Shown in pieces: positions 1-64,000 of a DNA stretch of 64,000 nucleotides. This DNA is from Caldilineales bacterium (GTDB taxonomy: Bacteria > Chloroflexota > Anaerolineae > J102), in the NCBI GenBank assembly GCA_037443945.1, contig JBBINH010000004.1, positions 64,976 to 128,975 of the forward strand, in the 5' to 3' direction. Under the pieces are notes generated by a model. It saw only the letters and a list, made by a program, of their open reading frames with translations. It did not search any database and had not been told where the DNA came from. How positions within the stretch are numbered: the first letter of the stretch is position 1; the number at the start of each line of letters is the position of its first letter. Made by a program: the position numbers and the translations under genes.

Positions 1-927
1 TGGTGGCCCTTGAATCTGCACCGCTTCATCGCCAATATCGTCTTCGGCGGTTTCATCACCGGGCTGGTGGCCGCCTATATGTACCTGACGTCCAAGGACC
101 CCAAGGAGCGGGCCTTCTACGACTGGATGGGGTTCATCGGTAACCTCATCGGCACCGCGACCTTTATCATCCTTATCGCTCCGGGCTACATCTACGGCCG
201 GGAGATCTACGCCTACGACGCTTCCCTGGGCATCTACATGATGTCCGACCGCCTGTCCATGTTCTTCGAGATGCAGGGAATCCTGGTGGGGCTGCTTTTC
301 CTGGCCGCCAACTACTACATGTGGCTGAGCATCCGGCGGGTTGAGGGGAGCGAGCGGTTTGCGCTGCCCATGAAGCTAGGCTTTGCCCTGGTCTTTCTGG
401 GCAATGCCATCTGGGTGACTCCCCGCCATTTCTTCGCCACCATGATCCTCGAACCGGGAATGCTACCACCGGGCATGACCGAGGAGGCCTTTATCGCCCA
501 GATGGAGCTGCCGGCTCATCTGGGGTTTATGGCCCTTATGCCGTCTAAGAACACCGCGGCCGCTTGGACGGCTCTGGTCACCCTGATAAACTATGTGTTC
601 TACCGCATCGCCCTGCGACGGGGTCGGATCACGTGGGGGGAGATTGAGACACCTGCACAATATGCCCTGATTCTGCTGGCCTTCGCCGCCATTTGGACCA
701 TGGGACTGATGGGCGCGGTGCGCTCTCTCATCCGCAAGAGCTTCCACGTCTACAACGCCATCCCGGATCTGTCCGGCGAGGCCTTCACCCCCACCCTGGC
801 CCAGTCCACTCTGATCGTTACCGTTGTCTCTTTGATCTTCTTCCTGCTCATCACACTTATCATCTGGCTCAGCCACAAACTGGGTAAACCGGAGCGGAAA
901 GTTGTTCTGCAGGAGGTGCATGGATGA
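1..927 (+). CDS. Polytopic integral membrane protein, 5'-truncated at window edge (no stop upstream; frame continues to nt 1). Possibly a respiratory quinol-oxidase-type subunit; function uncertain.
   Basis: Open frame runs from nt 1. Multiple hydrophobic helices. 4-bp overlap with the downstream diheme cytochrome c gene suggests a co-translated respiratory module. Confidence 0.5.
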   Translation, partial: WWPLNLHRFIANIVFGGFITGLVAAYMYLTSKDPKERAFYDWMGFIGNLIGTATFIILIAPGYIYGREIYAYDASLGIYMMSDRLSMFFEMQGILVGLLFLAANYYMWLSIRRVEGSERFALPMKLGFALVFLGNAIWVTPRHFFATMILEPGMLPPGMTEEAFIAQMELPAHLGFMALMPSKNTAAAWTALVTLINYVFYRIALRRGRITWGEIETPAQYALILLAFAAIWTMGLMGAVRSLIRKSFHVYNAIPDLSGEAFTPTLAQSTLIVTVVSLIFFLLITLIIWLSHKLGKPERKVVLQEVHG

Positions 928-2132
928 CTCTTTGGCAGAATCTCCGTTGGAAACTGGTTGTGACCGCGGTGCTGGCCATTGTCGTTTATTTCGTCAGTGG
1001 CTTGATCGGTTTCCCAACCATCTTTCGTTTCTACTTCATGGGCTATGTGCTCATCGCCCTGCCCTTCTTCGTGTTCCTGGATCTACGCTTTGGCACCCAG
1101 GCGCGGCATGGCGGCCTGGCCATCCTGGCCGTATTCCTCATCGCCTCGGCGATCCTGGCCCTGGTCGGCCGGCTCTTGCCTCAGTACACCCCCGAAGTGG
1201 AACAGGAGAAAATCGCCCGTATCCAGCGCTCATTTCTGGATCGGCAGAAGCCGCAGCGCATCGAGGCCTTACGCCAGGAAGCAGAGGCGCTGGGGCTTGT
1301 GGTCGTCGAGCCGGGTCAGGTTGCCCAGGCGCCGGCCGGCGGTGAAGGCACCGCAGTAGCGCCGGGCTCCGGGGAGGGCACAGAAGCTGCCGCTCCCTCG
1401 CCCGAGCTCATCGAGCGCGGCAAGGTGGCCTACGATGACTGGGAGTGTTATAACTGTCACAAGATCGGCGGCAAAGGCGGTGTCAAACGACGCGGCCCCG
1501 AATTGGATAACATCGGCAACCTTATGTCGCCCGACGCCATCCGCATCAAGATCCTGCATCCCACCTTCTCGTTGTCCGAAGGGTTCGAGGAGGAGTACGA
1601 CAAGGTCACCATGCCCGATGACTACAATGAGCGGCTAAGCGACGAGGAGGTCACCGCTCTGGTGGCTTACCTCTCCTCCTTAACAGACACGACGGTCCAG
1701 ACCCCCAAACCCTTCTTTCCAGGCACCGTCAAGGAAGATCGAGGACCTTTCTACGAGATCCCCCTGGAGTATCAGAAAACCATGCCGCCCGGTTGGTGGA
1801 CCGATCCCAAGATCATCGAGGAAGGCAAGGCCATTTACGAGGGCCAGGTCTATCCCGATGTGGTGTGTGCGGCTTGTCACGGCCGGGACGGGGTTCCTAT
1901 CCTGACAGGGGCGGCCGATTTTCGCAATCCGGACTTGGTGGAGGGTTGGTCGGATGCCTTCTGGTACTGGCGCATTGCCAAAGGGGTGCCCGGCACGGCC
2001 ATGACCGCTTGGGAGGAGAAACTAACACCGGAAGAAATCTTCAAAGTCATGGCCTATGTGAACACCTTCGCCTATCAAGGCAAACCCACAGACCACCACG
2101 AGATGTTCTATCCCCCCAAGGCTCAGCGGTAA
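924..2132 (+). CDS. Membrane-anchored diheme c-type cytochrome (CcoP/FixP-like architecture: N-terminal TM helices + two class-I cytochrome c domains).
   Basis: Two CxxCH heme-binding motifs (CYNCH and CAACH). Second domain has a CcoP-like motif ...CAACHGRDG...AW...EI..V..YV. N-terminal ~90 aa is hydrophobic. Confidence 0.7.
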   Translation: MTLWQNLRWKLVVTAVLAIVVYFVSGLIGFPTIFRFYFMGYVLIALPFFVFLDLRFGTQARHGGLAILAVFLIASAILALVGRLLPQYTPEVEQEKIARIQRSFLDRQKPQRIEALRQEAEALGLVVVEPGQVAQAPAGGEGTAVAPGSGEGTEAAAPSPELIERGKVAYDDWECYNCHKIGGKGGVKRRGPELDNIGNLMSPDAIRIKILHPTFSLSEGFEEEYDKVTMPDDYNERLSDEEVTALVAYLSSLTDTTVQTPKPFFPGTVKEDRGPFYEIPLEYQKTMPPGWWTDPKIIEEGKAIYEGQVYPDVVCAACHGRDGVPILTGAADFRNPDLVEGWSDAFWYWRIAKGVPGTAMTAWEEKLTPEEIFKVMAYVNTFAYQGKPTDHHEMFYPPKAQR

Positions 2133-2134
2133 AG

Positions 2135-2785
2135 ATGCCCGATTTGGATGAGCTCCTGCGCGCTTCTGCCGCCTTACATCACCACCTGTGCCCCCGTCAG
2201 GTCCTGGGGGTGCGTATGGGGTTGCTGGGCGGTGACCGGCTAGGCCTCGAGGTGCCTCGCGCGGACAAACGGATCCTGGCCCTGGTCGAGACGGATGGCT
2301 GTGCCGCCGATGGGTTGGCCGTCGCCACCGGCTGTTGGGTGGGTCGGCGCACTTTGCGGGTTATCGATTTCGGCAAGGTAGCCGCCACCCTGGTCGATAC
2401 CCGCACCGGCCGCGCCGTGCGCGTGGCGCCCAGGGCCGGGATCCGGGAGCGGGCCCGGGCCTATGCGCCGGAAGCCCTCAATCGCTGGCAGGCGCAACTG
2501 TTGGGTTATCAGCGCATGCCCGAGGTGGAACTCCTGGTCGTCCAGGAAGTTCGTCTGCTCTTCTCCCTGGCGAAATTCTTGAGCAAGAACGGTTATCGGG
2601 TGAACTGTCAGATCTGCGGGGAGGAGATCATCAACGAACGGGAAGTGCGACGGGATGGGCTGACGGTGTGCCGCGCCTGCGCCGGCCAGCGTTACTATCA
2701 GCCGGTGGGCGAAGCTGAGGCTGCCCACCGGCTGCACCTGGAAGACCCGGTCGAGAGTCCAGGACCGATAGAAGTGCCGGTATAG
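2135..2785 (+). CDS. FmdE-family protein (formylmethanofuran dehydrogenase subunit E-like domain) with C-terminal CxxC...CxxC zinc ribbon.
   Basis: Motif HHHLCPRQVLGVRMG is typical of the FmdE domain. C-terminal NCQICGEE...CRAC zinc ribbon. ATG at 2135 lies 3 nt after the upstream stop; the longer ORF from 1793 is an in-frame upstream extension overlapping the previous gene. Confidence 0.6.
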   Translation: MPDLDELLRASAALHHHLCPRQVLGVRMGLLGGDRLGLEVPRADKRILALVETDGCAADGLAVATGCWVGRRTLRVIDFGKVAATLVDTRTGRAVRVAPRAGIRERARAYAPEALNRWQAQLLGYQRMPEVELLVVQEVRLLFSLAKFLSKNGYRVNCQICGEEIINEREVRRDGLTVCRACAGQRYYQPVGEAEAAHRLHLEDPVESPGPIEVPV

Positions 2786-2793
2786 GAGGGAGA

Positions 2794-3279
2794 ATGGTGA
2801 GATGGCTGCATGAACACGGTGAAGCTCGCCGGCGATGGATATTCGGAATGCTGGCCGTGGTGAGCGTTCTGATGCTCGCAGCTCAAGTATGGGCCACCCG
2901 AAAGGAGGCGTCGGCTCGCGAGTGGTCTGAGTTGTCCGAAGCGCGAGTTACACGAGAAGAAAAAGGAGCCGACGCCTCAGAGGGGGCGGTCTGCCGGTTC
3001 TCCGGACCGGCCCGGATGCAGCTGGCGCCGACCTCTCCCGGTACCCAAGTCGAAGCCTGGGTGGACGGAGAGAAGGTGGCCGAGACGGAGGTAGTCGGTC
3101 AGGGCGAGGAAAGCCTCTACTCCTTGATCCTAGACCGCCGCTACGCGGGCAAGACCGTGGTCTTCCGCTTTTCCGCTTATCCTCACCTCGGTGAGGCGGG
3201 ACGGGCCACCTGCGTGTTGGGTCAGGAGCAAGCCCTGACCCTGAGTGCCGAATCCCATCGCGGTTGTGGAGGTGGGTAG
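2794..3279 (+). CDS. Hypothetical signal-anchored protein.
   Basis: N-terminal hydrophobic segment (IFGMLAVVSVLMLAAQVWA). No recognisable catalytic motif. Tightly packed between the FmdE-like and Mrp genes. Confidence 0.4.
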   Translation: MVRWLHEHGEARRRWIFGMLAVVSVLMLAAQVWATRKEASAREWSELSEARVTREEKGADASEGAVCRFSGPARMQLAPTSPGTQVEAWVDGEKVAETEVVGQGEESLYSLILDRRYAGKTVVFRFSAYPHLGEAGRATCVLGQEQALTLSAESHRGCGGG

Positions 3280-4058
3280 TGAGTACCATCCGACACGCCA
3301 TCGCCGTAGCCAGCGGTAAGGGTGGTGTGGGCAAGAGCACCGTGGCGGTGAACCTAGCCGTGGCCCTGGCCGAGACCGGCGCCAAAGTGGGCCTGTTGGA
3401 CGGCGACATCTACGGCCCTTCCATCCCGGTGATGACGGGCTTGGCGGGACAGCATCCCCATTCACCCGACGGGGATCGGGTATTGCCGCTGATCAGTCAC
3501 GGGATCAAGTTGATGTCCATGGGCTTTCTCGTCGAGGAAGCCGAGTCCCTGGCCTTCCGGGGCCCTGTTGTCCACCAGGTGCTGCAGGAGTTCCTGCAAG
3601 ACGTAGAGTGGGACGACCTGGACTACCTGATCGTAGACCTGCCCCCCGGCACCGGCGATGCGGTGATCACCCTTATCCACTCCCTGCCTTTGAGCGGGGT
3701 CATCATCGTGAGTACTCCGCAGAACCTGGCCGTGGTCTCCGTCGTGCGTTGCGTGGCCCTGTTTCGGGAACGTGAAATCCCCATTCTGGGCGTCATCGAG
3801 AACATGAGCCAATCGATTTGCCCTCATTGCGGGGAGATACTCGACATCTTCGGTTCCGGGCACAAGGTCCGGGATATGTGCGCTTATTGGGAGATCCCGT
3901 TTTTGGGCGGTATACCCCTCGATCCGCGGGTGCGCGAGAGCGGGGACATGGGGATACCCGTAGTATTGCGCTTACCGAACTCCCCTGCGGGCCGGGCGCT
4001 GACGCGCATCGCCCAGACGTTAGAGGCCTGGCTCCCTATAGCCCACCGAGAGAGGTAA
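3279..4058 (+). CDS. Mrp/NBP35 (ApbC-like) family P-loop ATPase, Fe-S cluster carrier type (paralog 1).
   Basis: Deviant Walker A SGKGGVGKST and C-terminal CPHCG motif. GTG start preceded by GGAGGT. Confidence 0.8.
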   Translation: MSTIRHAIAVASGKGGVGKSTVAVNLAVALAETGAKVGLLDGDIYGPSIPVMTGLAGQHPHSPDGDRVLPLISHGIKLMSMGFLVEEAESLAFRGPVVHQVLQEFLQDVEWDDLDYLIVDLPPGTGDAVITLIHSLPLSGVIIVSTPQNLAVVSVVRCVALFREREIPILGVIENMSQSICPHCGEILDIFGSGHKVRDMCAYWEIPFLGGIPLDPRVRESGDMGIPVVLRLPNSPAGRALTRIAQTLEAWLPIAHRER

Positions 4059-4233
4059 CCAACCATGCCCACCGTCGGAATTCCCCTGCCGATGAGACCG
4101 ATCATGGCCTGCGGTTGTCTTGTCCGGTCAGGTGTTGGGCATTGACCCACCCGATCGGAAAAGCGTTTGTTGATAACTCCTACGACGGTTATAGCGTTGC
4201 GTTTATCCTGATTTTTTCGAAAAGGAGGCATTC

Positions 4234-6255
4234 ATGCTGAACATCCAAGTTCTCAACACCCATGTGTCCCAACGCCAGGGATTTGCATCGCAGAGCACCG
4301 TCCTGCCGGACACCTTCGTCCGCTGGCAGCTGGAAGCCCGGCACAAGATACATCAGGCCATCGCTAACGGCGGGCATCCCCGCCGGAACCCGGCCCACCT
4401 GCCGGTGATGATCACCTTCGAGGCCGAGGGCAGCTTTCCCATTCGCGTTGTCAGCAAGGGCGCCGGCTTCACCCCCCGAGACGAGAAGCTGCAGCCCTAC
4501 ATCGATCTGCTGGAAGAAACCATCGTCCGCTGCGAGGGCCGACCCTGGGAGGAGACCCTTTCCGACCGTGTGGCCGCCGTCCGGGCATTGCTCGATCATC
4601 CGGAGGACATCGATCTCCGCCGACTGGGCTTCTTGGAGATCTTCGGTAGCGGCACCTACCGCAACCTCCAACGCGACCCGCGCGTGGTGCTCCACTACAC
4701 CGGCGACGGCCCCGATTATCCCTCCTTCCAGATCAACGGCTATGTCGAGCTTTTGGATCAGGATGACCCCCGCTACCGCTACATCGCCCTGGCCCGCTTC
4801 ATTTTCGAGAGGGCACCCTTCCACCTGCCCCAGCCCGGTTACGCGGCCGGCTACCTGGTGTGGGTACACGAGGTCGCTGACAAGACGCCGTTCTCCCTAA
4901 TGACACAGCCCAACTTGTACAACATACCCCGCGCAACACCCAATCTGCAGCACGCAGTACGCAATACTCCCGCCGCCTCAGTGGAGCCGGCGCAAGAGGC
5001 TGTCACCTTAGCCGGTCCGGAGCAAGCAGACCCGCAGGAGGATGCGGTCACCTTTCGCGAGATATTGGTTCCCCTTGACAATTCCAAGTACAGCACCTGG
5101 GCCATGGAGATCGCACTCCAGATCGCCGGCGTGTACGGCTCCAAGGTCGTGGGCAACCACGTCTACGCCGCCCGCCTGCACGACAAACGTTTTCGCGATA
5201 TGGAACCGGGCCTACCCGAAGAGTACCAGGAACCGACCATCTTGGCCCACCAGCGGGAGCTGCATGACACGCTCATCGAGAAAGGGCTCAAGCTGATTTC
5301 CGACTCCTACCTGGAAGTTCTCAAAGCCCGGTGCCAGGAGGCCGGCCTGCGCTTCGAGGGCAAGACGCCTGAGGGCAAGAACTACGCCGAGTTGGTCCGG
5401 GACATTGAAACGAGCAGGTACGACCTGGTGGTGATGGGCGCGCGAGGCATGGGAGAAGTCTGGCGTCGAGGGAAGCGACGGGATCAGGTGCTGGGGAGCG
5501 TGTGTGAGCGCGTGGTGCGTCGGGTGAACCGTGACGTGCTGGTGGTGAAAGACGATCGCCCGCTGGGCGGTACCTTCGTGGTGGGGGTAGACGGCAGCGA
5601 TCGGGGCTTCGCCGCCCTGCGGGTGGCTCTGGCCCTGGCGGAGGCCACCGGCGCACGGGTGCAGGTGGTAGCCGTCTACGACCCCTTCCTGCACAAGGCG
5701 GTGTTCAACGAGCTGGAAGAGGTGCTGACCGAAGAGGCCAAACAGGTCTTCGACACCGAAGCCCAAAAGAAGCTCCACGACGAGTTGGTGGACAGCGGTA
5801 TCGCCCGGCTTTATGTGGAACACTTGCAGACGGCGCAACGCATCGCCGCAGAGTTGGGGGCGGAGATAGAGACACACCTGCTGGCAGGCAACCCGTATGC
5901 GGCCTTGTTGCGCCACATGGAAGAAGTGAAACCCACCCTGCTGCTCATTGGACGCACGGGGCTTCACGCCGACGAGCGCTTGGACATCGGCTCCAACGCC
6001 GAGAACCTGCTGCGGTTGGCTCCATGCCACGTGTTGCTGGTAGGGCGCATCTTCACCCCGACGTGGGCGGAAACGCGGCGGGTCGTTGAGGAAGGGCTGG
6101 CCTGGACACCCGAAGCGCTGGCGCGACTGGAGCGGGTGCCCGACTTCGTGCGGGGGATGGTGCGCAAGGCCATCGAGACCTACGCGCGGGAGCACGGGCT
6201 CGATGTGGTGACGGAAGAGACCGTCGTCGAAGCACGCCGGCGATTTGGCATGTGA
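4234..6255 (+). CDS. Multidomain protein: unknown N-terminal domain (~230 aa) + two universal stress protein (UspA) domains + C-terminal PCP_red (protochlorophyllide reductase BchB/ChlB C-terminal-type) domain.
   Basis: Usp-like blocks (ILVPLDNS...LVVMGARGMG...VLVVKD and FVVGVDGS...LLLIGRTG...HVLLVGR). C-terminus LAWTPEALARLERVPDFVRGMVRKAIETYAREHGLDVVTEETV matches the W(T)xEA..L..VP.FVRG.VR...E.YAR..G consensus of the BchB C-terminal domain. AAGGAGG RBS 5 nt upstream of ATG. Confidence 0.7.
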   Translation: MLNIQVLNTHVSQRQGFASQSTVLPDTFVRWQLEARHKIHQAIANGGHPRRNPAHLPVMITFEAEGSFPIRVVSKGAGFTPRDEKLQPYIDLLEETIVRCEGRPWEETLSDRVAAVRALLDHPEDIDLRRLGFLEIFGSGTYRNLQRDPRVVLHYTGDGPDYPSFQINGYVELLDQDDPRYRYIALARFIFERAPFHLPQPGYAAGYLVWVHEVADKTPFSLMTQPNLYNIPRATPNLQHAVRNTPAASVEPAQEAVTLAGPEQADPQEDAVTFREILVPLDNSKYSTWAMEIALQIAGVYGSKVVGNHVYAARLHDKRFRDMEPGLPEEYQEPTILAHQRELHDTLIEKGLKLISDSYLEVLKARCQEAGLRFEGKTPEGKNYAELVRDIETSRYDLVVMGARGMGEVWRRGKRRDQVLGSVCERVVRRVNRDVLVVKDDRPLGGTFVVGVDGSDRGFAALRVALALAEATGARVQVVAVYDPFLHKAVFNELEEVLTEEAKQVFDTEAQKKLHDELVDSGIARLYVEHLQTAQRIAAELGAEIETHLLAGNPYAALLRHMEEVKPTLLLIGRTGLHADERLDIGSNAENLLRLAPCHVLLVGRIFTPTWAETRRVVEEGLAWTPEALARLERVPDFVRGMVRKAIETYAREHGLDVVTEETVVEARRRFGM

Positions 6256-7133
6256 AAATGAAAACCTACCACGAGATCACCGGTGATGGCGGCTCGGACA
6301 TCCTGGGGCAGGTGAGGGCCCTGAAGGAACGGCTGGAGGCCCGCCTGAGCCGGATAGAAAACGTGATCGCCGTGATGAGCGGCAAAGGCGGTGTGGGCAA
6401 GAGCACGATCACCGCCAGCCTGGCGACCCTTCTCGCCGATCGGGGCTACACCGTCGGCGCGGTGGATGCCGATCTGAACGGCCCGGCTCTTGCCCGGATG
6501 CTGGGCGTGCACGGCCGGCAGGTGCGGCTCACCGCCGACGGCGTGGCGCCCGCCATCGGTGCGGCCGGCGTCCGCGTTATCTCCATGGACTTCTTCCTGC
6601 CTGACGAGGCTACCCCGGTCGCATGGAACCACCCCGGCGGGCTGGCGGCCGATACCACCGTCTGGCGCGGGACCATGGAGGCCACGGTGCTACGGGAGTT
6701 TCTGATGGACACTACCTGGGGGGAGTTGGACTTTCTCTTCCTGGACTTGCCTCCGGGGAGCGACCGTTTCGCCGCCGTGGCCGGCCTGCTGCCCCGGCTG
6801 GCGGGGGTAATCGTGGTCACCGTGCCCAGCCTGGTCTCCCAGGCGGTGGTGAAGAAAGCCATTACCGCCGCCCAGGAGCGGGGCGATCCCCTGCTGGGAG
6901 TGGTGGAAAACATGGCGGGCTATGTCTGCCCGGTCTGCGGCACGGTGAGCCCGCTGTTCCCCGGTGATGGGGTCCAGGAGATGGGGTTGCCACTGCTGGG
7001 CCGCATCCCCTTCGATCCACGCCTGGCGGAGGGGGCCGATGTCGGCCTACCTTTCGCCCTCACCCATCCCGATACGCCGGCTGCTCAAGCCCTGGCAGAA
7101 CTGACTACGGCCGTCGAAGGAGCGCTGTCATGA
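6252..7133 (+). CDS. Mrp/NBP35 (ApbC-like) family P-loop ATPase (paralog 2).
   Basis: SGKGGVGKST Walker A and CPVCG C-terminal motif. Start overlaps the stop of the upstream gene; the true start may be ATG at 6258. Confidence 0.8.
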   Translation: MKMKTYHEITGDGGSDILGQVRALKERLEARLSRIENVIAVMSGKGGVGKSTITASLATLLADRGYTVGAVDADLNGPALARMLGVHGRQVRLTADGVAPAIGAAGVRVISMDFFLPDEATPVAWNHPGGLAADTTVWRGTMEATVLREFLMDTTWGELDFLFLDLPPGSDRFAAVAGLLPRLAGVIVVTVPSLVSQAVVKKAITAAQERGDPLLGVVENMAGYVCPVCGTVSPLFPGDGVQEMGLPLLGRIPFDPRLAEGADVGLPFALTHPDTPAAQALAELTTAVEGALS

Positions 7134-7564
7134 AGTTCCTCTGTGTTCCCTGTGACGAACCCATGCAGGTGGTGGAAAGCGGTTCCCCGGATGAAACGGG
7201 GAGCTTGCGCGTTCTCTTCCGCTGTCCCCGTTGCGATCACACCACCGCCATGCTGACCAACGCCGGTGAGACGCAACTGGTGCGCTCCCTGGGGGTGCGT
7301 ATCGGTGGCAAGCCGGTGGATTCTGCGGGGCGACTGGAAAACCTGCGTGCCGGGTTGACCCGAATCCGGACCGATGCCCTGCAGACCGAGGAAGAAGCCG
7401 AACCGGTGTGGACGCCGGCAGCGCTCCAACGCCTGAACGCGACGCCCTCCTTCGTCCGGCCCATGATCCGCCAGGCCTACACCGACTATGCCCGGCAACA
7501 CGGCCTGCGCGAAATCACCCCGGAGGTGATGGATGCGGCCCGACAGGCGTTGGGGATGGGCTGA
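7130..7564 (+). CDS. Small protein: N-terminal Cys4 zinc ribbon + C-terminal PCP_red domain.
   Basis: CVPC...CPRC motif. C-terminus VWTPAALQRLNATPSFVRPMIRQAYTDYARQHGLREITPEV is a PCP_red domain. ATGA overlap with upstream Mrp stop indicates translational coupling. Confidence 0.65.
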   Translation: MKFLCVPCDEPMQVVESGSPDETGSLRVLFRCPRCDHTTAMLTNAGETQLVRSLGVRIGGKPVDSAGRLENLRAGLTRIRTDALQTEEEAEPVWTPAALQRLNATPSFVRPMIRQAYTDYARQHGLREITPEVMDAARQALGMG

Positions 7565-7641
7565 TCGAACGCACGTGATCCCGTCACCATAAGCGGTTCT
7601 TATCCGGGCACTCCACCTCGATGAGGAAGAAGTGACTCAGG

Positions 7642-8103
7642 ATGGAAGCCTCTTCGGAGAACAAAGGGTCTGCTTTGGAGGCGACCTTAGGGGCCCGACG
7701 GTTCCGCCAGGCCGGCTGGACGTACCTGCTGGCCGGTACGGCCGTCATCCTCTTCACCCTGACCGCTGGCCTGGTGCCTCCCAGCCGCCTGCCTCGTCTA
7801 TTCCTGCTGCTGCCCGGTCTCGGTTTCGTGATCCTGTTCGGCGCCCTTATCATCCTGGCCCCCCGGCTTTGGCGCCGGCCGTGGACGGTCGGCTTCAGCC
7901 GGTGGCTGGCGCGTCTGTTGGCCCTCACCAACGCCGGCCGAACCTGCCTTTTCCTCCTCAATGCTGCCGGACTCAACGTCCACGTTTTCCGCTCATCCGG
8001 ACCGGCTTTTTTCATGGTACGCACGGACCCGGAGCCGCTCTTCCTGGTCAACGCCGGCCTCACCGGTCTCATTGCGGTGATGCTGGCCCGCGCCGGCCGG
8101 TGA
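7642..8103 (+). CDS. Hypothetical integral membrane protein (about 4 TM helices).
   Basis: Hydrophobic segments throughout. Same strand, between the PCP_red protein and the radical SAM gene. Confidence 0.45.
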   Translation: MEASSENKGSALEATLGARRFRQAGWTYLLAGTAVILFTLTAGLVPPSRLPRLFLLLPGLGFVILFGALIILAPRLWRRPWTVGFSRWLARLLALTNAGRTCLFLLNAAGLNVHVFRSSGPAFFMVRTDPEPLFLVNAGLTGLIAVMLARAGR

Positions 8104-8143
8104 AGCCCTCTTCGTAAGCCCAAGAAGTCCGGGAGGTCGAGAA

Positions 8144-9448
8144 ATGCCACAGGACGATACGCACCATAGAACACGCAGTATGCGATTTACCCCCTCCATC
8201 ATCTCCTGGAACCTGACCCGGCTGTGCAACGAGCGCTGCCGGCACTGCTACCTGAACGCCGGCCCTTACGCCGACCGCTCCGACGAGTTCTCCACCGATG
8301 AGTGCCTAGAGGTGCTGGCCCAGCTCCGGGAGTTGGCGCCGGGAGCGTTGATCATCTTCACCGGTGGGGAGCCCCTGCTACGGGAGGACATCTACGACCT
8401 GGTGCGGGCGGCCCGTGAGGCGGGTTTCACCGTGGTGGTGGGTACCAACGGCATCCGCCTCACGCCGGAGCGGCTGGCCCGACTGCGGAAGGCCGGGGTG
8501 CAGGGGGTGGCCCTCAGCCTGGACTCGCTGCGCCCGGAAGTGCATGATGCCTTTCGAGGGCGACAAGGGGCATGGCAGGCGACCGTCGCCAGCATCGAAC
8601 ACCTGCGAGAGGATGGGCTGCCCTTCGTGCTCCAGACCACCGTCAGCCGTGCCAACTTGAAGGAGCTCCCCGACCTGGTGGCCTTCGCTGCCGCGAAGAA
8701 GGCACGCACCCACAACCTCTACTTTCTGGTCCCCACCGGCCGCGGTCAGACTTTCACCAGCGACATCACGCCCCACGAGTACGAGGCGTTGTTGCAGGAC
8801 ATCCGCCGCTGGCAGGAGGTCTACGCCGACCGCTTGCTTCTCTCGGCCAAGTGCGCGCCCCATTACCAGCGCGTGTTGTGGGAGTACGATCCCGATTCCC
8901 CCTACCTGCGCGCCTTCGACCAGGGGGCCGGCGGCTGCCCGGCGGCGATGCATTACCTGGGTATCCGCCCCAACGGCGATGTGACCCCTTGCCCTTACCT
9001 ACCGGTCTACGGCGGCAACCTGCGCCGGCAGTCTCTGGCGGCTATTTGGCACGAGTCGGAACTGTTCCGCCGCCTGCGGCAGCGCCACGCCTTGGCCGAC
9101 CGCTGCGGCGTCTGCGAGTTTCGCCTTCTGTGCGGGGGATGCCGGGCCCGCGCCTATGGTGTCACCGGAGATGTGATGGGGCCGGATCCCTGGTGTGAGT
9201 ACGAGCCGGGCGCCCGGGGCGGCCAATGGATCACCCCGGACGGAGCCGTAGCCTACGGCCTTGCCGTGGAGGGCGAGTTGACCTGGACACCGGAGGCGCA
9301 GCGGCTGCTGGAGGTTATCCCCTCCTTTGTGCGGGGACGCGTCCGGCACAGCGTAGAGGCTTACGCCCGTCAACATGCCTTATCCCTGGTCACCATCGAG
9401 GTGATGCAACAGGCCCGGAAGAAACGGGCCCTCCTGCCGGACTCATGA
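8144..9448 (+). CDS. Radical SAM enzyme with SPASM-type auxiliary cluster domain (AhbC/AhbD/NirJ-like) fused to a C-terminal PCP_red domain.
   Basis: CNERCRHCY radical SAM CxxxCxxC motif in a IISWNLTRLC context resembling tetrapyrrole-modifying rSAMs. Downstream Cys-rich SPASM region (CPAAMHY...CPYLP...CGVCEFRLLCGGCRARAY). C-terminus LTWTPEAQRLLEVIPSFVRGRVRHSVEAYARQHALSLVTIEV is a PCP_red domain. GGGAGG RBS 7 nt upstream of ATG 8144. Confidence 0.8.
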   Translation: MPQDDTHHRTRSMRFTPSIISWNLTRLCNERCRHCYLNAGPYADRSDEFSTDECLEVLAQLRELAPGALIIFTGGEPLLREDIYDLVRAAREAGFTVVVGTNGIRLTPERLARLRKAGVQGVALSLDSLRPEVHDAFRGRQGAWQATVASIEHLREDGLPFVLQTTVSRANLKELPDLVAFAAAKKARTHNLYFLVPTGRGQTFTSDITPHEYEALLQDIRRWQEVYADRLLLSAKCAPHYQRVLWEYDPDSPYLRAFDQGAGGCPAAMHYLGIRPNGDVTPCPYLPVYGGNLRRQSLAAIWHESELFRRLRQRHALADRCGVCEFRLLCGGCRARAYGVTGDVMGPDPWCEYEPGARGGQWITPDGAVAYGLAVEGELTWTPEAQRLLEVIPSFVRGRVRHSVEAYARQHALSLVTIEVMQQARKKRALLPDS

Positions 9449-9596
9449 ACAACAACTCGGCTCTTGGCTGCCATCTATCGACCCGGCTGCCCGCCCCTGA
9501 GCGCTGAGAGCACATCTGCCTCCTTCGCGAGGACACTCTATCGGCCAACCGTCGTTAGAGACGACCGGCATATGGCCTGACCGGCCTCCGACCTAT

Positions 9597-9628
9597 TTGA
9601 CAAAAGCCCAAATTGTGGTATCTATAAT
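9597..9628 (+). promoter_or_regulatory. Consensus-like sigma70 promoter (TTGACA ... TATAAT) in an AT-richer intergenic patch.
   Basis: TTGACA at 9597-9602. TATCTA (16-bp spacer, preceded by TGG) or TATAAT at 9623-9628 (20-bp spacer). No annotated + strand gene for ~460 nt downstream. Confidence 0.3.
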
Positions 9629-9697
9629 TGAGGGCACAACAACGGGACTCATACTACGCGCTACGAAGCCCTCACCGGACCCCCGGCGGCCCGCTTG

Positions 9698-9814
9698 GAC
9701 TCGGTTCTATCTTTTGTTGGTGAGAACGTTTGAACGTTAGAACGTTTGAACGTTAGAACGTTTGAACGTTATGCCTGCCTACCCCTCTTGCGCCAACACA
9801 CTCCGGAACCATCT
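9698..9814 (+). mobile_element. MITE-like nonautonomous element, copy 1 (about 117 bp), with imperfect right end and internal 8-bp tandem repeat.
   Basis: Left terminus GACTCGGTTC. Shares more than 90% of its sequence with copies at 31931-32024 (inverted) and 45307-45408. Flanked by CCCGCTTG on both sides (9690-9697 and ~9815-9822) consistent with an 8-bp TSD; the right TIR is degraded (GGAACCATCT instead of GGAACCGAGTC). Confidence 0.6.
9724..9771 (+). repeat. Tandem repeat (GAACGTTT/GAACGTTA)x6 inside MITE copy 1; copy number varies between MITE copies (6, 3 and 4 units).
   Basis: Perfect alternation gaacgttt gaacgtta x3 at 9724-9771. Same array with 3 units in copy 2 and 4 units in copy 3. 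AACGTT core is palindromic. Confidence 0.85.
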
Positions 9815-10091
9815 CCCCGCTTGCTTGATCGATCGGCATTGCCAACGTTATGTTACCGAGCGCGCGTTATGAAGACGGCAAAACCGAGAGCGGCCGGACG
9901 GCATTTCAGGCTCAGGCGCATCGGGCATGGTAGCATCACCCGGTCGCCCCTACCGCCTTACCGTTATGTTCATGGTCCAGACCGAGTTGGACCGATTCGG
10001 AAGACGTAGGTCTGGGATCTCGAATCGGTTTGGCGGTGGAAGAGGGGCCTACCGATCACCCAGATGCACTCCTGCAAGAGACACCGAGTTT

Positions 10092-12647
10092 ATGAAAAGC
10101 CTTTATCCCAAAATTATGCTGCTCGTCGGTGGTGCTTTTGCGGTCGTCATGACGGCTATTGTGGCCTTCGTCTACGTCTCAGGGAGCCGGCAGATCGAGC
10201 AAGAGGGGTTGGCACGGGCAGAAACCTTGAATCGCATGGCCTTCGAAGTCCTCTACGCCTCCATGCGCCAAGGAGGTGGTCGCGAGGGCAATCGCCGGGT
10301 CATCGCCCGGCTGCAGGAGACGGGAGCTTTCACCACCCTGCGGGTGGTGAAGGGCGAGCCGGTGGTCCGGCAGTTCGGTGCGGAGCCGGAGGAGTTACCT
10401 CGGGATGCGTTGGAGCGTCGCGCTCTGGCCGGCGAGGAAGTACGAGAGGTTCGCCGGGAAGGAGGCTATCGCATCGTACGCTACGTTACCCCCCTGCGGG
10501 TGCAGGTGGAATGCCAGCGCTGTCATCAGGCCCAGATCGGTGAGATCAACGGGGTGATCTCCACCGAGATTTCGTTGCAGGCCTACGAAAGCACCCTCCG
10601 GCAACGACGAGACGTGTTGCTCCTGACCCTAGGGGGCGGATTGCTGATTCTGGGTCTGCTGACCTTTTATGCCTTGCAGCGCCTGGTCATCCGTCCTTTG
10701 CAGACGATCCAACGAGGTGCCACGGCCATTGCCCAGGGGGCGCTCGACCACCGTCTGGAGGTGCGCACCGGTGACGAGCTCGAGGTCCTGGCCAGGGAGT
10801 TCAATACCATGGCCGCACGCTTGCAGGAATCCTACGTCGTTCTGGAACAGAAGGTGGCCGAGCGCACGCAGGAGCTGGTTGCCCTCAACCAAGTGGCCGA
10901 AGCCGTCAACCGTTCGTTGGACCTGAAGGAAACGTTGCCCGAGGTTCTGGAACAAGTGATGGCGCTGATAGGAGCGGAGGCAGCGGATATCCGAGTGATC
11001 GAGAACGGTACCTTGTGCGTGCGGACCAGCCGGGGGCTCTCTCCCGCCTTTCTGGAACAGGACGCTCGGGTGCCGGTGGGTCACTGCCTATGCGGTATGG
11101 CTGCACTGACGGGCCGCGCCATGATGGCCGAGGACCTGCACAGGGAGCACCCCGAAGCGGAGTGTTGCCTGGCGGCGGGATTTCGTTCCAGCCTCAGCGT
11201 ACCGGTGGCGGCCAAGGGGCAGATGGTGGGGGTGATCCACCTGGCCAGCTCCCAACCCTACGCCTTCAACGCTCGGCAAGAGGCCATCCTCACGGCAGTG
11301 GGTCAGCATGTCGGATTAGCCATCGAGAAAGTACGCCTCTACGAAGGGGAACGCTCGCAGCGTCAGGTGGCCGAGATTCTGCGTCGGGCATCCCAAACCT
11401 TGAGCGCCAGTCTGAATCTGGACACGGTCTTGCACACCCTTCTCGAACAACTGGGGCAGGTTCTGATCGTAGACGCGGGGCTTATCCTGCTTTGTGAGGG
11501 CGATCACCTGCGGGTGGCGGCGGTGCGTGGCCGGCCTGAACTGAGGATGGAACGGCTGTTGGGCTATCAAATCCCGTTGTCCGCCAATCGGGATTTCTAC
11601 CGGGTCATTCAGGAGAAACGCGTGCTGACTTTCTGTCAGCCCGGCCGACGGCCTCCCTTTGCCGATGGTTTCCAACCCATCGAAGAGGTCGATTGGTGTC
11701 TGGTAGTCCCGTTGTTGCGTGGGAGCGAAGTCATGGGGTTGCTGGCCGTGGAACAACTGAACCACTGTTACGACAAGGAAGAAGAACCTCAGATTGCCAT
11801 GGCCTTTGCCAACCATGCGGTCATGGCCATCGAAAACGCCCGCCTGTACGCCGAGATCAAGACGCTGAACGAGGAACTGGAGGCGCGGGTAGAACGCCGG
11901 ACGCAAGAGCTGAACGAGGCAAGGGAAGTTCTGGCACGCCAGGCGAAACAACTCCGCCACCTGCTGAACAAGACCATTCGTATCCAGGAAGAGGAACGGG
12001 ATCGCATCGCTCAGGACATCCACGACGGGATCTCCCAGTTGATTATGGGTGCCCTCTACGAAACCCAGGCCGCCAAGGTCTCTCTGGCGGAGCGCCCCGA
12101 AGTGGCGCGAAAAAAACTGCAGAGCGCCCAGGAGATCTTGAAACAGCTCAAAACGGAAATGCAGCGCATCATTTACGACCTACACCCCGCCGTGCTCAGC
12201 ACTTCCGGGCTGGTGCCGGCACTGGAGGCCTGGATCGCTGACTACCAGGTCCACACCGGAGTTTCCTGTGCTTTTACCATCTCCGGTTCGGTCCGGCGCC
12301 TGACACCTGAGCGAGAGCGAGCGGTATACCGTATTGTTCAGGAGGCGCTCCACAACATAGCCCAACACGCCCAGGCCCATCAAGCGTGGGTGATGCTGAC
12401 ATTCACCCCGGAAACGCTGCGTATCACTATTGATGACGATGGATGCGGCTTTGACCGCTTGGCGGTGCTGAACGACTCACGCAATCACCTGGGGCTGGTG
12501 AGCATGCAGGAACGCGCTCAGAGCATCGGCGGTGAGTTGGAAATCTATTCTCGGCCGGGATATGGCACCCGCATTCTCGTCCAGGTGCCGGCTAACGACC
12601 ATTCGGAAGGCGAGGGAAATGGAGCGGATTCGGATCCTTATTGCTGA
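10092..12647 (+). CDS. Sensor histidine kinase: TM anchor + HAMP + three GAF domains + HisKA_3 (NarL-type) dimerisation/phosphoacceptor + HATPase_c.
   Basis: HAMP-like segment after TM. H-box IAQDIHDGISQ. ATP-binding blocks (QEALHNIAQHA, DDDGCGFD, GLVSMQERA). Start chosen at ATG 10092 (MKSLYPK..., hydrophobic N-terminus). Confidence 0.8.
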   Translation: MKSLYPKIMLLVGGAFAVVMTAIVAFVYVSGSRQIEQEGLARAETLNRMAFEVLYASMRQGGGREGNRRVIARLQETGAFTTLRVVKGEPVVRQFGAEPEELPRDALERRALAGEEVREVRREGGYRIVRYVTPLRVQVECQRCHQAQIGEINGVISTEISLQAYESTLRQRRDVLLLTLGGGLLILGLLTFYALQRLVIRPLQTIQRGATAIAQGALDHRLEVRTGDELEVLAREFNTMAARLQESYVVLEQKVAERTQELVALNQVAEAVNRSLDLKETLPEVLEQVMALIGAEAADIRVIENGTLCVRTSRGLSPAFLEQDARVPVGHCLCGMAALTGRAMMAEDLHREHPEAECCLAAGFRSSLSVPVAAKGQMVGVIHLASSQPYAFNARQEAILTAVGQHVGLAIEKVRLYEGERSQRQVAEILRRASQTLSASLNLDTVLHTLLEQLGQVLIVDAGLILLCEGDHLRVAAVRGRPELRMERLLGYQIPLSANRDFYRVIQEKRVLTFCQPGRRPPFADGFQPIEEVDWCLVVPLLRGSEVMGLLAVEQLNHCYDKEEEPQIAMAFANHAVMAIENARLYAEIKTLNEELEARVERRTQELNEAREVLARQAKQLRHLLNKTIRIQEEERDRIAQDIHDGISQLIMGALYETQAAKVSLAERPEVARKKLQSAQEILKQLKTEMQRIIYDLHPAVLSTSGLVPALEAWIADYQVHTGVSCAFTISGSVRRLTPERERAVYRIVQEALHNIAQHAQAHQAWVMLTFTPETLRITIDDDGCGFDRLAVLNDSRNHLGLVSMQERAQSIGGELEIYSRPGYGTRILVQVPANDHSEGEGNGADSDPYC

Positions 12648-13260
12648 CGATCATCCTATTGTGCGCCAGGGTATTCGTAGCCTGCTGACCCAGTACGATG
12701 ACCTAGAGGTGGTCGGTGAGGCTGGCACCGGACCGGCCGTGCTGCAACAGGCGGCGCGGCTCAAACCGGATGTTATTCTGTTGGATGTACGCATGACCGG
12801 CGCCAACGGCATCGAAATCGCGCGCCAACTACGCCGGGAACACCCGGAAATCCGCATCATCATCCTGACCACGTACGATGATGAAAAGTATCTCTACGGG
12901 GCACTTCAGGTGGGTGCTCAAGCCTATCTCTTGAAAGATGTTTCCCTGGAGACGCTTCCCGCCGCGATCCGGGCAGTCTATCAGGGGGAACGGCTTCTGA
13001 GCCCCCTGTTGGTGGACAAAGTGTTGCGCGAATTTCAGAGCCTGGCCATCGAAAAGCTCCGCCGCGATGCCGGCTTGTCCGAGGAAGAGCTGCGCATCCT
13101 GCGGGCTATGGCCGAGGGCGCGAACAATAAAGAGATCGCCGAGGAGTTCTTCTGGAGCGAGGTGACCGTCAAGAAAAAGGTGCAGGAAATCCTGGTGAAG
13201 CTCAACGCCGAGAACCGCACCCAGGCCGTAGCCCAGGCCATTCGCCAGGGTTTGATCTAG
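12619..13260 (+). CDS. NarL/FixJ-family response regulator (REC + LuxR-type HTH).
   Basis: ILIADDHPIVRQG...LLDVRMTG receiver motifs. C-terminal LuxR HTH (NKEIAEEFFWSEVTVKKKV). Overlaps the 3' end of the kinase gene. Confidence 0.85.
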   Translation: MERIRILIADDHPIVRQGIRSLLTQYDDLEVVGEAGTGPAVLQQAARLKPDVILLDVRMTGANGIEIARQLRREHPEIRIIILTTYDDEKYLYGALQVGAQAYLLKDVSLETLPAAIRAVYQGERLLSPLLVDKVLREFQSLAIEKLRRDAGLSEEELRILRAMAEGANNKEIAEEFFWSEVTVKKKVQEILVKLNAENRTQAVAQAIRQGLI

Positions 13261-13562
13261 CCGATGGCCGATGACCAATAGGACCTGCCATCGGCAGCGT
13301 AAATTTCGCGGTGCGTACACGATATGCCAGGGGCCTGAGTCCTGTCGTCGGGGCGCCCGGGGACAGACTTTCGACTGCGCTTTCGTGCCCCACGACAAGG
13401 CCAAAGTAACCGCCTATCTGCCCTAGAGAAGGCTGATGAGTGAGGACGAGGGGCCGTTTTCCTGTGGAAAATGCCCCTAATCCGTCAGGAAAACGACGGA
13501 TCGGTCGGGTCGGTCACGGTGCCGTTCTGGTCTCCCGGCGAGACGTTCTCTCACCGAAACGC

Positions 13563-15194
13563 TTACTCAATGACAACGGTACAGAAACGGGTCGGCTCGC
13601 GATCATCGGACAGAGGAGCGCCGGTTTCGTCCTGCAGGCGAATGGTAACACGACCGGCAGCTGCATCCACCGTCACTAGACCGTAGGCATAAGCATCAAG
13701 CCGCCGACAGTCCACACCGACCAGGTCAAGGCCACGGTGAAACTGCGCCACCAGCTCCGGACCGCCGCTGTGCTCCAACCGACGGCCGAGGGTGGTAGCG
13801 GCAATGGGGCCGGTCACGGCCTCGTAGGCGATGGGAGTGGGGTCGGTGAAACGGTCGATGGCCACTTCGTTCATCAGACTGGCGTGAGCATCGGTGGTCA
13901 GGAAGATGACACCGGCCATCTCCCGGCTGCGGATGAAGGTGAGAATTTCGTTGCGCTCGGCGGCATAGCCCTCCCAACGGTCGTAGGGCCAGAAGTAGTA
14001 CTGCTGGATGGGGACCGAGCTGATGACGAAACGGAAACGGGCTGTCGAGGCGAGCAGGGCTTGTTTGAAAAGTTCCTTCTGCCGATCGCCCAACAGGGTA
14101 CGATTCGGATTGACGATGGCCTCGCGGCAGCCGGGTGGCGGTGTGGCCGGCAGTCCCAACTGCAGGCGGCTAAGTGCCGGCAGCGTGGGCGCCGGGTCGA
14201 GATTGCCGTTCGCATCGCGACAAGACGCCACGGCGGCCGCGCTGCGACACGAACGGGTATCCAGGACGATGAGTTCCACCAGATTGCCCCACCGGAACAG
14301 GCGGAACAACGGCGCCCCTGCGCAGCCGTCGGCCGGGGGCAGCGTCTCGGTGTGGAGGGGCATGTACTCGAGAAAAGCCTGTCGCGCGGCGGCATAACGC
14401 GCGCGGTCGACGGTCTGGCCGGCGTAATCGTTGACGACCTCATGGTCATCCCAGATGGCGTAGATGGGCACGGCGGCCAGCAAGTCGGTCAAAGCCGTAT
14501 AACGGCGGTGGAGACGATACGTCTGCCGATACTCGGCTAAGGTTTGGGCCGGTCTACCGCCGCGGGCCGGCGAATCGGCGTAGATCGTATCGCCCAGATA
14601 GATGAAGAAATCGGGCTGCTCGCGACGGACGGCCTCCAGTACCTCGAAGGCATTGTAGGCGGGACGTCCATCCACGAGCGTGCCGTCGCTGTCGCCGCTG
14701 TAGGCGAAGCGCACGGCGGCGGTCCGATCGGGAGCCGGCGCCGTGCGCAGCATCCCGATCGGGCTGGCATCGGCGCCCTGACGCCAACGGAAGAAATAAC
14801 GCGTGTCCGCAGTCAGATCGTCCACCCGCGCCTGGGCTGTGAAGTCCGTAGCCGGCCCGACCATGACCGCCCGACGCGCCACCACGCTGTTGAAAAAGGG
14901 ATCGGTGGCGATTTCGAGGGTCAATGGCGTCTCGCCGTCGGTGCGCGTCCAGAACTGCGCCGCCGTGGCGGTGACATCGCCCACGGCCACTCCGTCGGGA
15001 AAGCCGACGAGGGCCGGGGCGCGGCCCATCAGGGGAAAGTAGTAGCGGAACGGCCTCCCCTCGGCGTTGCCCGTCATGATGGCGACGATCAGCCATGGCA
15101 CCGGCAACGCAAGCCGTATCACCGTCTGGCTATAGCGCCGGATCGCGGAATCGGCACGGTGTCGGAGCGGAGCGAAGAGTTGGCTCATGCGCAA
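13563..15194 (-). CDS. phoD: PhoD-like alkaline phosphatase/phosphodiesterase (metallophosphatase).
   Basis: N-terminal PhoD-type beta domain (GVAVGDVTATAAQFWTRT...FFRWR). Metallophosphatase motifs (YSGDSDGT, FFIYLGDTIYAD, WDDHEVVND). Confidence 0.7.
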   Translation of the reverse strand: MRMSQLFAPLRHRADSAIRRYSQTVIRLALPVPWLIVAIMTGNAEGRPFRYYFPLMGRAPALVGFPDGVAVGDVTATAAQFWTRTDGETPLTLEIATDPFFNSVVARRAVMVGPATDFTAQARVDDLTADTRYFFRWRQGADASPIGMLRTAPAPDRTAAVRFAYSGDSDGTLVDGRPAYNAFEVLEAVRREQPDFFIYLGDTIYADSPARGGRPAQTLAEYRQTYRLHRRYTALTDLLAAVPIYAIWDDHEVVNDYAGQTVDRARYAAARQAFLEYMPLHTETLPPADGCAGAPLFRLFRWGNLVELIVLDTRSCRSAAAVASCRDANGNLDPAPTLPALSRLQLGLPATPPPGCREAIVNPNRTLLGDRQKELFKQALLASTARFRFVISSVPIQQYYFWPYDRWEGYAAERNEILTFIRSREMAGVIFLTTDAHASLMNEVAIDRFTDPTPIAYEAVTGPIAATTLGRRLEHSGGPELVAQFHRGLDLVGVDCRRLDAYAYGLVTVDAAAGRVTIRLQDETGAPLSDDREPTRFCTVVIE

Positions 15195-15365
15195 CAGGGG
15201 GAAGCGGCAACAGAACGGGGAATTTGGGGGCTTCTTTCCGCGTGCAAATCGGGACGATTATGATCGAGATCATATTGGTGAAATCTCGAACATGCTTTAC
15301 TGGAGATGTCTCACCTCCCAGTGCGGCACCCCTCTCATCGGTGCACCTCCTTTCAGTGTGTGTGG

Positions 15366-15403
15366 AGAGATCCCCGGCAACAAAAACGCCGGGGATTCTC
15401 TTT
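15366..15403 (+). terminator. GC-rich hairpin (13-bp stem, A-rich loop) followed by TTT in the add/phoD intergenic region; possible terminator for add.
   Basis: agagatccccggc-aacaaaaac-gccggggattctct followed by tttaacc. Lies downstream of add (minus strand) and upstream of phoD. Confidence 0.3.
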
Positions 15404-15520
15404 AACCTCTCCGCACCTTGCGAAGATGAGAACGGGCTCGATAGAGGTTTCACGCGGGTGATTCCAGGGGAGGGGATGAAGACCTTTGGGGGCGGTTCAG
15501 ACGGTTGTCTTGGCCCGGTA

Positions 15521-16555
15521 TCAACGCATCCCCGCTTGTTCCTGAGAAGGCCGGTCGCGACGTCGTGCTTGCGCACGCAGCGTTTCCTTTTCTTCGGCGG
15601 AGAGAAAGGCCACGGTCAGGGCATTGGCCTGGGCCTGGCGGATGTGCGCCGGCGTGAGGCCGGCGGCCGGCGCCGCCACCCGGTATTCATAGGGCAGGTC
15701 GATGGCGCTGATGCCGGGGTCGTCCGAGTTGATGGTGGCCAACAGGCCACGCTCCAGCCACGAACGCAAGGGGTGAGAGGCGTAATCGGGCACGGTTGAG
15801 GTCTGCACGTTGCTGGTCAGATTGGCTTCGATGCCGATGCCATGGGTGGCCATGTACTCGAGCAGGGCCGGGTCTTGACCGGCCGTGACGGCATGGCCGA
15901 TGCGCTCGGCGCCCAGGTCGCGGATCGCCTGCCAGATGCTGGCAGGCCCGGCCGCTTCGCCGGCGTGGACGGTGATATGCCAGCCGACATCCCGCGCGCG
16001 GCGGAAATGGTCCACAAAGAGTGTACCCGGCCAGTTGGCTTCATCGCCGGCCAGATCGAGGGCCACCAGGCGGTCGCGCTGGCTGAGAAGCGCCTCCAGC
16101 TCACGCCATCCGCTTTCAGGGCCGAAATGCCGACTGATAATGCCGATCAAGTTGACCCGCACGCCCGTCGCGCGGGCAGCCGCTTCGACGCCATCGCACA
16201 CGGCTTCGACCACGCCCGTGGGGTCCAGGTTGTGGCTGCGGGCCATAAAAACGGGGCTAAAACGCAGCTCGATGTAGGCGATGCCCTCCCGATGGGCGTC
16301 TTCAACGTTCTCATAGGCGACGCGGCGGCAGGCTTCGTAATCCACGAGCACACCGGTCATCCAGCGAAACTTTTCCAGAAAGGCCATGACACCGGGCTGC
16401 GGCGTCGTCACCTGGACGTGGGGGCGCAGGCTTTCCAGATCCCAGGCCGGCAGGGGCAGGTTGTGCTGGCGGCCCAGGTCGAGGATGGTCTGCAGTCGCA
16501 CCGAACCGTCGAGATGGCGGTGCAGGTCGATCAAGGGGAGGGTGGGATCGATCAC
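15521..16555 (-). CDS. add: Adenosine deaminase.
   Basis: Signature HRHLDGS near N-terminus. Overall adenosine/AMP deaminase family pattern. Confidence 0.8.
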
Positions 16556-17892
16556 GGGCGGGCCTCCACAGGAGAATCCACGAACAGGAAAAGCAAATCG
16601 TTGACGTTGGTGCGGGTGGGGCCGGTCTTAAGCAGGGCGCCGACGGCGGCGAGATAAGGATAGGCATCGTGACGACGCAGATGGTCCCAGGCATCCAGAC
16701 CGAGAGCGGCCCCGCGCGCCAGGGTAGTGCCGTCTACCACTCCGCCGGCGGCATCGGTCGGCCCGTCGCTACCGTCGGTAGCCAGGGCCACCAGGGTGAT
16801 GCCGGTGGTGCCGCTGAGGGCGATAGCCCCGGCCAGGGCCAGCTCCTGGTTGCGGCCGCCGCGCCCGGGTTGAGGCCCCAGGGTGACCGTCGTCTCACCA
16901 CCCAGGATGAGACAAGCCGGGGGCGGCACCGGACGATGGTGGGCCTGAGCCTCGCGGGCCAGAGCGACGGCAACACGGGCGACTTCGCGTGCTTCGCCTT
17001 CGAGAAAGGTGGTCAGGATAAGGCTGTGGTAGCCCTGACGGGTGGCGGCGGCGGCAGCGGCGGCGGCCGCCAGGGCGTTATCGCCGACGATGGCGATGCG
17101 GCTGCGGGCGAAGAGGGGGTCGCCGGGTTTGGGCGTATCGGCCACGGCGCCGGCCAGGCCGGCCTGGAGATGGTCGCGCACCGCAGTCGGCAGGTGATCG
17201 GCTAGGGCATAGCGCGTGATGACATCCCAGGCATCGGCCCAGGTGGTCGGATCGGCCACGGTTGGGCCGGAGGCGATGACATCGAGGGGATTGCCCACCA
17301 CATCGGAGAGGACCAGAGTGAGCAGGGTGGCCGGAGCCACAGCCGCCGCCAGACGGCCGCCTTTGAGGAGCGAGAGGTGCTTGCGTAAGGTGTTGATTTC
17401 CTGGATGGTGGCGCCGGAGGCCAACAGCAGCTCCGTGGTCCTCTGCAGATCGGCAGGGCTAATGCCTGCCGGAAGCGCCTCAAGCAGGGCCGAGCCCCCG
17501 CCGGACAGCAGGCAAATGACCAGATCGCGAGGACCGGCCTGATGGGCCAGGTGGAGCAGGGTGGCGCCGGCGGCCAGGCCGGCGGCGTCGGGTACGGGAT
17601 GACCGGCCTCAAGGACACGCACGCGACGGGTGGGGACACCGTGGCCGTATTTGACCACCACACAGCCTCCGCTAAGGTGCTCGCCGAGCACGCTCTCGAC
17701 GGCCTGGGCCATAGGCGCGGCGGCCTTGCCGGCGCCGATGACGACGATGCGGTCGAAATCGGCGTAGGCATAGTAGTGGTCGGCGGCCCAGAAGCCGGTC
17801 TCATCCCCGCGCAGGCAGGCGCGCACGGCGGCATAGGGGTCTACGGCGGCCAGTGCCGCAGCCAAGACGGCGTTTAGCGATGGGCTTGGCAT
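16552..17892 (-). CDS. Glycerate 2-kinase (MOFRL family).
   Basis: Glycine-rich nucleotide loops ([18 protein letters not shown]) and MOFRL C-terminal region. 4-bp overlap with add. Confidence 0.7.
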
Positions 17893-18009
17893 AGGACGGA
17901 GTGTATCAGAAAGGAGCCGGGGCGCGAAAACGTGCCCGCCGGGGCCGACCGACTCGAATGGGGAGGCGGGAGCGCAAGCGGGGGCGCCGGTTCTGTATCC
18001 TGATCACCT

Positions 18010-18900
18010 CTATACACCCGGGACGCCAACGGCCAGGCGCGCGACCAATCCGTCCCGCAACGGGCCGGTCACCGTCGCCATCTGGTTCTGCCAGCCATCG
18101 CGAAAGACGCCGTCGCGTTCCAGCGACAGTCGGCCCAGATTGTTCAAACTGTTGCCGTACTGCGGATCGGCATAGACTTGCCGACAAATCGCTTCGGGCA
18201 AGGCCAGTTGCGAGGTGTACACAACATGGCGGGCCTCGGTGGCCTGAGCGAGCGATGGATAGACCTCAAAGTGCACATGCGGCCAGCGTCCGGAGTAGCA
18301 GCCGGGGAAGATCGTCTGAAAAACGACCATGCCGTTGGCGTCGGCAGCCTGTACACCGCGCAGGTAGTCTTCACCTTCCACCCCCTCGCTATACATCGAA
18401 TACCGTCCCTGCGCATCACAATGCCAGGCGTATAAGGCGTAACCGGCCAGGGGAGCGCAATCGCCGCCGGCGCGCACCAGTTTCAGTTCCAGTCGGAGTG
18501 GAATACCGGCGGCGGTATGGCCCGTACCGAGACTGGTGCGAATGTCCTGGCGCACGACGCCCGATCGCATCAGCACGTTGAGACCGGCGCCCTGTGAGCC
18601 GTTGCCGGGGAAGGGGCCTGCGGTTTCCGGTGGAATCGGTGAGACGCATTCCGCAGCCGCTGCCGTGGTCGGGTTGGTTGCCGTGGCGGTTGCACGGGCG
18701 GTCGTGGCCGTCGGCGGCCTGGTCGGTGTTGCCATCGGGCCGGCCGCGTTATCCGGAGTCGTTGCGGGCACGGTCGTTGGCCCAACGGTCGCTCGGCCTG
18801 CCTGACCGGCAAAGGGCGTACAACCGGCCAGAAAACCGACAAGCCCTGCCAGTCCTAACTGCAAAAGCCGGCGTCGGGTGAGAAGCGATTGCTGCAACAT
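18010..18900 (-). CDS. Secreted (Tat signal, lipoprotein-like Cys) intradiol ring-cleavage dioxygenase family protein.
   Basis: Twin-arginine motif TRRRLLQLGLAG followed by Cys. Dioxygenase core (YAWHCDAQGRYS...GRWPHVHFEV). Start chosen at ATG 18898-18900; the longer ORF to 19011 is possible. Confidence 0.6.
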   Translation of the reverse strand: MLQQSLLTRRRLLQLGLAGLVGFLAGCTPFAGQAGRATVGPTTVPATTPDNAAGPMATPTRPPTATTARATATATNPTTAAAAECVSPIPPETAGPFPGNGSQGAGLNVLMRSGVVRQDIRTSLGTGHTAAGIPLRLELKLVRAGGDCAPLAGYALYAWHCDAQGRYSMYSEGVEGEDYLRGVQAADANGMVVFQTIFPGCYSGRWPHVHFEVYPSLAQATEARHVVYTSQLALPEAICRQVYADPQYGNSLNNLGRLSLERDGVFRDGWQNQMATVTGPLRDGLVARLAVGVPGV

Positions 18901-19189
18901 GGCCAAATCCGCCTGAAGGCCAAGATCGAAGCGATCGCGCCGTTCTTGTTCCATAGAGCACCTCCTTCTATCAGGGCGTGGTAGGCGGTAGTATAGCGAA
19001 TCTTGGGTCAAAGTGTGAGGGGCATGAGTGCGACCGGGCTTGGGGCGGTTCTGGAACCGTTCATCGGCTTATGGGGCCCGGCCGGCCCATAGTCCGTCCG
19101 TTCGCCGGCCGAGGACAAAAAATTCCGTAGCTCCGATCCGCACGGGCCGAAGCTACGGAAGCGTGTGCTGCGGCACGGTCGGGGACAGG

Positions 19190-19624
19190 CTATTGCCCGG
19201 ATGCCGGCGGCTCGCCCTTGCTCTCCAGGCGGGTGATGATTTCATCCAGCTCGCGGTTGAGCACCTTCAAGCCTTTGACCAGGTTTTCGCGCAGATCGGC
19301 CGTCACTTTACCTGTGCGCACGGCTTCGACGGCCTTGGCCGCGCGTTCCTCAAGCTGTTTGGCCGTTTCCGAAGCGCGGGCTTTGGCCAGGGCTTCGTTG
19401 ACTTCCTGGACGATGTTGCTAAAGCCTTCGCGCACTTCGTTTTCCACCTGATGCCACTGCGGACTGTTGATGGCCGTCTGGATGGTAGTCGCCAGTTTCT
19501 GGCCAAGGGTGGTCAGTTCCTCTAACACGGAGGCAGCAGGGCCGCCGGTTTTGGCGCCGGCCGCGCCGGGTTCCGGTGGCGTTCCGGTTTCGGGAGTCGG
19601 GGTGGTTTCCGGTTCGGTACTCAT
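19190..19624 (-). CDS. Hypothetical protein (Pro/Thr/Glu-rich N-terminus, helical charged C-terminal region).
   Basis: ORF with start MSTEPETT. No recognisable motif. Real coding status uncertain. Confidence 0.35.
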   Translation of the reverse strand: MSTEPETTPTPETGTPPEPGAAGAKTGGPAASVLEELTTLGQKLATTIQTAINSPQWHQVENEVREGFSNIVQEVNEALAKARASETAKQLEERAAKAVEAVRTGKVTADLRENLVKGLKVLNRELDEIITRLESKGEPPASGQ

Positions 19625-19729
19625 GGTCTCAAACCTCCGCTGAGAAAGGAAGGGATAATACGATACATTCAGTATAGCACGCACGGCCCCGATCGAGGAA
19701 GCGGTTATGCGAGGCTCTGTCCGGCGCCG

Positions 19730-20527
19730 TCACCCTGTCGGCCGGTTCGATATCGGTTCCTGCGACGATCTGTGGGTATGACACACGCCGCAGGCCTCGC
19801 AGAGGTCTTCGGCCTGGGTACCCGTCAGGAGGCCGCGAGCAGCCCGCCAGGCGACCAGTTTGGCCGCCTCCTCCCGCGGAAGCGGAGCTTCGCTGCCCAG
19901 TTCGACCAGAGCCTTGGTGATCAGAGCAGCGTGTTCCAGGCGTTCCAGCTTGAGATACGCATCGAGGGCGCTTTTGCCCACGGTCACGCTGCCATGACGT
20001 TGCAGGATCAGGGCATCGTACGATTCGATCAAACCGGCAATGACCTGCGCGCCTTCGGCCGAGGCCGGTGTGGCATAGGCCGTTGTCGGGATCAACCCCA
20101 GACCCATGATCACCTCCGGCAGCACGCAGCGGGCCAGGGAAATCCCGGCAATGGACAGGGCAATGGCCATGGGCGGATGGGCGTGAACCACGCTGCGGAT
20201 ATCGGGCCGTCGTCGATAGGCCTCCAGATGGAGCAGGATCTCGCTGGACACGCGCAGATGCCGGGTAGGGCCGTAGCGCGCAATGGGTTCACCGCGGCCA
20301 TCCACGAGCAGAAGTTGCTCAGGCCGCAGCAGACCCTTGGAGAAACCGCTGGGCGTGACCAGGTAACGGTCGCTGTCCAGCCGCACACTCACGTTGCCGT
20401 CGGTGGCGGCGATGTAGTTTTTCTCCCACATCAGGCGACAGACCTGGACGATTTCCTGTCGCCATTCTTGTTCGCTGCGGGGTCGTTCTATCTCGCCGGA
20501 AGTGCCGCTATGGCGGATGAGGGTCAT
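19730..20527 (-). CDS. Class II aldolase/adducin-family protein.
   Basis: Class II aldolase fold motifs (NVSVR, HAHPP). Confidence 0.65.
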   Translation of the reverse strand: MTLIRHSGTSGEIERPRSEQEWRQEIVQVCRLMWEKNYIAATDGNVSVRLDSDRYLVTPSGFSKGLLRPEQLLLVDGRGEPIARYGPTRHLRVSSEILLHLEAYRRRPDIRSVVHAHPPMAIALSIAGISLARCVLPEVIMGLGLIPTTAYATPASAEGAQVIAGLIESYDALILQRHGSVTVGKSALDAYLKLERLEHAALITKALVELGSEAPLPREEAAKLVAWRAARGLLTGTQAEDLCEACGVCHTHRSSQEPISNRPTG

Positions 20528-20560
20528 CTGCGCTCACCTCCCATGGGGAAGAAAGAATCG

Positions 20561-21922
20561 TCACACGATGTCAATGCCGTGCCGGTGGGCCTGTCGTCGA
20601 ATGGCGAGGAGCAGGCCGCCGGTCAGCGCCATGCCTATACTGCCGAGGACGAAGACGATGGCAAAGTTCGTCCATTGGGCCACGTAGCCGCTGGCAAAGG
20701 CGCCGAGGATGGACCCTAAACTGACTGCGGTGTTATAGGCGCCCACGGCCGTCCCTTCGTTTCCTTTGGGCGCCAGATGGGCTACGGCCGCATTCCCGCC
20801 GACGGCAATGCCGGCCCAACTAAAACCGCTGATCCCCTGCAATACGAACAGGGCCAGTTCGGCCGTCCACCCGCGCAAGGCCAGGATGGAAACCAAAGCA
20901 AAACCGCCGAATACCCCCACCCGTAGCCCCACGGCCAGCACCTGAATGCTCATGCTCCCACTCCGGCCGGCGCGACGACCCATCCACCGATAGGAGAGGG
21001 TCGCCGCCAGGCTGTTGATCAACCCCATGATGAACACGCTCACCGTCGTACTGCCCAGCTCCTGACGTTGCCATACGGCGAAAACGGTGTAGGCGAATAC
21101 CGAAGAGGTGAACAAAACTAGGGTGGCGAGGTAGTAGGCGATCAACGGCTCGCGCAGCATCCGTAGCCACCAACGTGGTGGCATGCGCCCGGCATGGAGG
21201 CTATTCCACGGATGGAGCAACGCAACCAGCAGCCGGGATATGTCTTGGGGTCGAGTGGCGCTCAACCGTACGCGCAGAGAATGGGGCTTGGGGGCATAGA
21301 GGCGGGAAGTCCACCGCCAGGCCATCACCACACTGAGCATGCCCACCAGACCGCTAAACCACCACAGCGAACGTTGGGCCAGGGCGTTGCCCACAAGCGC
21401 GGTGACATACCCTATCCAAATCAGGCCCAGTACCCGTCCTGCCACCACGCCCCAACCGCCGATCTGATTGAAGCGACCGAAGGCCTCTTTCCACTCCTCC
21501 TTGGGGATCAGGTCCATGATCAGCGTGCTGCTCACCGGTGTACCGGCCACGCTCCAGACGCCGAGCAGGACGGTCAGCAACACGAATTGAGAGACATCGC
21601 GGCTGAAGCCCATCAACAAGGTGGGTAGGGCAAAGCCTAAAAAACCGAACGCCAGATAGAACTTGCGTGGACCGATGCGGTCGCTCAACCAGCCCCAGGC
21701 CAGGGCAGCCGGTGCGCTCACGGCGCTGCCCAGGGCACTGATGAGCCCCACCTGGGCTACGGTACCGCCCAGGACTTCGGTAATGAACAACGGCGGCAGG
21801 CTGAGGGTGCTGCCGGTAGCCATACGCTGGGGGACGACGCTGTAGAACCAGCGTCGCGCCGTTGGCGTCGGTTTACGGATGAGCGCAGAGGAAGTGGACA
21901 AGGGAAACCCCGCCAAAAACAC
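20561..21922 (-). CDS. MFS transporter.
   Basis: 12-14 predicted TM segments. MFS-like loop motifs. Confidence 0.7.
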   Translation of the reverse strand: MFLAGFPLSTSSALIRKPTPTARRWFYSVVPQRMATGSTLSLPPLFITEVLGGTVAQVGLISALGSAVSAPAALAWGWLSDRIGPRKFYLAFGFLGFALPTLLMGFSRDVSQFVLLTVLLGVWSVAGTPVSSTLIMDLIPKEEWKEAFGRFNQIGGWGVVAGRVLGLIWIGYVTALVGNALAQRSLWWFSGLVGMLSVVMAWRWTSRLYAPKPHSLRVRLSATRPQDISRLLVALLHPWNSLHAGRMPPRWWLRMLREPLIAYYLATLVLFTSSVFAYTVFAVWQRQELGSTTVSVFIMGLINSLAATLSYRWMGRRAGRSGSMSIQVLAVGLRVGVFGGFALVSILALRGWTAELALFVLQGISGFSWAGIAVGGNAAVAHLAPKGNEGTAVGAYNTAVSLGSILGAFASGYVAQWTNFAIVFVLGSIGMALTGGLLLAIRRQAHRHGIDIV

Positions 21923-21990
21923 GTGGGTAGCAGGTAGCCGGAAACCCGATGACAGGCGCAGGCGTCTTGTCGGGTTCCACCGGCAGCGCT

Positions 21991-23259
21991 TCAGGTGACA
22001 AGAGGACGGACATGACGATAGGGTTCATAGCGTTTCTCGGCGACAATGGTCGCCAGGGCCATAGCAGTCTCATAAAGGTCCGTGAAGGAGGTGTACAGAG
22101 GCGCCACGCCGAAACGGATGGTATCGGGTGGCCGAAAATCGGGCAGGATTCCGAACTCGCGGATCAGGGCCAGATTGATGGCCAGCCCTTCGGCATGTCC
22201 CAGGGCAACGTGCGAACCGCGGCGGTCGGGGTCGCGCGGGGACTGCAGCCGAAAGCCCAACGGAGCCAACATCTCTTCCCAGAGGGCGACGAAATAAGTC
22301 GTTTGCCGGACCGATTTGGCACGCACGGCCTCCATCCCCACCTCGAGCAGCAAATCCACACCGGGTTCGATCAGGGAGAGACTGACGATGCTCGGGGTCC
22401 CGGTCAGAAACCGGCGCAGCCCTGGGGCCGGACGATAGCTGAGGGCAAAATCGAACACGGAGGCGCTGCCCATCCATCCGCTGATGGGGTTGGCAAGCCA
22501 CGGCTGAAGGTCACGGTGGATGTACAGAAAAGCCGGCGCGCCGGGCCCGCCGTTGAGGTATTTGTAGGTGCAGCCGACGGCCAGATCGGCCCCGGCAGCC
22601 GTCAGATCGAGGGGTAGGGCGCCCACCGAGTGGCTGAGATCCCATAGGATGAGGGCACCTGCGGCATGGGCCGCCTGGGTCAGCTCGGCCAGGTCGTAGG
22701 TGTAACCGCTCTTGAAGGCCGTATGAGAGAGCACCACCAGGGCGACATCCGTATCCAGCCGTTCCCGGAGGCCTGCCACCGGACCGTGGATGCCGTCCGG
22801 CGAAGGCACGATCTCCAGCCGGTGTCGTCCTCCCAGCAGGCGGATGATGCCTTCCAAGATATACAAGTCGGAAGGGAACTGGAGATCGTCGCTAAGGATG
22901 CGATGGCGGTCGGGCCGGTATTGCAGCGCCGCCACCACGAGTTTGAAGAGATTGACCGAGGTGGAGTCGGCCACGATGACCTCATCGGCTTGCGCGCCGA
23001 TGAGCCGGGCAATCTTGGCGCCTACCCGTTCCGGCGCTTCCAACCAGCCTTCGTTCCAACCCCGGATCAGGCGCTCACCCCACTGTTGGCCTACCACGGC
23101 CGTCGCCAGCTCTGCGGTCGCGCGCGGCAGGCGTCCCAACGAATTGCCGTCCAGATAAATCAGGTCGGGTTCGGCGATGACAAAACGGTCGCGCAGGCCG
23201 CGTAGGGGGTCGGCGGCATCCAGCGCCAGAGCGACATCACGCTGCCCAAGGCGAGTCAT
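21991..23259 (-). CDS. kynU: Kynureninase.
   Basis: N-terminal YLDGNSLG and PLP-fold pattern characteristic of kynureninase. Confidence 0.8.
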   Translation of the reverse strand: MTRLGQRDVALALDAADPLRGLRDRFVIAEPDLIYLDGNSLGRLPRATAELATAVVGQQWGERLIRGWNEGWLEAPERVGAKIARLIGAQADEVIVADSTSVNLFKLVVAALQYRPDRHRILSDDLQFPSDLYILEGIIRLLGGRHRLEIVPSPDGIHGPVAGLRERLDTDVALVVLSHTAFKSGYTYDLAELTQAAHAAGALILWDLSHSVGALPLDLTAAGADLAVGCTYKYLNGGPGAPAFLYIHRDLQPWLANPISGWMGSASVFDFALSYRPAPGLRRFLTGTPSIVSLSLIEPGVDLLLEVGMEAVRAKSVRQTTYFVALWEEMLAPLGFRLQSPRDPDRRGSHVALGHAEGLAINLALIREFGILPDFRPPDTIRFGVAPLYTSFTDLYETAMALATIVAEKRYEPYRHVRPLVT

Positions 23260-23885
23260 GGCAGAGTACGAAGGGCGGCTCGCACCGGACTGCCGTCACC
23301 GCCGGCGATCTTGAGAGGGAGGGCCACCAGTTCGTAAAGACCGTCGCTTACCCCGGCCAGATAGAGCCCTTCGAGGATGGCAATGCCATGCCGTCGCAGG
23401 GCATGATGGCCGGGCAGCGCTTTGCTGGTCATGGCGTCCATCGAGGGTGCCTCGCTGCCGAAAAGCCGAACGCCATACCGGGCCAGATGGGCGGCCAGCG
23501 CAGGAGATGGGTAGATGTACGTCTCGGGAAAGATGCCGGGGTCAGGAGGACCGACGGCCGTCCGCACGAGCAACCGCGGGGCCGCACGCAGGTCGACATG
23601 GGCCAGATCGGAGGGTTCCAGGGGGCCGGCCGTCTTGGTCACCGTGACGACCTGGGCCGGGCCCCAAAACGGCTCCAGATCGAGGGCGGCGATATCGGGA
23701 CCGGTGGGGTCGAAATGAACAGGCGCATCCACGTGGGTGCCGGTGTGGGCGCTCATCACCAGGGTGCTCAGGTTAACGGCATCGCCTGCCGCCAGACTGA
23801 GGATGACTTCGCGGCGGAAAGGAGTGTCCCCCGGCCACACGGCCAGGGTCGGTGAGAGGGTGTGGCTGATATCGAAAACGGTCAT
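23256..23885 (-). CDS. kynB: Kynurenine formamidase / cyclase-family arylformamidase.
   Basis: Cyclase-family motif HTGTHVDAPVH. ATGA overlap with downstream oxidoreductase stop and 4-bp overlap with kynU. The long ORF to 24209 is an arginine-rich N-terminal extension judged spurious. Confidence 0.7.
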   Translation of the reverse strand: MTVFDISHTLSPTLAVWPGDTPFRREVILSLAAGDAVNLSTLVMSAHTGTHVDAPVHFDPTGPDIAALDLEPFWGPAQVVTVTKTAGPLEPSDLAHVDLRAAPRLLVRTAVGPPDPGIFPETYIYPSPALAAHLARYGVRLFGSEAPSMDAMTSKALPGHHALRRHGIAILEGLYLAGVSDGLYELVALPLKIAGGDGSPVRAALRTLP

Positions 23886-24889
23886 GAAGTGATGGCGCGC
23901 AGTTCGATGGGATGACCGTCGGCAGCGGCGCGATAAAGGGCCAGGGCGGTTTGCACATGGCCACGCGAGGCCGCCAGCGAGACGTGGGGTGGTTTGCCGT
24001 CGAGGATGGCGGCATGCATGTCTTCGACCTCCGCCAGATACCAGTTCTCGGCGGGAAACGTCAGGATTTGCGGTTCGCCTTCGGCCGGATACCAGGCCAT
24101 CTCGATGGGGATATCGTCGTAGCCGGGGATAAAGGGCCGATTGAAGACCAGGCGGCCTTCGGTACCGATGATCTCGGCCATGGTGTAGAAGGGCACCCGG
24201 AACGAGCAACCGATCTGGGCCACGGCTCCGCTTGCGTAGTGCATCTGTCCGGCGAAGACTTCATCGACGCCGGTGTCGCCGATCTGGGCCCGTCCCCACA
24301 CCTGTTGGGGCAGCATGCCGAGCATGAACTGGGCGAAGCTGATAGGATAGACGCCGATATCCCATAAACTGCCGCCGCCTTTGTCCGGGTCCAACCGAAT
24401 GTTATGGGGTCGGTCGCTGATACGAAAGCTGAAGTAACCGCGCACCAGGGTGATCTCGCCAAGACGGCCCTCGCGCACCCAGGCCTGGGCCAGTTTGGTC
24501 TGCGGGAGATGGAGGTACATAAAGGCTTCGGCCAGGATACGGTTGTGGGCCTGGGCGGCTGCGGCCATGCGGTCCACTTCGGCCAGCGTGAGGGCCAGCG
24601 GCTTTTCGCAAAGGACATGCTTGCCGGCTTCCAGCGCTCGTATCGTCCACTCGCAATGGAGATGATTGGGCAGGCTGATGTAAACGGCATCCACGGCATC
24701 GCTGTTCAGCATCGCCTCGTAGCTGCCGAAATGGTGGGGGATATTCCAACCGCGGGCATAGGCGGCAGCTGTCTCTGGCTTGCGGCTGGCCACGGCGACA
24801 AGTTGACCTCGCGCCGAAGCGCGAATGGCAGGGATCAAACGGCGGTTGATACGGGCCGTCGAAAGCAGGCCCCAGCGTACAGAAGTCAT
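23882..24889 (-). CDS. Gfo/Idh/MocA-family NAD(P)-dependent oxidoreductase.
   Basis: N-terminal Rossmann VRWGLLSTARI...EKP motif. Confidence 0.75.
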   Translation of the reverse strand: MTSVRWGLLSTARINRRLIPAIRASARGQLVAVASRKPETAAAYARGWNIPHHFGSYEAMLNSDAVDAVYISLPNHLHCEWTIRALEAGKHVLCEKPLALTLAEVDRMAAAAQAHNRILAEAFMYLHLPQTKLAQAWVREGRLGEITLVRGYFSFRISDRPHNIRLDPDKGGGSLWDIGVYPISFAQFMLGMLPQQVWGRAQIGDTGVDEVFAGQMHYASGAVAQIGCSFRVPFYTMAEIIGTEGRLVFNRPFIPGYDDIPIEMAWYPAEGEPQILTFPAENWYLAEVEDMHAAILDGKPPHVSLAASRGHVQTALALYRAAADGHPIELRAITS

Positions 24890-25079
24890 GGCAGTAATCC
24901 GGTGTTGAAGATGAATGGGGCAAGTGTACCACGGAGCGGCCGGGGAGGCCACTTTGGCCAATCCCTTGCCTCCTTAAGACGGTTCCGGACGGCGGTTCGG
25001 TAGGACAGGTAGGCTAACTGCCCTTGTATCGACTTTTTGGGTATAATAGGGCGTATCTTCCCAGCCGTATGAGGGTTTT

Positions 25080-26120
25080 TTGGCTTCCGATCCTGTGGCC
25101 GTGACGACTCCATCGCCTCTTTCCCGCCTCGGGTTGGCGCCGGGTACGGTCCTGCGCGAGCGCTACGAGATTCTGGAACGGATCGGGCAGGGCGGTATGG
25201 GCGCCGTATACAAGGCTGCGGATAAACGGCTTGTCGGTCGTCTGTGTGCGGTTAAAGAAATCTTGCCGGGTCTGACCGTTTATGCCGAGGAGCTGACCGC
25301 CTATCAGGAGCAGTTCTACCAGGAGGCCAGCCTGCTGGCACAGCTCGATCATCCCAATCTGCCCAAGGTCAGCGATTACTTTTCGGAGGATGGTCGTGAG
25401 TACCTGGTGATGGATTACGTGCCCGGCCGTGATCTGCGTGAGATCATCGAGGAGGCCCGGGTGCGCGGCGTTTTTCTGGACGAAAGTCAGGTTTTGGCAT
25501 GGGCACGACAGCTCTGCGACACCCTGGCCTATCTCCATAGTCGCAACCCAGTCATCCTCCATCGCGATATCAAGCCGGCCAACCTCAAGCTGACGCCGAG
25601 TGGGCATATCAAATTGGTGGATTTCGGGCTGGTCAAGGTTCTCAGCGGGGATGAAAATCGTACGGTTACGGTGGTCCAGGGACGAGGCACGGTGGCCTAT
25701 ACGCCGCTGGAGCAATACGGCGGCGATGCCAGCCATACCGACGTGCGCAGCGATATCTATGCCCTGGGCGCGACGCTTTACCACCTGCTCACCCTGCGGG
25801 CCCCGCTCGATGCCCGGCACCGGTTTCTGCATCCGGGCAGTCTACCCCCTCCGCGCACGATCAACCCGGCCATTTCGCCTGCGACCGAACAGGCCATTAT
25901 GGCGGCGATGGCCATGCATCCCGATGACCGTCCCGGTTCGATCGAGGATTTCGCCGATCGGCTTTTTGGCCGTTATGATACCGTTACCGTAGGCCAGGTG
26001 TTTGTGCCGCGTGAACCGACCTGGGGCGAAGCCGTGGCGGCCAACAAGCTCCTGGTTGGCATTACCATCCTCTTGTTGCTGCTTGCTTTTATCCTCAGCC
26101 TCGGCGGGTCGTTATCATGA
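25080..26120 (+). CDS. Ser/Thr protein kinase with C-terminal transmembrane anchor.
   Basis: [11 protein letters not shown]...[18 protein letters not shown]-like motifs. C-terminal hydrophobic helix. Confidence 0.8.
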
Positions 26121-26773
26121 GCATGCAACCGGAAGTCGCTATGGTGATCCTCCTCGATAGCGAGGGCGAAGGTCGGCGCTGGGCTTTGGACCGCGAACGC
26201 CTGGAGATCGGCCGCGATCCAAGCTGTGACATTCTGCTACCCGACCGTGTGGTCTCCCGGCATCACGCCATCATCGAGCGTTGCGAAGAGGGCTATGTGC
26301 TTAGGGATAACGGCTCGAAAAACGGCACCTTTGTCAATGGCGAACCGGTGAACGATGGTCATCTGTTGCGAGATGGTGATGAAATCCAAATCGCCTTGCG
26401 TTTTCGCCTGATTTTTGTGGCAGCCGGGGCAACGGCGCCCTTGAGTCCGCCACCGACGGAAGCCGGCAGCGGCGGTCTGCGCCTAGATGACACCCGACGC
26501 ACGGTCGAGCTGCGCGGCAAAGTGCTTGATCCACCGCTTTCGGCGGCCCAATATCGGTTGTTATCGTTGTTGATGCAGGCCAACGGGGCCGTGGTCGATC
26601 GCGATCAGATCGTAAGAAGTGTATGGCCGGATGTCGAAAGCGCCGGTGTAACCGAACAGGCCATCGATGCGTTGGTGCGCCGTCTGCGCGAGCGTCTGGC
26701 CGAGCTGGAACCCAACCATCAGTACATCATCACCGTGCGCGGGCATGGCTTTCGTTTTGAAAATCCGGCCTGA
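26117..26773 (+). CDS. FHA domain protein fused to an OmpR/PhoB-type winged-helix DNA-binding domain.
   Basis: FHA motif (RHHAIIER...[10 protein letters not shown]). C-terminal trans_reg_C-like segment ([12 protein letters not shown]...[11 protein letters not shown]). ATGA overlap with the kinase gene. Confidence 0.7.
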
Positions 26774-26856
26774 TCGGGGGCGCCCGCCCTCCTTGAAAGG
26801 CCCCAAGCGTGTGTCTGGCGAGCTCCCTGCACTCTTGCGCCTGCGTTGCCTCCGAC

Positions 26857-28032
26857 ATGACTTCGCTCGCTTTGTATCTCCATATCCCCTTTTGTCGGCG
26901 TAAATGTCCCTACTGCGATTTCAACACCTACGCCGGTCGTGAGGGGCGCTACGCAGCCTATGCGCAGGCCCTGGCCACCGATCTGGCCCGCGAGGGCTTG
27001 CGCCGGGGGCGCCCGGAAGTGCGCACGGTTTTCGTCGGCGGCGGCACTCCCACGGTGTTGGCGCCGGCGCAGTTGGAGAGGATTTGGTCGGGTTTGCAGC
27101 AGGGCTTTCGTCTGTTGCCCCAGGCCGAGATCACGGTAGAGGCCAATCCGGGTACGGTTGACCGCGAACGTTTCCAGGTCTTACGGCGGTTGGGCGTCAA
27201 CCGGCTGAGTCTAGGGGTGCAGTCGTTCGACGCCGACGAGCTGCGCTTTTTGGGCCGCATCCACGATGTCGACGACGCCGTCGTCGCCGTGAATTTGGCC
27301 CGCCGTGTGGGTTTCACCAATATCAATCTCGACCTGATATTCGGCCTGCCCAACCAGAATCCCCAGACCTGGGCGCGCAACCTGGAACGGGCGCTTGCCC
27401 TGGCGCCGGAGCATCTTTCCCTGTATAGCCTCACCGTAGAAGAGGGCACGCCGCTGGCGACATGGGTGGCCCAGGGGCGGGTGCCTGCGCCCGATCCTGA
27501 CCTGGCAGCCGAGCTGTACGAACTGGCCTGTGAGCGGTTGGAAAGGGCGGGCTATCATCACTACGAGATCTCGAACTGGGCCCGGGGTCCGTTGGAAGCC
27601 GACGGTTTGCCCCGGTTTGCCTCGCGCCACAATCTGGTCTATTGGCGGAACGAGGCCTATCTCGGTTTCGGCCCGGGCGCCCACAGCCATGAGAACGGCC
27701 GGCGTTGGGCCATCATCTCGGCACCGGAGGACTACATGCGCAGCGTCACCGTCGGTCCACCTCCGTGCGCGTTTGAGGAAATCCTCTCACCGGCCCTGGT
27801 CATGGGCGAAACGATGATGTTGGGCTTGCGTCTGGTCGAGGTGGGTGTCTCTCGCGAGGTGTTTCGACAGCGTTTTGGTTGCGATATCGCCGAAGTCTAC
27901 GGACAGGTTCTGGCCGAGTTCGGCGCACGCGGTTTGTTGGAGGTGACACCGGAGCGGGTACGGCTCAGCCGTCGGGGCTGGTTACTGGGGAATCGGGTGT
28001 TTGCCGCCTTCCTACCGGATGAAACGGAATGA
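26857..28032 (+). CDS. hemW: Radical SAM heme chaperone HemW (HemN-like coproporphyrinogen oxidase family).
   Basis: LYLHIPFCRRKCPYCDF radical SAM motif at N-terminus and HemN C-terminal domain. Confidence 0.8.
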   Translation: MTSLALYLHIPFCRRKCPYCDFNTYAGREGRYAAYAQALATDLAREGLRRGRPEVRTVFVGGGTPTVLAPAQLERIWSGLQQGFRLLPQAEITVEANPGTVDRERFQVLRRLGVNRLSLGVQSFDADELRFLGRIHDVDDAVVAVNLARRVGFTNINLDLIFGLPNQNPQTWARNLERALALAPEHLSLYSLTVEEGTPLATWVAQGRVPAPDPDLAAELYELACERLERAGYHHYEISNWARGPLEADGLPRFASRHNLVYWRNEAYLGFGPGAHSHENGRRWAIISAPEDYMRSVTVGPPPCAFEEILSPALVMGETMMLGLRLVEVGVSREVFRQRFGCDIAEVYGQVLAEFGARGLLEVTPERVRLSRRGWLLGNRVFAAFLPDETE

Positions 28033-28168
28033 CGCGGCCGGTTTGCAGCGGGTTGGCACCGGCGACCGGATGCGGTTATGATCCGGAGGCGTTCTTCGTC
28101 GGGCGGCATTGCCGGTCCGGGTTTTCGGTCCCTATCGCCCCGGTTTTCTCGGCTTCCGGAGGGATGCC

Positions 28169-29362
28169 ATGATTTTCGATCTCGTCTTTGAAGGCGGCGG
28201 TGCCAAAGGTATGAGCTTTGTCGGGGCCCTGGAGGCCTTCCAGGCACGCGGGCTGCGCTATGGTCGTTTGATGGGCACTTCGGCCGGCGCCATTATCGCC
28301 ACTTCGCTGGCCGCAGGCTACACCATCTCCGAAATCTACGAGGCCCTCAACGAGACGACGGCAGACGGTCAACCGGTGTTTGCCACGTTTCTGGCGCCGC
28401 CGCGCCCCTTCACCGAATCGGAGCTGGAGGCCAGCTCGCTACGCCGTTTTCTGGCCAGGGTGAACGTGCCCTTCCTGCCCGATTTCCTGGAACAACGGCT
28501 GGACGAGGCGATCGTGCGGGTTCTGGCGGGCGAACGATGGCGCGGGCTGTTGGCCTTTATCGAGCGCGGGGGCTGGTATTCGGCCGACCCCTTTGTGGCC
28601 TGGTTGCAACGCCGCCTCGATCAAGGCGAGTACAACGGGCATCCGCGGCGTTTCAGCGGCATGACACTGGCAGAGTTTTACCGGGCCACCGGTTACGATC
28701 TCACCCTCATCGCTGCCGATATCACTGCGAACAGGATGTTGGTGCTCAACCACCGCACGGCGCCCGATCTGCCGGTGGTATGGGCCGCGCGGATGTCCAT
28801 GAGCGTACCGCTGCTTTGGGAAGAGGTGCTATGGCAACGGGAATGGGGGTTGTATCGCGGTTGCGATCTGAGCGGACATGCCATTGTGGACGGCGGACTT
28901 TTGTCCAACTTTCCCATCGAGTTGTTCCTTTCGCAGGCGCCTCAGGTGACGGCCGTCATGGGAACGGGGCAGGGGCATGAGGTCCTGGGCTTTCTGATCG
29001 ACGAGGATCTGCCGGTTCCGGGTGCACCACCGCGTTTGCCCGCCGATGGGGATGGATTGAACCTAACGGAGCTGAACACGGTGCAGCGGCTGAAGCGTCT
29101 TGTGGATACGGCCATTCAGGCCCACGATAAGGCCGTGATCGAGGCCTTCGCCCATCTCGTTGTACGTCTGCCGGCACAGGGCTATGGCACAACCGAATTT
29201 GCCATGCCTCCGGAACGACGCCATGCCCTGATTGCTGCCGCCCGCGCGGTAACCCAGGCCTATTTGGATCGGCGCCTGGGTCCCATCGCCGGTGGGGAGG
29301 TCGAACCGTTGGACCCGGAAACCCTGGCTACAAAGCAGGCGCTGCGATGGTTGACCGAATGA
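28169..29362 (+). CDS. Patatin-like phospholipase.
   Basis: GGGAKG oxyanion motif and GTSAG serine lipase motif near the N-terminus. Confidence 0.75.
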   Translation: MIFDLVFEGGGAKGMSFVGALEAFQARGLRYGRLMGTSAGAIIATSLAAGYTISEIYEALNETTADGQPVFATFLAPPRPFTESELEASSLRRFLARVNVPFLPDFLEQRLDEAIVRVLAGERWRGLLAFIERGGWYSADPFVAWLQRRLDQGEYNGHPRRFSGMTLAEFYRATGYDLTLIAADITANRMLVLNHRTAPDLPVVWAARMSMSVPLLWEEVLWQREWGLYRGCDLSGHAIVDGGLLSNFPIELFLSQAPQVTAVMGTGQGHEVLGFLIDEDLPVPGAPPRLPADGDGLNLTELNTVQRLKRLVDTAIQAHDKAVIEAFAHLVVRLPAQGYGTTEFAMPPERRHALIAAARAVTQAYLDRRLGPIAGGEVEPLDPETLATKQALRWLTE

Positions 29363-29401
29363 AGCGGCCGGCCATCCGGCCGACATTCCTCCACAAGGAG
29401 G

Positions 29402-30670
29402 TTATTCCCCGGCATAGGCCCGCCGGACCTCTTCGGCAATGATGCGGATGCCGGCGGCGACGGTGTGTTCCTCTTGGGCATAGCTCACGCGCAGGCATTC
29501 GTGTTTATGGCGCCATTCCTCGCGCAGGCCCGGGAAGAAATAATGCCCCGGTACGACGATCACCCGTCGTTGTTTCAGTCGTTCGTACAAGGCCGCTGCT
29601 GGAATCGGTAGATCGGGGAACCACAACCAGAGGAAAAAGGCCCCTTCGGGTTTGTGCACGTAACAGGGCACGGCCTCACGGCCGGTACCCATGGCCTGAT
29701 ACACCTGCTCGACGGCATGGCGGGCCTTGTCGGCATAAAAAGGCCGGATAACCTTTTCGCTCAGGCGGATGATTTCGCCCGAACGCACCCACTCCAGCGC
29801 CAAAACGGCACCGGTATTGCCGGGGGCCAGACTGAAGATGGCGTTCAAGGAGGCAATAGCCTGGGCGATCTCAGGGCGGGCAATGACGATACCGGTGCGG
29901 GCGCCGGGGAGGCCCAGCTTCGATAGACTCATGCAGAGCACGATGTGTTCGTCCCAAATCGGTTGCACTGCGCTGAAGAGGATGGCCGGAAAAGGCGCAC
30001 CGTAGGCGTTGTCGATGATGAAGGGGATATCGGCCTCGCGTGCCAGCGCACTCAGGTGCTGCACCTCCTCATCGGTAAGCACGTTGCCGGTCGGATTTGT
30101 GGGCCGCGAGACGCATATGGCGCCGATGTCGGGTCCTAATGTCAAACCCTCGAAATGGACACGGTATTTGAACAGGCGGCCGTCAAGATACTCGATATCA
30201 GGCCGATGGGCGACGAACAAATCCGGCTGCAGACCCACGTCGGCATATCCGATGTACTCCGGGGCCAGCGGTAACAGAATGCGTTTGTGACTGCCGTCGG
30301 GATACCGACCCCCGAACAGGTTGAACAGATAGAAGAAGGCGGTTTGGCTGCCGTTGGTCAGAGCGATGTGTTCGGGGCCGATAGGCCAACCGTACTCGCG
30401 GCGCAGCAGGGCAGCCAGCTCACGGATGAAAGCGATCTCACCCTGTGGCGGGCTGTAGTTACCCACCATGCGTTCAAAGCTTTCTTCATCTTCGAGGATG
30501 GCCATCATGCGTTGGCGCAAGGCCATTTGCACGGTCGGTATGGCGGCCGGATTTCCGCCTCCGAGCATCATCGTCGGTTCGTCTCCGGCCAGCGCATGTC
30601 CCAAGTCGTCCATCAACTGGAGGATGCCGGTGGGTGTGGTGAACTGGTGACCGAAGCTGGAGAGCTGCAT
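29402..30670 (-). CDS. avtA: Valine-pyruvate aminotransferase-like class I/II aminotransferase.
   Basis: N-terminus ...[10 protein letters not shown]...[16 protein letters not shown] closely follows the AvtA pattern. Start at ATG 30668-30670. Confidence 0.7.
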
Positions 30671-30901
30671 GGAGTTATTCGGGAGAGAGGGGAGAGGGGG
30701 ATGAATCGGTCGGTATCTGAAGTTGAGCCGCAGGAAGTATACCATTATCCGGGGTATTGCGCATTCCGGCGCCGGACGCGGCGGGTCCACGCCTCGCCCG
30801 GCGCCGCTTTGCGGGGTGGGACCTACTGCGGGTGGCGCCGATTTGCATGCTTGGCCGTACGCGTGGCTTGGGGGTGCGACGCGTGGCGATTCCAACCGCC
30901 T

Positions 30902-31783
30902 CTATTCGAGCGCCAACGCCCGCACCAGGTTCTCGACCGCGTTCTCGTCATCAGGACGTGGCACATCGGCATACACCTCCCACGTCTCCTCATGCGAGAC
31001 GGTCGCCCCGCGTGCAAGCACTTGCAGAGGGCCCAGCGTCTCCAGCTCCAGGCAACGGTGATCGGCGTAGCATTCGCTGGAGCTGCCCTCATCCACATAG
31101 GTCGCCCGCGCATCGTAGCTTGCACGCTTGACAAAAAGAAAGCCGTTCCACCAATAGGCCAGCCAACCGCGCGGATTGGGAAAGCCGATCTTGAACGGTG
31201 AGCTCATGCGCGCCGTGACCAGCAGGTAGCGATTGCCCCAACGCAGCCATGGACTCCCGATATCGGTGTATGGCCAGATGGCCAACCGGCGATTGGGCAA
31301 AACGCCCGTCTGGGCCTGCGATTGCGGCAGAATCGCCACCCCTCCCGTTTGGAGTTGGGTGATGGCCCAAGGAGCACAAGAAACAGGCCATGGCCCCAGA
31401 TGGCTCAAGGTGTGGGTGACGAAGACCCGGGGAGATTCGTCTACCAGGCGCACCGTTATCGTCTTGCGAATGCCGGTGGCATCCTCCCAACGCGAGATGC
31501 ACACACCGCCGGGCACTTCCGCGATCTCTACCGGGTCATCCTCGGGCAGATACGTGCGATCGGGTTCTTCCGGCGCGTGCCAGAGCCGATGACCCCCGTA
31601 CAGACGATAGCGTCGTCCATCGGGCAGGGGAAGGGTCTCATCGGGGAGCTCGGCGAAGAGATTGCTGCCCCCGTGCGGGATGAGGGCCAGCACGCGTGGC
31701 CCTGCCGACCGCATCACCAGCAGACGCAAGGCCGCGTTTTCCAGAATCAGGCAAGGTTGACCGAGAAAGGAAACCGTATCCAT
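30902..31783 (-). CDS. Hypothetical protein.
   Basis: Long ORF, no recognised motif. MITE copy 2 lies 150 bp beyond its 5' end. Confidence 0.4.
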   Translation of the reverse strand: MDTVSFLGQPCLILENAALRLLVMRSAGPRVLALIPHGGSNLFAELPDETLPLPDGRRYRLYGGHRLWHAPEEPDRTYLPEDDPVEIAEVPGGVCISRWEDATGIRKTITVRLVDESPRVFVTHTLSHLGPWPVSCAPWAITQLQTGGVAILPQSQAQTGVLPNRRLAIWPYTDIGSPWLRWGNRYLLVTARMSSPFKIGFPNPRGWLAYWWNGFLFVKRASYDARATYVDEGSSSECYADHRCLELETLGPLQVLARGATVSHEETWEVYADVPRPDDENAVENLVRALALE

Positions 31784-31930
31784 GCTTCGGACCAGACGTT
31801 AAGACAATCAGGCAGCATCCGGTGGACGGCTCAAAGTTCCTGGCAACCCATGATGACATCATCTGTACGTAAGTCTCCCTTCAGATGGCTCACCCATCCT
31901 ACCACAGCCGTGCTTGCCGTCAAGTTTCGA

Positions 31931-32024
31931 GACTCGGTTCCGGAGTGTGTTGGCGCAAGAGGGGCAGGCAGGCATAACGTTCTAACGTTCAAACGTTCTC
32001 TCCGACAAAAGATAGAACCGAGTC
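31931..32024 (-). mobile_element. MITE-like element, copy 2 (94 bp, inverted orientation) with perfect 8-bp target-site duplication AGTTTCGA.
   Basis: TIRs GACTCGGTTC / GAACCGAGTC. AGTTTCGA at 31923-31930 and 32025-32032 directly flanks the element. Internal array has 3 GAACGTTN units. Confidence 0.8.
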
Positions 32025-32212
32025 AGTTTCGATGCCATCCCGAGGAGACAGCACAGCAAGCCTCGAAAAGATTGTGCAACGGTCCCGATGCTGCCGTTGG
32101 CAAGCTGGATCGCAGATCGAAGGTCGGTTTTGCGCTTTGATATGTTCGTTGTCGTCACAACCGGCCTCCTGGTCATATGGCCGATCGCTTCCCCGACGCC
32201 TATTGGTTATAA

Positions 32213-33022
32213 TTGGCAATGTTGCGGCCGTGGGTGCATAGGCGGATGCGATCTGGGTTGTTGCTACGATTGCATTCCTACGCTATGAGTGTTGCGGATA
32301 CCCGGCAACGTTTGGCATTGTGGTCGGTAATTCCCTACGGGACCCGAGGCATCCACCGGGTCGGCGATTATCTGATCATCGGTTTGGAAACGGCGCCGGC
32401 CGATCTCGCTCACAGTCATCTGATCGACGAGTGGGCGACCTGTCTGGCCGAAGTTTGCCGACACGATGATCTTGCTCTGCGCGCCCATCTGGGCGATGGC
32501 CTGACAACCGGCGGTCTTGCCACCCTGGCCCTGGCCGCATTGCAAGGGGAACTGTTCTTGCCCCAGGTCGAGAGATGTTGGGTCCCTTTGGCCGAGCTGT
32601 TGAGCACCGCTCCCGAGCATCTACGCGCAGCCGTGGCGGTGCGCTTGCCGTGTGGTGACGAGGCCTACGGCAGCGCCTTTATCGTTACGCCCACCGTGCG
32701 GGGCATCACCACCGCCCTGCAGGCCGTAGCCGCCTCCATCCGGCTCGACCGAAAACAGCGCCTGGTCAAGGCGGTCGGCTTGGCCCTGTTACCTCGCTGC
32801 GGTTCGATCGTCGTCACGGCCTTGGCCGAGACGGTGTTGCGCGGTCAGGCCGTCACGGTGGCAGCCATTGCCCAGGCGGCCCAGGCCGTTCAGGCCCAAA
32901 CCCAGGAGGTGCTGGGCCCCGGTATCCCTTCATCCGCCTTTCCCGTCTCGATGACGGCCCACCTGGTGCGCAAGGCCTTGGACCGGGCGGCGGCGCGAGC
33001 CCTGGCCATGTTGGCGGCCTGA
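32213..33022 (+). CDS. Hypothetical protein (Ala/Leu-rich).
   Basis: ORF only; start uncertain (alternative start near 32285). Confidence 0.3.
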   Translation: MAMLRPWVHRRMRSGLLLRLHSYAMSVADTRQRLALWSVIPYGTRGIHRVGDYLIIGLETAPADLAHSHLIDEWATCLAEVCRHDDLALRAHLGDGLTTGGLATLALAALQGELFLPQVERCWVPLAELLSTAPEHLRAAVAVRLPCGDEAYGSAFIVTPTVRGITTALQAVAASIRLDRKQRLVKAVGLALLPRCGSIVVTALAETVLRGQAVTVAAIAQAAQAVQAQTQEVLGPGIPSSAFPVSMTAHLVRKALDRAAARALAMLAA

Positions 33023-33034
33023 GGCGACCTGACC

Positions 33035-33319
33035 ATGATCCGCGTGACCGTGCGCGTGGGGGAACCGCTAAGGCGAGCTTTGGGGCGCACCCGGCTCGAT
33101 CTAAGCCTGGCGCCCGGCACCACGCTGGCCGATCTGTTGGAGCATCTGGCGACGACGTATCCTGACTTTACCCGACGTTATCGTGGGGATGACCTGGGCC
33201 ATCCCTATCCGTATCGACTGTTCCTCAACCGTCAGGCTATAGGCACGGCCGAGGCCGCCTCGCGAATCCTAGCCGATGGCGATCAGGTGCACATTCTGAT
33301 CCCGGTAGGGGGTGGTTGA
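33035..33319 (+). CDS. MoaD/ThiS-family ubiquitin-like small sulfur-carrier-type protein (C-terminal Gly-Gly).
   Basis: 94 aa, ends ...ILIPVGGG. Beta-grasp-like pattern. Confidence 0.5.
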   Translation: MIRVTVRVGEPLRRALGRTRLDLSLAPGTTLADLLEHLATTYPDFTRRYRGDDLGHPYPYRLFLNRQAIGTAEAASRILADGDQVHILIPVGGG

Positions 33320-33918
33320 TGGGCGGAGCGGTGCTGCCGCGGTCGTTCTATGCGCGTTCGGCCGTGCTCGTGGCGCCGGACTTGCTGGGTTGTGTGCTCG
33401 TGCGGCGGCTGGCCGGGCGACGGCTGGCCGGGCGCATCGTTGAAACCGAGGCTTATCTCGGCGCCGAGGACGCCGCCTCCCATGCCTACCGCGGCCCTAC
33501 CCTGCGCAACCGGACCATGTTCGGCCCGCCCGGCCATGCCTATGTCTATTTCATCTACGGCAACCACTTCTGTCTCAACGTCGTGACCGGTGCCGTCGGT
33601 GAGGGCCAGGCCGTACTGATCCGGGCTCTGGAGCCCCTCGATGGCATCGAGGTGATGCAGGTACAGCGCCGCCGCACCGCCGTCATCGAGCTGACCAACG
33701 GTCCCGGCAAGCTCTGTCAGGCTCTGGCCATTGACCGCCGTCTGGACGGCCATGACCTCACCTTGGGCGAGACGCTCTGGCTGGAGGCAGGACCAGAGCC
33801 CGTCGGCCCCGTCCTCTCCGGGCCACGCGTGGGCGTGCGCGGGGATGCTGAGGCCCTCACCGCACCTTGGCGGTTTTACCTGGACGGCAATCCCTTTGTC
33901 TCGCGCCGAAGGGCGTAA
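33319..33918 (+). CDS. mpg: DNA-3-methyladenine glycosylase (Mpg/AAG family).
   Basis: ETEAYLG...DAASHAYRG...GHAYVYFIYGNHFCLNVV motifs. ATG overlaps upstream stop (TGATG). Confidence 0.8.
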   Translation: MGGAVLPRSFYARSAVLVAPDLLGCVLVRRLAGRRLAGRIVETEAYLGAEDAASHAYRGPTLRNRTMFGPPGHAYVYFIYGNHFCLNVVTGAVGEGQAVLIRALEPLDGIEVMQVQRRRTAVIELTNGPGKLCQALAIDRRLDGHDLTLGETLWLEAGPEPVGPVLSGPRVGVRGDAEALTAPWRFYLDGNPFVSRRRA

Positions 33919-33960
33919 CGCCTTCCGCCATGGCCGCAACCGAGCCCAATAGGGGCCGGG

Positions 33961-35289
33961 TCAATCTGCCAATCGTCGGCGCAAGAACAGCAGCAAAACG
34001 ACCATCTCGACAAGCGTGGCCAGCGAATTGGCCAGGGCCAGACCGCCGTGGGCAAGGGGGCGAATGAGGAGCAGGCTGAGGACGATGTTCAGCGCCATGG
34101 TCGCTACCCCGACAAGGACGGGTGTCAGGGTGTCCTTGAGGGCATAAAAGGCGCGGGCCACAATCTCGACCACGACATGCCCGATCAGACCCGGTGCAAA
34201 AAAGGCCAGGGCAAAGCCGGTGAGGGCTACGGCATTGGCATCGAAGGCCCCGCGGCGGAAGAAAAGCACGATCAGGGGTTCGCGCAGCCAGAAGAGAACC
34301 AGCGCCGCCGGCACACTCGCCGCCAGAAGCAGGCCCAAGATGCCCTTCAGGGTTGTCCGCATCGCCGCGCGTTGGCCCAAGGCGGCCTGATGGGCGAAGG
34401 TAGGAAAGGCAGCCGTGGCCACCGATTGCGCCAGAACGCCTTGAGGCAGGAGCATGAGCAACCAGGCGTAATTGAGCGCGCTGATCGAGCCGGGCGGCAG
34501 GTGGGAGGCCAGGAACACATTGACCAGAAAGTTGAGCTGGACAACGGCCAAACCCAGCACGCGCGGGGCCATCAGCCGCAAGACCTCGCGCACGCCGGGG
34601 TCGGTCAGGCTGAGGGTCGGCCGGCCCCGCATACCGACCCGACGCAGACCGGGGATCTGCACCAGGAGATGGCCGAGGGCGCCCCCAACCACGCCGATCA
34701 CCAACCCCCGGATCCCCAGGACCGGCGCCAGCAGCCAGGCCGCCAGGATGATGGCCAGATTATAGACCACCGGCGCCAGCGCCGGCAGCAGAAAGTGCTG
34801 AAAGCTCTGCAGGATGCCCATCACCAGACCGCTCAGGCCGAAAACGACCGTGCCGATCAGCATCCCGCGCAAAAGCTCGACGGTGAGCTGCTGTTGTGCC
34901 GGGCTGAAACCGGGTGCAATCAGATGGGCCACCAGAGGACGGGCCAGGAGGGCTGCCAGCAAAGCCAGCAGCGTCAGTGTCATCACCAGCAGGGTGGCCA
35001 CTTTGGCGGCCAGGTCCCAGGCAGCCGCCGTGCGACCATGGGCCAGGCGTTCGCCAAAGGTCGGGATAAAGGCCGAGGCCAGAGCGCCTCCCGCCACCAG
35101 GTTGAAAAGCAAGTCGGGCAGCCGAAAAGCAGCCAGATAGGCATCCAACTCGGCGCCGGCGCCGAAACGGGCGCCGATGATCATCTCCCGCACCAGCCCC
35201 AGACCGCGGCTTAGGATGAACAAACTCATGACCACGCCCGTGGCGCGGGCAATGCGCACGAGCGAAGAGGCAGACGAGGAGGCAGTCAT
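33961..35289 (-). CDS. murJ: MurJ/MviN-family lipid II flippase-like polytopic membrane protein.
   Basis: N-terminus ILSRGLGLVREMIIGARFGAGAELDAYLAAFRLPDLLFNLVAGGALASAFIPTF matches the MurJ signature. 442 aa is somewhat short for MurJ. Confidence 0.6.
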   Translation of the reverse strand: MTASSSASSLVRIARATGVVMSLFILSRGLGLVREMIIGARFGAGAELDAYLAAFRLPDLLFNLVAGGALASAFIPTFGERLAHGRTAAAWDLAAKVATLLVMTLTLLALLAALLARPLVAHLIAPGFSPAQQQLTVELLRGMLIGTVVFGLSGLVMGILQSFQHFLLPALAPVVYNLAIILAAWLLAPVLGIRGLVIGVVGGALGHLLVQIPGLRRVGMRGRPTLSLTDPGVREVLRLMAPRVLGLAVVQLNFLVNVFLASHLPPGSISALNYAWLLMLLPQGVLAQSVATAAFPTFAHQAALGQRAAMRTTLKGILGLLLAASVPAALVLFWLREPLIVLFFRRGAFDANAVALTGFALAFFAPGLIGHVVVEIVARAFYALKDTLTPVLVGVATMALNIVLSLLLIRPLAHGGLALANSLATLVEMVVLLLFLRRRLAD

Positions 35290-35448
35290 AGGTCTGTAGT
35301 GTGGGGGATGAACCCAGGTCCTGTCAAAAAGGCAGGTGCCATGCTCCCCGATAGGATTTGCCTGCGCGTCTCGGTTGAATCCGGTTGGCTATGTTACACT
35401 CCGGGATGTCCGTTCCCTTTTCGCCTCGCTTTCCTTTGGCTTCGCCCT

Positions 35449-36000
35449 ATGCATAACGACATTGCCGAGATCCTGATTACCGAAGAACAGCTCCAGCGCC
35501 GCGTGCGCGAGCTGGCCGCCGAGATTTCGGCCGCCTACGCCGATAAGGAGCCGCTGCTTGTGGCCGTTCTCAAGGGAGGTGTGGTCTTTATGGCCGATCT
35601 CATGCGCCATCTGACCATTCATCATGCCATCGACTTTATGGCCACGTCGAGCTACGGCGCTGCCACCGAGAGCTCCGGGGTTGTCCGCATCCTCAAAGAC
35701 CTGGAGGAACCGATCGAGGGATTGGATGTGCTGGTGGTAGAGGACATCGTCGACAGCGGCAACACCCTGGACTATCTCCGGCGTCTGTTGTTGGCCCGCA
35801 ACCCGGCCAGCCTGCGCATCGTGGCCCTTCTCAGCAAACCCAGCCGTCGTTGCGTGGACGTGCCCATTGACTGGATCGGTTTTGAGATCCCCGACCGCTT
35901 TGTCGTGGGTTACGGTCTCGATTTCGCCGAACGGTATCGCAATCTGCCTTTCATTGCCGTACTCAAACCCGAAGCCTATGCCCGTGGCCCCGCCGGCTAG
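35449..36000 (+). CDS. hpt: Hypoxanthine-guanine phosphoribosyltransferase.
   Basis: PRPP-binding motif VLVVEDIVDSGNTL. Start at ATG 35449. Confidence 0.85.
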   Translation: MHNDIAEILITEEQLQRRVRELAAEISAAYADKEPLLVAVLKGGVVFMADLMRHLTIHHAIDFMATSSYGAATESSGVVRILKDLEEPIEGLDVLVVEDIVDSGNTLDYLRRLLLARNPASLRIVALLSKPSRRCVDVPIDWIGFEIPDRFVVGYGLDFAERYRNLPFIAVLKPEAYARGPAG

Positions 36001-36091
36001 GCCGTGCTGAGGGTCATAAGCTATTCGGTCGACACGTAGGCAGTTTACCCGCTTGGCGTCTCTGTGTCGGGGGGTGCCGATGCATCCATCC

Positions 36092-38206
36092 TCAAGGCGT
36101 CTCCGCGGGGAACAGACGCAGCGCCGGATCGCCCAGGAGCGCAAAGGTGAGGAGGACATCTCGCTGTCCCCCCTGTCCGGGGTCGAGGCGGTGCAACGCT
36201 GCCCGCCAGGCCTCGCCAAGGGTGGCCTCATGAAAGAGATGATGGCCGAAAAGCGCCTGCGCCAGCACCTCCTGATCGCCGGGATAGGTTTCGGCCGTAG
36301 GCACCAAGGCCGCCACGATGCCGCTCGTGGGGCTCAGGACCAGCGCTTCGCCCAGGGATTGGCGTTGCGGATGGATGAAGTAGCCGCTGAGACAGGCCCA
36401 CATCAGCACAAGCCCGAGCCGATCTCCGGCCCGCAACTGCGCTACATCTTCCGTATGCAGGATGCCCTCTTGCGCCCATAAGTCGAGGGCGCCGTGTCCC
36501 ACGTAATTCAGCAGCCGTCGGCCTTCGTTTAGACTTTGTCGCAGAGCGACGCGCACATCGGCATCCACACCTATCGTCAGCGTCGTCGGGTGAAAGGCCT
36601 CCGGTAGGAGGGAAAGGAGACGGGCGTTGAAGTCGCGGAAGAAGGGGTCGTCATCATCGCTCACGAAGAGCATCTGCCGACGCCATGGGCCCGGCGGCAG
36701 CGCCTGCTCGTAGGTGAGCGTCTTGGCGACCATGGTGGCCACATCGGCCGGACTTTGCGCCGGAAAGCGGCCCACGGCCAGGTCGGGCCGTTCGTCGCCG
36801 TCCAGGTCGGCCAAGGCGGCGTCGCCTGCCGTTGCTCCTATGACTTGGGTGTGTACGGTGGCCGTCGGCACCAGGTTCTTGTAAGGTCCTTGCAGGTAGT
36901 CATAGGGATCATAACTGGCATCGCCTACCAGGAGTACAAAACGGGGCGTCGGCGGTGGCCATTCGGCTACGGCTTGGCGCAAAAAGGCCCTGATAGCCGC
37001 CGCCGTGAGGTGCCCGGCGCCGAACGCATCGGCAATTTGATCGGTGGTGACAAGCGCAGTGCGCAACCCCTGCTGTTGCCGCCAACGCAGGAGCGGTTCT
37101 ACCGCCGCCGTCAGGGAGGGATGGGCAATGGTGATATAATCGGCCCCGTCTGGGACGGCGGGAAGAGGCGCTATCGGCCGAATCGTGCGCGGGGACAACA
37201 ACGCCCCGGCGGTGGCCGCCCAATAGTGACCGGGGGTCTGGCTCGTCCGGCCAAAACGCAGCCGATAGCTCCCACCCATCTTGCTTACGAGGCCATCCGT
37301 CAGACGGCGTGGGGGCGTGGCGGCTACATCCCACAGCTCGATATCGGGGCCGGAAAACCCGCCGATCTCGACCACCGGCGCCGTGGTGACAAAGGCAATG
37401 GTGTCGTCTGTCGCCACCAGGCTACGGGTGTAGGTGATGACCACCCGGTTGAGATACATCAGTTCGACCGGCGCTCCGGTGTCGCCCGGCGCCGTCAGAC
37501 TCAGGATGTTCGAGCCTTCGCGCAGGGTGCCGGCGGGAACGGAGAGAACCAGGCGGCGGCGGCCGCGGCCATCCCAGGTCTCCTCGGCCAGAAAACGCCC
37601 GTTGAGGGCCAAACGCAGCCGATGGTCAGGCGCAACGGCCGCCTGGCTGGCCGACCACAGCTCGATGGCGAGCTGAGCCGGTTCGCTCGTCGGTCGGGAG
37701 AGCACGACTTCTGCGCTCAACTCGGCCGGCGCCAGCAGCCGATCACCCACCCAGGGGTCGCCCTCGGCGATGGCGGGCAGATAGGTGCGCCGGAACACGG
37801 CTTCCACGACGGCCAGCCCTGTCGTCGTCGCCGGCCCGCCGCGCGGCGGGGCCGGTTCGACCATCGCCACCTGACCCTGGGTCCGGCCGAGTCGATAAAC
37901 CGCCGGGCCTGCGGCCGGCACGCGACCGGGAAAACGCAACTCCCGGTTGCGGCCATGGCCGATGAGCGCAAAGGGCACCGGCCGGTTGCCGTCGTTCAGA
38001 GACAAAGCCTCGGCCTCCAGCCGGACCAAGTCCCAGCCGAAGGGCAGCAGATCGCGGCGCTCGAGGCGATAGAGCCCGTCCCGTTCGAGCACAAGGACCA
38101 AACCTTCGGCGGCCGGCGATGCCGGTGTGGGCCGGGCGCAGGCAACGGTTACCAGGCCGATGAGCAGGCTCCACACGATGCCGAGACGCCTGTAGACGGT
38201 GTTCAC
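36092..38206 (-). CDS. Secreted peptidase C25 (gingipain-type cysteine peptidase) family protein, paralog 1.
   Basis: N-terminal signal peptide. Catalytic-dyad context LLNYVGHGALDLW...(33 aa)...MWACLSGYF reproduces the gingipain His/Cys spacing. GTG start at 38204-38206 forms a GTGA overlap with the upstream gene stop; the longer ORF reaches 38242. Confidence 0.7.
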   Translation of the reverse strand: MNTVYRRLGIVWSLLIGLVTVACARPTPASPAAEGLVLVLERDGLYRLERRDLLPFGWDLVRLEAEALSLNDGNRPVPFALIGHGRNRELRFPGRVPAAGPAVYRLGRTQGQVAMVEPAPPRGGPATTTGLAVVEAVFRRTYLPAIAEGDPWVGDRLLAPAELSAEVVLSRPTSEPAQLAIELWSASQAAVAPDHRLRLALNGRFLAEETWDGRGRRRLVLSVPAGTLREGSNILSLTAPGDTGAPVELMYLNRVVITYTRSLVATDDTIAFVTTAPVVEIGGFSGPDIELWDVAATPPRRLTDGLVSKMGGSYRLRFGRTSQTPGHYWAATAGALLSPRTIRPIAPLPAVPDGADYITIAHPSLTAAVEPLLRWRQQQGLRTALVTTDQIADAFGAGHLTAAAIRAFLRQAVAEWPPPTPRFVLLVGDASYDPYDYLQGPYKNLVPTATVHTQVIGATAGDAALADLDGDERPDLAVGRFPAQSPADVATMVAKTLTYEQALPPGPWRRQMLFVSDDDDPFFRDFNARLLSLLPEAFHPTTLTIGVDADVRVALRQSLNEGRRLLNYVGHGALDLWAQEGILHTEDVAQLRAGDRLGLVLMWACLSGYFIHPQRQSLGEALVLSPTSGIVAALVPTAETYPGDQEVLAQALFGHHLFHEATLGEAWRAALHRLDPGQGGQRDVLLTFALLGDPALRLFPAETP

Positions 38207-39261
38207 GGCCCGTCTCTCCGGAGCGTGCGGCGATAGAACCATCCGCCGATGGCGATCAAAGCGCCGGCCACAGCCAAGGCGGCCAGACCGATGCGCACAA
38301 AAAGACCGGCTTCGCTTCCGTTCCGGTGCGAGGACGCCGCCGTTGTGGGCGGCAGACGCACGCCGAAGGCGTTGGGCGACGGGATCGATGTCACCCTCTC
38401 CGATGTGACGGTTATGGGCAACGAGACCGTTGCGGTCACGTCGGCGGCAAGCGTTGGCGCCGGCATCGCCGTGGGGGGCCGAGGTGAGGGCATCGGCGCC
38501 TCGACCCCGGCCGCAGGGGTGGACTCGACCACCGTCGGCGCCGTTGCGCCCGCACCGGGCATGGCCGTCGGTACGGGTGCGACCGTTGGCGGCACCGTGG
38601 GCGTGTCCCCAGGTCTATCCGCAGGGGGTGGCAGGGTCGAAGCCGATGTCGGCGTGGAGAGGAGCGATGGCGTGGCCGTTGATGGGGTTGGATCGGAGGT
38701 TACCGGTGTGGGTGTGGGCGTAGGCAGCGGGGTGGCCGTGGGTGAGGGTGTGGGCGTGGGTGTCGCCGTGGGCGAGGGTGTGGCCGTCGCCGTAGGGGAG
38801 ATGCGCACCGTCGGCGAAGGGGTCGGTGTGAGGGTAGGGAGAAGGGGGGTGAAGGTTGGCGTGGGTGTGGGGGGAGTAGCTCCGGGCAAGGATACCATCA
38901 CCGGGGGATGCGAAGTGAGTCGGCCGTAGCCGTCCATGTCGTCAAGCCGATACCAGTACGTATGGCCCGGCAGCACGGTGTTATCCTCGAAGCGATAATA
39001 GGCGCCTGTGACCACGTCCCCACGGGCCGGGATTTGATGGACCTGTTGCCAGGGCCCGTTTTCGTTCTCCGCGCGTTGGACCAGGAACAGCAGATTGTCG
39101 GGTTCGGTGGCCGTCTCCCACTCGATGAGAATACGCCTCGCTTCCGGCTGCGCCGTGGCTCGGAAGTAGAGCAGGGTCACACTGGCCTGGACCATGGCGG
39201 TCAGGGTCAGGTTCAAGCAAAACAGGCCGACGAGAACGGCAAGGCGCCGACCATACCTCAT
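38203..39261 (-). CDS. Pro/Thr-rich cell-surface protein: signal peptide, small beta (FN3-like) domain, long PT-rich linker, C-terminal TM helix with basic tail.
   Basis: N-terminal hydrophobic leader. More than 100 aa of PTPTPSPTATP low complexity. C-terminal LFVRIGLAALAVAGALIAIGGWFYRRTLRR anchor. Sandwiched in-operon between two C25 peptidase paralogs. Confidence 0.5.
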   Translation of the reverse strand: MRYGRRLAVLVGLFCLNLTLTAMVQASVTLLYFRATAQPEARRILIEWETATEPDNLLFLVQRAENENGPWQQVHQIPARGDVVTGAYYRFEDNTVLPGHTYWYRLDDMDGYGRLTSHPPVMVSLPGATPPTPTPTFTPLLPTLTPTPSPTVRISPTATATPSPTATPTPTPSPTATPLPTPTPTPVTSDPTPSTATPSLLSTPTSASTLPPPADRPGDTPTVPPTVAPVPTAMPGAGATAPTVVESTPAAGVEAPMPSPRPPTAMPAPTLAADVTATVSLPITVTSERVTSIPSPNAFGVRLPPTTAASSHRNGSEAGLFVRIGLAALAVAGALIAIGGWFYRRTLRRDGP

Positions 39262-39263
39262 GG

Positions 39264-41546
39264 CTAACGCAGGACAAGAGGCCAATAGAGGGCATCGGCC
39301 GGACCGGGCAGGCGCAAGGCCGGGTCGCCGAAGAGGGTCATGGTGTCGATCAGATAATGAGGGCCGCCGTGCTCCTGGTAGTAGGCCTGCTGTGCCGCCA
39401 GGAGGGCCTCACCCAGGGTGCGCCCGGCGTCGTCGAAGAGCGCCGCCATCAGCAATTGCCGAAAACGGTGCTGGTCGAGAGTCCAACCCAGCCCGGAGGG
39501 CGAAATGGCGGCAATGGCGCCGCCATCGGCCCGGCGCTGCATGACCTCGGCCAGGGCAAACAAACCGGGTTGAGGATGGGCAAAGTAGCCGTCCAAGCAA
39601 TTGAAGGTGAGGACAACCGGTAACCGCGGCGCATGAGGACTCAGTTGGGCTACATCAGCGGTCGTCCAGATCGATTCGTGGGCCCAGCGATTGGGCGCAC
39701 CGTGTCCAGCGTATTGGACCATAAACACGCCCGCGTTCAGGGCCGCGGCGATGGCCTGGCGCGCGGCGTCGCCGCTGGTCACCGTGCTCCCCAGATAAAC
39801 CCGTTGCGGGATCAGGTCGACCGGGACATGCGCGGCGATGATGGCATCGCTCAAGGCCGGAAAAGCGCCTGCCTCATCCTCGTTATCGGCCACGAACAAG
39901 ATACGGCGTTGCCAGAGCTCCCGGCGGCGGTCACCGTCGTAGGTCTCGATTTTGGCCACGACGGCTTCGGCTTCGGCCAGGGTATTGACGGCAATGCGGC
40001 CCACGGCCACATCGGGTAAACCGTCACCGTTGGCATCGCCGTAGCGGCTGTCGGCAGGCACCTCGCCCTGCCAGGGATCCACCCAAGCCAGGAAAGGCGG
40101 GACATGCTGCGGTTGGGGCGGGTAGAGGGCCGGATTGTAGCCCTTGAAGTTCCAATGGCCGTCGCCGAAGAGCACAAGATAGCGCGGTTTGGGTTCGGGC
40201 CAGTGGGTTTGGGCCCAGGCCAGCAGCGCCGGTATCGCCCGGGGATGGTTGATGCCGTCATGGAACTCGTCCACGGCATCGGCCCAGAGGACTACCCGCG
40301 CCGAACGACCCTGTCGCTCATGCCAGGCGGCCAGCCGTTGCGCCGCCGGGGCCAGTTCATCGGAGGTGACGATGACCACCTCATATCCCCTGTCCGGCGT
40401 CCGCAATCCGGTAGGCGGCCGCAGGCGCAGAGTGGCCGGCTGCCGGAACGTGGCCTCGTCCTGAAGCCAGTAGCGGGCACCGGCCCCGGCCCGGCTGCGA
40501 AAGCGCAGACCCTGGCCCACCGCGCCCGTCTCCGGCCGCGCACCCACCAGACGTTGCGGCCGGGTCGGATCGGTGATCTCCCAAATGGCGACCCGATGGG
40601 CCCGGTCCCAGCCATCGCTGGCGTACTCCTGAGGGCCATCCTGTTCGGTGGCGAAGGACAGCCACTCCTCCCAGGCGCGGAACAGGCGTCGGTACTCAAG
40701 CTGCCAATAGTTGACATAAAGCCAATCGGCCGATGTGGGCGGCAGGTTGAAGGCGCTGATGCTCACCTCGTTACGACCATGGGCGAACAGCGAGGCCGAA
40801 ACGGGCATGGTAAAGACGCGGGTCGTTTTGCCGGCCCAGGTGTAATCGCCCACCGGAGCGGTGCCAACGGCGATGCTCGTGCGGCGGTTGACCGCCGCGC
40901 GGCTGCTCAGTTCGACCGTGAGTCGAAAACGGCCTTGGGTGGCAGGGTAAGGCACGGTATAGGGCAATGTCACGGTGACTCCCTGGCCCACGCCCACCGG
41001 CCGCAGCTCGGCCCACAGCCAGGTATCGTAGGTGACCGGCGTGGCCGTGTGATAGGTGTACCAATAGCGGTTTTCCTCGGCCCGCACCACGGCGGCGAAA
41101 TCGGTTGGCGGCGCGCCATCACCCAGTGGGGTTGCCTCGATCTCGGTGATCCGTGGACCGGCCGCGGCGCCGATGTCGAGCCAGTAGACCCGTTCGTCGG
41201 TGTACTTTTCCACCATCGGATCCGCGCGCAAACGCTCGCCGAAGAACTCGATGCTATCGCCGGGATCAAAATGGCCGTCCGCCTCGCCGAGCACGCGTAT
41301 AGCGACCGGCTGACCCAGGCTGCTGAGGGCAAAAGTGCGGGGATCCACGGTCTCCACCGCCACCCCGGCCGTCCTCAGGTCCTCAGGGGTAAGGCGGTAG
41401 ATGCCGTCGGCCACGATGCCGATGCGCACGCGGATGACGGGCGTGGTCGCGTCGGCGGCCGATGCCTGTTGCGCCGTAGCCGGCAGGGTGAGAATAGGAC
41501 TGAACAGAAGGCCGATGAGCAGCGAGGCAACGATGGTGCTTCGCAT
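39264..41546 (-). CDS. Secreted peptidase C25 (gingipain-type) family protein, paralog 2.
   Basis: Signal peptide. MVQYAGHGAPNRW...(33 aa)...LTFNCLDGYF His/Cys dyad context. N-terminal domain similar to paralog 1. Confidence 0.7.
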   Translation of the reverse strand: MRSTIVASLLIGLLFSPILTLPATAQQASAADATTPVIRVRIGIVADGIYRLTPEDLRTAGVAVETVDPRTFALSSLGQPVAIRVLGEADGHFDPGDSIEFFGERLRADPMVEKYTDERVYWLDIGAAAGPRITEIEATPLGDGAPPTDFAAVVRAEENRYWYTYHTATPVTYDTWLWAELRPVGVGQGVTVTLPYTVPYPATQGRFRLTVELSSRAAVNRRTSIAVGTAPVGDYTWAGKTTRVFTMPVSASLFAHGRNEVSISAFNLPPTSADWLYVNYWQLEYRRLFRAWEEWLSFATEQDGPQEYASDGWDRAHRVAIWEITDPTRPQRLVGARPETGAVGQGLRFRSRAGAGARYWLQDEATFRQPATLRLRPPTGLRTPDRGYEVVIVTSDELAPAAQRLAAWHERQGRSARVVLWADAVDEFHDGINHPRAIPALLAWAQTHWPEPKPRYLVLFGDGHWNFKGYNPALYPPQPQHVPPFLAWVDPWQGEVPADSRYGDANGDGLPDVAVGRIAVNTLAEAEAVVAKIETYDGDRRRELWQRRILFVADNEDEAGAFPALSDAIIAAHVPVDLIPQRVYLGSTVTSGDAARQAIAAALNAGVFMVQYAGHGAPNRWAHESIWTTADVAQLSPHAPRLPVVLTFNCLDGYFAHPQPGLFALAEVMQRRADGGAIAAISPSGLGWTLDQHRFRQLLMAALFDDAGRTLGEALLAAQQAYYQEHGGPHYLIDTMTLFGDPALRLPGPADALYWPLVLR

Positions 41547-41629
41547 AATGAACGATTGCGCTATTGGCGAGAGGGTAGCCCAGGAGCTGCTTGTTGACCC
41601 GGACTGCCGCGGCTTTGGGGCAGGCGGCT

Positions 41630-43450
41630 TTAGCCTGCCGTGGCAGCATGGGCCAGAGCACGCGCCTGCTCGATGTAAGCCAGGCTCTGGTGACGAAAGT
41701 AGGTGTTGTAGAGGAGGGCATAGTGCCCACCGCGGGCCAGTAGGGCCGCATGGTGACCTTCTTCGACGATGCGACCCTTTTCCAGGACGATGATGCGGTC
41801 GGCCGCTTTGACGGTGGAAAGCCGATGGGCGATGACGATGCTCGTCGCCCGCGCGAGCATCAGGGTCACGGCTTCCTGGATCTGACGCTCGGTAAAGGGG
41901 TCGATGCTGGCCGTCGCCTCGTCAAGGATAAAAATGGCCGGTTGCTGGACGAGCACCCGCATCAGCGCCACCAGCTGGCGTTGGCCCAGCGAGAGCCATG
42001 CCCCGCGCTCACCGACTTCGGTTTGCAACCCTTGGGGCAGGGCCTCCAGCCATTCGCCATCGCCGATCTGACGGGCCAGGGCCATGATCTCGGCATCGCT
42101 GACCTCCGGCCGGGCATAACGGATGTTATCGGCTACCGTGCCCGCAAAAAGGAAGGGTGTTTGCGGGACGATCCCCAGGCAACGGCGATAGGCTGCCAGA
42201 TCAAAGGAGCGGATGTCGTGCCCATCGATGAGGATGCGACCTTCCTGAAACTCGTAGAACCGGGCCAACAGTTTGATGACGGAAGACTTGCCGGCGCCGG
42301 TATGGCCCACCAGGGCCACACTTTCGCCGGCACGGATGTGCAGATTGAAATCGTCGAGAACCTGTTCCTGCTCGCTGTAGCGAAAGCAAACGTGTTCAAA
42401 GCGGATGTCCCCGCGCAGGTGGCCGGGTCGGCGATGCTCGCGTTGGACGACGGCGGGCTCGGCCTCGATAAGGGCGAAGATACGTTCCGCCGCCGCCAGA
42501 CCGGCCTGCACCTGGGCCGAAAACGCCGCCAGGTTGAGGACGGGGAAGAAGAAACGCTCCAGGCTGCCGAGGAAGAGATACCAGGCGCCGGCGGTCACAA
42601 CCCCCGCCACCACGCTACGGCCGCCTGCCCATACGAACAAGGCCACGATGATACCGGACAGAGCATTGAGGATGGGGAAGACGCTGGCCAGCACCAACCC
42701 CCGGCGGACATTGACGGCATAGGAACGACGGTTGGCCGCGTCGAAATCGGCGTAGATGGCGCTCTCCTGCCGATAGTTTTTGGCCACGGCGATCCCGCTG
42801 ATGCTTTCCTTGATCCTGGCATTGACCACGGCCATGGCCTGCATCCCGCGGCGGGTCACCCGGCGCATCAGCCGCCGCAGGCTGCTGGCCGTGATGAAGA
42901 TGAGCGGGATGGTGGCAAAGAGATAGAGGCTAAGCTGCAGGTCAATGGCGATCAGCAAGCCTGCCAGCAGCAGGGCCTCGATGAGATGGGAGAGGGTGTC
43001 GGTGAGGAGCACGACAACATCGCCGAAGTCTTTGCTATCGGAGGTGATGCGCGAAACGATGCGACCGGAGGCATAGCGGTCGTAGAACGAGAGGTCATGG
43101 CGCACGGCCGCCGCCACGGCGGTGGTGCGGAGTTCGAAGACCACCTGGGCCAAGACGCGCGTGCTCAGCCGTCGCCGCCACCAATTCGTCGCCCAACTCA
43201 GGATACCGGAAGCCAGGACGGCCACCATGATCAGGGCGATCACCGGCGTTGTCGATCGCTTCTGGATCAGGTCCACCCCCCAGGCGACGATGACGGGCAA
43301 GGCGGCACCCGTCACGGCGATGGTGAGGAGAAGCAGGGCGATGAGCAGCAGCGACCGCCGGTGGGGTCGGAAGTAGCGCCACATGCCTCGGATCAGCGTG
43401 CGGTCGTCATACTGGCGGTCGTAGGCTTCGACATCGAGATGGCCGAACAT
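41630..43450 (-). CDS. ABC transporter, fused permease/ATP-binding (type I exporter half-transporter).
   Basis: 6-TM N-terminal domain. Walker A GHTGAGKSS, signature LSLGQRQ, Walker B ILDEATASID. Confidence 0.8.
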   Translation of the reverse strand: MFGHLDVEAYDRQYDDRTLIRGMWRYFRPHRRSLLLIALLLLTIAVTGAALPVIVAWGVDLIQKRSTTPVIALIMVAVLASGILSWATNWWRRRLSTRVLAQVVFELRTTAVAAAVRHDLSFYDRYASGRIVSRITSDSKDFGDVVVLLTDTLSHLIEALLLAGLLIAIDLQLSLYLFATIPLIFITASSLRRLMRRVTRRGMQAMAVVNARIKESISGIAVAKNYRQESAIYADFDAANRRSYAVNVRRGLVLASVFPILNALSGIIVALFVWAGGRSVVAGVVTAGAWYLFLGSLERFFFPVLNLAAFSAQVQAGLAAAERIFALIEAEPAVVQREHRRPGHLRGDIRFEHVCFRYSEQEQVLDDFNLHIRAGESVALVGHTGAGKSSVIKLLARFYEFQEGRILIDGHDIRSFDLAAYRRCLGIVPQTPFLFAGTVADNIRYARPEVSDAEIMALARQIGDGEWLEALPQGLQTEVGERGAWLSLGQRQLVALMRVLVQQPAIFILDEATASIDPFTERQIQEAVTLMLARATSIVIAHRLSTVKAADRIIVLEKGRIVEEGHHAALLARGGHYALLYNTYFRHQSLAYIEQARALAHAATAG

Positions 43451-43453
43451 GGG

Positions 43454-45250
43454 CTATTCCGCAAAAAGACGACGATAGGCGGGCGAAGTCCGCAAGAGGG
43501 TTTCGTGGTCCCCCATGGCAGCGATGCGTCCTTTGCGCAGGACGATGATCCGATCGGCCCAGCGGATTTGCGAGAGGCGGTGGGTGATGATCAACGTCGT
43601 GCGCCCGCGTGCGGCGGCGTAGATGGCCTGTTGGATTTTGTCTTCGGTAGCGCTGTCAATGGAGCTGGTCGCGTCATCGAGGATGAGGATGCGCGGATCG
43701 GTCAGAAAGGCGCGGGCCAGGGCCAGGCGCTGGCGCTGACCACCCGAGAGGGTGACCCCACGCTCGCCGACGACGGTGTCGTAGCCGTCTTTGAAGGCCA
43801 TAATGAAGTCATGCGCCTGGGCGGCGCGGGCGGCGGCTTCGATCGCCGCTCGCGTGGCGTCGGGTTTGCCAAAGGCGATATTTTCGGCAATGGTGCGCGA
43901 GAAGAGGAAGATATCCTGCTCGATCACGGCAATCTGGCGGCGCAGGGCCTCCAGGTTCCAATCGCGCACGTCCACACCGTCGATGCATACCCGCCCGGCG
44001 CCCACGTCGTAGGTGCGATTGACCAGTTTGACCAGGGTGGTTTTACCGGCGCCGGTCTGGCCGACAATGGCCACGGTCTGGCCCGGCGCCACGGTAAAGG
44101 AAATATCATGGAGCACCGGTTCGCCGTCTTCTTCGTAAGCGAAGGTCACGCCCTCGAAGGCAATATGACCGACCATCGGTTGCGCATAGCCGGTCGGGTT
44201 CTGGTCCAGATGGGTTTCACGGTTGATCAGGTCGAGGATGCGCCGGGCAGCGGCCAGACCCGACGAGACCTGCGAATAGGCGAAAAGGGAAACAAAGGTC
44301 GGAAAGTTCAGCATCTGCAAAAGGCCGAAGTAGGCGACCACATCACCGACGGTCAGCCATCCCCGATGCAACAGGAACAAAGCATGGCCCAGGCCGGCGG
44401 CCGCAGCCATGCCCAAAAACAGTAAGGGCAGAAAACGGGCTTCGACATTGCCCTGCCGCACCAGAGCACGACGAAAGGCTCCGGCGGCCTCGGCGAAGCG
44501 GCGGACCTCGGCCTCTTCCTGGACCGCCGCCTTGACCGTCTCAATGCCGTCCAGGACCTCGGCCAGGCGGGCGTTCATCCGACCGAAACGGGCCCGCACC
44601 TCATCGGTGATAGGGCGCAATTCGCGCAGATAGTGGGCCAGGGCCAGCACATAGAACACGATATACACGGCCGGTGTGATAACCAGGGCCGGATGGTAGC
44701 GCAGGGCCAGGAACAACGGCATGAACAAGAAAAAGCCCGAGCCGACAACCAGGTTGAGGCCGGGGTTGAACATCAGGTTGATCTCGCGCACGTCGTTGGT
44801 GGCGCGGGCCATGGTATCGCCTATCGGCTGCAGACTATGAAAGGTCATGCTCTTGCCCAACAGGCTGACATACAGCTCCTGGCGGATATCCCGTTCCAGG
44901 CGTTGACCGATCATCTCGGCACCGCCGTTGCGTCCGAATTGCAGCACGCTGCGGGCCAATTGCGTGGCGATGATCCACAACGCCGCCCGTCCGATGGCCG
45001 GGATATCCGGCGGCCTTTGCAGGACGGCATTGAAAGCCAGGCCGGTGTAGATCGGGATGGCTGCGGCCAGGGCGGCATTGCTGAAAGCGCCGATAAGCAT
45101 CACCACCCCCCATGGCCAGTGGCGCAGGCTATGGAAGAGCAACCAGCGCACGGCCCCGCGACGGTCGCTGCGATAGGGCAGGTGGAGGGTGAACTCGGCC
45201 GAAGCGGTGGCAGGGGTCATGGCAGCGTTACCGGATAAACCCGTTATCAT
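43454..45250 (-). CDS. ABC transporter, fused permease/ATP-binding (partner half-transporter; likely heterodimeric exporter).
   Basis: Walker [10 protein letters not shown], signature LSGGQRQ, Walker [12 protein letters not shown]. 4-nt gap to the downstream paralog. Confidence 0.8.
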
Positions 45251-45306
45251 CGTAAGAACGACCGCATGCCCATTGTACTGCCTGGACCGGGGAAGGCGAA
45301 ACCGCA

Positions 45307-45408
45307 GACTCGGTTCTATCTTTTGTTGGTGAGAACGTTTGAACGTTAGAACGTTAGAACGTTATGCCTGCCTGCCGCTCTTGCGCCAACACACTCCGGA
45401 ACCGAGTC
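45307..45408 (+). mobile_element. MITE-like element, copy 3 (102 bp) with perfect 8-bp target-site duplication AAACCGCA.
   Basis: TIRs GACTCGGTTC / GAACCGAGTC. AAACCGCA at 45299-45306 and 45409-45416. Internal array has 4 GAACGTTN units. Confidence 0.8.
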
Positions 45409-45661
45409 AAACCGCAGGATAGGCCCGGCGACGGGGCCAGGCCGTGCCTGCTCATCGGGCTGTGCTTGCCGGCTTAGGTCCGTGGCGATCGGCGGCGGGC
45501 CATAACGTGTCGCCGATGCTATCTTGAGTCTCCGGCAAAAACCCGAACCTGACCAACCCCCCAACCAGGCGCCAAGGCAGTTGCACAGGATGCGATCCGA
45601 TCCCCAGGGAGCTTCGTCCCGATCGAGTTGGGCCGGGCCTGATCGCAACAGCCCTAAGGCT

Positions 45662-47014
45662 TTATGACCGCTCCTCCACCACGAAGGTCGGTACCGTGGA
45701 ACCGCCGCCGGCCGTGACGTTGAGCAAAGCCACGGTCGAAAGGCGGGTCAAACAGCTTGACATAAACTCGCCGTCAAAGCAGAACGGCGCCGTGTCGAAA
45801 AGACGGGGGATGAGTTGGAGTCGACCGTCCACCAGGCCGGGATACGGCTCGGTGGGGATGGTGATGCGCTCTTGCACGATGTACGGCTCGGTCAGCGCCG
45901 TTTGCACGGCCGCGGCCCAGGCGCTATCGTCCACCTCCCAGCCCAGGACGATGCCTTTGCCACCGTATTCGTCGTTGGGCTTGAGGACAAGCTGCGCGCG
46001 ATGGGCGAGGACGAAGGGGATCAGATCGACCTGTTCGCCGTTGTATTCGGTATAACGCTCGGTCACGAGACGGGTCCAGGGCACATGGGCGCGAATGGCG
46101 GCGTTTTCCTCGGCGCTAAACAGGTGGCGATGGCGTTCATCGCTCAACACGGCCAGACTGGCTTTCTTATAGAGCAGTTTACAGGCCGGGGGATTGACCA
46201 TGCAGACGGCCCGGTCGCGCACGGCGCGCAGGATGGGCTGATCCAGACCGCCCCAACGTACCAACTCGGAGGTGAGCACGCGTTTGTAGATGAGATCGAC
46301 GGCAAAATCGCCGATATAGAGCCTGCCGTTCCGGTACTCCGCCGCACGCGGATCGGCGATGATGCACTCCAGCCCGTGGCTGCGAAAATAATCGGCAAAA
46401 AGAACGAACTCGGAATAGGTGGGCACCTCGCTCCAATCGAGGATGGCCACCCGCGGACGCTCACGCCGGCCCCGCCATTGCCGATAACTGTCGAGCAACG
46501 CATGAAGGGTATCGGCGCGCGCGGGCAAAGGTCGCACCTGATAGCGCTTCATGAACTCGCCCATGACCGGCAGCCCCAGAAAAACCTCCGAGAGGACATC
46601 GTTATAAGCCGCCGCCGCCGGCGTTTCGGCATTGTACTCGGTCACCTTCAGGGTCAAGGTGGCAGGGTCGAAGAAGGTGTCGAGACGGGCCAGAGGCGTC
46701 GGACTGCGATAACCGGGGTCTAGTCCGACCAGTTCCTCTTCCCACTCCAACAAACCGAACTGGCGTCGGAAGTCCGGATCGGCCAGGGCAAGGCGGTGGA
46801 TGCGGGCGAAGGCCGCCAGGAGACGGGCCACCCGCTGCTGAAGATAGCGGAAGTGCTCCGGGGTCAGGAAGCGCGGGCGCAGGACGGTGCACAGAGGCCG
46901 ATTGCCGAAGAAAAGACCGTAGCGTTGTTGCTGCTCGTCCAGTTGCGCCTGCGAGGCCTGGGCCAGCTCTTCGTCGAGCCGATCGTGGTAGAAGCGAATG
47001 GCGTCGTCTAGCAT
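45662..47014 (-). CDS. Circularly permuted ATP-grasp type 2 / glutathionylspermidine-synthetase-like amidoligase family protein.
   Basis: 450 aa. Sequence pattern and size consistent with the CP-ATP-grasp family. Last gene of a 4-gene minus-strand operon. Confidence 0.6.
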   Translation of the reverse strand: MLDDAIRFYHDRLDEELAQASQAQLDEQQQRYGLFFGNRPLCTVLRPRFLTPEHFRYLQQRVARLLAAFARIHRLALADPDFRRQFGLLEWEEELVGLDPGYRSPTPLARLDTFFDPATLTLKVTEYNAETPAAAAYNDVLSEVFLGLPVMGEFMKRYQVRPLPARADTLHALLDSYRQWRGRRERPRVAILDWSEVPTYSEFVLFADYFRSHGLECIIADPRAAEYRNGRLYIGDFAVDLIYKRVLTSELVRWGGLDQPILRAVRDRAVCMVNPPACKLLYKKASLAVLSDERHRHLFSAEENAAIRAHVPWTRLVTERYTEYNGEQVDLIPFVLAHRAQLVLKPNDEYGGKGIVLGWEVDDSAWAAAVQTALTEPYIVQERITIPTEPYPGLVDGRLQLIPRLFDTAPFCFDGEFMSSCLTRLSTVALLNVTAGGGSTVPTFVVEERS

Positions 47015-47035
47015 AGGTTGGCGACGGGGATGAAC

Positions 47036-47977
47036 TCACGCGGGCGCGCGACCGGCCGTGAACAGGGCGTCCCAGCGCAAATGGTGCACCTGCGGCCGCG
47101 GGTTTTTGGCCAGCCGGATGGCCATATCGGCCATATGCTTGACCGCCCACTCGAAATAAAACGGCGTCAAAGAATTGATATCCATATCCGGTGCCGGATT
47201 CATGAAATCGATGGCATAAGGAACACCACCGCGAATCGCCCATTCCACCGAGTTCATATCATAACCCAGCGCCCGCACGAGTTTGAGTGAATCTGCAACA
47301 ATACGCGCGCCTAATTCGGGTGTCAGATGCTCATGCTCGACGATGTATCTGCGCTCACGCGGGTCATATTTGATCGGCATGACCTCCTCTTGGCCCAGGC
47401 AAATACAGCGCACATAATGCTCCCATTCGATATATTCTTGCAAAATCATCGTGCGCAGACCGGTATGATTGTAATAGTAAATTAGCTCGTCTTTGCTATG
47501 ACAGATGAAAACGTCTTTCCAACCGCCGCCATGAGCATCTTTGAGCACGCAGGGTAAACCGACATAGGCGATAATTCCATCCCAATCAAGAGGATATTTG
47601 AGATTGCGTAAACTCTCTGTGTGAACAATTCCTGGAACATAATCTTTATTCGGCAAAACGACCGTTTTTGGCGAAGCAACTCCTAGTTTGGTTGCCAACG
47701 ACGCACCAAAAAACTTATCGTCCGCCGTCCACATGAAGGGATTATTAACGACAGTGACTCCTTGCAAAACGGCATGTTTCAAAAACGAGCGATAATAGGG
47801 GACTTCGTGCGAAATACGGTCGATGATGACGGCATAGGGCACGGGTTCATCCATCATGGTCCCGCCCAACATGACCATTTCGGCAATAACCCCTTCCTCG
47901 CGTCGATTGACTTCCTCGATAAAAGCCGGTGGAAACGACCATTCCCGTCCGACTAAAAGTCCTATTTTCAGCGTCAT
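47036..47977 (-). CDS. ATP-grasp ligase (RimK/glutathione-synthetase-like), markedly lower GC than surroundings.
   Basis: ATP-grasp motifs (LPCVLKDAHGGGWKDVF; ILQEYIEWEHYVRCICLG). Strong RBS CAGGAGG 6 nt before ATG 47975-47977. Local GC visibly near 50% versus 65-68% in flanks. Confidence 0.7.
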   Translation of the reverse strand: MTLKIGLLVGREWSFPPAFIEEVNRREEGVIAEMVMLGGTMMDEPVPYAVIIDRISHEVPYYRSFLKHAVLQGVTVVNNPFMWTADDKFFGASLATKLGVASPKTVVLPNKDYVPGIVHTESLRNLKYPLDWDGIIAYVGLPCVLKDAHGGGWKDVFICHSKDELIYYYNHTGLRTMILQEYIEWEHYVRCICLGQEEVMPIKYDPRERRYIVEHEHLTPELGARIVADSLKLVRALGYDMNSVEWAIRGGVPYAIDFMNPAPDMDINSLTPFYFEWAVKHMADMAIRLAKNPRPQVHHLRWDALFTAGRAPA

Positions 47978-48012
47978 AGCCACCCTCCTGTACAGACGAT
48001 GCAAGCCATCCT

Positions 48013-48729
48013 TCAATCATGACCGCTCAGGTACAGCCGGATCATCTGCTGCCACCAGGGCCAGTCGTGGGCCCATCCCTTCCAGATGCGCAGCGCATGC
48101 CAGATACCCTTGTCCCACAGCAACTGCGAGAAACGTTCGGTATCCCCGCGGCGAGGTTCGGTCTCGCTGGTGGTCAGGATGATGTCCATCCGGCGCATGG
48201 CGGCCAGACGATGGGGATCGTGCTCGTTGGCGATAAAATCAACGGGATTGTGAAAATAGACATTGTCATCATAGTGGCCGTCCAGCCATTCGCGGATGTC
48301 GTACACGCCGTTCATGGCCAGCACGCGGCCGACGAGTTCGGGGTAACGAAAGGAAAAATTGACGGCATGATAGGCGCCGAAACTGGCCCCGGTGACGATG
48401 AGGAAGGGGTTGGGATTTTGTTGGGTGAAAGGGATCACCTCGTGGCGCAGGTACTGGTCGTATTGCACATGCCGCCAGGCGCGATCACCGGGCCATTTCC
48501 AGCGAGCATACCAGCTCTCTTCGTCCACACTGTCCACACAAAACACCTGCAGCCAGCCACGTTCGATCGGGTCGGCCATGACGGCGATCATGCCCCGGTC
48601 TTCCCATTCGTAAAACCGCCCTTTGGAGGTCGGGAAAACGAGCAAGCGGGCGCCGGCGTGCCCGAAGACGAGCATTTCCATATCCCGGCCCAGCGCCGGA
48701 CTGTACCAGCGATGGTACTCGCGCTTCAT
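48013..48729 (-). CDS. Esterase-family alpha/beta hydrolase.
   Basis: GASFG nucleophile-elbow (GxSxG) motif. Putative-esterase family pattern. Confidence 0.55.
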   Translation of the reverse strand: MKREYHRWYSPALGRDMEMLVFGHAGARLLVFPTSKGRFYEWEDRGMIAVMADPIERGWLQVFCVDSVDEESWYARWKWPGDRAWRHVQYDQYLRHEVIPFTQQNPNPFLIVTGASFGAYHAVNFSFRYPELVGRVLAMNGVYDIREWLDGHYDDNVYFHNPVDFIANEHDPHRLAAMRRMDIILTTSETEPRRGDTERFSQLLWDKGIWHALRIWKGWAHDWPWWQQMIRLYLSGHD

Positions 48730-49523
48730 GGTCGCAAAGAAGCCGCAGTGGGAAGGGTCGGGCGGCTATGGCGCCCACGCCATGCCTCGGCGGCCTGCAA
48801 AAAGCCCCGGAAGAGCTGCCGACTGACGGGGTCGCGCGCCACAAATTCCTCCGGATGCCATTGTACGGCCACGGCGAACTGACCGTTAGGCGTCTCAATG
48901 CCCTCGATCAGGCCGTCCGGGGCAAAGGAACTCGGTCGCAGGATGGGGGCCAGGGTCTTGATGCCCTGATGGTGCATGCTGTTGACCGGGAGTTCGGTCC
49001 GGCCCAGCAGATGGCCCAGCCGCGAATCTGCTTCGATGCGGACGGTATGGCTGATGCGGTCGCGAGAGTACTCGCCGTGATAGGGGTAGTAATCATGCTT
49101 GATGGCACCGGGGTGCTGGGCCAAGACGTCCTGATACAGAGTGCCGCCGGCAGCGACATTGAGCACCTGCAGACCCCGACACACCCCCAAAATGGGCTTG
49201 TGGTCGGCCAAAGCCCAGCGCACCAGCGTCACCTCCACCAGGTCACGTTCCGGATCGATGCGGCCGCACAATTCGGTCTTGGTCTCGCCGTACATGGCCG
49301 GGTCCATATCGACCCCACCCGGCAGGAAAATCCCGTCGAGTTGTTCGTAGATGGCGCGTAGAGTGTCCAGGTCATCGGCCAGAAGCGGGATGACCCAGGG
49401 CAAGGCGCCCTGCGAGGTCAGGGAGGTGATGTAGGTATGACCCATGATCCAGCAGCGCGGGGCTACGCCGGGGATGGGTTCCTGGTTTTGGGTGGTAATG
49501 CCGATAACCGGACGGGATGACAT
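48726..49523 (-). CDS. Class I glutamine amidotransferase-like peptidase C26 (PuuD-type gamma-glutamyl hydrolase).
   Basis: GVCRGLQ catalytic Cys motif and HHQ. 4-bp overlaps with the downstream esterase gene. Confidence 0.75.
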   Translation of the reverse strand: MSSRPVIGITTQNQEPIPGVAPRCWIMGHTYITSLTSQGALPWVIPLLADDLDTLRAIYEQLDGIFLPGGVDMDPAMYGETKTELCGRIDPERDLVEVTLVRWALADHKPILGVCRGLQVLNVAAGGTLYQDVLAQHPGAIKHDYYPYHGEYSRDRISHTVRIEADSRLGHLLGRTELPVNSMHHQGIKTLAPILRPSSFAPDGLIEGIETPNGQFAVAVQWHPEEFVARDPVSRQLFRGFLQAAEAWRGRHSRPTLPTAASLRP

Positions 49524-49729
49524 GGAGGCATTCCGGGGACGATGCGGGGTTTTGTACGGGGAGGATGGTCAGGAGGGTGCCGCTCCGAACCTCCGCGGTG
49601 AAAAGCTAGCCAAGTCTAGCATTGCCGGGGCGGAGAGTCAAAAGCGGTTTGTTTGATGAGGCCGACACGGGTTCGGCGCCCTCCCCCAGAGGTGATTGCA
49701 CCGGCCGCAGAGGCGGCCATCGCCAGCCC

Positions 49730-51376
49730 TTATCGCCGCGCCAGCATCGTCTCCACCAATTTCTCCTCCCGCGCCGGAAACAGCCGCGCTGCCACCTCGA
49801 CAAGCAGACCGTAGATCGCTGCCCCGTACACCACGGCCAAAAGCAGGAACACCCACCACGCTTCCGGCGTCAGGAGTCGCCCCAGCCCCAGCAACAGCAT
49901 TATCGGCGCCGTCAGCAGCGGCATGCCCAGGAGCGCACTGAAAACGGTGAAAAAGCTGGCCTTGGCCTCATTGAGCGGTGCTTGCCCGCGTTCCAGGTCC
50001 ATGTAGTACGGGAAAAGCAGCCCGGTGAGATGGGTGAGACCGTTACAGACAAGTTGCAGCGGCACGATGGCGCCCATCGCATAGCCGAGCACGGCGGCAT
50101 CCCGCCGCGCCAACCAGGCGACAAGCACGGCAACCAGCAGCAGAACGACGGCCACGGCCAGATTGAGCAGACCGTTGCTGAGCAAAATCAGCCGCCGCGG
50201 GACCGGCGCCAGCAGCAGCGCTGCAATGCCCACATGGTCGTAGGTGCATAGCTGATTGTGCCCTATCAGGGTCACAAAAAAGGCCGTCAACCCCGCCAGG
50301 CCCAATCCGACACTCCAGCTCGGAAACGGCAGTTGTCCGCCAAAATAGGCCACCAAACCCAGCACAACGGGCAGGAAAAACAGTCGCGCCGTGATCGGGC
50401 TGCGCACAAAGTTGAGCCAGTCCTTGTAGAGAAGCATGAGGAGATCCCCCAACCAGGGCCGATGTCGTCCCAACGCCGAGGCCCAGCCGCCGATGCGGCT
50501 CGGCCTGACCGGCGAACGCCGTCGCACGGCCAGGCGCCACAGCTCGCCGAAGAAAAGCCGCCGCATGAGGCGCAAATGCAATCCCAAACCGGCGACGAGC
50601 AGGGCCGCCAGGGCCATCGTCCACCCCAGCCAGACCTCCCAAGCGCTTCGGCGCACGGCCACAAAGGCCTGCGCCAGCCAACCCGAAGGGACCCAGCGCA
50701 ACCGACGCAGCAGATCGAGCTGCGCCAAAAGCGCCTGCGGCTCGGGAAGGGGCTCATTGCGCAACATGCCCACCTGCAAGGAAAGTTGCCCGTAGATGAC
50801 GGGCAAAACCGGCACCAGGCCGATCACCACCATCAACAGGCGCAGACGTCGGTCTGCTGCCGCCAGGGCCAACGCATCATCCACGATGGCTTTGAGCACA
50901 ACCACAACGCCGAAGAACAGCAACACCGACACCGTCATCGGCACAACCTGCCCGATCGCCCGCATGTAGCCGACCATAGCGGCCAGCAGAAAAAAGCCCG
51001 TACTCAAAGCAGCCAACCCGATGCTGTTGAGCAACAGACTTCCCACGACCAAATCCCGAAAAGCCACGGGCAAATGAAAGAGTCGGGTCAGGTCCAGGGG
51101 TTCGGTGATCTGCTGATGAGAGGCCGGTGTTATCAGCCAGATGAGCAACAGAAAGGTAAAGGCCAGGGCCAGGATGTGCCCGCCGCCGACGGCGTCGGTT
51201 AGCCGCAGGCCCACACCCATGATGACGGCGATAACCAAAAGCCCCGGCAAAAGCAACAAGCCCAAAAACAGCACGCCCACTACACGGCCTGTGTCCTGGA
51301 CTGTGCCCCGGCGCAGCGAATTGCGCAGCAGGCAACCTTGCAACCAGAGCAGGGTACGCAGTTCGTGGCTCATCAT
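49730..51376 (-). CDS. Polytopic membrane protein, probable ABC-2-type permease partner of the upstream ATPase.
   Basis: 548 aa, many TM segments. Follows the ABC ATPase with a 4-nt gap. Confidence 0.5.
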   Translation of the reverse strand: MMSHELRTLLWLQGCLLRNSLRRGTVQDTGRVVGVLFLGLLLLPGLLVIAVIMGVGLRLTDAVGGGHILALAFTFLLLIWLITPASHQQITEPLDLTRLFHLPVAFRDLVVGSLLLNSIGLAALSTGFFLLAAMVGYMRAIGQVVPMTVSVLLFFGVVVVLKAIVDDALALAAADRRLRLLMVVIGLVPVLPVIYGQLSLQVGMLRNEPLPEPQALLAQLDLLRRLRWVPSGWLAQAFVAVRRSAWEVWLGWTMALAALLVAGLGLHLRLMRRLFFGELWRLAVRRRSPVRPSRIGGWASALGRHRPWLGDLLMLLYKDWLNFVRSPITARLFFLPVVLGLVAYFGGQLPFPSWSVGLGLAGLTAFFVTLIGHNQLCTYDHVGIAALLLAPVPRRLILLSNGLLNLAVAVVLLLVAVLVAWLARRDAAVLGYAMGAIVPLQLVCNGLTHLTGLLFPYYMDLERGQAPLNEAKASFFTVFSALLGMPLLTAPIMLLLGLGRLLTPEAWWVFLLLAVVYGAAIYGLLVEVAARLFPAREEKLVETMLARR

Positions 51377-51380
51377 CGCC

Positions 51381-52151
51381 TCATAGCCAATCCAGATGGT
51401 CGCCCTGGTTCACCTCGGCCTGCACAAGCCGCAGGAACACCTCCTCCAGGCTGGCCCGATCGTGGGTGGCCGCCTGACGGCGCAGGGCCTCCAGATCACC
51501 CTGGGCGATAAGCCGGCCGTGGTCGATGATGGCCACCTCATCGCAGAGCTTCTCTACCAACTCCATGATATGGGTCGAAAAGAACACCGTCGTCTTCTGC
51601 TGGCGCACCAGCGACAGCAACAGGTCCTTGATGGCCCGCGCCGAAATGGCATCCACGCCCTCGAAGGGTTCGTCCAGGAAAAGGACGGGCGGATTGGGCA
51701 ACAGAGCCGCGGCCAACGCCAGTTTTTTCTTCATCCCGGTAGAATAGTCCACCGCCAGGTCGTGACGACGGTCGGCCAGGTCCAGGCGTTCGAGCAGCCG
51801 CTGGCGACGACGGGCGATGGTGGCCTCGTCCAGGTGGTGCAGCCGTCCTACCAGTTCCAGATACTCATCGGCGGTCAGGCGTTCGTACAGGCCCAGGTTT
51901 TCGGGCACAACGCCGATGCGCCGCTTGACCTCAAGCGGCATCCGCACCACATCGTAACCGGCCACCAGGGCCGTGCCCGCCGTCGGTCGCATCAGCCCTG
52001 TCAGCATCTTCAGTGTGGTCGTTTTCCCGGCGCCGTTAGGCCCCAAAAAGCCGAACATGACCCCCGCCGGCACGGCGAGATCGAGATGGTCAACGGCCAG
52101 CACATGGCCAAAGCGCTTGACCAGACCGTAGGTTTGGATGATGGGGGTCAT
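51381..52151 (-). CDS. ABC transporter ATP-binding protein.
   Basis: Walker [10 protein letters not shown], signature motif, Walker B LFLDEP. Confidence 0.85.
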   Translation of the reverse strand: MTPIIQTYGLVKRFGHVLAVDHLDLAVPAGVMFGFLGPNGAGKTTTLKMLTGLMRPTAGTALVAGYDVVRMPLEVKRRIGVVPENLGLYERLTADEYLELVGRLHHLDEATIARRRQRLLERLDLADRRHDLAVDYSTGMKKKLALAAALLPNPPVLFLDEPFEGVDAISARAIKDLLLSLVRQQKTTVFFSTHIMELVEKLCDEVAIIDHGRLIAQGDLEALRRQAATHDRASLEEVFLRLVQAEVNQGDHLDWL

Positions 52152-52180
52152 GGTCGGGCAGGTGGTCGTCCCCGGCTTCC

Positions 52181-53182
52181 TCAGGGACCCGGCGTTGCCT
52201 CCGGCGTGGTTGCAGGCGTCGGCGTCGGCGTAGCGATAAAATCGCTCATCGCTTTGTTGACAAAATCATCCAGATTGAAACCGGCAATTTGTACGTAATA
52301 GGGCGATTCTGAGTATTTGGCGTAGTAATTGTTTGTTTCGGGATCTTTGGCACCGATCTGCAAGACGTGCGTCTTGCTCTCTCCTGCGGCCGGTCGCACC
52401 GTGATCGTGACGGTGGTAGCCGGTGGATTCAGACCCCAGGCCGTCAGGGTTGCGGCATCGGCCGTGATCCCCAACGGACGGGTCAGGTTCAATCCCGCCA
52501 GGCGACCGACCAGGGATTGCACGGCAAACGTGTCCAGCGTCTGTTCCGGACCGAGGCCGGCCAGTTTCCAGGCATCGCCCTCTTTCGTGAATTCGAGCAC
52601 ACCCTGGGCGTTTTCGATGCGAACGGCGGCGATATCGGTGCCGGGAATGCTCACGTACTGGCTGTCGATGTAGCTGATGGGCTCGACGGTGGCATCAAAA
52701 GCGGCCAGATTGGCGGCGAGATAGACGCGGTCCTGGCCCTGGAGCCGGAAATGGGTGGCGCCGGCACGCGGGGCCGTGCCCAGATAGAGGGTATAGCGTT
52801 CCCCGCGCACGGTCTCCAGGTCCAGACGACGCACGAAGGCATCTTCGGCCACCTGCAAACGGGCGTGGCTGGCCGCGGTTTCGGCCACCAGCCGACCGGT
52901 TTTCAGACCGACCAGTTTTTCCAGCAGGGGATTGATGCGGTCGGCCTGCACCGGATAGTCCCCCGCTTCGGGCAAAACCCAGCCCTCGCCCCGACGGGCC
53001 AGCTTGAGCTGTTTGCCGGCGTTATCGGCAATCGTCAAGGCCAGGATATCGGCGGTCGTCAGACCGGGAAAGACGGGTTCGCTCGTGGCCTGCGAAGGTC
53101 GCGGCCAATAGACCAGGACCACCAGGCCCAATTGGACGATCAACACGGCGATGAGGAGGGGGATAAGACGGCGACGCAACAT
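52181..53182 (-). CDS. DUF4340-like accessory protein of GldG-type ABC systems (N-terminal TM anchor, C-terminal PT-rich tail).
   Basis: Signal-anchor. Position immediately after the GldF/GldG fusion. Confidence 0.5.
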   Translation of the reverse strand: MLRRRLIPLLIAVLIVQLGLVVLVYWPRPSQATSEPVFPGLTTADILALTIADNAGKQLKLARRGEGWVLPEAGDYPVQADRINPLLEKLVGLKTGRLVAETAASHARLQVAEDAFVRRLDLETVRGERYTLYLGTAPRAGATHFRLQGQDRVYLAANLAAFDATVEPISYIDSQYVSIPGTDIAAVRIENAQGVLEFTKEGDAWKLAGLGPEQTLDTFAVQSLVGRLAGLNLTRPLGITADAATLTAWGLNPPATTVTITVRPAAGESKTHVLQIGAKDPETNNYYAKYSESPYYVQIAGFNLDDFVNKAMSDFIATPTPTPATTPEATPGP

Positions 53183-53185
53183 GGC

Positions 53186-56074
53186 TCAACCCTCCTTTCC
53201 TTCCGCCACGGCCAGCCGGGTCGGCGGCAAGAGGGGCATCGGTTTTTCATGACGGCGACGGGTGTTCCAGATCACGCCGATGGCGACGAGGATAACCAGG
53301 GCGAGGACATAATTGGCGATCTCCCAAAAGCGGCGGTCGCTTTCCGAAAGCGGCCGCAACACGCGCGCCTGCGTCCCCCGAGCGCGGATGCCGAGGAGGT
53401 TCAAGTCCTGAACCGACCAGTCCACGGCGTTCTGGAAGAGCTGCAGGCTGTGGAGGGGGCTTTCGGGATTGAAGGTGGAGCTGATCTGGAAGACCACGTC
53501 GTTGAGGAACTCGTTGCTGGCGATGATCACGAGCCGGGCCGATTCCGGCGATTGATCGATGGTCGTGGCCTGCAGGACGGCCACGTCCGGGGTCGTACCA
53601 TCGCCTGTATCTTCCGGCGCCGTCAGGGTCTTGCCTTTGAAGGCACTGGTGAAAACACCCTGCACGGCAACGGCCAGAGGCCGCGAACCGGTTTGCCCTT
53701 CGATGGGGAAGCCCAAACCGGGATACGTGACGGGGTCGGGCTGGGGATTGGCATTGGCCGTAACCCACGATTGGGGGCTGGACGAGAGCAGCACCGTGGC
53801 CTTGAGATCGGGCCGGATCGAGATGGGGGAAGCCCAACTCAGGGTAATCGCAGGCAGATTGGCGGTGATGGGATGATCACCGGCCATGCCGTCGCGACGG
53901 ATCGCCACAAACGGTGGGTAATTCAGGGCCTGGATCTCCTGGATCTGGACTCCACCCACGTTGCGGATAACCGGCACAGGGAAGGGTTCGTTTTGGGGAT
54001 CCATCACCAGTGTGTTCTCCACGGTGATCCCATAGCTCGCCAGCAGGGGTTCGATGCCGTTTTGGACCGGCGAGAGGGTCAGTTGGCCGGTGAAGGTATC
54101 TTGTCCGAGGAGATAGCGGCCGGAAGCGGCGACGATAGCACCTCCCCGCATGAGGAATTGGTCGATGGCGAAACGCTGGATATCGGTCAGGTTTTGCGGC
54201 GCCACCAGCACCAGCGTATCAATGCCGGCTGGGACCTGGCCGTTGCCGAGATCGACATCGCGCACTTCGTACTCGCGAGCCAATTGTTCACGGATGGTGC
54301 GATACGTGCTCAACGGCGGTTGCATCCGGCCGAACATATCGGGTTGGGGCGTTTCCGGCGGTGCCCAGAAGCCGATCACCTTGAGAAAGCCGGTCGCACT
54401 GCGCTTGAGACCGGCCTCGATGGCCGTCCGCACCTCGGCTTCACTGGCGCCGGCGCCGGGGTAGATGATCTGAACCTTGTCGCCTGCCTCGAGGACCAGG
54501 TGCAAAAAGTAGGTATCGGTTGCAAAGAGCGAGGCGGCAAACGGTCGCAGCCCGTAGGTCTCGAAGAGCGATTGCGGCGTTACGGGACTGCCGGAAGCCG
54601 TGGGATCCACCTGATTGAACAGGAGCTTGCCCCGGGCCTTGCCGGCCATTTCGTTCGCCACCCGCGCCACCGTGGTCGGTACGTCGCGTAGGTCCGGCGG
54701 CAGGGTGGCCGGTGTGGTATACAGGGTAAGTCGGGCCGGTTCGTCCAGCGCCGCCAGGATGGCATCGGTGCTCTGGAAACCCTGGACGACCTTGTTGATC
54801 ACGCGGGTCAGGTCGTACTCCAGATTGCGCAGCCGCACATCCAGGGTGCCGTCCCCGCGCGGATTGACTTCGATCAGGTCCTGGAAGTTGATGACCTCGC
54901 TTTGATCGCCATAGCGGATGAGGATATCGAAATAGGCGTTGACGATGGTATCCTCGTAGCGACCGGCCACCCGGAAGGGTGTGGGCCGGATGCCGTAGGT
55001 CTGGTTGGCCTCTTCTTCCAGTTCGGGATTTCGGGTTGGGTCGACGACTTCGGCCCGTACCCGGCCGCGGCCGGCGATTTCGTACTCGCGCAACATGTCG
55101 CCGACGGTGGGGACAAGCGGTGCCAGCAGCGGATGGGTTTTTTCGCTGATGTAGGCGCGAATGAGCAGGGGTTCGGTCAGCCCGGCCAGGACATCGCGGG
55201 TGGGCTGCGAGAGACTGTACTCGCGACCCTGGGTCAGATCCAGCCGCAATCCGTTCAGGGGGGCCAGCCAAAGGTTGAGGACGATGAGGTTGAGGCCGAT
55301 GAGCAAGGTGGTCAGACCGATCCGACGCCGATAGGCCAGGGTGTTCTCGCCTTCGCTCCAGCGCTTGCTGTCCACGGAAACGGCATTGAGGACCAGGAAC
55401 AGGGCGGTCAGGGCCAGGTAGTAGATCAGGTCGCGCAGATCGATGACCCCGCGCAAAATGCTCTCAAACCGACTGCCGGAGCCCAATCCGCGCAGGACCT
55501 GGGCCACGGCAGGCGGGGCGGCATTGACCACGGCCGGCGTACCGAGAAGATAGAAAATCCCCGCCACCAGGATGGCCAGGATGAGGGCCACCAGCGAGTT
55601 GTCGGTGCGGGAGGAGACGAACAAGCCGATGGCTGCATAGGCGGCGGCCAGGAGCAAGGAGGCCAGATAGCCGCCGATGACCGGGCCCCAATCGAGATTC
55701 CCCAACAGCGAGACCGTGATGGGAATGAACAGGGTAAGGCCCAGGGCCACGGCCACCATGGTCATGACGGCCAGGAATTTGCCGATAACGAGTTGCCATG
55801 CCTCAACCGGCAGGGTGAGGAGGATTTCAAGCGTGCCCGTCTCCTCCTCGTCACTCCACTGGCGCATCGTCAAAGCCCCTACCAGGAAGATGAGCAGGAG
55901 CGGCAGACTGCGGAACAGGGGCCGCACATCGGCGATGCCGCGGGCAAAAAAGGCATTGGCCCAAAACAGCGAGAACAGGGCCAGCGCCAGAAAAACGCCG
56001 ATGAAAATCAACGCCATCGGCGAACCGAAATAGGCAGCGATTTCTTTGCGGGTAAGGGACAAAGCCTGCTTCAT
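53186..56074 (-). CDS. Fusion of ABC-2 family permease (GldF-like) and GldG-like auxiliary component.
   Basis: N-terminal ~250 aa has six TM helices with the ABC-2 permease pattern. Large extracytoplasmic region and C-terminal TM helix as in GldG. Confidence 0.7.
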   Translation of the reverse strand: MKQALSLTRKEIAAYFGSPMALIFIGVFLALALFSLFWANAFFARGIADVRPLFRSLPLLLIFLVGALTMRQWSDEEETGTLEILLTLPVEAWQLVIGKFLAVMTMVAVALGLTLFIPITVSLLGNLDWGPVIGGYLASLLLAAAYAAIGLFVSSRTDNSLVALILAILVAGIFYLLGTPAVVNAAPPAVAQVLRGLGSGSRFESILRGVIDLRDLIYYLALTALFLVLNAVSVDSKRWSEGENTLAYRRRIGLTTLLIGLNLIVLNLWLAPLNGLRLDLTQGREYSLSQPTRDVLAGLTEPLLIRAYISEKTHPLLAPLVPTVGDMLREYEIAGRGRVRAEVVDPTRNPELEEEANQTYGIRPTPFRVAGRYEDTIVNAYFDILIRYGDQSEVINFQDLIEVNPRGDGTLDVRLRNLEYDLTRVINKVVQGFQSTDAILAALDEPARLTLYTTPATLPPDLRDVPTTVARVANEMAGKARGKLLFNQVDPTASGSPVTPQSLFETYGLRPFAASLFATDTYFLHLVLEAGDKVQIIYPGAGASEAEVRTAIEAGLKRSATGFLKVIGFWAPPETPQPDMFGRMQPPLSTYRTIREQLAREYEVRDVDLGNGQVPAGIDTLVLVAPQNLTDIQRFAIDQFLMRGGAIVAASGRYLLGQDTFTGQLTLSPVQNGIEPLLASYGITVENTLVMDPQNEPFPVPVIRNVGGVQIQEIQALNYPPFVAIRRDGMAGDHPITANLPAITLSWASPISIRPDLKATVLLSSSPQSWVTANANPQPDPVTYPGLGFPIEGQTGSRPLAVAVQGVFTSAFKGKTLTAPEDTGDGTTPDVAVLQATTIDQSPESARLVIIASNEFLNDVVFQISSTFNPESPLHSLQLFQNAVDWSVQDLNLLGIRARGTQARVLRPLSESDRRFWEIANYVLALVILVAIGVIWNTRRRHEKPMPLLPPTRLAVAEGKEG

Positions 56075-56119
56075 GGCCAGCCAGGGGAGAAGGGAAGATG
56101 AGCAAGCATTCAGGACCGC

Positions 56120-57055
56120 TTAGGAAAGCCCAGGAGAACTTGCCAACTCATTGAAGACGGCTTCCAGGGTGCGTGTTTCGCGACGCAGTTCGCGCACCGG
56201 CCATCCCTGAGCCTGGGCGAGACGGTAAATGGCCCAGGTGAGATCGCGACCGTCGGCCTGGCGGGCAAAGACGCGATAGGCCGGAAACCCATCGACCGAA
56301 CGCTCGGCGCGCACCTCGCCGATTCCGTCCAGCTCGCGCAGGGCCTTGGCAACGCCATCCGTCGCCTCTTGCAAGACGAGGACGGCGCTGCTCGTCGCCG
56401 CCAGCTCGGTCAGGCGAGCATCGGCCCGCACGCGACCGTTCATCAGGATAATGACCCGATCGCAGACCTGTTCCACTTCGGGCAGAATGTGGGTCGAGAG
56501 TAGAACGGTGCTGTGTTGGGCTAACTGCCGGATCAGGTTGCGGATCTCGATGATCTGGGTGGGGTCGAGACCGACGGTCGGCTCATCCAGGATGAGCAGC
56601 CGGGGCCGATGGAGGATGGCCTGGGCCAGGCCCACGCGTTGGCGATAGCCCTTGCTCAATTCCCCGATACGCCGGGTGAGGTGGGTTTCCAGGCCGGTGG
56701 CATAGACGGCGGCGGAAATACAGGCCCTTTGCTCTTCCGGCGGGATGCGCCGCAGATCGGCCATGAGCTTAAGATAGCCCTGCACCGACAGCTCATGATA
56801 CAAGGGCGCATTCTCGGGCAGATAACCGATAAGCGCCTGGACCTCATGGCGTTGGCTCAACACATCGCATCCGGCAATGGTGGCCGTGCCCTCGTCGGGC
56901 TGCAGATAGCCGGTGAGGATTTTCATCAACGTCGTCTTACCGGCCCCGTTGGGCCCCAACAGACCGACGATCTCGCCGCGTTGGATGGTGAACGAGACAT
57001 CGTCCAATGCCTGAATCTCGCCGTAGGCTTTCGAGAGATGGGAGACGACGATCAC
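56120..57055 (-). CDS. ABC transporter ATP-binding protein (GldA-like).
   Basis: Walker [18 protein letters not shown] signature, ILDEP Walker B. GTG start with GGAGGA RBS 5 nt upstream. Confidence 0.85.
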
Positions 57056-57319
57056 AGCTGTCCTCCAAAAATCAGCCCCGCCTCCGGAATGCCGGGCATC
57101 GGTAAGGGCAGGGCTTGATACACAACCAGGTAAAGGCAAGCCCTTCGATTGTACATAACCCGGACGGAATAGGCAAAGCCAATACGCCCAAACCGGCAGA
57201 CCTGCAGCTCCTTCAGGGTGTTCACGGCTGCTCGGTCACACCGCAAAACCAGGCCGGCACGGCTGCCCGGCTCCATTCTGCCACGCCGTTCCAACCCGGT
57301 GATGGTTACGGCGAGAGGA

Positions 57320-57844
57320 CTACGATGCCAGCGCCTTGACCAGCTCGCGGTTGAAGGCGGGGATATCCGGCACCACGCGACCCCAGACGATGTTGCCGTC
57401 GCGGAAGGCGGCCTCATCCACCCAGGTGGCCCCGGCGTTGATGAGGTCGTCTTTGATGCCCAGCGAACCCGTGGCACGGTGTCCGGCCACAATGCGGGCA
57501 GAAATGCCCACAAGGCCGGCATGACAGATCATGCCTACGATTTTGCCCTGCTCGTAGAGGCCTCGGACCAGAGACGTGACCGCTTCGTAGCGGCGCAGTT
57601 TATCGGGCGCCCAGCCGCCGGGAATGACGACGGCATCGAACCGATCCGGGTCGACATCGGCGGCCGCCACCTCGGCCGCGGCTGTCAGGCCACCGCTTTT
57701 GCTGCGATAGACCTCGCCCGCCTTCAGCCCCACCACGGTCACCTGCGCGCCCTCCTCCAGCAAGCGCATGTAAACCGCCCAAAATTCCAGGTCCTCAAAC
57801 TCGGGACCGACCAAAAAGGCAATCCGTTTGCCGGTTAGCAGCAT
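57320..57844 (-). CDS. DJ-1/PfpI-family protein.
   Basis: Nucleophile-elbow ICHAG and overall PfpI pattern. Confidence 0.8.
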   Translation of the reverse strand: MLLTGKRIAFLVGPEFEDLEFWAVYMRLLEEGAQVTVVGLKAGEVYRSKSGGLTAAAEVAAADVDPDRFDAVVIPGGWAPDKLRRYEAVTSLVRGLYEQGKIVGMICHAGLVGISARIVAGHRATGSLGIKDDLINAGATWVDEAAFRDGNIVWGRVVPDIPAFNRELVKALAS

Positions 57845-57893
57845 GATGACCTCCTGAGTTGACGAGGGAACGAAGGGATATTACCATGGTCGC

Positions 57894-58127
57894 ATGAAAA
57901 TCAAAACCTCGATCACCCTTTCCGCCGACCTGCTCAGGGCCGTGGATGCCCACGCCGAGCAAACCGGCCAGAACCGCTCCGAATTCATCGAGACGGCCGT
58001 GCGCGCTTTTGTGCAGCAACTGGAACGGGCCGAACAACACACCGCCGACCTGATCCGCATCAACCGGCATGCCGAAGCCCTCAACCGCGCTACCCTGGCG
58101 GCCTTGGGCCAGGAGGAGATCGGGTGA
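57894..58127 (+). CDS. Ribbon-helix-helix (CopG/MazE-like) antitoxin.
   Basis: 77 aa; N-terminal beta-strand TSITLSADLLRAVD typical of RHH. Immediately precedes and overlaps the toxin gene. Confidence 0.6.
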   Translation: MKIKTSITLSADLLRAVDAHAEQTGQNRSEFIETAVRAFVQQLERAEQHTADLIRINRHAEALNRATLAALGQEEIG

Positions 58128-58441
58128 AACGGGGGGAAATCTACCGGCTGCAGCGCCAGGGACGACGGCCGACCTTATTCGTGATCCTCAGCCGTCAGGC
58201 GGTGTGCGATTCGGCCTATGCCACCGTCATCTGTGCACCGATCCTGGATACCTACATCGGTCTGCACACCCAGGTGCCGTTGCACGCGGAAAAAGGAACG
58301 ACGCCCTGGGGATGCATTCATCTGGATGCCCTGGTCAGTCTGCCCAAGGCCTGGCTGACCGACTGCGTGGCCGTGCTCACACCGGCCAAACTGGCCGAGG
58401 TCGAACGGGCACTGCGCTTGGCCCTGGATTTGCCGGATTAG
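58124..58441 (+). CDS. mazF: MazF/PemK-family endoribonuclease toxin.
   Basis: RGEIY...RPTLFVILS...TVICAPI pattern. 4-bp overlap with the antitoxin. Confidence 0.7.
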   Translation: MKRGEIYRLQRQGRRPTLFVILSRQAVCDSAYATVICAPILDTYIGLHTQVPLHAEKGTTPWGCIHLDALVSLPKAWLTDCVAVLTPAKLAEVERALRLALDLPD

Positions 58442-59070
58442 ACCTCGGTGCACGAGGGGCAACCCTCGACATCCTGAACCACGGCCAGGGTTGCGGCCGT
58501 TATCCGAGCCGGGTCCGTCTCGCGAAAACCGACGGCGCCACAACGACGACAGGCATACCAGCCCATCGTCAGCGCTGCCCAGGGCAGGGCCGGTGCCAGG
58601 TCGATGACCTCGACATCCAGGTGCCAGCGCGCATTCGTGATCAACCGGCGACAGCCGGCCGCGCGTAACCGGGCCACATAATGGCGATAGTGGCGACAGT
58701 GGCGCATCAGCAACACGGCCACGGTGACCCCGGATGGAATGGGCGTCAGGCGGGCATCGGTACACACCACCTCCAGATTGGCAGGCAGTGGTTCCGTGGC
58801 CAACGCCAGGACCTCAGGCCGTCGTTCCCAGGCGATCACACGCCGGGCTATGGCGGCCATCCGGCGCGCCAGGCGTAGGTCGCCGGCGCCGATGTCCAGC
58901 ACCACATCCTCCGGCCCGATGGCGGCCAACACGGCCTGATAGGTGACCTCATCATAGGGCGCCCAGGCCGCCTCCCAGGGATCGAGGAGGGGCGCGCCGG
59001 CGACCGTCGTCTCCGGGCTTAGGCCATGCGCGCCATGCGGAAGAGCCACAGGGCCAGAAACACCCCCCAT
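58438..59070 (-). CDS. Class I SAM-dependent methyltransferase-like protein.
   Basis: Motif I VVLDIGAGDLRLARR. Start ambiguous: ORF start at 59070 overlaps sdhD-like gene by ~50 nt; a GTG near 59004 avoids the overlap. Confidence 0.45.
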   Translation of the reverse strand: MGGVSGPVALPHGAHGLSPETTVAGAPLLDPWEAAWAPYDEVTYQAVLAAIGPEDVVLDIGAGDLRLARRMAAIARRVIAWERRPEVLALATEPLPANLEVVCTDARLTPIPSGVTVAVLLMRHCRHYRHYVARLRAAGCRRLITNARWHLDVEVIDLAPALPWAALTMGWYACRRCGAVGFRETDPARITAATLAVVQDVEGCPSCTEV

Positions 59071-59393
59071 CCCACGATAATAACGCCGACGACGGTCAGG
59101 ACTTGCGTGACAAGCCCTTTCTGTCGTTCGTTCAACGGCAGGTCGAACAGGATGGCGCGCACACCCACCATGGCATGATACGTCACCACCACCAGGAACA
59201 GGATCTCGATGGTGACCACCAGCGGGTTACCGATGTAGTCCAGCACCTGTTCGTAGGTGCGCAGCCCTCCCTCCACCACGAAATGATGGACGATCATGTG
59301 CAGCGAGAGCAAGATGACCAACAAAACCCCGGTGATGGCCTGCCCGATCCATGTCCCCGATCGGCGTTTTTCTTCGATGCTGCGCATAGTCAC
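59019..59393 (-). CDS. sdhD: Succinate dehydrogenase-type hydrophobic membrane anchor subunit (SdhD-like).
   Basis: 124 aa, three TM helices. Immediately follows the SdhC-like gene (2-nt spacing). Confidence 0.55.
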   Translation of the reverse strand: MTMRSIEEKRRSGTWIGQAITGVLLVILLSLHMIVHHFVVEGGLRTYEQVLDYIGNPLVVTIEILFLVVVTYHAMVGVRAILFDLPLNERQKGLVTQVLTVVGVIIVGWGVFLALWLFRMARMA

Positions 59394-59394
59394 C

Positions 59395-59793
59395 TCACTT
59401 GCTGAAGACCAGCCAGCCGCTATAAACCAGGAGAAGCAAGGCCACGGCCATCAAAGTCCAGAAAAGGCCTTTGTGCGATTGCGTGCCGAAACCCAGGCCG
59501 ATGATCGTCACCCGCAGGCCGTTGAGCATGTGGATAAGAATGCCGGCGATCAAGACGACATCCAGAGCCAACACCCAGGGTGCCTTCATGGTCTGGATCA
59601 GGCTATCCCAGCCGGCTGGTCCGCGCAGCAGATTGCCGATCACCACCATGTGCAGCAACAGATACACCACCAGACCGATACCGGTAATGCGCATCAGCAC
59701 AAAGGCCAGAAACCCGGCCGAACGTTTGAGGGGATTGAACCACGCCTGCACGACGCGGGCAACGGGTGATTTGTGGGGCATGGGCATGGCCAT
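59395..59793 (-). CDS. sdhC: Succinate dehydrogenase-type cytochrome b subunit (SdhC-like).
   Basis: Three TM helices with MRITG / His-containing segments. Start set at first Met after the sdhB stop (alternative starts 59781-59793). Confidence 0.6.
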   Translation of the reverse strand: MAMPMPHKSPVARVVQAWFNPLKRSAGFLAFVLMRITGIGLVVYLLLHMVVIGNLLRGPAGWDSLIQTMKAPWVLALDVVLIAGILIHMLNGLRVTIIGLGFGTQSHKGLFWTLMAVALLLLVYSGWLVFSK

Positions 59794-59803
59794 AGGGCTT
59801 TGC

Positions 59804-60568
59804 TTATCCTCCCTTGAAGAAACGCTTGACCTTGGCGACCACCAACTCACGACGCAAGGCCATGATTTTGTGGCCCGGATTCACATCGCTGGGACACACG
59901 GCGCTGCACTCCATGGCGCTGTGGCAACGCCAAACCCCGTTATCGTGGTCCACATCGGCAAAGACCTCGGCCGGGCTGCGCTCGCCTGTTACCAGGGCCC
60001 GATAGGCAGCGGCCAATCCGGCCGGACCGATGAACGCCGGGTTGGTATTGGCCACCGGACAGGCCGACAGACAGAGATTGCATTCAATGCAGTCTTCGTA
60101 ACGGCTAAACCGCTCGACCCCGGGGGGCGTTTCGGCCTCGGGGTTGAACTCGCTGGCCCGCACCAGCCGCATGCCGGCCGGCGCAAAATGCCCGGCAAAC
60201 GGCGTCATATCCACAACCAGGTCGGCGATCGGCGGCGCCGCTGCCAGCGGTTCCACCACGACCACATCGCCGCCCTGCTCGAGCAACCGGGCCACGCAGC
60301 CCAACTGTTCGCGGCCGTTGATGCGCATGCCGCACGTGCCGCAAGAGGCATGATGACAGGAATGGCGATAGAGCAAGGTGCCGTCCTGGGTTGCCCGGAT
60401 CTCCTCCAGCGCATCCAGCACCGTGGTCACGGCATTGGCCTGAACTTGAAAGGTGTCATAGCGCGGGGGATCGATGGTGCCCGGTTTGTAACGCCAAACC
60501 TTGAGTGTAATCGTTTTATTTTGGCCAAAAAGCCCGTTGTTATTCATAACAACATGCTCTTTTCGCAC
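59804..60568 (-). CDS. sdhB: Succinate dehydrogenase/fumarate reductase iron-sulfur subunit (SdhB/FrdB family).
   Basis: 2Fe-2S motif CHHASCGTCGMRING...C, 4Fe-4S CIECNLCLSACP, 3Fe-4S CHSAMECSAVCP. Confidence 0.85.
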   Translation of the reverse strand: MRKEHVVMNNNGLFGQNKTITLKVWRYKPGTIDPPRYDTFQVQANAVTTVLDALEEIRATQDGTLLYRHSCHHASCGTCGMRINGREQLGCVARLLEQGGDVVVVEPLAAAPPIADLVVDMTPFAGHFAPAGMRLVRASEFNPEAETPPGVERFSRYEDCIECNLCLSACPVANTNPAFIGPAGLAAAYRALVTGERSPAEVFADVDHDNGVWRCHSAMECSAVCPSDVNPGHKIMALRRELVVAKVKRFFKGG

Positions 60569-60668
60569 TGATTGTAACTATACTGTCCAATACAGACTCA
60601 TCGGCTTGTGAGTCGCAAAAATGGATGATTTTAAGCGATTCGCAAATCGCCTGCTTGGCTATTGCGTT

Positions 60669-61835
60669 TTACTGATAATAAGCCCAATAAGGCAATAAAA
60701 CGACGTCTTTCGTCCGACACGGGGCATCAATGCCCAATTTGGCACAGACCACATCGGCCGTGGCCTCGGCCATGGCGCGCATGGTCGTGCCTTTGCCGCC
60801 GGAGATGGTAACCAGACCTTCGACCCCATCGCGCACCTTGTGGTCGAAGCACTTGAACGTGCGGGGCAGGGCGCGGCCTTCCTGGGCGCTGCCTTCGGCG
60901 ATCAACGGCCGGGCCGCCGACCAGGCCGCCCGCATGGGGGCATGGCGCACCGCCGGGATCAGCTCGCCGCCCTTCTCAAACATCAGCCGGACATGGTCTT
61001 CGGGCAGGCCTAACCGGTCCGGGTCCTCAACCGTCCACGATGTCGTGCCGATGACCGATAGCCCCCGCTGGGGCACGATGATGTCTCCGTCCGAGGGCTT
61101 GTTGAGGCGGTTGATGACCATGTTGCACCAGCGCCCGCGCACGGCGACCATCACGCCCGGCGTCGGCTTGACAGGCACGCGTGCCCCTGCCATCTCGCTG
61201 ACCTTTTCGGCCCAGGCGCCTGTGGCATTGACCACGATGTCGGCTTTGATGTCGTATTCCTGGCCTGTCACGTGGGAACGCACCCGCACGCCGGTCACGA
61301 TCCCGGCCGTGCGCAACATGCCGATAACCTCGGTATAGGGACGGATGTCGGCGCCGTTGTGTTTGGCCGTGGCAAAAAAGCGCATGGGCAACCGCCAGCA
61401 GTCCATCGTCGCATCGGGGACCTGCACCCCCAGTTTGACCTGGGGATTGATATGGGGCTCCAGGCGTTTGACCTGTTGGGCCGTCAGCACCCGGGTGGGA
61501 ATATGGCAGGCTTCGCAGCCGGCCAGGAATTTCTCCAGGTAAGCCACGTCGTCATCGGTAATGGCCACGAACAGGCCGTCGTTCTCCTCAAACGAACCGG
61601 GCGCGATCTTGCGCAGGATCCGGTTCTCTTCGATGCATTCGATGGCCGACTCTTGATCGTTGACGGCGTAGCGACCGCCGCTATGCAACAGACCGTGATG
61701 CCGACCCGCCGTCCCCGATGTCAGTTCGCCACGCTCCACCAAGGTGACTTTCAGACCGCGCAGGGTCAGGTCGTGGACCAGAGCCGCTCCGGTGGAACCA
61801 CCGCCGATAACCACCACATGGAATTGGGTTGCCAT
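60669..61835 (-). CDS. glpA: Glycerol-3-phosphate dehydrogenase flavoprotein, GlpA-like (lacks C-terminal BFD-like domain).
   Basis: VVIGGGSTGAA FAD motif. Extended colinear similarity to E. coli GlpA (GRHHGLLHSGGRYAVNDQESAIECIEENRIL; RLNKPSDGDIIVP; VTISGGKGTTMR). Confidence 0.8.
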   Translation of the reverse strand: MATQFHVVVIGGGSTGAALVHDLTLRGLKVTLVERGELTSGTAGRHHGLLHSGGRYAVNDQESAIECIEENRILRKIAPGSFEENDGLFVAITDDDVAYLEKFLAGCEACHIPTRVLTAQQVKRLEPHINPQVKLGVQVPDATMDCWRLPMRFFATAKHNGADIRPYTEVIGMLRTAGIVTGVRVRSHVTGQEYDIKADIVVNATGAWAEKVSEMAGARVPVKPTPGVMVAVRGRWCNMVINRLNKPSDGDIIVPQRGLSVIGTTSWTVEDPDRLGLPEDHVRLMFEKGGELIPAVRHAPMRAAWSAARPLIAEGSAQEGRALPRTFKCFDHKVRDGVEGLVTISGGKGTTMRAMAEATADVVCAKLGIDAPCRTKDVVLLPYWAYYQ

Positions 61836-61897
61836 AGCTCAAGAGAAAAGGGGGATCGGCATCGGCCGACGCCGATCCCCACGGCGTGGAAAACGCT

Positions 61898-63391
61898 TTA
61901 TTCGTCCAGCCAGTTCATCGAGCGTTGTACGGCCTTTAGCCAGCCCTTGTACAGGCGGCTGCGGGTCTCCTCGTCCATCTTCGGCTCGTAGACCTTGTCC
62001 ACCTGCCAGTTCTGGCGCAGGTCTTCCAGGTTGTTCCAATAGCCGACGGCCAGACCGGCGGCGTAGGCGGCACCTAGGGCCGTGGTCTCGGCCACCTTCG
62101 GCCGCACGACGGGCACGTTGAGGATGTCGGACTGGAACTGCATCAACGTGTCGTTGTAGACCATACCGCCATCCACCTTCAGCGCCGTCAACTTGACGCC
62201 GGAGTCTTTCTCCATGGCATCCAGCACCTCGCGGGTCTGATAGGCGGTGGCTTCCAGGGCTGCCCGGCAGATGTGATACTTGTTGATGTAGCGGGTCAGG
62301 CCGATGATAAGGCCGCGCGCCGAGGACTGCCAGTAGGGAGCAAACAGACCGGAGAAGGCGGGGACGAAGTAGATGCCGCCGCTATCCGGTACCTGCTTGG
62401 CGTAGTCCTCGATGTGTTTGGAGAAATCGAAGAAGTCCAGATTATCGCGCAGCCATTGCACCAGGGCGCCGGTAATGGCGATGGAGCCTTCCAGGCAGTA
62501 GACGGCCGGTGCATCGCCCATCTTGTAGCCCAGGGTGGTGAGCAAACCGCTCTTGCTGGGCACGGGCGAGGTGCCGGTGTTGAGGAGCATGAAGCAGCCG
62601 GTGCCATAGGTGTTCTTGGCTTCGCCGACACCGAAGCAGGTCTGGCCGACGAGCGCCGCTTGCTGATCGCCCAGGTCACCGCAGACCGGCACGCCGTTCC
62701 AGTAGCCGTAAATCTTGGGGTCGCTGGAGGGGCGAATTTCCGGCAACATCTGCCGCGGGATGCCCAGAATCCCCAGGATCTCCTCGTCCCAATCCAGGGT
62801 TTCCAGGTTCATGAGCATCGTGCGGCTGGCGTTGGAGACATCGGTGACATGGGCGCCACCGTTGGGCCCACCGGTCAGGTTCCAAATGACCCAGGTGTCG
62901 ATGTTGCCGAAGAGCGCGTCCCCGCGTTCGGCCGCCGCACGGACGCCCTCGACGTTATCGAGGATCCATTTGATCTTGGGGCCCGAGAAGTAGGTGGCCA
63001 GCGGCAAGCCGACCTTGGGGCGGAAGCGATCCTGGCCGCCCTCCTTGGCCAGCTCATTGCAGATTTTGTCGGTGCGGGTGTCCTGCCAGACGATGGCGTT
63101 GTAGTAGGGCTTGCCCGTGTTCTTGTTCCAGACGATGGTGGTCTCCCGCTGGTTGGTGACCCCGATAGCGGCCAGCTCGGCTGGGGTCAGACCGGCCCGA
63201 CGCAGCGCGACCTGCATCACCTCGTTAGTGCGGTCCATGATTTCCATCGGGTTGTGTTCAACCCAGCCGGCTTGAGGATAGATTTGCTCGTGTTCGAGCT
63301 GATGAATGCCGACCACATTGCCGCCATGGTCGAAGATCATAAAGCGGGTACTGGTTGTCCCCTGATCGACTGCAGCAACGTATTTAGCCAT
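61898..63391 (-). CDS. glpK: Glycerol kinase.
   Basis: N-terminus [21 protein letters not shown] and FGGY-family pattern throughout. Confidence 0.9.
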
Positions 63392-63469
63392 GGTTTGAAC
63401 TCCTTTGTTCAGAGAAGGGCTAATGAGCGTGAATACAACGAAGACGCCGGGAACGGCCTTGCCCCGACG

Positions 63470-63991
63470 CTATTCCTTGTTTTTGTTGGCGAAGCAATCG
63501 GCAGCGCAGCGGAAGAGCAAATAGGACGACGTTGCACCGGGATCCTGGTGGCCGATGCTGCGTTCACCCAGATAGCTGGCCCGGCCTTTGGTTGCCAACA
63601 TGGGGATGGTGGCTTTCATGCCTTCTTCGGCTGCCTGCGCGGCCTGTTGCAGGGCGACGGCAAAGGGCTGCCCGGCTTCCAGGGCGCGGCGAAGGGCCTG
63701 GCAGGCCGGGGTCAGCGCATCGACCATGGTCTTCTCGCCGATGGTGGCTTTGCCGCGCTGCTGCACTCCGGCGAGACCGGCCTCCAACGCCGCCAGGAAT
63801 TCCAACGGTGAGAGTTCCATCTTGCCGTCGGTCGTGGCGCCGGCCCGCATGAAGAAGGTGCCGTAAAGGGGACCGCCGGCTCCACCGACCGTCGCCACCA
63901 GGGTCATTCCCGTCATCTTGAGGATGGCACCGATGTCCTTTTCGGCCACGGTCGGCATCTTGGCCAACACGGCGGCAAAACCGCGATCCAT
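63470..63991 (-). CDS. dhaL: Dihydroxyacetone kinase subunit L (DhaL); N-terminus may extend beyond window end.
   Basis: GGAGGPLYG ADP-binding motif and helical DhaL pattern. ATG at 63989-63991 but no upstream stop within the window. Confidence 0.7.
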   Translation of the reverse strand: MDRGFAAVLAKMPTVAEKDIGAILKMTGMTLVATVGGAGGPLYGTFFMRAGATTDGKMELSPLEFLAALEAGLAGVQQRGKATIGEKTMVDALTPACQALRRALEAGQPFAVALQQAAQAAEEGMKATIPMLATKGRASYLGERSIGHQDPGATSSYLLFRCAADCFANKNKE

Positions 63992-64000
63992 ATTGGCGCC

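What the first reader, a model, noticed from the sequence alone, without database searches (positions are those of the whole stretch)
36092..45250. Operon of heterodimeric ABC exporter, gingipain-type C25 peptidase, Pro/Thr-rich anchored protein and a second C25 peptidase paralog
Both large secreted proteins reproduce the C25 catalytic dyad spacing (GHG...W then Cys 33 residues later in a C-x-x-G-Y-F context). They flank a surface protein with a long PT linker and a C-terminal TM anchor plus basic tail, and stop/start codons overlap (GTGA at 38203-38206). C25 peptidases are best known from Bacteroidota T9SS cargo. Here paralogs bracket a candidate substrate or anchor protein, hinting at surface-protein processing or attachment, e.g. 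a sortase-like transpeptidation analogue.
Basis: partly seen in the sequence, partly recalled or inferred. Interest (0 to 1): 0.6.

Follow-up and report, generated by a model that had tools for sequence, protein, structure and literature searches.

The report
PorU-like peptidase pair with stalk protein
A Chloroflexota bacterium carries a widely conserved three-gene module, two intact PorU/gingipain-family cysteine peptidases flanking a membrane-anchored stalk protein, which probably processes or attaches cell-surface proteins in a phylum not known to have the secretion system these enzymes normally serve.

Summary
Five co-directional, tightly packed genes lie at 36092-45250 on the minus strand. 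They encode two ABC half-transporters, a C25 peptidase (C25a), a Pro/Thr-rich anchored protein (Mid) and a second C25 peptidase (C25b).

Both peptidases match Pfam Peptidase_C25 (E 3e-77 and 4e-79). Their His/Cys dyad is invariant in 78 and about 40 orthologues. [quoted passage not shown] They miss PorU's curated cut-off and have no T9SS C-terminal domain.

The conserved unit is C25a-Mid-C25b, complete in 36 of 48 Chloroflexota loci with enough flank. The ABC pair is adjacent in only 8-9 of 46.

- **C25a** is secreted and ends in a short "R-x-Y-L-P-L-V-x-K/R" tail shared with many unrelated secreted proteins.
- **C25b** is a lipoprotein.
- **Mid** is signal peptide, FN3-like head, about 180-residue Pro/Thr stalk, membrane helix and basic tail.

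FN3-like proteins of this type lay within 10 kb of a C25 peptidase in 5 of 6 blind look-ups.

My best reading is a surface-protein processing or attachment machine. The catalytic mechanism and substrates are inferred, not shown. I found no description in the curated libraries or the searched literature.

The parts
43454..45250 (-). ABC1, a half-transporter (membrane domain plus ATPase). It carries the canonical LSGGQ signature, but Asp replaces the catalytic Glu (ILILDD). It is a lineage-specific neighbour, not part of the conserved core.
   Evidence: Pfam ABC_membrane 7.6e-30 and ABC_tran 9.8e-34. Best NCBIfam matches are MsbA/TAP-like, all below cut-off. Motifs. Adjacent in 8-9 of 46 loci.
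41630..43450 (-). ABC2, the partner half-transporter. It has a degenerate signature (LSLGQ) and the canonical Walker B plus Glu (IFILDE). There is a 3-nt gap after ABC1.
   Evidence: Pfam ABC_membrane 9.4e-29 and ABC_tran 8.6e-29. Motifs. Coordinates.
39264..41546 (-). C25a, a secreted PorU-like C25 cysteine peptidase. It has an N-terminal signal peptide, beta-rich N-terminal domains (about residues 36-385) and a C25 catalytic domain (residues 391-746, 40376-39309). The His615 codon is 39704-39702 and the Cys650 codon is 39599-39597. The C-terminal tail is ALYWPLVLR (39293-39267).
   Evidence: PF01364 3.3e-77. PorU is the best hit in NCBIfam, PDB sequences and Foldseek. AF2 model has mean pLDDT 83.6. 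His and Cys are invariant in 78/78 orthologues. The tail motif is present in 61 of 120 homologues.
38203..39261 (-). Mid, a stalk protein. It has a signal peptide with AxA-type cleavage directly before SVTL, an FN3-like head (39195-38881), a 178-residue Pro/Thr linker, a membrane helix (38292-38236) and the basic tail YRRTLRRDGP. An alternative TTG start lies at 39285.
   Evidence: No Pfam or NCBIfam hit. The AF2 model of the head has pLDDT 95.9 and an FN3 fold. The same architecture is seen in about 45 orthologues. Composition.
36092..38206 (-). C25b, a lipoprotein-type PorU-like C25 peptidase. Its GTG start overlaps the Mid stop (GTGA 38206-38203), with an alternative ATG at 38242. It has a lipobox-like LVTVAC and a C25 domain at 37138-36113. 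The catalytic His codon is 36496-36494 and the Cys codon is 36394-36392. It has no YLPL tail.
   Evidence: PF01364 3.6e-79. PorU is the best hit. His is invariant in 40/40 and Cys in 39/39 orthologues. A lipobox Cys is present in nearly all orthologues. It is 28% identical to C25a over 751 columns.

Best explanation
**Shown**
- The conserved core is a three-gene module of Chloroflexota.
- C25a is a secreted PorU-like C25 peptidase that ends in a YLPL-type tail.
- Mid has an FN3-like head on a Pro/Thr stalk of roughly 180-200 residues, held in the cytoplasmic membrane by a C-terminal helix.
- C25b is a lipoprotein PorU-like C25 peptidase.
- Both enzymes keep the catalytic His/Cys dyad.

**Inferred**
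- The three proteins form a cell-surface machine that processes Sec-exported proteins at their C-terminal ends. It either trims a short sorting tail (consensus [R/H]-x-[I/V/L]-Y-L-P-[L/I/V]-x-x-[K/R]-end) or, like PorU, resolves the acyl-enzyme by transfer to an acceptor. The result would be to release or attach surface enzymes and adhesins.
- C25b acts at the membrane. C25a is itself a tail-bearing client and acts further out. Mid positions or tethers the machine across the wall through its stalk and FN3 head.
- In this window's lineage a heterodimeric ABC exporter is co-transcribed and may supply an exported partner molecule. It is not part of the conserved core.
For: - **C25 membership and invariant dyad:**
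- **Closest relative is PorU over the full length, including the N-terminal domains:** NCBIfam alignment spans residues 40-751; PDB phmmer; Foldseek 6e-30 over 812 columns, against about 385 columns for gingipains.
- **PorU is an established C-terminal signal peptidase and sortase-type transpeptidase that keeps its own sorting domain:** PMC11285876. C25a likewise carries the tail found on putative clients.
- **Synteny:** the triad is complete in 36 of 48 loci across Anaerolineae, Caldilineales, Thermoflexales and other Chloroflexota MAGs, with part of the module in Ardenticatenaceae and Herpetosiphonaceae loci.
- **Complementary localisation signals are conserved:** a lipobox in C25b; a Sec signal peptide plus tail in C25a; signal peptide, stalk and membrane helix in Mid.
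- **The YLPL tail ends unrelated secreted proteins:** DUF11, FG-GAP, SpaA, LamG, arylsulfotransferase, M23 and SdrD proteins. About 10 non-C25 ORFs carry it in the loci, against roughly 1 expected from my rough residue-frequency estimate.
- **The FN3-like family is linked to C25 peptidases:** small FN3+YLPL genes lie inside or beside the cassette in L006, L018 and L057, and next to a PqqD gene in L080. Five of six FN3 proteins looked up blind have a C25 peptidase within 10 kb.
- **A second C25 clade also ends in YLPL tails:**
Against: - No direct evidence of cleavage or transpeptidation.
- The PorU model scores are far below its cut-off (226 and 193 against 420), and there is no T9SS C-terminal domain.
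- The FN3-like domain is generic in fold and occurs across phyla with other tails.
- Genome-wide co-occurrence of YLPL tails with the cassette could not be tested.
- In the 64-kb window the only tail-bearing protein is C25a, and its tail is degenerate (YWPL).
- Mid has no universally conserved motif next to its helix.
- About 12 of 48 loci lack a complete triad, and solo C25a paralogues exist.
- Many related loci carry a peptide, PqqD and HprK-like set, which points to a peptide-centred function.
Confidence: 0.4

Rival explanations
1. Nutritional or degradative surface proteases. C25a and C25b are gingipain-like endopeptidases displayed on the cell, one lipid-anchored and one docked on the Mid stalk. 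They digest environmental proteins for a peptide-fermenting filamentous Chloroflexota bacterium. The ABC exporter is an unrelated neighbour.
For: Family C25 is best known for gingipains, and the catalytic domains align with RgpB and Kgp. Metagenomic surveys already count C25 among the extracellular peptidases of Chloroflexi MAGs (PMC8359207). An acidic residue aligns with the RgpB S1 Asp163 in 69 of 78 C25a sequences.
Against: The proteins are closer to PorU than to gingipains over their whole length. They have no Propeptide_C25 and no adhesin or haemagglutinin domains. Strict pairing with a stalk protein across classes and linkage to FN3/YLPL proteins are not expected for bulk proteases.
Confidence: 0.22
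2. Maturation peptidases of an exported small peptide, in the manner of a RiPP (ribosomally made, post-translationally modified peptide). A cytoplasmic precursor is bound by a PqqD-type recognition protein, modified by an HprK-like enzyme and exported by an ABC transporter. The extracytoplasmic C25 peptidases then trim or ligate it, in analogy to LanT/LanP.
For: In 32 of 83 loci the cassette is interleaved with three components. These are a conserved 40-60 aa peptide (..KPYxxPxIxHELxLE[TV]RAGSPLG..), a PqqD-like gene and an HprK/ScmC-like gene. A second C25 clade sits with another peptide family, an HprK-like gene, a Peptidase_S24 gene and an ABC transporter, including a locus in Ca. Brocadia. 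The window has an ABC exporter directly upstream.
Against: The window and all 12 ABC-type loci lack the peptide, PqqD and HprK-like genes. No conserved small ORF lies upstream of ABC1. Two multidomain peptidases of 700 aa or more plus a stalk protein are an unusual outfit for leader removal. No cyclase or radical-SAM partner was seen.
Confidence: 0.2
3. Fibre or sheath assembly by protease-triggered polymerisation. Small secreted FN3-like proteins with hydrophobic YLPL tails are subunits. C25 cleavage licenses strand insertion between subunits, as Arg-gingipain does for type V pilins. Mid is the membrane-anchored base.
For: Small signal-peptide/FN3/YLPL proteins are encoded inside or beside C25 cassettes. 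The tail is a short, beta-strand-like hydrophobic segment preceded by a basic residue in 43% of cases. Mid carries the same FN3 head on a membrane-anchored stalk. That the C25 protease Rgp matures type V pilins is established knowledge, recalled from memory and not checked here.
Against: The window has no small FN3/YLPL gene. The FN3 fold has no obvious open groove in the model. No polymer evidence exists. The tail also ends large enzymes that are unlikely to be fibre subunits.
Confidence: 0.1

Closest known systems
PorU, the T9SS C-terminal signal peptidase and sortase of Bacteroidota (PDB 6ZA2; NCBIfam NF033707)
   Same: Best hit by profile, sequence and fold over both the N-terminal beta domains and the C25 catalytic domain. 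The His/Cys dyad is conserved. The enzyme itself carries the C-terminal signal found on its putative clients, as PorU keeps its own C-terminal domain (PMC11285876).
   Different: Scores are half the curated cut-off. There is no T9SS C-terminal domain, and the protein ends right after the catalytic domain. The host phylum is Chloroflexota, where T9SS and the A-LPS acceptor are not known. It occurs as a fixed pair of paralogues, one secreted and one a lipoprotein, with a stalk protein in place of PorV/PorQ/PorZ.
Gingipains RgpB and Kgp (MEROPS C25)
   Same: Same family and catalytic fold (Foldseek TM about 0.65 normalised to the target). The GHG and C-x-x-G motifs align.
   Different: No Propeptide_C25, no Ig-like or haemagglutinin domains and no T9SS C-terminal domain. 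About 390 extra N-terminal residues are shared with PorU.
Sortase with LPXTG, and exosortase or archaeosortase C-terminal sorting systems
   Same: The logic is similar: diverse secreted proteins share a short C-terminal signal, and a dedicated cysteine peptidase is encoded nearby. Mid ends in a hydrophobic helix plus a basic tail.
   Different: The enzyme fold is unrelated. No LPXTG, PEP-CTERM, PGF-CTERM or other curated sorting domain matches. The YLPL tail is only about 9 residues and has no membrane helix.
LanT/LanP-type export and extracellular leader removal for RiPPs, and PqqD/HprK-like peptide-modification cassettes (SynChlorMet ScmC/ScmD)
   Same: Related loci combine a short conserved peptide, a PqqD-like protein, an HprK-like protein, ABC exporters and extracytoplasmic peptidases.
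   Different: All matches to ScmC and ScmD are far below cut-off (24 against 125 bits, and 43.5 against 100 bits). The window itself lacks these genes. C25 peptidases are not known RiPP proteases.
Heterodimeric ABC exporters with one degenerate ATP site (TM287/288- and MsbA-like fold)
   Same: Two adjacent half-transporters with complementary degeneracy: ABC1 has Walker-B Asp in place of the catalytic Glu, and ABC2 has signature LSLGQ.
   Different: No equivalog model is reached. The substrate is unknown. The pair is linked to the C25 module only in the Caldilineales-type subclade.

Membership tests
Peptidase family C25 (Pfam PF01364) | Profile score above the curated gathering threshold | tested here: met
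   260.7 and 267.1 bits against a cut-off of 23, over nearly the full profile
Peptidase family C25 (Pfam PF01364) | Catalytic His (G-H-G) and Cys (C-x-x-G) aligned with RgpB His211 and Cys244 and conserved in orthologues | tested here: met
   HMMER alignments. Invariant in 78/78 C25a, and in 40/40 (His) and 39/39 (Cys) C25b
Peptidase family C25 (Pfam PF01364) | Caspase-like alpha/beta catalytic fold | tested here: met
   The AF2 model (pLDDT 83.6) matches RgpB and Kgp at E 1e-17 to 1e-13, TM about 0.6-0.66 on the target. Only C25a was modelled.
PorU T9SS sortase (NCBIfam NF033707) | Score at or above the curated cut-off (420 bits) | tested here: not met
   225.8 bits (C25a) and 193.2 bits (C25b)
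PorU T9SS sortase (NCBIfam NF033707) | C-terminal T9SS sorting domain retained on the enzyme | tested here: not met
   No TIGR04183 or CTD hit. The proteins end 14 and 6 residues after the C25 domain.
PorU T9SS sortase (NCBIfam NF033707) | N-terminal beta-domain architecture preceding the catalytic domain | tested here: met
   The NF033707 alignment covers residues 40-751. The Foldseek alignment to 6za2 spans 812 columns.
PorU T9SS sortase (NCBIfam NF033707) | Works with T9SS partners (PorV, PorQ, PorZ) and attaches cargo to A-LPS | not testable with these tools
   Whole genomes were not available, and none of these genes was seen in the contexts examined. Absence of T9SS from Chloroflexota is background knowledge, not tested here.
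Gingipains (Rgp/Kgp type) | N-terminal Propeptide_C25 (PF08126), followed by Ig-like or adhesin domains | tested here: not met
   No PF08126 or adhesin-domain hit at E<=0.01. A different C25 clade in L084, L087, L088 and L090 does have PF08126.
Sortase substrate (LPXTG cell-wall anchor) or other curated C-terminal sorting domains, tested on Mid | Motif plus membrane helix plus basic tail recognised by TIGR01167, PEP-CTERM, PGF-CTERM or similar models | tested here: not met
   Only sub-threshold, non-specific hits (best E 0.0064-0.85, below every cut-off) on C-terminal 50-mers. There were no hits on full-length Mid proteins.
Fibronectin type III fold (Mid head domain) | Seven-strand beta-sandwich matching solved FN3 domains | tested here: met
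   AF2 pLDDT 95.9. Foldseek top hits are FN3 domains with TM 0.6-0.7. No Pfam sequence model matches.
Heterodimeric ABC exporter | Two adjacent half-transporters (membrane domain plus ATPase) with one degenerate nucleotide site | tested here: met
   Pfam domains. ABC1 has ILILDD with LSGGQ; ABC2 has IFILDE with LSLGQ. Heterodimerisation itself is inferred.

The most novel reading that the evidence does not exclude
Chloroflexota, and possibly anammox Planctomycetota, have an undescribed protein-sorting or attachment system. A short C-terminal "R-x-Y-L-P-L-V-x-K" tail, usually preceded by a particular FN3-like domain, marks Sec-exported enzymes and adhesins. Paired PorU-like C25 transpeptidases, one lipid-anchored and one tail-bearing, cleave the tail and transfer the protein to an acceptor. 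The acceptor could be the free N-terminus of the FN3 head of the membrane-anchored stalk protein Mid, or an exported peptide or glycolipid supplied by the PqqD/HprK-like or ABC modules. This would be a functional analogue of T9SS PorU sorting and of sortases in an envelope not known to have T9SS or A-LPS.
Probability: 0.3. Interest if true: 0.85.

Novelty: new variant of a known kind. Interest (0 to 1): 0.62.

Why it matters
How Chloroflexota build and decorate their unusual envelope is poorly understood. These are abundant filamentous bacteria of sludge, sediments and hot springs.

PorU-type C25 enzymes are so far tied to the Bacteroidota T9SS. A conserved, catalytically intact PorU-like pair with its own stalk protein, in a phylum not known to have T9SS, would have three consequences:
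1. It would extend C25 sortase-type chemistry to a new envelope type.
2. It would define a simple, searchable C-terminal tail that predicts the surface proteome of thousands of uncultured genomes.
3. It would give function to an unannotated FN3-like domain family with more than 8,000 cluster representatives.

It also warns against counting every C25 gene in metagenomes as a "gingipain-like" nutritional protease.

Tried and rejected
- **Word-indexed homology search with the Mid head domain alone:** found nothing. The exhaustive representative search was needed.
- **Idea that the head domain is a T9SS-CTD-like sorting domain:** rejected. It is an ordinary FN3 fold with no CTD model hit. It occurs N-terminally, internally and in tandem as well.
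- **Known C-terminal sorting models on Mid tails:** no credible match.
- **The listing of cluster members for the taxonomy of tail-bearing proteins:** gave no organism names.
- **Rfam and tRNA scans of the window:** empty.
- **Promoter and terminator scan:** no more sites than in shuffled sequence, so uninformative.
- **Conserved small ORF or precursor peptide upstream of ABC1 in the ABC-type loci, and the peptide HMM on the window:** nothing found.
- **Literature searches:** combinations of C25/Peptidase_C25, PorU, gingipain, sortase, PqqD, HprK and exosortase with Chloroflexi/Chloroflexota/Anaerolineae found no description of this module. They found only a survey that counts C25 among extracellular peptidases.
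- **Lasso-peptide reading of the associated peptide:** considered and set aside. The Asp/Glu position is inconsistent, and no cyclase or B2 protease was seen.


Full report
**1. What is in the window**

Between 36092 and 45250 five ORFs lie head-to-tail on the minus strand:
- ABC1, 45250-43454
- ABC2, 43450-41630, 3 nt after ABC1
- C25a, 41546-39264, 83 nt further on
- A Pro/Thr-rich protein that I call Mid. Its ATG at 39261 lies 2 nt after the C25a stop. An alternative TTG start lies at 39285.
- C25b. An upstream ATG at 38242 is also possible.

The region is 62-67% G+C, like the rest of the window. The window has no tRNA or Rfam match. A consensus promoter and terminator scan was uninformative.

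The closest relatives come from Caldilineales and Anaerolineae MAGs, at 79-80% identity for C25a. The window therefore comes from a Chloroflexota bacterium.

**2. The two large proteins**

Both match Pfam Peptidase_C25 end to end, at E 3.3e-77 and 3.6e-79.

Against solved structures, the GHG His and the C-x-x-G-Y-F Cys align with RgpB His211 and Cys244. In alignments of orthologues drawn from 83 related loci, His and Cys are invariant: 78/78 for C25a, and 40/40 and 39/39 for C25b. The His-Cys spacing is 35 and 34 residues, not 33.

The two proteins are full-length paralogues, 28% identical over 751 columns at E 2e-54.

Their nearest characterised relative is PorU, not the gingipains:
- NCBIfam's T9SS-sortase model aligns residues 40-751 of C25a at 226 bits and matches C25b at 193 bits. 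Both are below the 420-bit cut-off.
- phmmer against PDB sequences puts PorU 6ZA2 first, at 3e-19 and 7e-14, ahead of RgpB at about 3e-10.
- An AlphaFold model of C25a (mean pLDDT 83.6) matches PorU over 812 alignment columns at E 6e-30. Gingipains match only the catalytic domain, about 385 columns.

Neither protein has Propeptide_C25, adhesin domains or a T9SS C-terminal domain. They are C25 members and PorU-like. They are not members of the curated PorU family.

**3. The conserved unit**

Look-ups of homologues on long contigs showed C25-X-C25 without ABC genes. A scan of one genome per species returned 80 loci, all from Chloroflexota MAGs. These cover Anaerolineae/Anaerolineales, Caldilineales, Thermoflexales, Ardenticatenaceae, Herpetosiphonaceae and MAGs labelled "Chloroflexia". 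The scan patterns were specific to the C25a clade, so this does not prove exclusivity.

Mapping the genes across all loci:
- Of 48 loci with at least 3.5 kb downstream of C25a, 36 have the complete C25a-Mid-C25b triad and 6 have part of it.
- The ABC pair is adjacent in only 8-9 of 46 loci with enough upstream sequence. All of these belong to the subclade nearest the window.

The core is therefore the triad, and the ABC exporter is a lineage-specific addition. The ABC pair does look like a true heterodimeric exporter: ABC1 has ILILDD and LSGGQ, and ABC2 has IFILDE and LSLGQ.

**4. Localisation signals**

- **C25b.** Orthologues almost always begin with a lipoprotein signal ending in L-A-[A/G]-C. 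The window version is LVTVAC. They end right after the catalytic domain.
- **C25a.** It has an ordinary signal peptide. In 61 of 120 homologues it ends in a short tail. Examples are LYLPLLVR, IFLPAMAR and VYLPLIAR. The window version is LYWPLVLR.
- **Mid.** Orthologues are uniform in architecture. A signal peptide is cut directly before [A/S]-V-T-L. Then come a roughly 100-residue domain, a roughly 200-residue linker that is 55-70% Pro/Thr/Ser/Ala, a membrane helix and a basic tail. In the window the linker is 51% Pro+Thr.

Before the helix there is only a subclade-specific [G/A]-R-[N/D] or an Asn-rich patch, with no universal motif. No curated C-terminal sorting model matches.

**5. The Mid head domain**

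It has no Pfam or NCBIfam model. An exhaustive search found 8,575 cluster representatives at E<=1e-3.

The model is confident (pLDDT 95.9) and is an FN3-type sandwich. The family has the signature WETxxExDNxGF...YxYxLEDVDxxG..HGPV. Among segments from the best 150 proteins, it occurs in four settings:
- At the N-terminus of Mid-like proteins (40 segments)
- At the extreme C-terminus of diverse secreted proteins (42 segments)
- Internally (35 segments)
- In tandem

When it is C-terminal, a lineage-specific ending follows directly:
- The YLPL tail
- An RRPxYRPxLP tail
- A PRLIYGIGK-type tail
- A Cys-containing segment plus helix plus basic tail
- A T9SS C-terminal domain

Named hits include Anaerolineae, Candidatus Brocadia and Kuenenia, Planctomycetes and a proteobacterial MAG. 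The domain is therefore a widespread "pre-anchor" module. It is not itself a Chloroflexota sorting domain.

**6. The YLPL tail**

Its consensus is [R/H]-x-[I/V/L]-Y-L-P-[L/I/V]-[V/I/L]-x-[K/R]-end. Most often four residues follow the Pro. A basic residue sits at position -2 in 43% of cases, against a background R+K frequency of 7%.

The tail ends proteins with DUF11, FG-GAP, SpaA-like, LamG, arylsulfotransferase, M23/PPC, LTD/nuclease and SdrD-B domains.

Among 1,754 ORFs of at least 150 aa in the loci, 40 carry it. About 10 of these are not C25a orthologues. A rough residue-frequency estimate of my own expects fewer than one.

Diverse passenger domains with a shared short C-terminal tail are the hallmark of a sorting signal. 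The enzyme C25a carries it too, as PorU carries a T9SS C-terminal domain that is not removed (PMC11285876).

**7. Link between the FN3/tail proteins and C25 peptidases**

Small signal-peptide/FN3/YLPL proteins are encoded between C25a and Mid in L006, L018 and L057. One more lies in L080, directly after a PqqD gene.

I then looked up six FN3-family proteins without knowing their neighbours. Five lie within 10 kb of a C25 peptidase:
- P0363 sits inside a C25-FN3-Mid-C25 cassette.
- P0278, P0271 and P0305 lie next to a second C25 clade. That clade has Propeptide_C25+C25+Big_5 and is 950-1,600 aa long.
- P0368 lies in a Candidatus Brocadia sinica contig with a C25 peptidase.
- P0357 has no C25 gene nearby.

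The second-clade peptidases also end in YLPL tails, and one ends in the FN3 domain plus the tail.

**8. Further conserved neighbours, absent from the window**

In 32 of 83 loci the cassette is interleaved with three further genes:
- A conserved 40-60 aa peptide, ..RKPYxxPxI[IV]HELxLE[TV]RAGSPLG..DP.., found in 28 loci by HMM
- A PqqD-like protein, in 24 loci
- An HprK/ScmC-like P-loop protein, in 17 loci

A small membrane-flanked FN3 protein is often present as well. A typical order is small FN3 / HprK-like / peptide / C25a / PqqD / Mid / C25b.

None of these loci has the ABC pair, and none of the 12 ABC-type loci, the window included, has the peptide set. No conserved small ORF precedes ABC1.

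The second C25 clade combines another peptide family, a larger HprK-like protein, Peptidase_S24 and an ABC transporter.

**9. Interpretation**

Shown:
- Family membership and an intact dyad
- Whole-length similarity to PorU
- The conserved triad
- Complementary localisation signals
- A shared C-terminal tail on C25a and on many secreted proteins
- Genomic linkage between the FN3 family and C25 peptidases

Inferred:
- The triad is a surface-protein processing or attachment machine.
- The YLPL tail is its signal.
- Mid is a stalk or scaffold, or possibly an acceptor. Its mature N-terminus coincides with the start of the FN3 domain, at the position of the junction preceding C-terminal FN3 copies in putative cargo.

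I give this reading 0.4. The rivals are surface nutritional proteases (0.22), maturation peptidases for an exported peptide (0.2) and protease-licensed fibre assembly (0.1).

The C25 assignment and the conserved bracketing are right, and the sortase analogy is reasonable. The ABC genes are not core, Mid shows no sortase-type signal, and the more telling features lie in the tail and the FN3 family.

**10. Novelty**

Neither the curated libraries (Pfam 2025, NCBIfam June 2026) nor the full-text searches describe this module, the tail or the FN3 subfamily. The only mention found treats Chloroflexi C25 genes as extracellular peptidases (PMC8359207).

I class it as a new variant of a known kind: PorU-type C25 enzymes in a new genetic and cellular context. 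If transpeptidation to a defined acceptor were demonstrated, it would amount to a new protein-sorting system.

Noticed in passing
L063:5300-14679 (typical); also L002, L018, L024, L041, L047-L052, L054, L058, L061, L064, L065, L075 and others: In 32 of 83 related loci the C25a-Mid-C25b cassette is interleaved with three further genes. These are a conserved 40-60 aa peptide (..RKPYxxPxI[IV]HELxLE[TV]RAGSPLG..DP..), a PqqD-like recognition protein and an HprK/ScmC-like P-loop protein. This set never co-occurs with the ABC pair and is absent from the window.
   Followed up: partly
L084:4637-13338; L087:121-10522; L088:146-10703; L090:6452-20576: A second C25 clade (Propeptide_C25+C25+Big_5, 950-1,600 aa) also ends in YLPL tails. 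It is clustered with small FN3-like proteins, a second peptide family (..YEAPxVITYTxEEILEExGPAQA..), a 390-470 aa HprK-like protein, Peptidase_S24 and an ABC transporter. A closely related HprK-like gene (E 1e-148) and a C25 gene occur together in a Candidatus Brocadia sinica contig.
   Followed up: partly
window:38881-39195 (-); proteins P0121-P0386: The FN3-like domain with signature WETxxExDNxGF...YxYxLEDVDxxG..HGPV has no Pfam or NCBIfam model, despite 8,575 cluster representatives. It sits directly before lineage-specific C-terminal endings: YLPL, RRPxYRPxLP, PRLIYGIGK, a Cys-containing segment plus helix, or a T9SS C-terminal domain.
   Followed up: partly
P0146, P0152, P0179, P0238, P0256; L002:5709-6128: Some proteins end with an isolated copy of the first FN3 strand (PTAVTLxxFxA), followed by a membrane helix and a basic tail. 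This looks like a distinct C-terminal anchor signal. L002:5709-6128 gives a weak, sub-threshold hit to the NCBIfam GVDTG_CTERM model (17 bits against a cut-off of 29).
   Followed up: no
L002:1-2202; L072:3977-5488; L018, L024, L025, L033, L056: Several cassettes have TMEM260-like/PMT-type protein O-mannosyltransferase and DUF4012 genes a few kb upstream. This would fit glycosylation of the Pro/Thr stalk.
   Followed up: no
P0022, P0032, P0049, P0051, P0058, P0061, P0109; upstream ORFs in L039 and L042: A subset of C25a homologues, and some neighbouring proteins, end instead in an extra domain with the tail ..VGEFDF[AS]LTPG. This is another recurrent C-terminal ending in these genomes. A further C25a subset ends in ..EPLTPPL.
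   Followed up: no
L001:4755-15375: The closest long-contig relative with ABC genes appears to carry two tandem C25 cassettes, broken into fragments (probably frameshifts from the assembly). It has hpt downstream, as in the window.
   Followed up: no
window:33961-35289 (-), 35446-36000 (+), 45662-48016 (-): The neighbours of the operon are MurJ (the lipid II flippase), hypoxanthine phosphoribosyltransferase on the opposite strand, and upstream a circularly permuted ATP-grasp protein plus an unassigned 326-aa protein. hpt is also adjacent in L001 and L042, so this is local synteny rather than a functional link.
   Followed up: partly
P0020 (1,032 aa; Pfam ABC_tran + Peptidase_C25); P0115 (named Nitrososphaerales archaeon): One homologue is called as an ABC-ATPase/C25 fusion, probably a gene-calling artefact of the ABC2-C25a junction. 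One C25a homologue is labelled archaeal, probably through mis-binning.
   Followed up: no

Follow-up and report, generated by a model that had tools for sequence, protein, structure and literature searches.

A conserved amidoligase cassette in a Caldilineales bacterium with an ATP-grasp ligase gene of atypically low GC content

Gene organization

The 64-kb stretch of Caldilineales DNA analyzed here (the window) contains an operon of four minus-strand genes in the order C26 hydrolase, esterase (EST), ATP-grasp ligase (AG), and circularly permuted ATP-grasp ligase (CPAG). An earlier note on this DNA, made from the sequence alone, had described four such genes, and ORFs were found at the coordinates it gave (Table 1). 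It had also described 4-bp overlaps between the genes; this holds for the C26/EST junction (ATGA, 48726-48729), but EST and AG are 35 bp apart and AG and CPAG are separated by 21 bp. The GGAGG ribosome-binding site it had reported for AG occupies 47984-47988, with 6 nt between it and the ATG at 47977. This ATG, rather than the TTG at 48016, is the start codon, since the AG orthologues all start with MTLK. Two ABC exporter genes lie 3′ of the operon within the window. The terminator-like hairpin suggests that the operon may end ahead of these genes.

Table 1. Positions of the operon genes and associated sequence features in the window.
Feature	Position	Strand	Evidence
Sigma-70-like promoter candidate, TTGACT-17-TAGACT with extended TG, 5′ of the C26 gene	49613..49641	-	Consensus scan, pattern match only
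C26 / class-I glutamine-amidotransferase-fold gamma-glutamyl hydrolase, PuuD-like, 265 aa	48726-49523	-	Pfam PF07722, motifs
Esterase-D / feruloyl-esterase / FphF-type alpha/beta hydrolase (EST), 238 aa	48013-48729	-	Pfam PF00756
EST-AG spacer, 35 bp, carrying the GGAGG ribosome-binding site; 5′ boundary of the low-GC tract	47978..48012	-	Sequence
ATP-grasp ligase (AG), RimK/LysX/Ddl-like, 313 aa	47036-47977	-	Foldseek, motifs
Low-GC3 tract, AG codons 1 to ~274	47155..47977	-	In-frame sliding GC3; clade codon alignment
Circularly permuted ATP-grasp type 2 ligase (CPAG), 450 aa	45662-47014	-	Pfam PF14403
Terminator-like hairpin with T-rich tail, 3′ of CPAG	45547..45570	-	Consensus scan, pattern match only

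Identity of the gene products

AG is a member of an unnamed, very highly conserved family, the identity being 74-84% across Chloroflexota, Gemmatimonadota, and Planctomycetota. Comparison of its AlphaFold model (mean pLDDT 69) with the PDB using Foldseek reveals top matches that are all ATP-grasp ligases (RimK, ArgX/LysX, Ddl, and PsnB; probability 1.0), the best structural matches having E-values of 3e-11 to 2e-8. The TM-scores are low, at approximately 0.4, which reflects the moderate quality of the model. Residues K146, G150-G152, E245, D257, and N260 align with the motifs of D-Ala-D-Ala ligase 3r23, and the ATP-binding Lys, the Gly-rich loop, and the acidic/Asn Mg2+ ligands are invariant in 33 homologues. 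On the basis of the modeled fold and these motif residues, AG belongs to the ATP-grasp superfamily. No Pfam or NCBIfam model covers the protein. It scores 17.2 bits (E = 0.004) against RimK PF08443, under the cut-off of 21, and 38.2 bits against TIGR00768, below the cut-off of 143.4; it is thus RimK-like in fold without being a member of the curated family. Ligases of the RimK/ArgX/LysX/Ddl type share the Lys, Gly-loop, and Mg-binding motifs with AG, but their sequence identity to it is only 15-18%, and, unlike the RimK/LysX-type ligases, AG has no S6 or LysW-like gene linked to its locus.

The C26 hydrolase matches Peptidase_C26 (PF07722) with 198.9 bits, and its triad can be read in the translation as Cys115 (GVCRG) with His223 and Glu225 (WHPE). 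Its score against the equivalog model for the PuuD gamma-glutamyl-GABA hydrolase (NCBIfam NF008471) falls below the cut-off (138.9 vs 266 bits). EST exceeds the PF00756 cut-off of 22 with 26.1 bits, and a profile search matches PDB entries 5vol, 7xrt, and 6vh9. The residues G114-A-S116-F-G118, D182, and H221 are unchanged in 25 of 25 orthologues; the triad (Ser116, Asp182, His221) was assigned by position, not structure. CPAG, at 37.9 bits, clears the cut-off of 32 for CP_ATPgrasp_2 (PF14403), the match covering residues 122-425. A profile search with CPAG gave only a partial match, at profile positions 324-440, to PDB 3n6x (E = 2.3e-9), an uncharacterised "putative glutathionylspermidine synthase," and there was no Pfam GSP_synth match; CPAG appears to be a distant relative of the glutathionylspermidine-synthetase-like proteins. 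The family, fold, and motif results bear out the gene identities proposed earlier.

The conserved cassette and its predicted function

EST, AG, and CPAG form the core of a widespread and strongly conserved amidoligase cassette across Chloroflexota, Gemmatimonadota, and Planctomycetota, in which AG is the best-conserved member and the invariable partner. EST adjoins in nearly all related loci. A YbdK/GCS2 carboxylate-amine ligase gene (GCS2) is located directly 3′ of CPAG in 33 of the 61 loci with room for it. Other accompanying genes among the 82 loci compared specify C26 hydrolases (approximately 20), S9 peptidases (13), and second esterases (10). No GCS2 homologue is present within the 64-kb window. 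No experimental characterization of cassette members was found in the literature searched.

A similar neighborhood system, built around CP_ATPgrasp_2, was reportedly predicted in 2009 by Iyer, Abhiman, Burroughs, and Aravind, writing in Mol Biosyst, to make small peptides, the prediction being one of comparative genomics. The context of CP_ATPgrasp_2 is said to comprise a GCS2-type COOH-NH2 ligase, an alpha/beta-hydrolase, and an amidohydrolase. The likeness lies in CPAG, which scores over the PF14403 cut-off, in the related loci, which combine it with these same three kinds of enzyme, and in the linked hydrolase and amidohydrolase/peptidase, EST and C26 both being found in the window. The differences are that the invariable partner here is the RimK/LysX-like AG, that the linked GCS2 is a property of the cassette family and not of the window locus, and that the amidohydrolase in the window is a C26 protein (class-I GATase fold). 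A paralogue of every extended-cassette family (GCS2, ATP-grasp ligase, GspS-like permuted ATP-grasp, PF00756 esterase, and PuuD-like C26) also occurs in glutathione and glutathionylspermidine metabolism, which employs gamma-Glu-Cys ligase, GshB, GspS, S-formylglutathione hydrolase (esterase D), and gamma-glutamyl hydrolases. However, no cassette member reaches the equivalog cut-off for the named enzymes, and the resemblance is between sets of families and not one of tested function or thiol chemistry.

The cassette probably represents a system for small peptides or gamma-glutamyl amides. We infer its chemistry from family membership alone: AG and CPAG would each convert a carboxylate into an activated acyl-phosphate and couple it to an amine, with the YbdK/GCS2 ligase presumably performing the same chemistry in about half of the related loci. 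The ligases would jointly build a small peptide or gamma-glutamyl-type amide, which the Ser-Asp-His esterase and the Cys-His-Glu C26 amidohydrolase may trim, release, or recycle. The general idea of the earlier note, that a small amide-linked product is synthesized and turned over, fits the conserved neighborhood.

It is unlikely that the locus is a graspetide-type RiPP cluster in which AG cross-links precursor side chains through ester or amide bonds, the esterase and C26 act in processing, and the ABC exporters are responsible for secretion. PsnB, a graspetide ligase, does appear in the Foldseek list for AG, from rank 27, and exporter genes do follow the operon, but these genes show no conservation with the cassette across related loci and a terminator-like site stands between them and the operon. 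As the earlier note had observed, no small precursor ORF is evident nearby: there is no credible candidate in the operon-flanking spacers of the window and no conserved short ORF in the intergenic gaps of 80 related loci. The conserved partners are more amide ligases (CPAG and GCS2), not precursor/leader peptidases.

Composition of the AG gene

AG had been described as having approximately 50% GC, with A/T-ending codons, and as being AT-richer than its neighbors and the window average. The calculations agree. Its GC content of 0.503 is the lowest for any 942-bp stretch in the window (z = -5.0; 942-bp segments elsewhere in the 64 kb have a mean of 0.632, an sd of 0.026, and a minimum of 0.570). 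It thus lies far outside one standard deviation; a value inside that limit is what the earlier note had named as counting against its reading. GC3 is 0.554 in AG compared with 0.756 in C26, 0.753 in EST, and 0.761 in CPAG. Sliding GC3 reveals a tract with sharp edges: the last 30 codons of EST have a value of 0.90 and the first 30 codons of AG 0.47. Within the tract the 30-codon windows range from 0.27 to 0.73, mostly at or below 0.60, with the minimum of 0.27 near 47650; GC3 then recovers to 0.80-0.84 in the last ~40 codons of AG and is 0.77 in CPAG.

The dip is purely synonymous, and the AG protein is under strong purifying selection. The first two codon positions of AG have a GC content typical of its family (z = -0.5). 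Among the codons, the ratio NCG/(NCG+NCC) is 0.59 in AG vs 0.31 in the flanking genes, GGA is enriched, and TTA occurs four times in AG and never in its operon partners. Codon tables of Ktedonobacterales loci with low GC (flank GC3 0.54-0.57) describe AG better than those of its own operon do (-1.14 vs -1.35 nats/codon).

In 59 other loci the difference between AG GC3 and the neighbor mean is -0.004 ± 0.027, whereas in the window it is -0.203, some 7 sd away. Sister lineage L093, which has the same gene order, has an AG GC3 of 0.77. The dip is found only in a small clade of close relatives in which AG is 95-97% identical; across six independent assemblies of these, AG GC3 is 0.48-0.69 vs 0.74-0.82 for the flanks. 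One of the relatives, L095, carries a 293-bp spacer with a GC content of 0.30 at the EST-AG junction, which is the exact 5′ edge of the dip. Synonymous divergence of AG within the clade is approximately equal to, or somewhat above, that of the flanking genes. Since six independent close-relative lineages possess the dip and AG and its flanks have diverged about equally at synonymous sites, the event, whatever its nature, is not recent.

Possible replacement or in-place shift of AG

The best explanation, to which we assign a probability of approximately 0.5, is that AG is an allele from a lower-GC, unsampled relative that replaced the resident gene in place. The exchange would have occurred in the ancestor of the small Caldilineales-type clade, the resident allele being swapped for an orthologous one from a fairly close, lower-GC donor. 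The exchanged stretch would run from the spacer upstream of AG as far as codon ~274; the nucleotide-conserved 3′ part of the gene probably served as the anchor for one end, whereas the other may have arisen by illegitimate joining within the EST-AG spacer. The foreign allele would have been functional, and would have diverged alongside its neighbors since.

The formation of mosaic operons through gene displacement in situ is an established concept (Omelchenko et al. 2003, Genome Biol 4:R55, as cited in PMC3542582). As in such operons, a single gene here has a foreign composition while gene order and function are kept. The classic cases are known by phylogenetic incongruence, whereas the AG protein tree is congruent, and for this reason the argument for replacement is built upon synonymous composition, the tract boundaries, and the relict AT-rich spacer. 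GC3 mosaicism inside the cassette, seen also in other loci (an example being the EST gene of L051), lends it further support. Neighbor-joining protein trees (100 bootstraps) of EST, AG, and CPAG, congruence here being the other condition that the earlier note had named against its reading, return the same Caldilineales-type sister group for all three, drawn from L093, L002, L003, L004, and L012, and the AG distances to these loci match the prediction from the EST distances. AG GC3 is at least 0.77 in every sampled member of this group; replacement would thus require a low-GC relative, as yet unsampled, as the donor. Synonymous codon identity of AG against 80 loci gave no donor signal, a metagenome DNA scan for the donor recovered only the same clade, and no AG copies were found on viral contigs or plasmids. 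Of the marks of gene displacement, AG thus shows atypical composition but neither an incongruent phylogeny nor an identifiable donor or vector. The lateral replacement within a native operon suggested by the earlier note is plausible and remains the best account of the compositional outlier, although the trees are congruent and no donor emerged.

The main rival, which we regard as a serious but distinctly less probable reading, is that no replacement occurred and that the synonymous sites of AG in this clade evolve toward AT. The cause could be selection in favor of rare or AT-ending codons, by which the translation or folding of a very constrained enzyme is tuned; alternatively, AG alone could have lost the force that keeps GC3 high elsewhere. 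The full congruence of the protein trees and the failure to find a donor speak for such a shift. A pooled two-state non-stationary likelihood model also favors it, with continuing AT drift from a GC-richer root (root 0.69, equilibrium 0.33) beating amelioration (2dlnL 9-14); two-fold sites agree with the AT-ward direction. Terminal branches reveal no net GC gain, which speaks against replacement. Amelioration does fit the four-fold sites, with a root of 0.48 and movement toward the control equilibrium (0.85), which counts against the shift. The shift is further favored by the L085/L099 lineage, in which strong-to-weak (GC-to-AT) changes, counted per strong (G/C-ending) site, are roughly threefold as frequent in AG (20/86) as in CPAG (11/153), and by the lineage-specific changes, which are scattered point substitutions with no patches. 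The rare TTA codons and the wide spread of AG GC3 among close relatives (0.48 to 0.69) are likewise consistent with a shift in place. It accounts poorly for a tract that stops inside AG, ~40 codons short of the stop codon, for the AT-rich spacer at the 5′ edge of this tract in L095, and for the preference for NCG over NCC among GC-ending codons, which simple AT pressure does not predict. Moreover, in other high-GC lineages these positions show no site-specific preference for codons ending in A or T, and no mechanism is known that limits such a shift to a single gene of an operon.

Were AG AT-rich everywhere, through its amino acid content or conserved nucleotide features, the dip would be uninformative about this locus. 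The overall GC content of AG in other loci is indeed usually 0.02-0.05 under that of the flanks, and the first two codon positions in the window are family-normal; but AG GC3 follows host GC3 in the 59 loci compared, and the anomaly in the window is confined to synonymous sites, which refutes this explanation. Least probable of all is an assembly or binning chimera in which reads from a lower-GC organism were spliced into the contig, conceivable for so conserved a gene in a metagenome-assembled genome, since assemblies made independently, by different pipelines and from different samples (NCBI, Logan, ENA, and JGI), repeat the finding of a low-GC AG between high-GC flanks, with a dip of varying depth and with AG divergence matching that of the flanks.

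Organization of the operon

The operon comprises genes for a gamma-glutamyl hydrolase (C26), an esterase (EST), an ATP-grasp ligase (AG) and a circularly permuted ATP-grasp ligase (CPAG), as listed in the following table.

Genes of the minus-strand operon, their positions in the window and their Pfam matches
Gene	Position	Strand	Product and match
C26	48726-49523	minus	265 aa; Pfam Peptidase_C26, 198.9 bits
EST (esterase)	48013-48729	minus	238 aa; Pfam PF00756, 26.1 bits (cut-off 22)
AG (ATP-grasp)	47036-47977	minus	313 aa; Pfam RimK below threshold, E = 0.004
CPAG (circularly permuted ATP-grasp)	45662-47014	minus	450 aa; CP_ATPgrasp_2 PF14403, 37.9 bits (cut-off 32)

In NCBIfam, C26 additionally matches PuuD, at a score below threshold, and AG matches the RimK family weakly. 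The 4-bp overlaps that the earlier note described throughout the operon are restricted to the C26/EST junction, EST and AG being separated by 35 bp and AG and CPAG by 21 bp. The GGAGG ribosome-binding site noted for AG is indeed present, 6 nt 5′ of its ATG, and the start is fixed at that codon because all orthologues open with MTLK. A promoter-like site 5′ of C26 and a terminator-like hairpin 3′ of CPAG suggest that the operon is distinct from two ABC exporter genes further downstream. Two other promoter-like sites, at 47768-47741 and 47326-47298, fall within the AT-rich tract of AG. The operon matched no RNA family in Rfam, and the PADLOC defence-system models gave zero matches.

Past the two exporters lies a gene for a 760-aa peptidase C25 of the gingipain family (39264-41546). 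Four genes are found 5′ of the operon (49730-56074), encoding a 548-aa multi-pass membrane protein that matches nothing in Pfam, an ABC ATPase, a DUF4340 protein, and a 962-aa fusion of an ABC-2 permease with an ABC_transp_aux (GldG-like) domain. None of these genes is conserved with the EST-AG-CPAG cassette.

Base composition of the ATP-grasp gene

AG is AT-richer than its neighbours and the window average, as had been noticed by eye: its GC content is 0.503, whereas all other 942-bp stretches of the 64-kb window average 0.632 (sd 0.026, minimum 0.570), which places the gene at z = -5.0. The GC content at third codon positions (GC3) is 0.554 in AG versus 0.756 in C26, 0.753 in EST and 0.761 in CPAG. 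At the 5′ edge GC3 drops from 0.90 in the last 30 codons of EST to 0.47 in the first 30 of AG; it remains low, with a minimum of 0.27, to approximately codon 274 (window position ~47155), and recovers to 0.80-0.84 in the last ~40 codons. The anomaly is real and sharply bounded. It is also synonymous, since the first two codon positions have a GC content typical of the family; these positions are uninformative as a record of a low-GC past, the protein being too conserved (z = -0.5). Elsewhere in the window GC falls markedly in just one patch (60400-60750, GC ~0.45 over 300 bp), which includes an AT-rich spacer between two ORFs, with ends at 60571 and 60669, and the terminal parts of both.

Independent assemblies from NCBI, Logan, ENA and JGI yielded close relatives whose AG is 95-97% identical. 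All share the dip, which rules out an assembly chimera as its source. Its depth varies, AG GC3 being 0.48-0.50 in L085 and L099, 0.63 in L095 and 0.67-0.69 in L084, L086, L088 and L098, with flanking genes at 0.74-0.82. In L093, the next lineage out, AG is 83% identical and the four-gene order is kept, with a normal AG GC3 of 0.77. Codons with synonymous differences are about as frequent in AG as in the flanks, or moderately more so (fractions of 0.40 against 0.30-0.37 for the window versus L084; 0.32 against 0.22 versus L085), so the underlying event is older than the split of the clade's lineages. Within the clade non-synonymous differences amount to 3-5% versus 32-40% for synonymous ones; strong purifying selection acts on the AT-rich allele.

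A spacer of 293 bp with a GC content of 0.30 separates the EST stop codon from the AG ribosome-binding site in L095 (1842-2134), exactly at the 5′ edge of the dip. It is also represented in L096 and L097 (1-193), and has no match in Rfam and no similarity to any other locus fetched. The other close relatives have short EST-AG spacers, AT-rich in all but the window. Another AT-rich spacer in the cassette is the AG-CPAG gap of the Ardenticatenaceae locus L037 (283 bp, GC 0.33, flanks 0.56).

For comparison, 80 AG loci were fetched from one-genome-per-species contigs, and EST, AG and CPAG were extracted from each. At the 59 loci outside the window's clade that have complete copies of the three genes, subtracting the mean GC3 of the two neighbours from that of AG gives -0.004 ± 0.027, and AG GC3 follows its host over the range 0.5-0.99; the corresponding difference in the window is -0.203. 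A low GC3 consequently does not characterise AG as a family. Gene-level GC3 mosaicism within the cassette is seen at other loci too and may recur: GC3 differs by 0.1-0.13 between cassette genes in L051 (EST) and in L028 and L057 (EST plus AG versus CPAG).

Replacement or shift in place

The reading we favour, at a probability of about one half, is an ancestral replacement of AG in place, the incoming allele stemming from a lower-GC relative that has not been sampled, gene displacement in situ being a known kind of event. Lateral replacement inside the operon, which the earlier note had proposed, thus stays plausible on composition, boundaries and codon usage, but is left unproven by congruent trees and the lack of a donor. 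In its favour are the abrupt tract boundaries, one of which falls inside AG at a nucleotide-conserved stretch, the AT-rich spacer kept by L095 at the 5′ edge, the GC3 mosaicism of the cassette at other loci, and a codon dialect that differs in more than A/T enrichment. The ratio NCG/(NCG+NCC) is 0.59 in AG versus 0.31 in the flanks, compared with a usual difference of 0.06 ± 0.11 elsewhere; GGA is enriched, and TTA occurs four times in AG versus never in its operon partners. At third codon positions the AG base profile is nearly identical to the one found for AG of L008 (Ktedonobacteraceae, flank GC ~0.53), and codon tables of such low-GC loci describe AG better than that of its own operon.

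Against replacement, the AG phylogeny does not depart from that of the flanking genes. In neighbour-joining trees with bootstraps the clade adjoins the same Caldilineales-type group (L093, L002, L003, L004 and L012) for EST, AG and CPAG, and AG distances to this group are as predicted by the EST distances. AG GC3 is at least 0.77 in every sampled member of the group. None of the 80 loci has excess synonymous codon identity to the window AG, metagenome contigs scanned with a degenerate DNA pattern yielded only one more clade member (L099), and no donor emerged among further close relatives; no AG homologue was found on viral contigs or plasmids. Neither segment-wise synonymous divergence nor clustering of lineage-specific changes disclosed secondary recombination patches, the lineage-specific changes being scattered rather than clustered.

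A lineage-specific synonymous shift of AG toward AT, without replacement, is the main rival and somewhat less likely; part of the polarisation data speaks for it. Two-state non-stationary likelihood, applied to the six-taxon clade and yielding a surface with two peaks, favours a GC-richer root drifting toward AT for pooled and two-fold sites, whereas four-fold sites favour a root of low GC that ameliorates toward 0.85, the value at which the control genes are in equilibrium. Polarised by parsimony, third-position changes on terminal branches reveal no net GC gain, but the counts are small, the control genes likewise have an AT excess, and parallel amelioration would mislead the method. A preference for AT-ending codons at specific sites is absent in other lineages, which weighs against the shift; no family-wide selection for such codons at given sites was found.

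A gene can hold a strong, long-lived compositional anomaly while its protein tree agrees with those of its neighbours, a caution for methods that infer horizontal transfer from composition or phylogeny alone. If it did arise in place, the shift would represent synonymous evolution of an uncommon, gene-specific kind. Neither the anomaly nor the cassette overturns current understanding.

Predicted activities and possible product

A structure model of AG (pLDDT 69) matches RimK, ArgX/LysX, Ddl and PsnB; K146, E245, D257 and N260, which belong to the ATP-grasp motifs, can be aligned to Ddl and do not vary. The C-terminal part of CPAG matches 3n6x, a putative glutathionylspermidine synthase. EST, whose nearest relatives are feruloyl esterases and FphF, has the invariant GxSxG serine, aspartate and histidine, and C26 retains Cys115, His223 and Glu225. 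On these grounds all four enzymes look active.

The reading of the operon as a system for synthesis and turnover of a small amide-linked product is a reasonable one. Two or three ATP-dependent carboxylate-amine ligases would build a small peptide or gamma-glutamyl-type amide via acyl-phosphate intermediates, and the serine hydrolase and cysteine amidohydrolase would trim or recycle it. Iyer et al. 2009 and the Pfam description of CP_ATPgrasp_2 reportedly agree with such a mechanism. A literature search found no paper and no experimental work on the cassette. In line with the earlier failure to see a precursor-peptide ORF, a short-ORF search found none conserved with the cassette, which makes a graspetide-type cluster unlikely.

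Glutathione/glutathionylspermidine metabolism has a paralogue of every family in the extended cassette, which makes a thiol-peptide-amine conjugate an attractive guess. In its boldest form, a long shot drawn from this analogy, EST-AG-CPAG, with or without the YbdK/GCS2 carboxylate-amine ligase (GCS2) and C26, would make a new low-molecular-weight gamma-glutamyl peptide-amine conjugate like glutathionylspermidine, conceivably a thiol cofactor common to Chloroflexota, Gemmatimonadota and Planctomycetota, with the constrained ATP-grasp enzyme as key ligase. Linked to this is the possibility that selection keeps the AT-rich, rare-codon AG in the clade as a translational throttle. A protein substrate is also possible for AG, because its closest structural relatives act on protein C-termini.

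Distribution and neighbourhood of the cassette

At least 580 species genomes, distributed over three phyla, contain the cassette, and its central ATP-grasp enzyme, conserved about as strongly as a translation factor, has neither a family model nor a name; every named one of its more than 8000 database homologues is labelled hypothetical. It offers a clearly delimited target for finding enzymes and metabolites in little-studied bacteria of soil and wastewater. In the 80 best loci, drawn from the at least 580 species genomes where a relative exists, AG is 74-84% identical; these represent Chloroflexota (several classes), Gemmatimonadota and Planctomycetota, and include complete chromosomes. The wider AG family forms 366 clusters at 50% clustering (E of 1e-30 or better).

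The order EST-AG-CPAG is retained almost everywhere, at 53-82% (EST) and 56-71% (CPAG) identity to the window copy. A GCS2 gene (PF04107; NCBIfam NF010039, 516 bits) lies directly 3′ of CPAG in 33 of the 61 loci with room for it, and is absent from the 64-kb window. Of the full set of 82 loci under comparison, ~20 have C26, 13 have an S9 peptidase and 10 have a second PF00756 esterase. In the Caldilineales-type loci L002 and L003 the AG-CPAG interval (~620-780 bp) holds an insert, a predicted 178-aa membrane protein whose N-terminal region is rich in Lys, Ala, Gln and Pro; L012 carries another insert, of 139 aa, at the same position.

Longer AG homologues have C-terminal extensions that are mostly low-complexity charged sequence, in which no enzymatic domain was found except one weak partial GCS2 match. 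The homologue P0264 (647 aa) has a partial GCS2 match in its C-terminal part and could have arisen by fusion or by read-through, both of which are consistent with a functional link between the AG and GCS2 ligases. Three more distant homologues at 44-46% identity (P0160, P0190 and P0141) possess long tails: one with ~15 PKRRGRPAK (AT-hook-like) repeats, one Lys/Ala/Pro-rich and histone H1-like, and one acidic, ending in a helix-hairpin-helix-like motif. Such tails hint at nucleic-acid or nucleoid association.

Follow-up and report, generated by a model that had tools for sequence, protein, structure and literature searches.

A short GlpA flavoprotein encoded with complex II-type iron-sulfur and haem-b subunits: a candidate glycerol-3-phosphate:menaquinone oxidoreductase of bacteria

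Results

A putative respiratory complex within a glycerol operon

A 64-kb stretch of DNA from a Caldilineales bacterium (the window) contains a four-gene unit, glpA(short)-sdhB′-sdhC′-sdhD′, that probably encodes one membrane-bound glycerol-3-phosphate:menaquinone oxidoreductase. In an operon for glycerol breakdown (glpF-dhaK-dhaL-glpK-…), the enzyme would supply the respiratory reaction: glycerol would be phosphorylated by GlpK and glycerol-3-phosphate (G3P) oxidized to dihydroxyacetone phosphate (DHAP) on a short GlpA with non-covalently bound FAD. Short GlpA would dock on an SdhB-type subunit, bypassing the BFD-type [2Fe-2S] domain and GlpB/GlpC; electrons would then pass from FAD through [2Fe-2S], [4Fe-4S] and [3Fe-4S] clusters into a two-subunit, six-helix haem-b anchor, where menaquinone would be reduced. 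Here we infer the docking of GlpA on SdhB′, the direction of electron flow and its acceptor, and the haem count.

All features named in a preliminary description of this DNA were recovered in place, every one on the minus strand, and the order it reported (glpK and glpA, then sdhB-, sdhC- and sdhD-like genes in tight succession) is correct; glpA-sdhB′C′D′ is kept as a unit across three phyla. Read in the direction of the genes, the window begins within dhaL (63470..63991; dihydroxyacetone kinase subunit L, Dak2, TIGR02365 199 bits), the 5′ end of which is truncated by the window end, and continues with glpK (61898..63391), encoding a glycerol kinase of 497 aa (TIGR01311 736 bits, above cutoff; FGGY_N and FGGY_C). 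On a contig that is 99.6% identical (L090, from a second genome with gene calls identical to those of the window) glpF (MIP), dhaK and dhaL lie upstream of glpK.

The interval from the glpK stop codon to the start of glpA contains a terminator-like 13-bp G+C-rich hairpin, then CTTTTCTCTT (61851..61880). The ATG of glpA is 15 nt downstream of the hairpin, and the same or an equivalent hairpin occurs 3′ of glpK in three further loci (L006, L001 and L053). The glpA and sdhB′ genes are separated by a spacer of 121 bp (60548..60668) with 42% G+C, compared with ~62% for the window. This AT-rich gap had been noted before as a possible site of a separate promoter: the gap is there, but a site scan of the window returned neither a promoter nor a terminator match within it, nor does it match an Rfam family. 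It is not conserved in L006 or L053, even among Caldilineales relatives, and is a peculiarity of the window's lineage. Given so unusual a spacer and a strong hairpin just 5′ of glpA, the transcript structure in the window is uncertain.

The subunits

The flavoprotein (60669..61835, 388 aa) comprises the core of an FAD-dependent G3P dehydrogenase and, as had been proposed, is GlpA-like and devoid of the usual C-terminal extension. It matches positions 1–376 of the 530 of TIGR03377 (E 2e-139), with a score of 465 that falls under the cutoff of 553, and is 43% identical to residues 11–386 of E. coli GlpA. The E. coli protein consists of a DAO domain (10–359) and a BFD-like [2Fe-2S] domain (432–484); the latter is absent from the window protein, which ends ~10 residues past the core, at the equivalent of residue ~396. 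With the GlpD-type model NF008899 the protein reaches 98 bits, below the cutoff of 360, and alignment with E. coli GlpD stops at the core, the GlpD-type C-terminal cap (~110 residues beyond it) being missing. No transmembrane segment is predicted. A match of its FAD domain to PF00890 (E 2.5e-7), the family of the SdhA FAD domain, implies remote homology of the surface normally met by SdhB.

SdhB′ (59804..60547, 247 aa, ATG at 60547; Fer2_3 and Fer4_8) scores 179 bits on TIGR00384, above cutoff, and aligns over its full length to E. coli FrdB (1kf6_B, E 1e-36) and SdhB (1nek_B), to the former marginally more closely. The three cluster motifs ascribed to it earlier are all present and are invariant in its clade: C-x4-C-x2-C-x11-C, C-x2-C-x2-C-x3-CP and C-x5-C-x3-CP, the ligands for [2Fe-2S], [4Fe-4S] and [3Fe-4S], respectively. 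The clade is defined by the signature RHSC-H-H-xxCGTC and CIECxxCxSACP, and canonical SdhBs are no more than 39% identical. At the first [2Fe-2S] ligand an invariant RHSC-H-H stands in place of the canonical SCRxG. In complex II this region of SdhB sits near the flavoprotein, and the change is therefore consistent with an altered partner surface. The Trp of the E. coli SdhB ubiquinone site is also absent (CPVANTNP versus CPSFWWNP).

The two small genes that follow encode SdhC′ (59395..59793, 132 aa; Sdh_cyt, E 1e-13) and SdhD′ (59019..59387, 122 aa; Sdh_cyt, E 3e-13), each with three predicted transmembrane helices and both belonging to PF01127, in agreement with their earlier designation as haem-b-type anchors. 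H48 and H88 of SdhC′ are invariant in 72 sequences, H88 aligning with the haem ligand H84 of E. coli SdhC; H30, H35 and H71 of SdhD′ are invariant in 69 sequences, H71 aligning with the haem ligand H71 of E. coli SdhD. Besides the aligned ligands there are extra invariant histidines in TM1, as in dihaem complex II enzymes. The anchor would thereby hold at least one haem b and, judging by how the invariant histidines are arranged, probably two. Type A denotes the menaquinone-type complex II enzymes that have a pair of anchors and bind two haems.

Genomic context and the likely substrate

In the window and in most loci the module lies inside a glpF-dhaKL-glpK cluster. Some occurrences depart from this pattern. 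Copies in Desulfobacterales consist only of the short GlpA and SdhB′ pair, without anchors, amid unrelated genes: there is no glpK or glpF nearby, and no TCA context. In one locus (L081) the module accompanies a divergent FGGY kinase (42% identical to GlpK) and HAD phosphatases. These cases, along with the slightly greater proximity of SdhB′ to FrdB, would be compatible with a real complex that does another job, either oxidizing some other substrate (a phosphorylated polyol or a 2-hydroxy acid), or working as a menaquinol-driven DHAP reductase that makes G3P for lipids. We regard this as unlikely, given the prevailing glycerol context and the conservation of the active site: equivalents of GlpD R54, Y55, T270, R317, R332 and K354, which we take to be the substrate-site residues of the GlpD structure, are invariant in an alignment of 71 of 71 relatives. 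Energetics point the same way. The potential of the G3P/DHAP couple is ~−190 mV and that of menaquinone ~−74 mV, so that G3P oxidation by menaquinone is exergonic and the reduction of DHAP by menaquinol is uphill.

One complex or two enzymes

Of 80 species-level genomes (the best 80 loci of a genome scan, all bacterial), drawn from Chloroflexota, Actinomycetota and Desulfobacterales, 76 have a short glpA as the immediate upstream neighbour of sdhB′: an adjacency far beyond chance. The gap between the two genes has a median of 11.5 bp and does not exceed 30 bp at 57 of 82 loci, and the genes often overlap by 4 bp; the median gap between glpK and glpA is 158 bp. GlpA and SdhB′ also co-evolve, as judged from their pairwise-distance matrices (r = 0.87; comparisons with GlpK give only 0.59 and 0.51). 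Natural fusions exist of SdhB′ to SdhC′, and of SdhB′ to both anchors (SdhB′-C′-D′).

The partners that either subunit would ordinarily have were not found. A tblastn search with E. coli SdhA gave no match at E ≤ 1e-3, whether the window itself was searched or 85 loci of the SdhB′ clade taken with 6–8 kb of flanking sequence. With E. coli GlpB and GlpD as queries, neither GlpB nor a second GlpA/GlpD was detected in the window. A full GlpC (with CCG domains) was likewise not found there, the GlpC query matching only the N-terminal ~80 ferredoxin-like residues inside SdhB′. The earlier assertion that SdhA/FrdA is missing nearby, together with GlpB and GlpC, is thus borne out for the window, and GlpB and full GlpC are absent from the other loci also, save for a separate canonical glpABC in one of them (L083).

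Several observations could nonetheless be taken to mean that two separate enzymes happen to be neighbours: a short, peripheral GlpA that reduces quinone alone, and an SdhB′C′D′ that belongs, with an SdhA from another locus, to a succinate:quinone or quinol:fumarate reductase. The 121-bp spacer could hide a promoter missed by the scan, and a truncated archaeal GlpA reduces quinones without a partner (PMC11962113). One member of the SdhB′ clade (L029) has no glpA and sits beside methylmalonyl-CoA mutase and succinate/propionate-pathway genes, which counts against the existence of a single complex. Thermoflexus hugenholtzii, which carries the cluster, evidently has an sdhA somewhere: its KEGG succinate dehydrogenase module is 100% complete and the cluster supplies no sdhA. 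The same genome tells against the two-enzyme explanation, however, because its sdhD′ has no KO assignment, and a complete module therefore implies another anchor gene elsewhere; a canonical succinate dehydrogenase in the genome of a cluster-bearing species is in this way indicated, albeit indirectly. With no SdhA within 6–8 kb in any of the 85 loci, reading frames of glpA and sdhB′ that overlap or nearly touch, strong co-evolution, the pair retained in Desulfobacterales without anchors or TCA genes, and the RHSCHH signature setting the clade off from canonical SdhB, we consider two independent enzymes very unlikely.

That the module is instead a decaying or accidental arrangement without function, left over from an sdh operon whose sdhA is gone and which ended up beside glpA, has nothing but the odd spacer of the window's lineage in its favor, and is effectively refuted by conservation: the cofactor ligands are all intact and strongly conserved across three phyla, the clade signature occurs in ~50 clusters at 50% identity, counted over the top 150 representatives, and the second genome has the same gene calls.

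A single G3P-oxidizing complex is thus suggested by gene content, the truncation of GlpA, ligand conservation, synteny, tight spacing, co-evolution and the lack of an SdhA-type partner nearby, by the GlpA/SdhB′ pair standing alone in Desulfobacterales and the natural SdhB′-anchor fusions, and by an independent proposal of this architecture for Thermofilum, made on the basis of synteny (PMC11962113). The earlier suggestion that G3P electrons are routed through an SDH-type Fe-S/haem-b module finds support in the anatomy of the subunits, the conserved gene order and co-evolution.

Besides the uncertain transcript structure of the window, a structural consideration has to be set against the single complex: DAO-family flavoproteins are without the helical and C-terminal domains of SdhA, which contribute to the SdhA-SdhB interface.

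Discussion

The preliminary description held that this arrangement was not classically described. That is so for its bacterial and widespread occurrence, which is new; the architecture as such had been predicted by Schmerling et al. (Commun Biol 2025, Fig. 9b; PMC11962113), who used synteny to propose, for Thermofilum pendens and its relatives, a type named 'GlpA-SdhBCD', and according to whom bacterial glpA is always accompanied by glpBC. The layout of that type (a truncated GlpA followed by SdhB, SdhC and SdhD counterparts in a glycerol-kinase context, the Sdh-like subunits being proposed to function in electron transfer and membrane anchoring; PMC11962113) is found in the window and is kept in its relatives. 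The Thermofilum type (PMC11962113) is archaeal and known from gene order only, whereas that of the window is bacterial and widespread. On sequence grounds the window system is a new, bacterial and widespread member of this predicted kind. A single family distributed by transfer, or two captures that converged, could account for the bacterial and Thermofilum genes.

Comparison with better known enzymes shows what has been exchanged. The catalytic subunit is homologous to that of E. coli GlpABC (43% core identity), with the same substrate-site residues, and in both systems (in that of the window as a proposal) flavin electrons reach menaquinone via Fe-S clusters. In contrast to E. coli, GlpA of the window has no BFD-like [2Fe-2S] domain and there is no GlpB; and whereas E. 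coli GlpC is a peripheral protein with two [4Fe-4S] clusters and CCG domains, the window encodes an SdhB-type three-cluster subunit and integral haem-b anchors. With complex II the window system shares the SdhB fold, the three cluster motifs and a pair of three-helix Sdh_cyt anchors with aligned His ligands. It differs in the RHSCHH motif, the missing ubiquinone-site Trp and the flavoprotein: rather than SdhA/FrdA (FAD_binding_2 and Succ_DH_flav_C), the partner is a DAO-family enzyme predicted to act on G3P. A third point of comparison is GlpA-CoxG of S. acidocaldarius, in which GlpA is also truncated and GlpBC swapped for a membrane-targeting device encoded immediately downstream (PMC11962113). 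CoxG, however, is an anchor only, with no redox cofactors, so that quinone is reduced by the flavoprotein itself, as it is directly in vitro (PMC11962113); the window encodes a predicted Fe-S/haem wire.

It is an evenly balanced possibility that short GlpA and SdhB′, as a heterodimer, define a widespread and hitherto unrecognized class of bacterial G3P dehydrogenase, the first in which a complex II Fe-S subunit docks on a DAO-family flavoprotein. SdhB′ would then be a universal adaptor with interchangeable outputs (in Chloroflexota and Actinomycetota an SdhC′D′ that is probably dihaem, in some members a fused CCG domain, and in Desulfobacterales no anchor but another acceptor), and the Thermofilum genes would reflect transfer from the bacterial pool or an independent capture.

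If the complex forms, the Fe-S/haem-b half of complex II would be a portable quinone-reducing module, available to a flavoprotein whose substrate has no relation to that of SdhA, which bears on how respiratory dehydrogenases are assembled from parts. It would also give bacteria a fourth means of passing electrons from G3P into the quinone pool, beside GlpD, GlpABC and GlpO. The cluster is frequent among Chloroflexota and also occurs in MAGs of Actinomycetota, and its genes are called sdhB/sdhC by KEGG and PGAP (e.g., in T. hugenholtzii); metabolic reconstructions from MAGs of Chloroflexota can for that reason count too many succinate dehydrogenases and overlook a respiratory step in glycerol use. 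T. hugenholtzii JAD2 is in culture and carries the cluster, making the prediction directly testable.

Two further genes recur beside the module. A methyltransferase-like gene (58438..59070, minus strand, 210 aa; weak Methyltransf_25/RrnaAD matches) follows sdhD′ in many Chloroflexota loci as it does in the window. A gene for a DJ-1/PfpI family protein (57320..57844, minus strand, 174 aa; its identical counterpart in L090 matches PF01965) is a recurrent neighbour of the cluster, with downstream copies of 61–93% identity in many loci, and is annotated as pfpI in the T. hugenholtzii cluster.

Organization of the glp/sdh-like cluster

On the minus strand near the end of the window, glpK (61898-63391) is followed by a gene for a GlpA-like flavoprotein of 388 aa (60669-61835), an AT-rich spacer of 121 bp (60548-60668; 42% G+C), a gene for an SdhB-like Fe-S protein of 247 aa (SdhB′, 59804-60547) and genes for two small Sdh_cyt proteins, SdhC′ (59395-59793) and SdhD′ (59019-59387). 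This is the layout given in the preliminary description: glpK-glpA, then sdhB-, sdhC- and sdhD-like genes. Upstream of glpK, on the same strand, dhaL is truncated by the window end; a contig 99.6% identical to the window (L090, from GCA_037441015.1) has glpF, dhaK and dhaL in this position. Caldilineales MAGs (Chloroflexota) are the nearest named relatives among the best 80 related loci (see below); their GlpA is 93-97% and their SdhB′ 80-88% identical.

A GlpA without its C-terminal domain

The flavoprotein covers positions 1-376 of the 530 in the NCBIfam GlpA model (E 2e-139) and falls under the model's cutoff only because the remainder is absent. It is 43% identical to residues 11-386 of E. 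coli GlpA and stops about ten residues further on, so that the missing C-terminal extension remarked on earlier is real. In E. coli GlpA a DAO domain (10-359) precedes a BFD-like [2Fe-2S] domain (432-484), and the window protein lacks the latter; no transmembrane segment is predicted in it, and its C-terminal tail, LLPYWAYYQ, is aromatic. Equivalents of GlpD R54, Y55, T270, R317, R332 and K354, which, following the GlpD structure literature, we take to be substrate-site residues, are invariant in all 71 aligned family members (71/71). With the core kept and the BFD-like domain gone, the window GlpA is, as predicted from its sequence, a G3P dehydrogenase core without its former exit cluster.

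An Sdh-type Fe-S subunit and two anchors

Over its full length SdhB′ can be aligned with both E. coli FrdB (E 1e-36) and E. coli SdhB, and it retains all the cysteines of the three Fe-S clusters. Its clade carries an invariant signature, R-H-S-C-H-H-x-x-C-G-T-C, at a site where canonical SdhB enzymes have S-C-R-x-G-x-C-G-S-C; a second clade signature is C-I-E-C-G-x-C-x-S-A-C-P. Canonical SdhBs, such as a Nonomuraea gene adjoining SdhA, are at most 39% identical to SdhB′.

Three helices are predicted in each of SdhC′ and SdhD′. H48 and H88 of SdhC′ are 100% conserved (72 sequences), as are H30, H35 and H71 of SdhD′ (69 sequences); SdhC′ H88 and SdhD′ H71 align with the ligands of E. coli haem b556, SdhC H84 and SdhD H71. 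The additional histidines sit in the first helix of each anchor, near its outer end, as expected for the second, distal haem of menaquinone-type dihaem enzymes, and this geometry suggests that SdhC′D′ may bind such a haem. Both the Fe-S subunit with three cluster motifs and the two small haem-b-type anchors recognized in the preliminary description are thus borne out.

Conservation of the glpA-sdhB′ pairing

Genome contigs were scanned with an SdhB′ profile. The best 80 species-level loci (42-88% identity) all belong to the GlpA-linked clade: 59 are from Chloroflexota, 16 from Actinomycetota and five from MAGs of Desulfobacterales or other Deltaproteobacteria. A short glpA lies immediately upstream of sdhB′ in 76 of the 80. 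In two of the remaining four glpA is rearranged within the cluster, one is ended by a contig edge, and one is a true exception: at this locus (L029, 5923-6711) an SdhB′ with the RHSCHH signature comes directly after genes for methylmalonyl-CoA mutase and an oxaloacetate-decarboxylase-like protein, and within 6 kb there is neither glpA nor an anchor gene.

glpA and sdhB′ are closely spaced: the median gap is 11.5 bp, no more than 30 bp separate the two genes in 57 of 82 loci, and a 4-bp overlap is frequent. Between glpK and glpA the median is 158 bp. With distance matrices from 46 loci, the correlation is r = 0.87 for GlpA and SdhB′; the pairs GlpK-GlpA and GlpK-SdhB′ give 0.59 and 0.51, respectively. 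Neither the window nor the 85 loci searched with E. coli SdhA contained a match, and GlpB and full GlpC were not found at these loci, with one exception, in keeping with the lack of nearby SdhA, GlpB and GlpC first noticed in the window. The exception is a Streptosporangiaceae MAG (L083, 4818-11790) in which the glpA(short)-sdhB′-sdhC′-sdhD′ cluster is followed within ~2 kb by canonical full-length glpA, glpB and glpC: both types occur in one genome, side by side.

Four Desulfobacterales MAGs (L043, L048, L075 and L077) carry short glpA and sdhB′ alone, 150-600 bp apart, downstream of an M20 peptidase gene and amid unrelated genes, with neither glpK nor anchors; short GlpA and SdhB′ therefore form the conserved core. 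Natural fusions join SdhB′ to SdhC′ (L018, 6001-7137; L024; L054; and the representative protein P0122), SdhB′ to both anchors (P0136, 571 aa), apparently SdhC′ to SdhD′ (L047) and, in one representative (P0173), SdhB′ to a GlpC/HdrD-type CCG domain; none of the fusions found joins GlpA to SdhB′.

The spacer and an intergenic hairpin

The 121-bp glpA-sdhB′ spacer of the window is an outlier, most of the family having almost no spacer. Those of Caldilineales relatives measure 76 and 136 bp and are unrelated to it in sequence; in a closely related locus (L006, 1929-2007) the 76 bp form a palindromic run of GTTACTAGT/GTTACTGGT-like repeats. The preliminary description had named a separate promoter in this AT-rich gap as a point against joint function of the genes on either side. 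A consensus scan of the 121 bp found neither promoter nor terminator and, the sequence being also unconserved, we do not read the spacer as a conserved regulatory boundary; the window strain may have an internal promoter there.

The glpK-glpA intergenic region contains a 13-bp G+C-rich hairpin with CTTTTCTCTT, a T-rich tail (61851-61880, minus strand). This structure ends 15 nt ahead of the glpA start, so near that no space is left for a promoter, and an equivalent follows glpK in three related loci (L006, L001 and L053). Rfam gave no match in either the hairpin or the glpA-sdhB′ spacer. The hairpin may terminate transcription in part or affect mRNA stability, and may set the kinase:dehydrogenase transcript ratio.

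A candidate G3P:menaquinone oxidoreductase

Synteny, ligand conservation and co-variation support the original reading, that electrons from G3P pass through an SDH-type FeS/haem-b module, and we consider it probable that the cluster encodes a chimeric G3P:menaquinone oxidoreductase. G3P would be oxidised at the FAD of short GlpA, and electrons would then pass through the [2Fe-2S], [4Fe-4S] and [3Fe-4S] clusters of SdhB′ and onward to haem b and menaquinone in SdhC′D′. By established potentials, electron transfer from G3P to menaquinone is exergonic. Because PF00890, the SdhA FAD-domain family, also matches the FAD domain of GlpA (E 2.5e-7), it is plausible that SdhB′ docks on GlpA at the same face as on SdhA. 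We infer the docking, haem number and quinone site of the complex.

Relation to succinate dehydrogenase and to known systems

Cultured Thermoflexus hugenholtzii JAD2 carries the cluster as genes 2143740357-2143740367, in the order glpF-dhaK-dhaL-glpK-glpA-sdhB-sdhC-(no KO)-(no KO)-pfpI-dhaM (PMC8129789, Table 4); its sdhD′ has no KO. The about 75% of the T. hugenholtzii gene list considered here contains no sdhA or sdhD KO, and the same source gives the prokaryotic SDH module (KEGG M00149) as 100% in all analysed Thermoflexus genomes (PMC8129789). A complete module and a cluster with no sdhA or sdhD KO together place at least an sdhA and another anchor gene elsewhere in T. hugenholtzii. This fits a separate canonical SDH operon and does not in itself prove a second sdhB. 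An annotation pitfall follows: KEGG calls the Fe-S and anchor genes of the T. hugenholtzii cluster sdhB and sdhC, so a metabolic reconstruction will credit them to the SDH module.

Respiratory enzymes of this kind are known to be modular, so that a chimera will hardly shock a bioenergeticist. The searchable literature yielded no bacterial GlpA-SdhBCD arrangement; its only match was a Sulfolobus paper in which a 'GlpA-SdhBCD' G3PDH is drawn for Thermofilum pendens from synteny, and in which bacterial glpA is said to co-occur consistently with glpB and glpC (Schmerling et al. 2025, PMC11962113). That proposal is archaeal and synteny-based, whereas the present type is bacterial, widespread and modular. 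The preliminary description's 'not classically described' seems to stand for Bacteria, but the present case belongs to a kind already predicted. It is a clean, testable bacterial enzyme class, apparently unreported so far.

A plasmid collection held no GlpA-linked SdhB′. The best match (Nonomuraea, 39%) was rejected as a canonical SdhB beside SdhA, and matches in Thermus and Haloferax proved to be other orphan SdhB-like genes, both without SdhA: one with a ferredoxin gene on one side and an NAD(P)/FAD-dependent oxidoreductase gene on the other, on T. thermophilus plasmid pAA3-7b (L092, 4512-7023), the other right after a 'CGCGG family rSAM-modified RiPP protein' on H. gibbonsii pHGLR1 (L093, 4522-5726). 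Reuse of the SdhB module seems to extend beyond complex II.

Neighbouring genes

Methyltransferase-like and DJ-1/PfpI genes lie downstream of sdhD′ in many Chloroflexota clusters (e.g. L001, 11661-12755), often with a DhaM-type PTS fusion (EIIA-HPr-EI) next. The two adjoin in relatives such as L001; in the window an RHH antitoxin and PemK/MazF-like toxin pair (57894-58441, plus strand) is inserted between them (58438-59070 and 57320-57844, both minus). Some DJ-1/PfpI proteins are glyoxalases and, speculatively, this neighbour might detoxify methylglyoxal arising from DHAP.

Elsewhere in the window, the minus strand carries a pair of large Peptidase_C25 (gingipain-family) paralogues near each other (36092-38242 and 39264-41546), and after them come two ABC exporter genes (41630-45250). 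The window also encodes a glycerate kinase-type protein (DUF4147 + MOFRL; 16552-17892) and a patatin-like phospholipase (28109-29362), which may be tied to lipid/glycerol turnover.
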